Shown here: positions 1-35,838 of the stretch, piece by piece
Numbering within the stretch: position 1 is the first letter of the stretch
Layout of the letters: each line of letters starts with the position of its first letter
Assembly (NCBI GenBank): GCA_900617105.1
Contig: UYFQ01000210.1
Span: 1-35,838, forward strand
DNA from: Hydrurus foetidus
Taxonomy: Eukaryota
Direction of reading: 5' to 3'
Length of the DNA stretch: 35,838 bases
Program-made: the position numbers and the translations under genes
The notes under the pieces: model-generated
The model's input: the letters and a program-made list of their open reading frames with translations, nothing else
The model's database searches: none
What the model was told of the DNA's origin: nothing

Positions 1-2014
1 TCCTTTCTTCAAATTCGCGCCAACGAATATCCCTTTTCCTTTTGTTCTCCGCACTGAGCTCAGGAGAGATACCAAAAGCAAAAGGTGTTAATGACATAAA
101 ATCATATTTATTTACAGTGTTGCGACTTAACAAAAGTTCAATATCTGTATTCCGATTAACTCGCAAGGTTAAAAGGATTTTGTGACAGTCGCCATCATAA
201 GAATGAAACTGGAGAGGTATTTATATAGCAATGGCCATCAAGACCAGAGCAAACAGTTATGGCTTTAGGAGCCTCATAACAGAGATGCATAGCATTTAGT
301 TTTTGAATCATTATAAAAGAAATAAAATCTTCTGAATAATTTGCGGTGTCCAACACGGCCTTGCCCACAATGCGTCGTACGCTAGTCTGGTTCTCCAAAT
401 CCTTATCCTGTACCGAAACAGTAACGTTTAAGTAATTAGAAGGAAGGGTAGACGGGTCATGCAAATATTCATCTTGAATAAGCGTTGGAAGTGTATCGAC
501 ATGTGAAATGCACGACACAACATCCGGTAGGTTTAAAATGTCAGATGAATCAACATCATAATCATTTATACCTTGATTTTGTCCCGCTGAATCGGAAGAC
601 GAGGTGGGTCCCCCCTGGGGTGGGTTGTATTTACCCCCACGGGTTTTTTCCCTTGGTAGCCTCTACCAGCATTCTGGTTACCATAACCTTGATTTTGGTT
701 ACCGCGGTTATTACCTTGGTAACCGGAATTACCCTGGTTATTTTGGTTACCCTGGTTATTACCTTGGTTACCGCGGTTATTACCTTGGTTGCCTTGGTTG
801 GGGTTGTTTTGGTTACCCGACCCATGGTTATTCTTTGATTTCTTGTTAGTGAACATCAAGAAAGGAGGGGAACCAGCAGGGTGGTGCCGCTGACGGTTTT
901 CGTAACCAGGAAGGATTAACCTTTCCTGCCACATGGATTCACCGTTGGCTAACCATGCCTGCCCCACAGCTGATTCAGACCATTGAATGGAGTGATCGTT
1001 GTTTGTGTCAGTGTAATATAACACAGGGCATGCAGGAAGCATGTGTGCAGGATTGCCACACGAGCGGCAGACTCGAGGAGCCACTGGGGTACATCCAATG
1101 AGGTACGAACCGCTAGGGTGCTTTTGCCGCTCGGTGGATCCACATCGCGAATCGCGAGTGTACTCTCCCTCTTCTGTGATGCACGTAGAGGGGTACTGCG
1201 GTACTCGGAAACGAGTAGATGAGATCAGGATTGCCGTAGCTCCTGCTCATTCGAATAGCCTCGCGCGCCGCGGAGACGACAGAGATGAGGCGCATCATGG
1301 CGGACTCCCATGTAGGGGTGACTGTGTGTCGACCCTCTTAGACTCAAAGTAGTCTGATTGGATACGACTGCCACGAGCAAGTCGTTTCTCCAAAATCGAT
1401 ATCAACTCCGACTGTTGATTGGGAGTGATACGGCGGGTGCGCTCGTAATTGGTTACCAATTCTTTGTACGCCATGTACGTGCTCAACTCTTCCTCATCGG
1501 AATTTAGTGAGTAATGAAATGGTACCTTAGCGAAAAGTTCCGCGAGGGTATGATCGGCATGGTCTCGTTGTTTATTCGAGCCAAAGTACTGCATGATTAG
1601 TTTTGCAACATAATCAATGTCAAGTAGATTCTGCCATTCGAACCTCTGTTCTATTGTCAGAGACGAAGGGGCGGCGTCTGTCATAATCTTGACGTGGAGC
1701 AAGTCAATCGCTTGACGTTGCATGCATTCATTAATGCGTAAGCGAGGCAGCCGCTGAGCTTGCTCAAAGAAGCTCTCAGCGTCTTGCGGAGTGATGTAAT
1801 CGCCTTTTAGGACGAATATCTCTCGCTGCATCTGCATAGTCTGTGGAAACAGAATAGTCTGCGCCACCGAAGACTGTGAGGTTTGGGTGGCATTTAAAAT
1901 ACCCCCGTCCTCTTCTAGCACTTCCTCTTCCTCAGTGTCAACAACTGGAGGATGTTCGATGAGGTTACCCTCATCGTCGTAACGAGGATAAGATGCTTCT
2001 TCGTCATCGGCCAT
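1..2014 (-). pseudogene. gag-protease, frameshifted (ORF pieces 1295-2014, 566-1084, 195-518)
   Basis: Same protein as 5227-7950 but broken by indels, mostly homopolymer-length differences, plus a small deletion near 217. Confidence 0.85.
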
Positions 2015-2587
2015 GGTATATGACTTCGAGACGTTATAATTCCGTCAAAGTCTAAGCAACGAAGGGATCTCGGCGTCAAAATTTTTTGCGAGAGCTTCGC
2101 TTCGTTCGCTTATTGTGTACTTTACGCAAGTAACAGCGAATAAGTCGATTTCAACCAACTCTTGTCGAGAAAATCTCTTAGGCGTGAAAGCCAATTTTTG
2201 AGTGGTGAAAATTTTTGGTGTCCGTAAAGGATGAAGGAAGTAATTCCCACCAGCCAAAAGAAGTCGTTAGACTAATTTGGTGTCGTTAGCAATGAATCCA
2301 ATGTTCAAATTGCAATTCGACGAGTTTGAGAATGTCGAGTGGTGAAGGCTTTCGCGAATTCAACCAACTACGAACTTTGGAGACACCAATAATGGGTTCC
2401 AAGAGGAAAGAGGCTAAGCCCAACTTTCGCTAACTTAAACTAAGTTCTTGGAGCATAGCTCAGCAAGAATTCGACTCCGAAGATGTCGTGAGTAATAATA
2501 CTCAGGTGGTGGAAGTCGTAACTAAAGTTGGGACGAGTAGAGGGGAATTAGAGGCAGCAGAAAATTTCCCGAGGATAATAGCGCTAT

Positions 2588-2795
2588 TGTGGTCGGGCAA
2601 ATGGAGAAAGGGGGGCGAGAGGAGGTAGGCTTAGTTACAGGAGTCTAGGCTAGAAGCTAGTTAACTTCTAAGTGGACGCTGCAGATGGCTACGACGATAC
2701 TACAGCCTAACTGTAGTGTACAGTAGTAGTACCCGGTAGGATCCGGTAGGATCGGTACCCGGTAGGATCGGGACCCTGGACCCGGTACTATCACA
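2588..2795 (-). repeat. 5' LTR of gypsy family 1, copy A (208 bp, TGTG...CACA)
   Basis: TG...CA ends with 4-bp inverted termini; motif blocks shared with the LTR at 27703-27920; has one extra 16-bp internal repeat versus copy B. Partner LTR not in window. Confidence 0.7.
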
Positions 2796-4764
2796 CTGCA
2801 ATGGAATATATACGAATTGCTAGAGTGTAATTGTTCAGGAGTAGATAACATTTAGGTGCACCTCTTGATTGTTCGCGACCACTTTCTCGAGGACCACTAT
2901 CTTCTCGAGTAGTACCGGTATTAGCGTCTCTCCTGTATTCAGACTTGCCTCCATATTCGACTCATTGAAGCTTTCTTTGACCGCTTTCCCCCACTCCAAT
3001 AGCTCTTTTAAAGAGATGTCACATTCATTTGCCTTGTCCATCAGTATTGTCAGTAGCTCATGCCTCGGGTACTTGCTTCGCATCTCAGGCAGGTACATCA
3101 GGACAGTGGCAAACATGCACAGTGCGAGAGGCCATAACTTGCCATTCGCGTTCATGTCGGGGAATGCGAAGTGGAATAGTTTCACGACAAGATTGCCGAT
3201 TCGGGTCGTATTGCGTGAGTCCAAGAAACAACACTCCGGTTGGTGCACAGTCGAGTGTGAGTCTCTCCAACCAGCTAGCGCTCGACCGGCGCATGATATT
3301 GGGTATTGAATCCCTTCTATATAGATGAATAATCTGCTGATACATTTTGCCTCCTATCCGCCCCGGAGGAGAATGTCGATGAATCTTGTTGTCTTGTGGG
3401 AAGACAAGATACTCGCCGCTCCGACTCTGATACATATAGCTTAGTTTAGTGCTGTGCACACCTTGACATTAATTTGAAACAGTTCAACATATCTCAATGA
3501 AGTCCCCTCGTAGTCTTTACAGCTCTCAGCAATCGATATGTCTGTGCAATCTGCCAAGGCCTCTCTGATATACTTTGTGACAAGTGACGATGCAGAATCC
3601 AGATTCATAGCAAGGTCTGGAAGTATCCAATTAGACGGGGTTCCTTAGCTAAGTTTCAAATTTCTACCACCCATGATCAAATAAGATGCGATTGCGTAAT
3701 GAAAGTCAATCTCCATCGAGGAAACGTCGGAGAAGAAGTTCATGGGGTCCGAGTCCCCTTAGAATTTCGCGGTTAGAACAAGAGCGATCAGTGAATTAGT
3801 GATTTAGGTTAGTTTCTACAAGAGTTCAAGATTTCCGCACACCAGTCTTTTTTTCGTTCAAATTTATCAAAAGGTTCCCAAGTTGCCGATTCCAAATGGT
3901 AGATGTCCAAGTAGACAAAGCCGACTCCCCAGATCTTCCAACCGCGAGAAATGTCATAACTACCGCGAGACGTCGCTTCATTGCCTCTGCAGTACCCGTA
4001 GACATCAACGTTTGGTTGATAGAAAGTAGCAAACTCCGAAGAATAGCTTCAGAGCACTCCGACACAGCAAAACCATTGATCATTTGCCGACGACTGATGT
4101 TAGTCTCGATGGCAAGACGCAGATTAGGATACCACGTATCGAGGGACTTCTCGATCCAAAAAGGGTTTGTCGCGAACTTTTCTGTGCATGCTCCTTTAAT
4201 GCTGATAGACACTGTATCGCTGTCCCAGGCATCAACAATAATTCAGTGCATTTCCTTTTTGCATTCTCTGCCAGGTACGCAGCGAACTCTTTGAAAAATT
4301 CCTGCTTGCAGATTTCACTCTCGGACAGCCTTCCAAGAGAAGTGATTCCTTTAGTATCCAAACCAATCTGTTTGTTGGAGCAGAAAATATCTGCATGCCT
4401 TAATGCAGCAACTCTGCCAGCCTCTGTTGACTTGGACGAACCACATGTAGCCATGGCTTTGTAGATTACAGGAACGATTGCGGCCATCGGCAAGAATAGG
4501 TTCTTTCGCAGTGCTCTTCGTACTGAATTTTTTGCTACAGCGCTGTTGCATGAGCTTCATACTAATCTTAATTGCCGCACTTCGCAGCAGTGCTGAACAT
4601 TGATGACGTGATCGTAAGGCATCGTCAGGAGGGAGATCTTGAAATTTCCCACCATCCCTTTGGGGGACAGTGGGAAGTCATAGGAAATTTATTCAGAAAA
4701 AGAAATGCCGTGACTTTTACGTGAGTTTTTTTGTTTTTTTGTTGCACGCGCGCGGTATACCATA
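2796..4764 (-). mobile_element. Crypton-type tyrosine-recombinase transposon remnant, copy A
   Basis: Contains YR pseudogene; candidate terminus TATGG at 4760-4764 (-); 3' part interrupted by the gypsy LTR. Confidence 0.75.
2862..4487 (-). pseudogene. Crypton-like tyrosine recombinase, intron-containing, disabled (copy A)
   Basis: Reconstructed motifs AVGRSGE, EKKTG, GTSLRVGA, RGG*(W), LFIYI, GRALAGW; one frameshift, two in-frame stops, one apparently mutated splice donor. Confidence 0.8.
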
Positions 4765-4959
4765 GTACGCATGCAATCAACCACCTCTTGAGTTTCCACG
4801 AATCTCTCTCACTTCGTCGTCCGTTAACTAGAACATACCTGTAAACCACAACAGCTCGCTGCTCGGCACGTAGAGGCGCCTTCCGAGAGCTCAGTAACTC
4901 CTATGCAACGTGTCGTAATCTAGCGCACCATAGATTGCAGATCTTTAAAACAGTGAATA

Positions 4960-5246
4960 ATGGTGGCCAGTGGACACCTCAGGACGTCGCCTCTCAGCGA
5001 TGATGACTCAGACTTCTCTGATTTTGAGCCCGATGAAGCAGATTTAGAGAGTGAAACTGTAAATAATAATTGGCTGGACGAGGTGGATGAGGTTGTTGAA
5101 GTGGTGCCATCGTCTCCCTCACCGAAATGCTCTTTTGCTGACATGCTAAAAGGGAAAACGGTCCATCAAAGAGCATACGTCACGAATAACAGTGGACTGT
5201 ATCATGCACTCTGTTCCGTTGAAGACTTAGAGTTCGCTAATTTGGT
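4960..5246 (+). pseudogene. Truncated duplicate of exon 1 of the cNMP-kinase-REC-PP2C gene
   Basis: First ~95 aa identical to the protein starting at 10892, then runs into antisense gypsy and stops at 5265. Confidence 0.85.
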
Positions 5247-7950
5247 GTGCAGCTTGCGGGGCTAGCTTATCACTGAAAATATCAGCAAATTCTGAACAGA
5301 GAGTACGCAAATTCTTCTGAAGGCTTTCATCTCCCTCAAAATGGATTTGTGACAAAAAATCATCCGGCCCATTGGGCGGTACATTTCGGCACGTCTTGTC
5401 ACGCAAGAAAGGTGCGAAGGTGTCAGTCTTGTCATTGTCAATCTCGTCAACGGAGAGTGCGACACCGCTTGGCCATACGGCTTCCACGTCATAGTCTGAT
5501 GTAACAGAGTCCCCAGAGGTATGTGTGAGGGTGGGAATCGAGTCACCACCTAGGTGCGGGGTATCACCCGTACGTTTTGCGAGTCTAGTCGTGACACTAG
5601 CCAGTCGCTCACAACCCACATCACCACATGGACTTTGGGTCATGACTCCCTCGGAACCAACCTGGGTAACGCTACACGTGAACGTTGCATGACAACCTGA
5701 CCCCACGACTTTCCTGGTTAAAGGTGCGTGCAAAATGGCCTTCTTCGGTTTTGGCTTTGGGCAAAGGCCGTATGGTTCTCTTTTCAGAGCGAGTTTCGTC
5801 TGTGTGATTCCCTTCAACAAGTCATATGTTGGGGTAATCGACTCTACCTCTGGTTCTTCGGGTTGGAATCCCTCCGATATCATACGCCTGGTGTATTTGC
5901 TCCAGTGAAGTGGGTCGAGCTTTGTTATTGCTTCCCTTTCTTCAAATTCGCGCCAACGAATATCCCTTTTCCTTTTGTTCTCCGCACTGAGCTCAGGAGA
6001 GATACCAAAAGCAAAAGGTGTTAATGACATAAAATCATATTTATTTACAGTGTTGCGACTTAACAAAAGTTCAATATCTGTATTCCGATTAACTCGCAAG
6101 GTTAAAAGGATTTTGTGACATTCGCCATCATAAGAATGAAACTGGAGAGTCAAAATAATAATTTCGTTATTTATATAGCAATGGCCATCAAGACCAGAGC
6201 AAACAGTTATGGCTTTAGGAGCCTCATAACAGAGATGCATAGCATTTAGTTTTTGAATCATTATAAAAGAAATAAAATCTTCTGAATAATTTGCGGTGTC
6301 CAACACGGTCTTGCCCACAATGCGTCGTACGCTAGTCTGGTTCTTCAAATCCTTATCCTGTACCGAAACAGTAACGTTTAAGTAGTTAGAAGGAAGGGTA
6401 GACGGGTCATGCAAATATTCATCTTGAATAAGCGTTGGAAGTGTATCGACATGTGAAGTGCACGACACAACATCCGGTAGGTGTAAAATGTCAGATGAAT
6501 CAACATCATAATCATTTATACCTTGATTTTGTCCCGCTGAAGAGGAAGACGAGGTGGGGCCCCCCTGGGGTGGGTTGTATTTACCCCCACGGGTTTTTTT
6601 CCCTTGGTAACCTCTACCAGCATTCTGGTTACCATAACCTTGATTTTGGTTACCGCGGTTGTTACCTTGGTTCCCTTGGTTACCCTGGTTATTTCCTTGG
6701 TTACCGCGGTTATTACCTTGGTTGCCTTGGTTGGGGTTGTTTTGGTTACCCGACCCATGGTTATTCTTTGATTTCTTGTTAGTGAACATCAAGAAGGGAG
6801 GGGAACCAGCAGGGTGGTGCCGCTGTCGGTTTTCGTAACCAGGCAGGATTAACCTTTCCTGCCACATGGATTCACCGTTGGCTAACCATGCCTGCCCCAC
6901 AGCTGATTCAGACCATTGAATGGAGTGATCGTTGTTTGTGTCAGTGTAATATAACACAGGGCATGCGGGAAGCATGTGTGCAGGATTGCCACACGAGCGG
7001 CAGACTCGAGGAGCCACTGGGGGTACATCCAATGAGGTACGAACCGCTAGGGTGCTTTTGCCGCTCGGTGGATCCACATCGCGAATCGCGAGTGTACTCT
7101 CCCTCTTCTGTGATGCACGTAGAGGGGGTACTGCGGTACTCGGAAACGAGTAGATGAGATCAGGATTGCCGTAGCTCCTGCTCATTCGAATAGCCTCGCG
7201 CGCCGCGGAGACGACGGAGATGAGGCGCATCATGGCGGACTCCCATGTAGGGGGTGACTGTGTGTCGACCCTCTTAGACTCAAAGTAGTCTGATTGGATA
7301 CGACTGCCACGAGCAAGTCGTTTCTCCAAAATCGATATCAACTCCGACTGTTGATTGGGAGTGATACGGCGGGTGCGCTCGTAATTGGTTACCAATTCTT
7401 TGTACGCCATGTACGTGCTCAACTCTTCCTCATCGGAATTTAGTGAGTAATGAAATGGTACCTTAGCGAAAAGTTCCGCGAGGGTATGGTCGGCATGGTC
7501 TCGTTGTTTATTCGAGCCAAAGTACTGCATGATTAGTTTTGCAACATAATCAATGTCAAGTATATTCTGCCAGTCGAACCTCTGTTCTATTGTCAGAGAC
7601 GAAGGGGCGGCGTCTGTCATAATCTTGACGTGGAGCAAGTCAATCGCTTGACGTTGCATGCATTCATTAATGCGTAAGCGAGGCAGCCGCTGAGCTTGCT
7701 CAAAGAAGCTCTCAGCGTCTTGCGGAGTGATGTAATCGCCTTTGAGGACGAATATCTCTCGCTGCATCTGCATAGTCTGTGGAAACAGAATAGTCTGTGC
7801 CACCGAAGACTGTGAGGTTTGGGTGGCATTTAAAATACCCCCGTCCTCTTCTAGCGTTTCCTCTTCCTCAGTGTCAACAACTGGAGGATGTTCGATGAGG
7901 TTACCCTCATCGTCGTAACGAGGATAAGATGCTTCGTCGTCATCGGCCAT
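5227..7950 (-). CDS. Gag-protease polyprotein (907 aa; last residues read from host sequence across the junction)
   Basis: Acidic N-terminus, CX2CX4HX4C knuckle, N/Q/G-rich repeats, aspartic protease-like LDTA, long spacer up to the RT-proximal region. Confidence 0.88.
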   Translation of the reverse strand: MADDDEASYPRYDDEGNLIEHPPVVDTEEEETLEEDGGILNATQTSQSSVAQTILFPQTMQMQREIFVLKGDYITPQDAESFFEQAQRLPRLRINECMQRQAIDLLHVKIMTDAAPSSLTIEQRFDWQNILDIDYVAKLIMQYFGSNKQRDHADHTLAELFAKVPFHYSLNSDEEELSTYMAYKELVTNYERTRRITPNQQSELISILEKRLARGSRIQSDYFESKRVDTQSPPTWESAMMRLISVVSAAREAIRMSRSYGNPDLIYSFPSTAVPPLRASQKRESTLAIRDVDPPSGKSTLAVRTSLDVPPVAPRVCRSCGNPAHMLPACPVLYYTDTNNDHSIQWSESAVGQAWLANGESMWQERLILPGYENRQRHHPAGSPPFLMFTNKKSKNNHGSGNQNNPNQGNQGNNRGNQGNNQGNQGNQGNNRGNQNQGYGNQNAGRGYQGKKTRGGKYNPPQGGPTSSSSSAGQNQGINDYDVDSSDILHLPDVVSCTSHVDTLPTLIQDEYLHDPSTLPSNYLNVTVSVQDKDLKNQTSVRRIVGKTVLDTANYSEDFISFIMIQKLNAMHLCYEAPKAITVCSGLDGHCYINNEIIILTLQFHSYDGECHKILLTLRVNRNTDIELLLSRNTVNKYDFMSLTPFAFGISPELSAENKRKRDIRWREFEEREAITKLDPLHWSKYTRRMISEGFQPEEPEVESITPTYDLLKGITQTKLALKREPYGLCPKPKPKKAILHAPLTRKVVGSGCHATFTCSVTQVGSEGVMTQSPCGDVGCERLASVTTRLAKRTGDTPHLGGDSIPTLTHTSGDSVTSDYDVEAVWPSGVALSVDEIDNDKTDTFAPFLRDKTCRNVPPNGPDDFLSQIHFEGDESLQKNLRTLCSEFADIFSDKLAPQAAHQISEL

Positions 7951-8716
7951 GGTATATGACTTCGAGACGTTATAATTCCGTCAAAGTCTAAGCAACGAAG
8001 GGATCTCGGCGTCAAAAAATTTTTGCCAGAGCTTCGCCTTGTTAGCTTTGAGGGTACTTTACGCAAGTAACAGCGAATAAGTCGATTTCAACCAACTCTT
8101 GTTGAGAAAATCTCTTAGGCGTGAAAGCCAATTTTTGAGTGGTGAAAATTTTTGGTGTCCGTAAAGGATGAAGGAAGTAATTCCCACCAGCCAAAAGAAG
8201 TCGTTAGACTAATTTGGTGTCGTTAGCAATGAATCCAATGTTCAAATTGCAATTCGACGAGTTTGAGAATGTCGAGTGGTGAAGGCTTTCGCGAATTCAA
8301 CCAACTACGAACTTTGGAGACACCAATAATGGGTTCCAAGAGGAAAGAGGCTAAGCCCAACTTTCGCTAACTTAAACTAAGTTCTTGGAGCGTAGCTCAG
8401 CAAGAATTCGACTCCGCAGATGTCGTGAGTAATAATACTCAGGTGGTGGAAGTCGTAACTAAAGTTGGGACGAGTAGAGGGGAATTAGAGGCAGCAGAAA
8501 ATTTCCCGAGGATAATAGCGCTATTGTGGTCGGGCAAATGGAGAAAGGGGGGCGAGAGGAGGTAGGCTTAGTTACAGGAGTCTAGGCTAGAAGCTAGTTA
8601 ACTTCTAAGTGGACGCTGCAGATGGCTACGACGATACTACAGCCTAACTGTAGTGTACAGTAGTAGTACCCGGTAGGATCCGGTAGGATCGGGACCCTGG
8701 ACCCGGTACTATCACA
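5247..8716 (-). mobile_element. Ty3/gypsy LTR retrotransposon family 1, copy B, truncated just before RT
   Basis: LTR + leader + gag-protease ORF; ends at CSEFADIFSDKLAPQAA, homologous to CLEFRDLFSNKIATLPA that precedes RT in the second element. Confidence 0.92.
8525..8716 (-). repeat. 5' LTR of gypsy family 1, copy B (192 bp, TGTG...CACA)
   Basis: As copy A; immediately followed by palindrome AATAGCGCTATT (8514-8525). Confidence 0.7.
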
Positions 8717-10696
8717 CTGCAATGGAATATATACGAATTGCTAGAGTGTAATTGTTCAGGAGTAGATAACATTTAGGTGCACCTCTTGATTGTTCGCGAC
8801 CACTTTCTCGAGGACCACTATCTTCTCGAGTAGTACCGGTATTAGCGTCTCTCCTGTATTCAGACTTGCCTCCATATTCGACTCATTGAAGCTTTCTTTG
8901 GCCGCTTTCCCCCACTCCAATAGCTCTTTTAAAGAGATGTCGCATTCATTTGCCTTGTCCATCAGTATTGTCAGTAGCTCATGCCTCGGGTACTTGCTTC
9001 GCATCTCAGGCAGGTACATCAGGACAGTGGCAAACATGCACAGTGCGAGAGGCCATAACTTGCCATTCGCGTTCATGTCGGGGAATGCGAAGTGGAATAG
9101 TTTCACGACAAGATTGCCGATTCGGGTCGTATTGCGTGAGTCCAAGAAACAACACTCCGGTTGGTGCACAGTCGAGTGTGAGTCTCTCCAACCAGCTAGC
9201 GCTCGACCGGCGCATGATATTAGGTATTGAATCCCTTCTATATAGATGAATAATCTGCTGATACATTTTGCCTCCTATCCGCCCCGGAGGAGAATGTCGA
9301 TGAATCTTGTTGTCTTGTGGGAAGACAAGATACTCGCCGCTCCGACTCTGATACATATAGCTTAGTTTAGTGCTGTGCACACCTTGACATTAATTTGAAA
9401 CAGTTCAACATATCTCAATGAAGTCCCCTCGTAGTCTTTACAGCTCTCAGCAATCGATATGTCTGTGCAATCTGCCAAGGCCTCTCTGTTATACTTGGTG
9501 ACAAGTGACGATGCAGAATCCAGATTCATAGCAAGGTCTGGAAGTATCCAATTAGACGGGGTTCCTTAGCTAAGTTTCAAATTTCTACCACCCATGATCA
9601 AATAAGATGCGATTGCGTAATGAAAGTCAATCTCCATCGAGGAAACGTCGGAGAAGAAGTTAATGGGGTCCGAGTCCCCCTTAGAATTTCGCGGTTAGAA
9701 CAAGAGCGATCAGTGAATTAGTGATTTAGGTTAGTTTCTACAAGAGTTCAAGATTTCCGCACACCAGTCTTTTTTTCGTTCAAATTTATCAAAAGGTTCC
9801 CAAGTTGCCGATTCCAAATGGTAGATGTCCAAGTAGACAAAGCCGACTCCCCAGATCTTCCAACCGCGAGAAATGTCATAACTACCGCGAGACGTCGCTT
9901 CATTGCCTCTGCAGTACCCGTAGACATCAACGTTTGGTTGATAGAAAGTAGCAAACTCCGAAGAATAGCTTCAGAGCACTCCGACACAGCAAAACCATTG
10001 ATCATTTGCCGACGACTGATGTTAGTCTCGATGGCAAGACGCAGATTAGGATACCACGTATCGAGGGACTTCTCGATCCAAAAAGGGTTTGTCGCGAACT
10101 TTTCTGTGCATGCTCCTTTAATGCTGATAGACACTGTATCGCTGTCCCAGGCATCAACAATAATTCAGTGCATTTCCTTTTTGCATTCTCTGCCAGGTAC
10201 GCAGCGAACTCTTTGAAAAATTCCTGCTTGCAGATTTCACTCTCGGACAGCCTTCCAAGAGAAGTGATTCCTTTAGTATCCAAACCAATCTGTTTGTTGG
10301 AGCAGAAAATATCTGCATGCCTTAATGCAGCAACTCTGCCAGCCTCTGTTGACTTGGACGAACCACATGTAGCCATGGCTTTGTAGATTACAGGAACGAT
10401 TGCGGCCATCGGCAAGAATAGGTTCTTTCGCAGTGCTCTTCGTACTGAATTTTTTGCTACAGCGCTGTTGCATGAGCTTCATACTAATCTTAATTGCCGC
10501 ACTTCGCAGCAGTGCTGAACATTGATGACGTGATCGTAAGGCATCGTCAGGAGGGAGATCTTGAAATTTCCCACCATCCCTTTGGGGGACAGTGGGACTC
10601 GGACACCAGTCATAGGAATTTTATTCAGAAAAAGAAATGTCGTGACTTTTACGTGAGTTTTTTTGTTTTTTTGTTGCACGCGCGCGGTTTACCATA
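8717..10696 (-). mobile_element. Crypton-type transposon remnant, copy B
   Basis: Near-identical to 2796-4764; candidate TATGG terminus at 10692-10696. Confidence 0.75.
8783..10409 (-). pseudogene. Crypton-like tyrosine recombinase, disabled (copy B)
   Basis: Same motifs and same disabling lesions as copy A (e.g. TAG in place of the RGGW Trp at 9275-9277). Confidence 0.8.
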
Positions 10697-10891
10697 GTAC
10701 GCATGCAATCAACCACCTCTTGAGTTTCCATGAATCTCTCTCACTTCGTCGTCCGTTAACTAGAACATACCTGTAAACCACAACAGCTCGCTGCTCGGCA
10801 CGTAGAGGCGCCTTCCGAGAGCTCAGTAACTCCTATGCAACGTGTCGTAATCTAGCGCACCATAGATTGCAGATCTTTAAAACAGTGAATA

Positions 10892-13800
10892 ATGGTGGCC
10901 AGTGGACACCTCAGGACGTCGCCTCTCAGCGATGATGACTCAGACTTCTCTGATTTTGAGCCCGATGAAGCAGATTTAGAAAGTGAAACTGTAAATAATA
11001 ATTGGCTGGATGAGGTGGATGAGGTTGTTGAAGTGGTGCCATCGTCTCCCTCACCGAAATGCTCTTTTGCTGACATGCTAAAAGGGAAAACGGTCCATCA
11101 GAGAGCATACGTCACAAATAACAGTGGACTGTATCATGCACTCTGCTCCGTTGAAGACTTAGAGTTCGCTAATTTGGTTCCAGCAATTCAGATTGTGTTG
11201 ATGAAGAGCCTTCTCGTGCAGAGATTCCAGCCGGGTAAGATAGACGTTACCTTGTGATAAGAATTTACAGGCTAGTCTCCCTGCAAGTATCTTCTCTACA
11301 GAGGAGATAGATTGGAACTCGCTTGTAAGAGGAGAATCTTTGCTCTGGCGACTTTTGACCATTTCGTGAATTTTGTTCTGCCGATTTCGCAGGAGAGAAA
11401 ATCTTCAGCGAGGGCGACTTCTCTTTCCCATTCTACATCATCGTCGCATCGGACGAAACAGCTGACACTGCTTGCGTTGAAGTGCTTAAAGATGCCGGTG
11501 GCTCAGAGAGGCTCATGACGAGACTTCATCGAGGTGCGAATGATACTACGTTACTTTTGCTGACACTTCTTTGGGAAGTGACTTAACAGTGCGATGATTT
11601 CAACAACAGGCCAGTACTTCGGACAAAAATATTTCCTAACGAAACAGCGAAGAGTGAGAAGTGCTACTGTGCGCGTGCCTTTCGACTCAGTGAGCGTGGA
11701 TATTGCATGTCTAATGCCCGAACAATTCTCCATCTGGGACTCGTATCGGAACGTTCTGCTAGGTGAGAATGTTCAACATCATATAAGCTGCGCACTGAAC
11801 ACTTGCTGGGAGCTACCCCTACACCTCTACTCAGTAACGAGAATTTAAGAATACTTCTGCCAGTGTAATTCATACTGCAGTATGAATGTCATGCTGCTGC
11901 GAGCTGAGTGGTACTGGTACCAGCTGAACTTTCACAGTTCTCTTTCTTTTTTTCTTTCTTCCTTTCTTTTATCTCGTTCGGTACTACCTCATTTCCGTTT
12001 CTATGTTTCTTTACAGTGCAAGGTGTGCCACTCATTCAGAGCGTGCCACGTGGTGAACGAGTGGCAATGATTTCCCAAGCTCAGATAAGAGAGTTCAGGG
12101 AAGGAGAGTACATTATAAAGCAGGGAGAAGTTGGAGAGGAACTTTTCATCATTCTGGAAGGAGCGTGTGACGTAGTTGAAGATAAAAACATCACGAAATC
12201 TTCTTCAAAAGACGACAAGGACAAATTGTCTATAAAAGATAAGGAAAAAGAGAAGGATAAGGATGGGAAGGAGATTGAAAAAGTTCCTAACATAGTCAAA
12301 TTAGTGACTTTGAGGGAAGGACATTTCTTTGGAGAGATGTCTCTAATGTCGGTCAGTACAACTCGTCTATCAGCCTGCCTGTCAAATAGCGTGGAACTGA
12401 ATCTGTCGGTTCAATGAACACCATGGATGAAATATATAGATGTGCGCTGCGCCAGATATCTTTTAAACACTTTTACATGCATTATCACTGCATTCCTCCG
12501 CATTTATGTCAATGATGCTCTCCACCATATCCTCACAGAACAATCCTCGCATGGCCAGTGTAGTGGCCAATTGTCCCAGCATCTGTCTGAGCCTCACAAA
12601 AACAGTGTTCAGGAATGCCCTATCAGCAGAAAGCTTCGCAAAGGTGTTGTCCACTGTGCTGGATGAGAGAAAGAAGGCGAGGAAAAGAAGACAGTCAGCT
12701 TCGAGGCAAAAGATGCTCCAAGCTGCTCTAGGTATTTGAAGCCCATGAATCGATTTACTCTTTGCTTTCGTGCGTGTTGTAATACCGTTTATTGTATACG
12801 ATTCATGTATCAATTTTCATCGAAATGTCTTCTGTTGCTTCTGGCTATATTCTAATTCTGAATCTATCTGATTTGTTCTACCGCATGGCATGTTCCATGC
12901 ACGTAGAGAAGTCGAGATTGATCTCTGATTAACAATATCCCAATTATAATCAATCAATCCATCAATATTATGATAACAACCTGAAGGTGCTGGTAAGAAG
13001 TTGAGTGCGTCTGAGAGGAGGCAGTCCTCTCCCCTGAGAAGGAGCAGATCGGAGACGCCCAGCATAGCCCTGGCGGAGTCACCAGTCACGGGTGCTGCTA
13101 CGTCAGTCACGCTGACGTCATCTGTGAAAATGAGAAAACTGTCCTCAGGTATGTCAATGGGATGGGACAAACTGAAAGTGAAACTGAAAGCGATAAAATG
13201 AACCAAAATGAGATAAATATAATGAAATGAATGCAAAGGAATAAAACGGGATTAGTAAACATTTGAAGAAGCGGTATCTCAATGCTGTAGGTGACAAACT
13301 GGTGAACAAGTACCTAGTAGTCAAGGAGCTGGGTAAGGGTGCAACAGGAGAGGTGTACATGGTGAGGGACGAAGAAACGGGACAGCCCTATGCCATGAAG
13401 GTTACCAACCGGTACACAGCGGGTTGGAGTGACGAGAACTCGGGGGACCGGTCCATCGCTCAGGAGATAGCGGTGATGAAGAAGCTACAACATCAAAACA
13501 TCGTCAATCTAGTTGAGGTACCGAGTGAATATAGCATGGATTCAAATTGCTTTCATGGCTGAAATTTTAGTCTCTTCTGGCATTTGCAATTACCGACAAA
13601 CATACACACTAATACTCACAGTCACAGTATAACTAACACACACGCCCTCACTCTCTTCACATCCTATCACTCTCACCCCCGCTCACTCACTCTCACCCAC
13701 ACAGGTGATAGACGATCCCAAGAATCGCAAGATCTTCCTAGTGCAGGAACTCATGGAGGGAGGGGCCCTCATGCCGGACTCGGAAAATTGCGAACCAGTG

Positions 13801-16800
13801 GCAAACGAAGTGGGTTCTGCATTGACTCTTCCTCTCCTCTCGACATCTGTTTGTGAGCAAATGTGTGCCATGCATTAGAGCCCTTCAGGATGTCGATGCA
13901 TTCCAATGCTGCATATACAACAAGATAAGCGACTAATGCCATTCTTATGCGCGACATATGTAGGTTGCTTGGATGTATTTCCGCGACATCGTAGCTGGAC
14001 TGGCCTACCTCCACTCCGAAGGCGTCATCCACCGAGACATCAAGCCACAGAATATTCTCTTAACGGCTGACGGCATCGCCAAGATCGCCGATTTCGGAGC
14101 AGCTGTCTTCATGGACGACGGAGAAGGCAAAGTAGCCTACGCAGGCACACCAGGTATGTTGGTGCCGTTTGTGTACATGTGTGTACGTAGCCCCACTTCC
14201 CTCATCTTCCTTTCTCTCCTCATCATTTCCATCTGGTCAAGTCATCCCATCCCATCCCAATCATCATCCCTCATCCAATCTCATCTCATTTTATGTCCGC
14301 ATTCCACTTCAGCCTTCATGTCACCGGAATTGTTCATGAGCAGTGAAGCCGCCATAGAGTTCTCTAAATCCCCCGCAATCGACATATTTGCACTGGGCGC
14401 TACTCTCTACTGCATGGTAGTGGGACATCCTCCCTGGATGGCTAACAACCAAATCGACCTGGCTAACCAGATCATCAGCATGGATCTGGTGTTCCCTGAG
14501 GGGATCATCCTCGACCCACATCTAAAGGTGATACTGCACGGCATGTCTTCTCTGCTTATCTGCATGTTGCTTTCTTACTTGGAATTGTTATCTTCTGCTT
14601 CTTCTCTAGACGCATACGTACTTCCTCAGTGAGTCCAACAACAGTGCAAATTATTCTGTAAATCATTTACTACCCGCATACATCTCCCCCATCATCTTCC
14701 TAACTGCTACTTGGTGTGTCGCCGTCCATGTCTGTTTACCCCACACAAGCATCTTACATTTCCCCATCTATCTACAACCTTTACTCTGCCTCTTCTCTAC
14801 TCCTCTTACTCCCATTACTCCTCATCGCCCCCACTCAGCATCTATTGAGGCGTATGTTGGACAAGGACCACAAGAGCCGGATAGATTTGGACGGAATCGT
14901 GGAGGACGACTGGGTGACGCACGAGGGGGTCGACCCGTTCTTCTTTGACGGTAACGCAACAGTGATGTACTTGTTCCTCGTGTGCGAGGAAGGAGAACGC
15001 AGGGACGGTGGGAGGGGAGGGGAGAGGAGGGGAGAAAGTATATTAAATCAAGTTGCAGTGGAATGATTGTTGCTCCAGACCCTATCCTATTGAGGATTTT
15101 GTTTGCATCTGTCATACCCATCAGGAAATCTTCTACTGTCACCAACTCCTTTATTAGTCCTCTACCGCTTTGTATTACTTCTCTCTCACCTTCATCTCAT
15201 TTTTATTCTCCTCCTCGCACACATCACTTCGCTTCACATCATAGGTGGCCCTGGCACGCCCCCCACCCTGTTCGATTCGGACCAAGACCTGGAGGCCCCC
15301 ATCATGCCGGCCAGCCCCACGCAATCCCTGCTCCGACTGGCCGTAGACGTGTCCGAGTCCTTAATGTCCATATCCCCCAGGGGAGGAACTTCTCCCGCAC
15401 ATGCAAGGGTGAGGGCGACCCAGTTGTCTTACTGCTCTCTGTACTGGATTGCACTACACCACATTACTCTACACTACCCTACTCTACTCCACTCTCTTTT
15501 TCTTTTCTTTTCTTCCTTAACTCAGCAATGCCTCACTGCAATCTGCTCTTTGCTACCGTCAATTCTTTCAATTATTTATTTCCTTTGCTTCTGCCTTCTT
15601 AAGATTTTCTGAATGTGATGTGGTCGTGATTACTTATTTAGCTTCGCGTTCATTCTGCTCCTAAGAGATGAACAAGCATGTGATGACCTTCCTTGCACAT
15701 CCCAACAATCTTGTTATCGGTTCTATCTACAGCAAACCATGATGGCACATTTTCCGAAGCCGAAAGGAGACGGCACGGTATTGGTGGTCGATGATAGGTA
15801 GGACAAGATGAGAGAGCGGACTGCTCAATGGATCACATCGAAGTAGTTTATCACCAACATTCAATAACAGTTTCACTTGCATTCTTTTCCTGTTTCATTC
15901 AGTCCTGTTGCAAGAAAGCTGTTGGCCATTCAAGTGGAGCGGGTGACGGGCTACACGTGTCAGGCAGCGGCCAGCGGCATCGAGGCGGTGAACATTCTGT
16001 CGGAGCTGATGAAGAACGGGGGCACCTCTTTTGACGCCATCCTCATCGACCACGCCATGACGCACTCCAGTTCACTCAAGGAGGTGAGCACAGGACAGCG
16101 ATATTTATCTAATGTTTCTCATATTGAAGGAGTCAGTCGGGCCATGAATACGCTGTGTGTTTTCTACTCTACTCTATTCTATTCTATTCTATTCTTGCTT
16201 GCTATTTGTTGGCCATATGATTCCATCCCCTCAATCGCCCCTCTCCATCACCCCTTTTCCCTTCTCTCCACTTCACTTCCCTTCTCTCTACTTTTAACAG
16301 GGCAGAGAGCGGGTGAGTCTAGACGGTCCCGCCACTGCCCTGGCCATCAGACAATGCGGATACACAGGTCGCATCATCGGTATGTGCGGCTCAACAGGAG
16401 GAGTCTTGGGGGAGTCCAGAACAGATTTCATGGTGCGTCACTCTCTGTTACTAGTCTAGTCTTCATTTGACTTAGCATCTAATATCGTGAATTGTATGCA
16501 ACAGTTTGCATCACGTATCAAGTTACATGATACCACAAGAACGAAATTTCTGTATCTGCTCTACATTTCTCTCCATTTCACTTATTCTCATTCTCATTCT
16601 TTGCATGGATTGCATTTATATATAGGATCGTGGGGGAGTGGTTATTATTTTGAAGAAGCCGCTTGACTGCCACCAGCTCAAGGAAGCTATCATGGACACG
16701 GCGGAAGAGTCCGTCATATCACAGAGATTCATGCAGAAAAGGTGAGCGCTGCACTCTTCTGACCATACAAGACTTCAGAGTGAGAGATGTGCAGCTATAT

Positions 16801-19800
16801 CGTATTTTGATTTTATCTCACGTTGTCGTGATCACGTACAAAACCATATACTACTTCATGGAGCAGACCATCTAAGAATTGTAAACCATCGACCATAATC
16901 GAATAGACGTAGATATGATGACAGATCAGAAACACACTCTAACTCAACACTCCACTACCTCAGAGACCTGCTGCAGATAGAGGACATCAGCACGGCCATC
17001 AAGCGACTCAGTCTGCAAGCCATCACCCCCGGCACCGACTCCTCCCGCAACTCCCCCCTAAACTCCGACAGGAGTACGGGGGAGCTGAGAGGCATCCAGT
17101 TCGAACTCGAGAAGCTGGCTGCCTTGCCGAGCCCCAAGACTACCTCTCAGGTGGGATGGGATGGGATCGAGTGCTATACTATACCACACATACTGCACTA
17201 TTCTGGACATCTGGTGTTAGTCCTGTGCAACGACTCAGCGCGCTCCACACAGTGTTTTTCATCTGCCCCTCACCTTATTTTTTATTCATACCTCTTCTCG
17301 TCTTTCATGCCCCAGTACTCCCAGTCATCTTCACCCACCTTCTTTTTTCCTGTTTGCCTCACTGACTCCTATCCTATTCCTTTGTACCTGTATCCTTCAA
17401 GATCCCATTCGGATCGCCCATAGCGCACAAGCTGTCTGACTCTGAGTCCGCTCAGTCCCTGTACAGCACCGCCTCTATGAGAGCTACTGAGGGACAGGGT
17501 CAGATCAAGGGCAGCAGCTGCAAGAGCAGCAACAACAAAAAGAAAACCCCGAGTACCACCAGCATGTACAGCTTCGCTGACGAAGGTATGTTTGTTTGTT
17601 TGTTTGTTAGATAGGTAGATAGATTGTTTGTTTGTTTGTTAGTGTCATACAATGCAAGTGCATGTGCATTCTAGATAAGAGCACGTGTTTGTTACCTGCA
17701 ATATCCTAATCCCCTCTTCCTTCTTCTCTTCTCTTTTCTCAGCTCTGGCTGACAAGGATTCAAGCGATGAGAATCTTTCTCTCGCTATGGCAGCAGGACA
17801 CATCTTGGAGCTGTCCAAGAAAACCCACAGGGAGTCATCTGCTGAGTCCCTCTCCCTCACCAGTCTAGAGGGCAGGAGGTCTTCGAAGGCAAAGGCAGAA
17901 TCCAACCGGTACATACGGCTACTTTCCTTTTCTTTCCATGCTATTCATGTGCATGCGTCAGCTGTTGCAACTCTGCTTCCGCCAACTCCTAAATTTGATT
18001 CACCTCTTCCTAGAGTTTTTCATAGCATCAAAATCAGTATCGGATTTTTCAAAATTGTAATTTCAAAATTAGACGTCAATTACTATTTTTTCACACCTCT
18101 TCCAAGATTATCAGAATTTTAATTGCGCGCTTTTACAATGATACACCTTGATGATGATGTCACTGTATTGAATTTGATAAATCCTTTAAATTGCACTACA
18201 CTGCTCTACGTACTAGGGTCGTACTATTTGTACGGCAGCGCACTTTACTTCACTGCGTCGCACTGCGTTACAAGAATACCATACCAGCATCCTTCTCGAG
18301 ACCACCAGGCGTCTCTTCTTTCTCTCACATGATCTTCATTTTATTTCACTATTTCATGTCTTCTCATTCTATTTCTTCTGTAGAGGTGTGCCGCTCAGCA
18401 CCAGCACGAAGGATGGCAACACCAGTTACAACAGCAACAACAACACCAACATGAATAAGGCCAGCACAGTCACAGTGAGTAGACCTTCCCCCGTCACTAG
18501 AGGGCAGTCAATCCACTTCGGTGACATCTCGGTGCGACTCACCCCACACTGCAATCTGCCCTTTGTCCCTTTCGTCTCTTGATTGAAGAGGCGCTTTACG
18601 CATGACTCTACTCTTCGATTGCTAGCGTCAACCACACTGTATTTTGTCCTGCCCTGCCCTGCCCTGCCCTACCCTGTATCATCCCTCCCATCAGCGCATT
18701 CTTTGCACCTCCAATCCATATTTCTCATTCTTTAACATTTAATGTTTAATCTTTTATCTGTACTGCAGCTTGATCAGGAGAAAAGTCGTTCGAACCCTTT
18801 CCGCAACGATTTCCAGTACACTGTAAACTATGAATCTGGCAATTATGCTCTCATAAAGAACGCTGACCGCTTAGGAAAGCCGACCACTGAACTGTCACTC
18901 ACGAGTCCTTACTCGTCATTCAACGGTAAGATGAGATAAACTAATCTAATACATGTCTCTGATGCATTCTAGACCACTTCACAAAGAGACAAATCATGAT
19001 GCGAAGATATGATGAGATGAGATGAGATGAGATGAGATGAGACGAGCAAGATGTCATGTGTTGCTGTACAGATAGATTATCAGTCTACTAATATAGCGAT
19101 GCTGATTATCTTTGACAAATTGTGACTCAATTATCTCACACCATGTAGACCGGAAGTATTTCGATGGCATGCTTGAGGAGGAGAGGGGAGGGGCAGGAGG
19201 AGGCAGGGAGTGGGGCAGCAGCATGCCCTCTGAGTCCAGGAGGGGCAGCTACACGTCAGCCAATAACAGCTCGCACAGCAGCATCGACAGCACGGGGCTC
19301 AGTCAGAGCACAGTGAGCAACTCCAGGAGTGTCAATGACAGCAATGGAGATTCCAGCAACCTGCTAGGCAGCACCCTCTTCCTAGAAGGCATGCCTGTGC
19401 CCGCTGCTGGGAGGATGCGGTCCACTAAGGGCAGCAACAGCAGTCTGTTCACACCTCCATTGCAGGAGAGAACACTCACACGCACACAGGACTTCATGGT
19501 CGTTCCATCCGAAGTAGTGTACGGCCCTGGGGGGGAGAAAATCAACAAGGGCATTGCCTACACTGCTCTAGACGGTCGGATGAGCTCTTCCTTTAAGATC
19601 CCGACTAACTCTTCCTATCAAGAGGAGGTCGAAGCGAGGAGGCAGAAGAGGGAAAGGGCGATGATCAAGAGTAAGTTGATGAGGCCTGACAGCGATGAGA
19701 GGGATCCAAGCAGTATGGAGAGGGCGCGTCTCAGTAGAGTGAGGGGCAGCAGGGGCAGTGTGGAGAGATCCAGAGAGGGGTCTCGCAACTCTCCATCCGG

Positions 19801-22800
19801 TAAAACTAACAGTGCGAGTAGCAGTGGTAATGGCAGTGGCAACCCTCTGGCCAAGAAGAAGTCAGGAATGCTAATGTCGAAGGTCGGTGCGAACGACTCA
19901 GCAGCGGGCAGCTTCACTACGACCCTCTCCCCCCAATCATCCGTCAATATTAGCAGCTACAACTTGTCCCGTGTGCCTTCAGGGGATGTGACCTCTGTAT
20001 TGAGGCCCAGAGGGGGGTCACTCGGAATGCACTCCCAAGCATCATCTACGAGGAGAAGGGAGTCCATCACATCCCTTGGATCGTTTGACTCGGTATGCAC
20101 TGTGTACATAATATACTATAGTGTGCTATTCAATCTACTTGTGCCTTCATAATTTTATTCTACCTATCTATCCACTTCACTCTCATCCTCTCTCTGCTTT
20201 CCTTTCCTCTCCTCTTCTCTTCTCTTCTCTAATATTTCCATTCATCGCGAGACATATGCTCAGCACTCCAACTTATTCTCACTTGTATTCATCCCATCTT
20301 ATCTTGCAATATATGCACATCAGTTGGGCATACAATTCATACGGGATAGAGAGATAGAGGCAGATTTTGATTCAGACGTGGACGGACAGCGTGTGAACAA
20401 ACTGGATGACTACAGCGCATCCCCAGGCACCAAGCTGAGTAAGAGAGTGGAGGGCTCGTTCCCCTACAAAGTGGGCAGCAGCAACGGCAGCAAAGTGAGT
20501 TCGCCTGGAGGGAGAGTGGTCTCTGCTAATGTGCTCTCTCTCTCTAGCGAGAAGACCTGCCACAGCATGGTCAGCTTGGAGGCTATAGGAGAAGGTGAGC
20601 AATAATGCAATGTAATTTAATGTGACGCAATGCGATGTTATGAAACAGAGCAGATTTAATACAAACGTATTCTACTGACCGTCAAGCACGCTCTGTTGCT
20701 GGACTCTATAGTATGCATCCTAGCACTGTCGAGGCTGACTTGACTTGACTTGACTTGACCCATTTTCTACTTCGTTCTCTCCAGCCAATCGATGCAATGC
20801 CAGTGCGAGTATTGATGCTGCGGATCAGTCTACGCGTCATTCCGTGCGCTTCTCCGGCAGCTACAGTCCATCCGTGACGAGCAGCACTATCTTCCGCCCC
20901 CTGTCTGTGGCCTCGTGCGTCAGTGGGATGAGTGACGTGTCCACTAGGCCCCAAGGGACAGGGGCGGGTACCGTCTCTCCCCCCCTCACAGACCTGCCCT
21001 TACCCCTGCCCTTACCTAAACAGAAGCACAGCCTCTACATAAAGAAAACTCTTCTGTTGGGGTCGCGCAGTCTGGACAATTTCGAGGAGGAGGAAGTGGG
21101 TGAGTGGAACACAGAGGACTGTCGAGGAAGCGATATCGGCAATGTGACCACTAGGAGTGAGTACGTTGACAAGTGCTGCGACTCGCCCAAGAGTTATCAA
21201 GACATAGACACCGATCAGTTGTGCGACTTGAAGGGGTTAGGGGGGGTGAGAAGGACGAAGAGCGATGGAGATATCAGAGCGCATGCGGCGCATGACAGCG
21301 ACATGGAGTCGCTTGAAGGTGCAGGATTTGAAAAAGATGGAGGGAGAAGAGGATGTGATGAGGACGATAGTGATGACGACTCTCACGAAGGGTTGGAGGG
21401 GGAGGACGAGGACAGTGGTGGTTTGAGGAGTTCAGCCGAGGACGATGATGACGATGACGATGACGGGTGCGATGGAGACCTGGGGGAGGAGATCGTGCAG
21501 TTGGATGATGACCTGTTGGCAAGTGCCCTGGAGGACCTGTGCGTGCAGCGTCCCCGAGGGGACCCCTCTGACTCCCAGTGGAACACGGTCAACGGCTCCA
21601 TAGAGGTCAGCAGCTACCTACTCTGTCCAGCGGGACAGGAGAACTTGAAGTTGGGTATCCGGTTCAGCAAAGCAGAAGCCATCGGAGGCAGGCAGTACAT
21701 GGAGGACAGGATATACGCAGCTGCGAATTTATCTATTGATGAGGAGAATGAGAATGCGGATCTTGCTTATTTCGGAGTGTTTGACGGGCATAACGGAGAG
21801 TACGTGGCTGACTTGCTGCAGAAGAGAATGCACGTAGCGCTGCAGTCGCACATCAACGCGGTCAGCGTCACGAAGGCATCGTTGGAAGGGGGCTGCGCTG
21901 TGTCACCGACAACTGCTAGTTGCCGGGGAGAAGGAGACTTGTCGGCACGCACGGAGAACAGTGAGATGACGGACATAGGGGACTCTGAGAGGGAGCACGG
22001 CAAAGCGCATGCGGACAGCGGCACACTGGGTGACTGCTTCGTGCGAGCTGCGGCTGAGCTGGACCTGCAGATCTTGACGAGGGACTACCAGAGGCAGCAG
22101 TGCAGTCTGCATACAGGCACACTGGATGCACAGACATTCGCAGGCTGCGTGCTAGCGACCATGACGGTCACCTCCGCACCCGCCTTCAACTCCTACAAAC
22201 CCCTCTCCGCTACTCCCAATGGAGCAGTGGCAGAGATGTCGTGGGTCAAGAAAGACAAGCCTCCCCGGTGGATAAGGACGGGCAAGGAGATGACCAGTGC
22301 GGGGTGCGGAGTGAACGTGATGGTGGGACACACGGGTGACTGCCGCGCTGTGCTGTCCATGAAGGGGGGCGTCGCGAGGGTGCTCACAGCAGACCACAAG
22401 CCCCAACTGCCATCAGAGAAGGAGAGAATCGAAGTGGCTGGTGGATGGGTGCACAACAACCGAGTGAACGGAGTGCTAGCTGTCTCGAGGTCCTTCGGTG
22501 ACATCCAGTACAAGACCTTTGACGGATCCACTAGATTCCTAACAGCCGAAGAGGAGGGGGGCATTTGGAGCAAGACTCAGCAGGTCATATCGAAGCCAGA
22601 TATCCTCGAGTTCTCTCTCGATGTCTGTCACGAATTCGTAGTCATCGCATCGGACGGCCTGTGGGACGTGTTCACAGCCCAGGAGTGCATTAACTTTGTC
22701 CGATGGCAGTTGAAGAAGCAGGAGGGGGACCTCACCAAGACGTCAGAGGCGCTGCTGAGTGCTGCCTTCGTGCGCGGCACATCCGACAACACCAGCGCCA

Positions 22801-22913
22801 TCATAGTGGCTTTTAATCAGAAAGAGTGCGCGGAGGAGAGGAGAGATCTCGCCACGTCTGTCTGTCCCATCGTCCCTCCTAACGCTAAACTCGCGAGGCA
22901 GACTAGGCCTTGA
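10892..22913 (+). CDS. Multidomain signalling protein: 2x cNMP-binding, CaMKK-like kinase, receiver (REC) domain, PP2C phosphatase (24 exons, ~2339 aa)
   Basis: Hand-spliced exons, all GT-AG and phase-compatible: 10892-11234, 11393-11533, 11610-11762, 12017-12351, 12539-12731, 12987-13148, 13291-13517, 13705-13809, 13964-14153, 14313-14527, 14839-14950, 15245-15408, 15733-15797, 15903-16083, 16301-16432, 16626-16741, 16964-17150, 17402-17585, 17743-17908, 18384-18531, 18769-18925, 19149-20092, 20324-20594, 20785-22913; total 7020 nt. Confidence 0.88.
11170..12660 (+). other. Tandem cyclic-nucleotide-binding domains (exons 1-5)
   Basis: [27 protein letters not shown] and [38 protein letters not shown]. 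Confidence 0.9.
13291..14950 (+). other. Ser/Thr protein kinase domain, CaMKK-like (exons 7-11)
   Basis: [59 protein letters not shown]. Confidence 0.95.
15775..16700 (+). other. Response-regulator receiver domain (exons 13-16)
   Basis: [48 protein letters not shown]. Confidence 0.88.
19013..19041 (+). repeat. (GAGAT)n intronic microsatellite
   Basis: Direct reading; other short intronic repeats near 17590-17640 (GTTT), 18647-18669 (CCCTG), 20736-20758 (GACTT). Confidence 0.85.
21655..22818 (+). other. PP2C/PPM phosphatase domain (within last exon)
   Basis: [52 protein letters not shown]. Confidence 0.95.
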
Positions 22914-23810
22914 AGGGAAAGAAAGAAAGAAAGGAAGAAAAGGCAGTGCAGTACTCTGATTAGGTAGTACGTGCTGTGATTGTAATTTGAGATCAGACGG
23001 AAAGTAAAATACCAGCATTGCTGAGTACAATACATGGTGCTGTAAATTCAAATTTGAATAGGAGATATGGCACTTATCAATTGTGCGGCTGACCCTCACC
23101 TCACCTCACTCCGCCTCACCTCACGAATAATAATTGATGTGGAGGACAGGACAGGAAAGGAGGAGAGGAGAGGAGAGAAGGTGGATTTAGTGTAGCTTTA
23201 GCTACATCTAACACTTTGCACTTCGCATTCTATTTTATTTATCTCATTCTCATATGGAATCATTTTATTGAACCTGATGAAAAAGGTGTGGGAAACAGTT
23301 CTTTTTAGTGCATTTTATTGATATCTTATATGTTACGAAGCCTTGCCACAAAGCAGTGGCTTTGAAGTCCAACTTGAAGTTCATCTTCAAGTTGTGCGAG
23401 GAAAATCATCTGTCAGTAACTTTCACAAAACTTATAGTTTCTATGTTGATGTTAGTTAAATGATTTGATTTGTCCATTGGAGTTGCTGATCTTAAGATAA
23501 CAAATTGATAATATTAAATTGATCTTGAGATTATCCGGCCTCATCGGTGGGTTCTTCAGGTCGGTAAGCCGTGCCGCATGTAATATCATGCAATGTTATC
23601 GGAAATTCTATGGCGAATACGGTTGAAATCACAAAAGGTGGTTTTTAATATCATTCACCTTACTGTCGAAAGCGAGCATCAGCGCCACGGTGCGCTATAT
23701 CTGAGAACACGCGGTCTGTTCGTAGGATGCTTCTCATAGCCATTCCTCGATATCGGCGTGATTTTGGTAAAAGAGATCATTCATCTCGTCTCCAATCTTG
23801 ATCGTTGCTA

Positions 23811-24186
23811 CAGTCGGAAGCTCCTATAATCGACAAAAGTCCCACGAGAAAAAAAAGAGTTTGTGTAGATAAAACCGGGTAAATTCTTGAAAAACCCGGA
23901 TAAATACATTGTGGGCCCTCTGTTTAGAGGCCGACAATGTACTCTCTAACTGGGACGTCTTGATTTTCCACCATACTAATCCCACGAGATTCGCCACCAC
24001 TCAACTTTGCCCTCTATTAACTTTTCCCAGAGGTTGAGATAAAGAATTTCAACCACATGGAATTCTTCCTTTAATATAAACAAACACAAGTATGTGGTGG
24101 GAAATCCTATTTTGAATGATGCGAAGTGTGTGATACAGCTGGCGTTTCCCCCATATATAATTGTCGACTATAGGAGCTTCCGACTG
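23811..24186. mobile_element. MITE / non-autonomous Tc1-mariner-type element (376 bp)
   Basis: 26-bp TIR CAGTCGGAAGCTCCTATA(A/G)TCGACAA with one mismatch; TA on both flanks; no ORF. Confidence 0.92.
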
Positions 24187-24638
24187 TATAACCATTTTAC
24201 TAAGATTCATAGGAATGAAGTTCGACCCCCCCCCTAAATATTTCTACACACTACTAGATATATTAGATTTTGATTCCGATGAATCTATGAACACCATACA
24301 CCATACATAGGAAAAAATGCTGAGGGTCTACCGCATACAGCATACACAGCATACAGCATATCCACAGCATAAAGATATCATAGCCACCAGCCACCGGAGG
24401 GATGGTGTACAAATAATTAAAAAGTTTGTACGCCAAATTTTGAAATGTTCAAAATTGGTTGCGCACGCGCGCTTCGAGAGCCCCTACCGCCGGTTCGCGC
24501 GCAACACTTCTTTGTTGTGCTGAAGTTTTCGAGTGTCGCCGACGATAAACGACAGCGATAACAAAGTAGTCTTCCTCATGAACTGAGACTGTCACTTTCT
24601 GAACGTTTGCCTTGTTATCTCTGTGGCAACAGATTGCG

Positions 24639-25403
24639 ATGGGTATTGAGGTAATCGGTGCATCTTATGGCAGGACGGGAACATCGTCATTCCAGGCAGC
24701 GATGGAAATCCTAGGATTCGGGAGATGTTATCACATGAAGGAGGTATTTGCGAATAGTTCCGGAGCTCAGTGGACAAAAATTGCCGATGAAAGAAATCCT
24801 ACCCTTGTTCGAGATCTAATGGAACAAGGAAACTATCGCTCTACATGTGATATGCCTTCAAGTGTTTACTGGCTCGAGCAACTACAAATTTATCCAGATG
24901 CAAAAGTCGTCCTCACATTGAGGGATCCTGAGAGATGGTACAAAAGCTGGATGGACACGATTGGAACCGTACATCCCGACTCTGAGTCGTGCTACTTCGG
25001 TAACAGAGTAATCATGGGTATGGGTCTTTTTCAACACTTCAGTATGACTCCCATGTTCAATAAAGTAATAACGCGTGACTGTTTCAATGGAGACTGGAGC
25101 AAACAAAATTTAATTGCCTGCTACAAAGCGCACATTGAGAACGTTAAGAAACTGTGTCCTCCGGATAAACTCCTTCTGTTTGACGTCAAGGACGGCTGGG
25201 AACCTCTCTGCACATTTCTGGGAGTCCCTGTACCTGATTTGCCCTACCCTCATGCAAATGACACTCCAGCATTCTTGAAGATGGCGTCTATTCTTCATAT
25301 TGTTGGATGGATAATGTGCATTCTTGGATTAGGGATACCCGCTCTCTACCGCAGTAGGAGCATAATTTCTGATGAAGCGAAAAAGAGCACCAACACGGCA
25401 TGA
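24639..25403 (+). CDS. Sulfotransferase-family (Sulfotransfer_4-like) P-loop protein, 254 aa, probable C-terminal membrane anchor
   Basis: VIGASYGRTGTSS..LGFGRCYHM, YPDAKVVLTLRDPERWYKS, GWEPLCTFLGVPVPDLPYPHAN; hydrophobic tail; first ATG at 24639. Confidence 0.9.
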   Translation: MGIEVIGASYGRTGTSSFQAAMEILGFGRCYHMKEVFANSSGAQWTKIADERNPTLVRDLMEQGNYRSTCDMPSSVYWLEQLQIYPDAKVVLTLRDPERWYKSWMDTIGTVHPDSESCYFGNRVIMGMGLFQHFSMTPMFNKVITRDCFNGDWSKQNLIACYKAHIENVKKLCPPDKLLLFDVKDGWEPLCTFLGVPVPDLPYPHANDTPAFLKMASILHIVGWIMCILGLGIPALYRSRSIISDEAKKSTNTA

Positions 25404-25564
25404 ATTAACTCAAAAAATGAAGGAGGACTACGCACGAGACCATATCATGGAAGCGCACTGAGGCTTACAATTGCTTCAATCCGCTCAATTAAAGATTCAC
25501 CGATCTGCTACTTATGAAATTTATATTCATTCCTGACACTGTTTGTGTGAAGCGAGTATTGAAT

Positions 25565-25664
25565 TTCTTTCTCTTTCTTTTCTTTTCTTTTCTTTTCTTT
25601 TCTTTTCTTTTCTTTTCTTTTCTTTTTCTTTTCTTTTCTTTTCTTTTCTTTTCTTTTCTTTTCT
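25565..25664 (+). repeat. (TTTTC)n microsatellite, ~100 bp
   Basis: Direct reading. Confidence 0.95.
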
Positions 25665-26760
25665 CTTCGCTTTGATGCAATTTGAACGCTCTATTATTTG
25701 TCAGTATTTATTTTTGCGATCATAGCAGTCGGTCTCGCTTATTGCCATGGATGTGTTCGGTCATGTACTTGCAGTTTGCAGTACATTCCAGACCTTTAAC
25801 TATGAAGCGGATGGGATCGGATCCGCTATTATTCGCTACCGTACTGTTCATAAACATGTACACACGGTCTATTATTTTTTAGCCCACAGGATCACTACTT
25901 TGAAGAATTTAATAATGCAACACTTCAAGATAGCGTAGAATCCTCTCCGAAGACATTTGTATTTAAAAGTCTGTATTCACGTTGTATTTCTTTCGGATGT
26001 AAACAAAACTTATTCGAAATTATCGAAGATGATCAAAAGATAATTTGTCAGCAGGTTGGTTGCGCTTTTCTTTTCTCATAACAACATTAATCAGACTGTG
26101 AGCTGTATGGTAGTTTTTACTGGAATTACATTGAGATGCGATGCGTCATTTGATGACGAATGGAGTTGTTTCATGTTTCGACAACTCGTAAACATTGTCT
26201 TCATGGCTCAAAATTCACTTGAAGTTCTTAAAACTGAAAACACATTGACATGAAAAATTGAAAAAAAGTCTGGAATAAACTATTTGGTTACGTTTTTAAA
26301 AAATGAAAAATTGAAAATGTTTCTCCATCCCAAACGCAGTCTCGCTGAATAAGTTATTATCGTAGTAACATAACTAAATCTAAAGTCGAGGGGTTATCGT
26401 GGTATCATAGTGGGTGATAGTTTGATTTTAAGAATGTATCACTCATTATTCGAAAGGTCTCGAAAAACAAAATGATCGACTAGAGCCCTGAGTGCATAAT
26501 GCTAGGAGCTCGGTCAATTATGTGAAAAGTCTTGCACGTGGACAAAACTACGATTAAATGTGTTCGTCAAATAATCTCATGACATTTTACGTTTGGCGAC
26601 CACAGGGTAGGTCCAGGCGGAGCATGATGCAGTAAGTATCATAATATCGGATTAAGCCCGTTAAATGGCGGCTAGACCTCACAAGTCACAATCCAGGCTA
26701 GGGCGATTTGATTTGTCAGGGATCACGGGAGATAGACGATATAGAGACCGCTGATGGAGC

Positions 26761-27183
26761 CTATACAGAGGAGGCGATTATATCTAGGTATCTTTTCACA
26801 AAGGTGATGAATTCGTCTACGCCGATGTTACCGATGGTGGGAGCTTGCCTTGCAGAGAGATTAAGACTTACAAGATCATGAGAACGAATCGACTTTTGCG
26901 ACACCGAATCCTTCAGCTCTAAAGTATTAAAATTTTCCCAAAGCATAAATGCTGCTCCCTCCGACGACTTCATGGCAATTTCTTCTTTATAAGTGAAAAT
27001 GTCATCGCCCTCAAGTGTTACTCGTCCGACCCATATTTTGTTTTCGACAATGTAAAGTGGCTGACCTTGATATGTGCAGACGCTTATACGCCGAAGATTC
27101 CCATGGAGTTCAAATCGGCGGTAGTGAGTCCTTTCTCCCAAGTATTCGTTGACAAGGGTCTTAACTATGTTTGCCGAGTCCAT
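26761..27183 (-). CDS. Hypothetical protein, 140 aa
   Basis: ATG-initiated ORF with globular-looking composition; no motif recognised. Confidence 0.4.
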   Translation of the reverse strand: MDSANIVKTLVNEYLGERTHYRRFELHGNLRRISVCTYQGQPLYIVENKIWVGRVTLEGDDIFTYKEEIAMKSSEGAAFMLWENFNTLELKDSVSQKSIRSHDLVSLNLSARQAPTIGNIGVDEFITFVKRYLDIIASSV

Positions 27184-27702
27184 TTTCGCAACCCAAAGCT
27201 AAATTGCTAATTCAACTGTTTTGAAAGCGATATCAGGTAGAGAGGCTGAGCAGAGACAAGAGGGAGGCGAGTGTCCGTCCGACGAGCCTTGAAGTTATGC
27301 TGTTACAACGAGTTGATGTAGCGATCTGCGGCAAGGTCTGAGGCTGGTTCGTGAGCGTTTGAATATGATACAGGGTGATGAGCATGAACAGCGTAGTCGC
27401 ATGAATGGACGTCGAATAAGACCTTTAAAAATGTTGCCCACCAGATTTCCTCTAATATCTGATGGAAAAGCTGTTCGTGTGATCGTGCGAGCAAACCACA
27501 CCTTCTCTCAGAGACACCCAATAAAGTACGAAGAAGTTTGAACCGACACAACCCAACAGTCGTACGTTTTTATTTTGAAAAGGGGGGAGGGTTGGTTGGT
27601 TCGTCCGTCCGTCCGTTCTGTTGGAATTTTTTTTTCCATTTTTTTTTGTTCTGTTGGAAAAATTCCACACTCAAAAAAGAGCACACCTGCGGTCGGTGAC
27701 TC

Positions 27703-27920
27703 TGTAGCCATATGCCATTTAGTATGACATTATGAGCTTCTAGGACTATCGGTCTACAGATCGGTCTACGGGCTCGTAGGCTTCCAGCCTCACCCTTACA
27801 ACGTGTACTCTGCTATCATCTAGCTAGTCCACGTAGAAGTTACCCTGGCTACGGCTTTCCCCTGTAACTAAGACTTCAGCTCCTCTCCTTTCCTTTCTCT
27901 CTTTTGCCATTCGGACTACA
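27703..27920 (+). repeat. 5' LTR of gypsy family 2 (218 bp, TGTAG...CTACA)
   Basis: 5-bp inverted termini; shares gtccac.tagaagtta, cctgtaactaag and ctcctctc blocks with the family 1 LTR. Confidence 0.72.
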
Positions 27921-28489
27921 ATAGATCTATTCCGTCCACTCTTCTTTAGCTAATACCTCCGACTTCTACCTCTCCTTCCCGATACGCCATTTCCAGATCC
28001 CAGCCTCTGTCGACAGAGACGCGGACTCGAGTGAGCCTTCGTGGATAAGTCTTATCGTTACTTTAAATCCATCTCAGCGATTAAGTTCGTCTGCAGACGA
28101 TTTCTTTGGGGATTTTCACCGAGACCAGTTTCGTCGGTTTAACTACCACAACTTGGATCCTCGAAGCTTTCGAGCTTGTGCACTTTCCAGTTAATTCTAG
28201 ATCGTTTTGCACGATTGCCAAGGGTTAGTGAGCAACGTTAAATCGTTTTCTCGCCTCAACTGTGCTTGGTTGGCTTTAAATAGCTGTTCTCACCGAGATT
28301 TTTGACACGTCAAAAATCTCGACTTCTCACCATATACCTGCTTCGTTTCTAACTGCCTGCTGTTGTTTCCAAGGTTTTCTACCTTACAACACAGGGGGGA
28401 AACTCTGGCAAATTTTTCCAGAGTTAACTCTCTTCAGAAAAGTTTTGACAGTAATATCTCTTAAACTAGATCAAGCTTAATTGCTTGAT

Positions 28490-28801
28490 ATGTCGAGCGG
28501 CTCTTCTACAACTGATCCCACCTCGGGAATATTGCGAACTCCTGATGGCTTTCAAACAGCATCGGGTAGATTGCGTCAACAGCAATCACAGTCGAGTAAT
28601 TCTTCGACAAATCAACGCTCAGGTTCATCACCGATAGCATTTGATAATCGCCGTTCGCAGGGTTCATTACCTGACAATGTACGTCGCCCTCAGTCTTCGA
28701 CTGTTCAATTACAACAACCTTTGTTCGTAATGAAAGGGCCGCACATCTCTCCTGAAGAGGCTGTTCTGTTTAAGACACAGGCGATAGGTGTCCCTGACAT
28801 C
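28490..28801 (+). pseudogene. gag N-terminal fragment of gypsy family 2
   Basis: VQLQQPLFVMKGPHISPEEAVLFKTQA matches family 1 MQMQREIFVLKGDYITPQDAESFFEQA; homology stops near 28801. Confidence 0.8.
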
Positions 28802-29239
28802 GGATCGTTTACGCCAAGAACAAACGCGGGTCAGTTGCGTCAACAACGATCGTAGTCCAAAGTTATTTCTCTTCTATCGCATAACGCGCTTAATTGCTAC
28901 TTATCGGGGGATGTTTCCCAAGGGATATACTCCACCAAAGCTCTTCTTCATGAAGAATTCATCGTCGACATGCGCCTTCGCATTGAGCGCCATGCTTTCG
29001 ACAAGAGCAATCGTCAAACCTTCTATTGCATTGCAAAAGGATTTGTTCGAAGGTGTGATGTCACTCCGTACAGCTCTCAGCTGGAAGCTTTGAAGGCAAA
29101 ACCCTTCTTACTAGACCAGATTGTATGACTCCGTACCACGCGCGTTATCAGACCTTCCTGGCTTTATCCCATAACTCGAATCGGGGACTTTTTATTAAAC
29201 TGTGTAGTCCACTTTGAATCCCCTAACGCACAAGGTGAA

Positions 29240-29311
29240 GGGGCGATTCGAACCAACGATCTGTTCGTTGCGGGTTGACCCCAGGCAGCTAACCACTTAA
29301 GCGATAGCTGG
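29240..29311 (-). other. tRNA-like sequence (pseudo-tRNA or tRNA-derived SINE head)
   Basis: A-box-like TCGCTTAAGTGG and B-box GGTTCGAATC at tRNA-like spacing; no acceptor stem. Confidence 0.45.
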
Positions 29312-29415
29312 TTCGTGCTTTTCATGAAAAATGTAAGGATCTCAATACCGTTATTGGGCATTGTAATATACTCTGCGTACAGAATCGTATAGGAGTCAAT
29401 TTTTGTGTCGGTGTA

Positions 29416-32400
29416 CAGTGGCCCTCATCTAAAAGCGACAATATATAAAAAGGGTCACATCGGAAATGAAAAATTCGTTGTACCTAAAAACGGAAAATCT
29501 TGAGCCCCCACACACAATATTTTAGTCCCCTCTACAATTATAATAGTCCCCTCTACAAAAAAATTCATGTCCAACATGAAAAAATGCAAACTATTGCCAC
29601 GTGTCTGCAAATAATACAGGAATATTTTGCGTGGGACAACTCGTCAACTCAACTCGACTGCAGCCTGCAGCATACCTCCAGCCAACATAACAACAGATAT
29701 ACAACACGTCAGTTATCATCACATAAATGCCCCTATTATCACGGCGTAGAAGGGCTGTCAAGCTGCTGTCCCGTTCCAGCGGCTCCAGATTCATCTCTCG
29801 ACCTGTTGAAATTGTCGAGGCAGGAGATGATGAATATTCAGATATTGACGACGATAGGATTTCGAATTTCAAGGATGTTGGCGAGGACACTGAGCTTGAT
29901 GTCATAGAGGATGTTCGCTGCGAACCTATACCCCAGCTCTCAGTAGAGTTCGTCACCAAATGCAGACTCTGGAGAGAAGTCGGTCACAATTCGGGCGTCA
30001 GAGGCGCTGGTACCAGCAAAAGCACTTTCACAAGGACAAAAAGAAAAGCCCTGGATACGGCTACTACAGCGTTGTCATGTCAAAAAGTTACTGGGTTTTG
30101 GAAAAGCGGGATAGCGACCTTTCCAGAGTCTAAAATCCTTCGTGCCATCAATCACTCAACTCCGGCCACAACATCTTCTACTTCGGCTCTTCCCCCTACT
30201 GTCGACCCTTTAGTTGATGAGAGTCCTGTTGATCCTGTGATAGACGAGGATCACTTTTTTCACCTTCTTGACCAATACGACATATTCAATGACGAGAAGG
30301 AGGAGGAGATAGTAGTTCTACCGCCTAAATTTACCATGAAGTCAGCCATCGAGAACCTTTTATCTGTTGAAGCTAATATTACACGTAACAAAAGAGTAGA
30401 AAAAAAATCTTTTCTTATGAGGTATCAATGTGTCCAAGGCCTAGCGTTGGTACGATACTTCCAATTGATCTTGGAAGGAGTTGAGAAGATGAAGGCCTCT
30501 GCAGAAGTAGCACTAGTGCTGTATCACAAAAGAGGAATATGGTCATATAAGGCGCGAAGTATAAGGGGGTGGGGAAAGCATTATCTGCAGACAGGTATCA
30601 CCAATTCTACATACGTATTTATTAAGGTGTATAGTAAACTCACATTACTTTTATTTTTAGTATTTTTATTTTTATTTTCATTTATTTTTTCCAATTAAAG
30701 GCGAACTAAAAATGTTCAGACAAGGACTACACATTAAAACCGCAAGTATCATAACGGATGAAAACGTGCAGGCTATGTTCCTCATACACTTGAGAGAAAT
30801 GAGAGACGAGTGCAGGACACCTGAGAACTTTATGAAGGATTGTAATAACACTTTGTTCAAAAGAATTCCCAATGCACCAGCTATCATAAGTCTAAATACA
30901 GCCACGAGATGGATGAAATTTCTCGGATTTCATCCTAAACTTCAAAAGAAAGGTTATTACACCGATGGACATAATCGTAAAGATGTTATTGAGTATCGAG
31001 ATAATGAATTCTTACCGCGCATGCTTAGTTATGAAAGGTGCATGCAAGAGTACTCAGGTAATTTGATGGATACAATTATTCCACCTGATCTATTAGAGGG
31101 AGAAAAGAGAATTGTTTTGATAACTCATGATGAGAGTACTTTTTATTGTTGTGAGGGAAAACCTCTTATGTGGATGGAAAATGGTAAGAATAAGCTGCTA
31201 CCAAAAACTAAAGGTACTTCACTTATGATCAGCGGGTTTTGTTGTGATTGTCACGGGTTTTTCCGAGATAGTTTAAGGAAATCATACTCCACATTTGAGG
31301 CAGGAAAGAATCGGGAAGGTTGGTTTACTAACAATGATCTCGTCAATCAGTCTAATGCATTAATCCCATTGATAAAGGAACTTCATCAAAACTGTGAAAT
31401 AGTCATTGCTTTTGATAATTCAATGACACATCACGCCAAGGTATGATTCCTCATTAGTACATTTTGATTACATTTCTTCGAACTTTAAGTATTGTATTAA
31501 CAATTTATTAAATTAACAATCTTTACTTCAGGTGCCTGGTGGACTCGACGTGTCAAATTTGAAAATGAGCGACGGTAAACCTTCTCACGTGGTTGCAGAA
31601 ATGAAAAATGGTAAATTTATTGATCAACTTGGCAACGAGCAAATTCAATCAATGCAATATCCTTGTGGAAAGCAAAAGGGTGTGAAGCAAATATTGATGG
31701 AAAGAGGTAATAAACACAGAAATGATCAAGGTGACGTTCTCTTCTTGCAGTGCAATTACTGCAAATCAAAGACAACTCCGGAAGAACGGGTAGAATTAAA
31801 TATAAGCAACCAGTGTTGTGCTAGCTATGTACTCGCTCATGAACCTGATTTTCTAGCACAAGAAGAGTGGTTGACACAGGTTGTTCATGATGCCGGCTTT
31901 GAAATAATTTTTTACCCTAAGTATCATTGTGAGTTAAATTATATTGAGATGATATGGGGATGGGTGAAGAGTTACCATAGACGGACCTGTACCTATAACT
32001 ATAAAGACTTGAAGGATAGATTACCTAAAACATTTGATGATTTGTTACCATTACCGTTTGTTAGAAAAGTATTCCAATATTGTTTGAGATTTATGAGTGG
32101 ATATGGGCAGAACCTTGAAGGCCCCTTACTAGATTATGCCATGACAAAAACACTAGTCATTGAACTGTACCAGTAGGAGTAGCAGAAGAATTATCTACAG
32201 AATAACAAAAATATTTGAAAATCAAGGAGGAAAAGAAAAGAAATTAAGTTTCATGCTGTAATTCTAAAAAGACCGAATCGGATACGGCTGTTTTCGATTT
32301 AAATATGTCTATATCTTTATCTCTGTTACACCAGCCAAATTGGCACGGTTATTCCGATCATTTTGAATATTTGGAGAAGTGTGTTTGCGTACGTACGTTC

Positions 32401-32648
32401 AAACATGTAAGTGTACGTACGTACGTACGGCCACCTTCAGGGTCACATGGAATTTTTAATATGTAAAACGGAAATCCATTGGCTCCTCCAAAAATACAAA
32501 ATACAAAAATCTATTCGGTAACAAATGTTCGTAATGGTATTCTCCATCTTCATTACGGAATAAAAATCAAATATGAAATGTCATGTAACCTTTCAACTGT
32601 TTGGGACCGTCTCTCACTCAAGATTGTCGGCTGTAATTAGGGTCACCG
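29416..32648 (+). mobile_element. IS630/Tc1/mariner-superfamily DNA transposon (3233 bp)
   Basis: Imperfect ~27-bp TIRs (CAGTGGCCCTCATCTAAAAGCGACAAT vs CGGTGACCCTAATTACAGCCGACAAT), TA duplication in a tgTAca target, transposase inside. Confidence 0.85.
29727..32176 (+). CDS. DDE transposase, 3 exons (29727-30594, 30701-31440, 31532-32176), C-terminus degenerate
   Basis: ITHDESTF, AFDNS, YPKYHCELNYIEMIWG; two in-phase GT-AG introns; apparent frameshift near 32150 with the ancestral stop probably at ~32248. Confidence 0.88.
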
Positions 32649-32744
32649 TACATACATCTCGAAAATGAACACCGGATTATAAATATTTTTTTTTCAAAAA
32701 TTAATTTTTTTTCGAAGTGATATGCAAAATTGAATTAATTGCAT

Positions 32745-35700
32745 CACAATTGAATTCAATGCTTTACATCTTTGCTATACTTCACCTATACCTTTGGTTG
32801 TGTGTAGTGGCTTAGATCGTACTGGCTATAACAATAATACTGTAATCGACATAGGTATTAATTTCAAATCGATTAACAATGTATGCCATACCATATATTT
32901 GACTGTAAGGGTCAAACAATCGTCGCTCATAGACTTAATTATTGGCAGAGTCTCTTTAAATAAATACTCGTTTTATAAATTAACTCCTTTCGCTTTTGGG
33001 ATAAGTGAGGAACACAAACTAATTTCCTCAGCAAGTGTCGATTGCTCAGCGTGCGACGAACTACCTGATGTCGAACCGTTACTTTCGCAACGGTTCACAA
33101 CAATATTATCCAGTGATAGGATTAATAAAAATTTGATAAAAAATTCAAATATCTTACCTATTGAAGAACAGTCAGTTGTAACACAACTTTCTTCTACTTC
33201 TAATATCCTAAGGGACTTCGGACAACCTACAACCGAAGGGGAAAGACTGACTATCTGTGGTCACTCATGTTGTTCGTCCGGGACAGGGTCCTGCCCGGCA
33301 TTATTGGAATTAGCTACTCCAGAGGCCGGCTGTGAGAGGGGTCGGGCAGTTCATGGGAGTATCGTTCACCCTGAACTGACTCGTGACGGTGATACACCTC
33401 CCGAAGATGGATTAGATTACATCCCTCCGACACCAGGGTTTCTTAACGACGAAACGCATGACACTTTAGGCCACTCGCCAAGTGTTGTCATTATCAGTAA
33501 CGATGAGATTGACAGTGAGAAAACCGATACTTTCGGACCTTTCCTCCAAGGGACTAGCCCTGATTTACCGCCCGACAGTAACGGGTCAGACAAGTTTCTT
33601 GACGAAATAACTTTCGTTGGTATGGAAGACCAAATAATTGCAATGAAACTTCTCTGCTTAGAGTTTCGCGACTTGTTCAGCAATAAAATTGCAACTCTAC
33701 CAGCTAAACTAGATCCGTTTAGACTGGATGTGAGGGAACAAGAATGGGAAATATCCGCAAACCGGACCCCGGTTCGACCCCAATCATCTCGTAAAGAGAT
33801 TGAAATAAAAAGCCTTAGACGAGATGCTTTCATTAGGTATCATCGAATCTTCGAGTGCAGTCTATTACAGTCACCCTGTAGTAGTACAAAAGACAGCTGA
33901 TACGTATCGATTCTGCATCGATTACAGACTCTTAAATGCGTGCATGCAACCAGCTAGTTTTCCGCTACCGAATATTCGGGGTCTTTTTGAACGCATTGGC
34001 CGTCACCAAGCCGATATTTTCGGTGTAATGGACTTAACTGCCGGTTACCATCAAGCTCCGCTTTATGAACCACATCGCCATTTTACGGCATTCATATGCT
34101 ATGCAGGCATATTCCATTTTACTAGACTCCCCTTTGGACCTAGGTGTGCTCCCTCTTACTTCCAAGAGCAGATGGCCACCAAAGTCCTTCGCGGTCTCAT
34201 ATATATGATATGCGAAATATATCTTGACGATATAATTATATATGGCCGGGGATTTGCAGAGTTTCTTAGTAGACTGAGAGATATATTTTTACGTTTACGT
34301 GAATTTCGCATTTTGCTAAAAGCAAAGAAATGCAAATATGGTTGTAAAAGCCTAGAGTATGTTGGTCGTACAATCTCAAAAGACGGATTATCCATGTCTG
34401 AGACAAAAATTGAGTCTATACTCAACTTTCCAAGACCACAGACTTTAACAGCACTTCGCTCGTTACTGGGTCTTGCGAACTATTTTAGAGGATTTGTACC
34501 AAATCACTCTACTATAGTCGCACCTTTACAGAGATTAGTTGATTCTAAAGCTCACAAAAAATCACCAATTATTTGGACACCTAGTGCTATACTAGCATTC
34601 CAACACGTAAGAGTGGCTATATCAAGATGCCCTCTAATGTATTTTCTTGATGAAAAGTCAACTATTAAGTTATACACTGACGCATCAGATTATGGAATCG
34701 GTGGTGTGTTAATTCAAGTTGTTAACAATGAATGGAGACCTATCGCTTTCATTAGCAAGTCACTTTCTGCAACACAATTAAAATGGTCCACGATACAAAA
34801 AGAAGCTTATGCTATCTATTACTCGTGTCAACAACTTGATTCTTTAATTAGAGATCGTGAGTTTGAAATACATACCGATCATAAAAACATTACATATATG
34901 AAACAAACACCAACTTCAATGGTGTCACGGTGGTTTATAGCTTTACAAGAATTAAATTTCAAAGTTATATTTGTGAAAGGCACACAAAATCAGCTAGCGG
35001 ACGGTCTATCAAGACTTTGTCCCAACATAGCTAAGTTAGCTTTACCGTTCACACCGGTAGCTACTAGCAATAATGAAATAGTATTATCTGCACTGACAGT
35101 TATACCTGAACCTAATCCAGAACAACTTGAATGGATGGAACAATGTCACAACGCAATAGTTGGACATGGTGGTTCTTCTAGAACTCTTACCAAACTTTTC
35201 AGTTTAGGTCATGCATGGAAGTATATGCGACAGCACGTACGTATGTTCATTGCATCTTGCCCATGCTGTCAAAAGATGAGCATGATAAAGGTACCGGTTG
35301 AAGTTCAACATTATGTGACTTCTTCTAACCGACCTTTTGACGTCGTGAATATCGATTTTATCGGGCCATACCCAGACGATTCATACGTTCTTGTTATTAT
35401 TGACACATTTTCTAAATGGATTGAACTTTTCCATTGCAAAGATGCCACTGCTAAATCAGCATGTGAGGCACTCTTGCAACATTTTGGTCGCTACGGCGCT
35501 CCCAATATGATTAGATCTGATAAAGGTTCTCATTTCGCAAACGATTTGATTAAAGAGTTTCTTGTTTTAACAGGTACTCCACACAACCTTACATTATCTT
35601 ATTCTAAACAAGAAAATGGGGTAGTTGAACGTGCTAACAGAGAAGTCAACAGACATCTTCGCGCATTAACTTTCGAAACTAATGATGTAAATAACTACAG

Positions 35701-35838
35701 ATTAAGTCTTCCATTTGTACAAAGAATTATAAATAGTTCTATACACGAAACTACAGGCGTAGCACCTGCTAGTATGTTGTTCGGGAATCAAGTAAATCTT
35801 GATAGAGGTATTCTTATACCCAATCCGGTAATTCGAAA
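32745..35838 (+). CDS. Gypsy pol (protease C-terminal part, RT, RNase H, integrase) with one frameshift at ~33811; incomplete at window end
   Basis: RFCIDYR, MDLTAGYHQ, LPFG, YLDD (34220), YTDASDYGIG, HTDH, ADGLSR, HHCC zinc finger, IDFIGP, RSDKG, VERAN. Confidence 0.93.

Follow-up and report, generated by a model that had tools for sequence, protein, structure and literature searches.

The window, i.e. the complete stretch of 35,838 nucleotides from Hydrurus foetidus that was analysed, contains on its forward strand a gene of 24 exons (10892..22913), which extends from an ATG at position 10892 to a TGA ending at position 22913. The exons comprise positions 10892-11234, 11393-11533, 11610-11762, 12017-12351, 12539-12731, 12987-13148, 13291-13517 and 13705-13809 (exons 1-8), 13964-14153, 14313-14527, 14839-14950, 15245-15408, 15733-15797, 15903-16083, 16301-16432 and 16626-16741 (exons 9-16), and 16964-17150, 17402-17585, 17743-17908, 18384-18531, 18769-18925, 19149-20092, 20324-20594 and 20785-22913 (exons 17-24). 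The model is based on reading frame, splice sites and RNA joints. After splicing, the exons form an in-frame coding sequence of 7,020 nt that specifies 2,339 residues and is free of internal stop codons. All 23 introns, which are 76-475 nt long, start with GT and end with AG. The rebuilt model thus reproduces the proposal of the initial annotation that 24 exons with canonical splice sites encode an uninterrupted protein of about 2,339 residues.

A Pfam search performed exon by exon identified a cNMP_binding domain in exon 4 (E-value 1.7e-9), a Pkinase domain in exons 7 and 9-10, and a PP2C domain in exon 24 (E-value 5.2e-49). For a receiver (REC) domain and a further cNMP-binding domain (domain A), no Pfam match was obtained with single exons of the window, because introns cut both domains. 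The locus is occupied by one real spliced gene, which encodes one polypeptide with all of these domains.

Transcript support for the gene model

Part of the stretch was found in six freshwater metatranscriptomes. Four of these were mapped to the window, and so were two oligo-dT runs (X11 and X12) that bear the same species label as the best-matching metatranscriptome. The RNA contigs derive from close relatives, most pieces being 90-99% alike, and they carry no strand, start or expression level. At least 19 of the 23 modelled introns are found among the RNA joints listed. For introns 12 and 18, loose ends of RNA contigs agree with the neighbouring exon, which brings the number of directly supported introns to 21. 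The remaining introns 9 and 10 are covered by a contig of 3,638 nt from run X2, which spans positions 10761 to 18519 and fits exons 1-20 exactly. Base 3335 of this contig lies at window position 17741, which corresponds to the removal of introns 1-18 as modelled (131 + 3,205 nt). This fit places both cNMP domains, the kinase and the REC domain on one assembled transcript. The same contig defines a transcribed 5' leader of at least 131 nt (10761..10891), and a likely 3' untranslated region (22914..23496) is deduced from an X2 contig that extends to position 23496.

The connection from exon 20 to the PP2C domain is provided by a chain of overlapping contigs that stem from different runs (the four metatranscriptomes) and do not represent one molecule; the gene as a whole is not spanned by any single contig. 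The three junctions that the initial annotation had singled out for inspection by RNA (14950/15245, 16741/16964 and 20594/20785) are all contained in the joint tables. The oligo-dT reads provide weak support for the gene model: in about 6% of each run, 72 and 67 reads were found, and four joints are covered by one to four reads each. Towards the 3' end, the contigs become deeper; since depth cannot rank the parts of a gene, this is no evidence for a transcript comprising the PP2C part alone. The read tables list at least 76 coding variants, among which 21 are silent and three change a residue in the domains, compared to 34 silent and 19 changing ones in the linkers.

Two related proteins further support a single reading frame. 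P0001 is a 2,392-residue ORF marked as complete, which is 51% identical to the window protein overall and 88% identical in the best block of the kinase. P0081 is an ORF of 2,429 residues on a contig of 7,566 nt. Because both relatives carry full-length ORFs, the single ORF is independently supported.

Domain architecture of the encoded protein

The protein begins with two cNMP-binding domains. Domain A (approximately residues 85-200; 11144..11725, forward strand as all features described here) was assigned by alignment and by Pfam analysis of P0001, in which PF00027 matches two stretches. Its cassette reads FGQK instead of the usual FGEL: a Gln replaces the Glu, the cassette is longer by two residues, and the Arg is retained, such that the characteristic combination of Gly-Glu and Arg is not preserved. 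In cNMP cassettes, this Glu is the residue that contacts the ribose. Within the window's branch, 20 of the 25 rows that could be read have this Gln, whereas the oomycete rows contain FGELALIYDDPRTATV. Judging from this alignment, domain A is conserved yet reshaped, and it likely has a structural role or binds another ligand. Domain B (approximately residues 214-345; 12019..12601) was assigned by the match of exon 4 to PF00027. It contains the canonical cassette FGEM...PRMAS with both Gly-Glu and Arg, and the Gly-Glu pair is kept in 55 of 56 rows among those listed. The two cNMP sensors postulated by the initial annotation are therefore reduced to one plausible candidate: domain B has the sequence of a clear cyclic-nucleotide sensor, whereas this function is doubtful for domain A, since it lacks the binding Glu.

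The Ser/Thr kinase domain (residues 449-716; 13308..14922) was identified by Pfam, by alignment and by structure matches of P0001. The motif residues K479 and E501, the HRD motif (576-578) and the DFG motif (596) are all present. When P0001 was compared to solved structures, the best four matches were CaMKK2 and CaMKK1 (E-values 6e-54 to 2e-48). CaMKK outranks PKG, even though the PKG score also counts the cNMP domains. The assignment as a CaMKK-type kinase thus stands; the domain has the features of the CaMKK group and not those of an AGC-type domain, and filing the protein under PKG (AGC group) was rejected. The UniRef label "cGMP-dependent protein kinase" on the oomycete rows looks automatic. 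Between DFG and GTP, the activation segment contains neither Ser nor Thr. Due to this lack of a phosphorylatable residue, allosteric control of the kinase is likely.

Where CaMKK proper has a Ca2+/calmodulin-binding autoinhibitory segment, the kinase is followed by a short acidic, Pro-rich linker and then by the REC domain (residues 794-928; 15772..16691, exons 13-16), which was delineated by means of a profile, an alignment and a domain model of P0001. An acidic pair (D800, D801) follows β1, the predicted phospho-acceptor D851 (16048-16050) follows β3, and K917-P918 follows β5. At the end of β4, receivers usually contain a Thr or Ser. The window protein contains Cys891 at this position, and a Cys is also found in its four closest relatives. 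The predicted model of the REC domain of P0001 is a (βα)5 structure with a pLDDT of 78.6 and a pTM of 0.77. The top rows of a Foldseek search with this model are receivers; its best match in a wide comparison is the receiver of yeast Sln1 (Z 15.2, rmsd 2.5, 121 residues), which ties with other receivers. The model hence predicts a true CheY-like (βα)5 fold, and an embedded REC domain, as had been claimed from the DNA sequence, is corroborated by the Asp-Asp, Asp and Lys residues of the window protein and by the modelled fold of its counterpart.

REC and PP2C are separated by a linker of approximately 970 residues (16964..21653), which is rich in Ser (17.5%) and, on the basis of its composition, predicted to be disordered. 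Compared to P0001, its identity is mostly 13-45% per 100 residues and rises to 64% at a motif with a likely β-hairpin (residues 1335-1360; 19475..19552) that was found by alignment. Among 28 aligned rows, the pattern L-x-R-x-x-D-F-x-x-V has Leu and Arg in all 28, Asp in 21, and Phe in 27. It occurs in 30 of 63 compared proteins versus 0.39 in shuffled sequences, with the pattern having been derived from the same sequences. It is present in all seven rows of the oomycete branch and also in Cafeteria. Substrates of CaMK and AMPK have a consensus with a hydrophobic residue at -5, an Arg at -3 and a hydrophobic residue at +4 (L-x-R-x-x-S/T). In its sequence, the linker motif resembles a pseudosubstrate, with an Asp in the place where the Ser or Thr to be phosphorylated would stand.

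The C-terminal PP2C/PPM phosphatase domain (residues 1921-2310; 21654..22823) is encoded by exon 24, matches PF00481 with the E-value given above, and contains two insertions. The motifs RxxMEDR (1933), DGHNG (1964), GDCR (2148), DGLWD (2254) and DN (2298) were located, and the metal-binding motifs are intact. The domain thereby has the elements RxxxxD, DGHxG, DGLWD and DN that are used to define PP2C/PPM enzymes in PMC10925823. With all key motifs of kinase and phosphatase located in the 2,339-residue translation, the earlier statement that the catalytic motifs of both are intact is borne out.

Related proteins and published precedents

A search among long proteins with the PP2C part yielded 26 matches, 15 of which combine kinase, cNMP and PP2C domains. 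A second search with the cNMP-kinase part of a related protein (P0003) yielded 64 matches; those that bear an organism name include Phytophthora, Peronospora and Cafeteria roenbergensis. The named close rows are chrysophytes, namely Chlorochromonas danica, Pedospumella encystans, P. elongata, Epipyxis, Chromulina nebulosa and chrysophyte H1, which makes a chrysophyte host likely. The kinase sequences were used to calculate a quick tree (62 rows, midpoint root; P0071 was excluded as partial), in which the window kinase lies within a branch of 56 rows (SH-aLRT 97) that also holds oomycete proteins. The order of kinase followed by PP2C is conserved in oomycetes, Cafeteria and chrysophytes.

The initial annotation had considered the domain order undescribed. 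This does not hold for its core: the combination of two cNMP domains, a CaMKK-like kinase and PP2C had already been listed as P. infestans PITG_17359 in 2010 and as P. sojae Ps568223 in 2024. In Table S1 of PMC3019232, PITG_17359 is classed as "CAMK undefined"; PP2C and two cNMP domains are given for it, and its best match is CaMKK2. According to PMC10925823, Ps568223 is among five kinase-bearing PPMs, cNMP domains are noted, there is one mRNA, and expression is high in zoospores and cysts; the PPM tested in that paper differs from Ps568223. PITG_17359 is reported in PMC5322657 to be constitutively expressed, and the number 568223 is absent from the main text of PMC10072465. Both proteins were tied to the oomycete rows P0045-P0051 by eye, using the printed kinase and cNMP stretches. 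They share domain order, kinase type and linker motif with the window protein, which has the order cNMP-cNMP-kinase-linker-PP2C in one ORF as is typical of the stramenopile PITG_17359-type family. In contrast, the oomycete proteins lack REC and are shorter (about 1,750-1,900 versus 2,339 residues), and both of their cNMP cassettes are canonical (FGEL..PRTA and FGEM..PRTA), whereas domain A of the window protein is altered. Two cNMP domains, a CaMKK-like kinase, a linker and PP2C are thus the hallmark of an old stramenopile family, which in the sources cited has so far been catalogued and expression-profiled only. The literature searched, which consisted mostly of papers available without subscription, contained neither the REC-bearing form nor the reshaped domain A nor the linker motif. 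Compared to the known core layout, the insertion of REC appears to be the new part.

A kinase likewise shares a polypeptide with PP2C and two cNMP domains in rice PKG, in Arabidopsis PP2C19 and in the oomycete pair PITG_08304 and PITG_09375, whose kinase is listed as inactive in PMC3019232. In these proteins, the order is PP2C-cNMP-cNMP-kinase, i.e. the reverse of that in the window protein, the kinase is of the AGC/PKG type, and there is no REC. Assignment to the plant PKG/PP2C19 group was rejected, given that PP2C is located C-terminally in the window protein and the kinase N-terminally of it. For rice PKG, it is stated that cGMP raises kinase activity and lowers phosphatase activity (PMC11638329, a later summary of a 2019 paper); by analogy, this enzyme may be the best model for how the window protein works. 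On the other hand, the PP2C domain of Arabidopsis PP2C19 alone rescued the phenotype (PMC11775391), which means that fused domains need not be coupled.

The motif GTPAFM[AS]PE is common to the window kinase, CaMKK1/2 and plant SnAK/GRIK. The window protein differs from CaMKK and SnAK by the additional cNMP, REC and PP2C domains and by the lack of an activation-segment Thr like T153/T154 of SnAK (PMC4033248). According to the same source, CaMKK or SnAK and PP2C share one site of action, the activation-loop Thr of AMPK or SnRK1.

Kinase, REC and PP2C in the order of the window protein are also found in two proteins of the diplonemid Namystynia karyoxenos (P0020 and P0024). These have no cNMP domain, in the kinase tree their kinase does not group with the cNMP-bearing family, and their unrelated-looking REC matches the chrysophyte REC profile with E-values of 0.004-0.17 only. 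The sequences suggest that they are likely the result of an independent fusion. Within the stramenopiles, REC is also fused to a Ser/Thr kinase in P. infestans PITG_03934 (Table S1 of PMC3019232); this protein, unlike the window protein, has a NEK kinase and an N-terminal REC and is listed without cNMP or PP2C.

Receiver distribution and a possible kinase-phosphatase switch

A profile deduced from six REC copies was used to search the 63 compared proteins, including that of the window. REC was found in 13 of them, always just after the kinase and in chrysophytes wherever the organism is named. The two diplonemid proteins apart, the other 48 have no REC, from which it follows that the pair of kinase and PP2C does not need it. 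In the quick kinase tree, 12 REC-bearing rows share a branch of 21 rows (SH-aLRT 94) with nine rows without REC. REC is intact in the window's branch and in Chromulina, decayed in Chlorochromonas and Pedospumella, and absent from oomycetes and Cafeteria. This distribution fits a single gain of REC that was followed by decay and loss. A search for a donor among 405 candidates gave one match outside the family, a hybrid histidine kinase with 33% identity and an E-value of 7.6e-4. At this level of similarity, the match is a weak lead and not an origin for REC. In the accessible part of PMC6324907, histidine kinases are reported for four stramenopile groups, among which chrysophytes are not named.

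The reading that we tentatively prefer, although we consider its chance to be somewhat below even, is that the protein both writes and erases one phosphosite under the control of signals: in one chain, a His-Asp phosphorelay via REC, together with cyclic nucleotide, would set the balance between kinase and PP2C. The kinase would be under allosteric control, as suggested by its activation segment. Cyclic nucleotide bound to domain B, presumably the old input, would free the kinase in a PKG-like manner. As an added input, D851 would receive phosphate from a hybrid histidine-kinase relay and thereby put a second gate on the adjoining kinase. Once the signals drop, the tethered PP2C would strip off the same phosphate. 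The most likely target would be the activation loop of a kinase of the AMPK/SNF1 or CaMK type, because in animals and plants this site is written by CaMKK-group kinases and erased by PP2Cs. The motif L-x-R-x-x-D-F-x-x-V might be bound as a pseudosubstrate or be used for docking, the partner being either the kinase of the same protein or the target.

Alternatively, REC might be a pseudo-receiver that is not phosphorylated and has a structural or partner-binding role, with gating being accomplished by cyclic nucleotide alone. We consider this fairly unlikely. Ten of the 16 REC copies are degenerate in that at least one of the residues DD/D/K is gone, and the acceptor Asp is kept in ten copies and missing from six. 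Moreover, Cys replaces Thr/Ser in the REC copies of the window's branch, the REC of P0001 scores 21.5 bits in Pfam, which is below the cut-off of 30.2, and the nine close rows mentioned above manage without REC. However, six copies have the complete set of residues: the five of the window's branch (the window protein, P0001 and P0099-P0101) and that of Chromulina (P0010) all keep D-D, D and K-P. The window REC is 61-66% identical to those of its four closest relatives, so that the residues nearby differ at about one third of the positions. Selection for phosphorylation would be expected to conserve exactly these residues amid such divergence, which argues against a pseudo-receiver.

Slightly less probable again is the assumption that kinase and PP2C are connected like beads on a string, i.e. 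that they are co-located and co-expressed, act on separate substrates and do not control each other, and that one of them may account for most of the function, perhaps also as a shorter isoform. The long and unconserved linker would be in agreement with this arrangement, as would the autonomous PP2C domain of PP2C19 (PMC11775391). An isoform comprising PP2C only may exist as well, since no single contig spans the gene and the contigs show no starts. Yet the order of kinase and PP2C has been kept in oomycetes, Cafeteria and chrysophytes, and 30 of 63 rows have retained the motif that lies midway along the linker, which argues against such an arrangement. That neighbouring genes were merged by a forced exon model or an assembly error is so improbable that it can practically be dismissed: a near-identical tandem copy of 5.9 kb directly upstream in the window indicates that the assembly is not simple, and no RNA contig covers all exons, but RNA backs all 23 introns, and relatives with a single ORF contain all domains in the same order.

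As described in PMC6324907, eukaryotic phosphorelays usually reach Ser/Thr signalling via separate regulators such as transcription factors, MAPK cascades and cAMP systems. Provided that REC works, a receiver between kinase and phosphatase in the same chain would establish a direct phosphorelay link. A more far-reaching scenario would be that chrysophytes took a working receiver from a hybrid histidine kinase and inserted it into a kinase-phosphatase that was old and gated by cNMP; this protein would then combine two inputs, writing and erasing at AMPK/CaMK activation loops and a phosphomimetic docking motif, with decay in sister lineages and an independent version in diplonemids; taken in its entirety, this scenario is rather improbable. 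The family offers a natural series of receivers, ranging from intact through decayed to absent. In addition, the gene draws attention to a cNMP domain that has been reshaped and to a linker motif that is not described in the literature searched.

Tandem repeat and intron 9 of the main gene

The region upstream of the main gene (10892..22913, plus strand) contains a tandem copy: positions 2-5253 and 5935-11184 of the window are 97.7% identical, with a period of approximately 5.93 kb. The copy takes in the upstream region of the main gene and codons 1-97 of its exon 1; the duplicated exon starts at 4960 and stops short after these 97 codons. The repeat may have originated from a recent segmental duplication, or from a second haplotype that was assembled in tandem.

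Intron 9 (14154-14312) has a length of 159 nt, keeps the frame and is free of stop codons. If retained, it would therefore add 53 residues at the GTP-AFM motif of the kinase, and gene callers could include it mistakenly. In the linker, contigs from three of the metatranscriptomes of close relatives have an in-frame 12-nt deletion in the Leu-Pro repeat (20993-21004).

Probable mobile elements and the sulfotransferase gene

An open frame of 917 codons on the minus strand (5227-7980) contains Asn/Gln/Gly repeats along with CRSCGNPAHMLPAC, a motif that resembles a zinc knuckle, and a broken copy of this frame is located at about 195-2044 (minus strand). The 917-codon frame resembles the gag-protease region of a retrotransposon, but a Pfam search yielded no match. 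A plus-strand open frame at 32734-33900, which by eye resembles the end of the 917-codon frame and likewise had no Pfam match, is likely a second retroelement remnant. Three consecutive open frames at 29727-32176 (plus strand) likely represent a DNA transposon; the last of them matches Pfam DDE_3 weakly (E 2.3e-6, slightly below the cut-off). A sulfotransferase gene without introns lies at 24603-25403 (plus strand; Pfam Sulfotransfer_4, E 1.8e-60).

Related kinase-PP2C proteins

Among the 63 compared proteins, the diplonemid Namystynia karyoxenos contributes two kinase-REC-PP2C proteins (P0020 and P0024) without cNMP domains, in which the same three parts were likely fused independently. P0014, P0070, P0072 and P0074, which include Ectocarpus, constitute a second group of proteins with a CaMKK-like kinase and PP2C, also without a cNMP domain. 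Their kinases contain HGD where the catalytic HRD motif is expected. P. sojae Ps480075 looks to be of this type.
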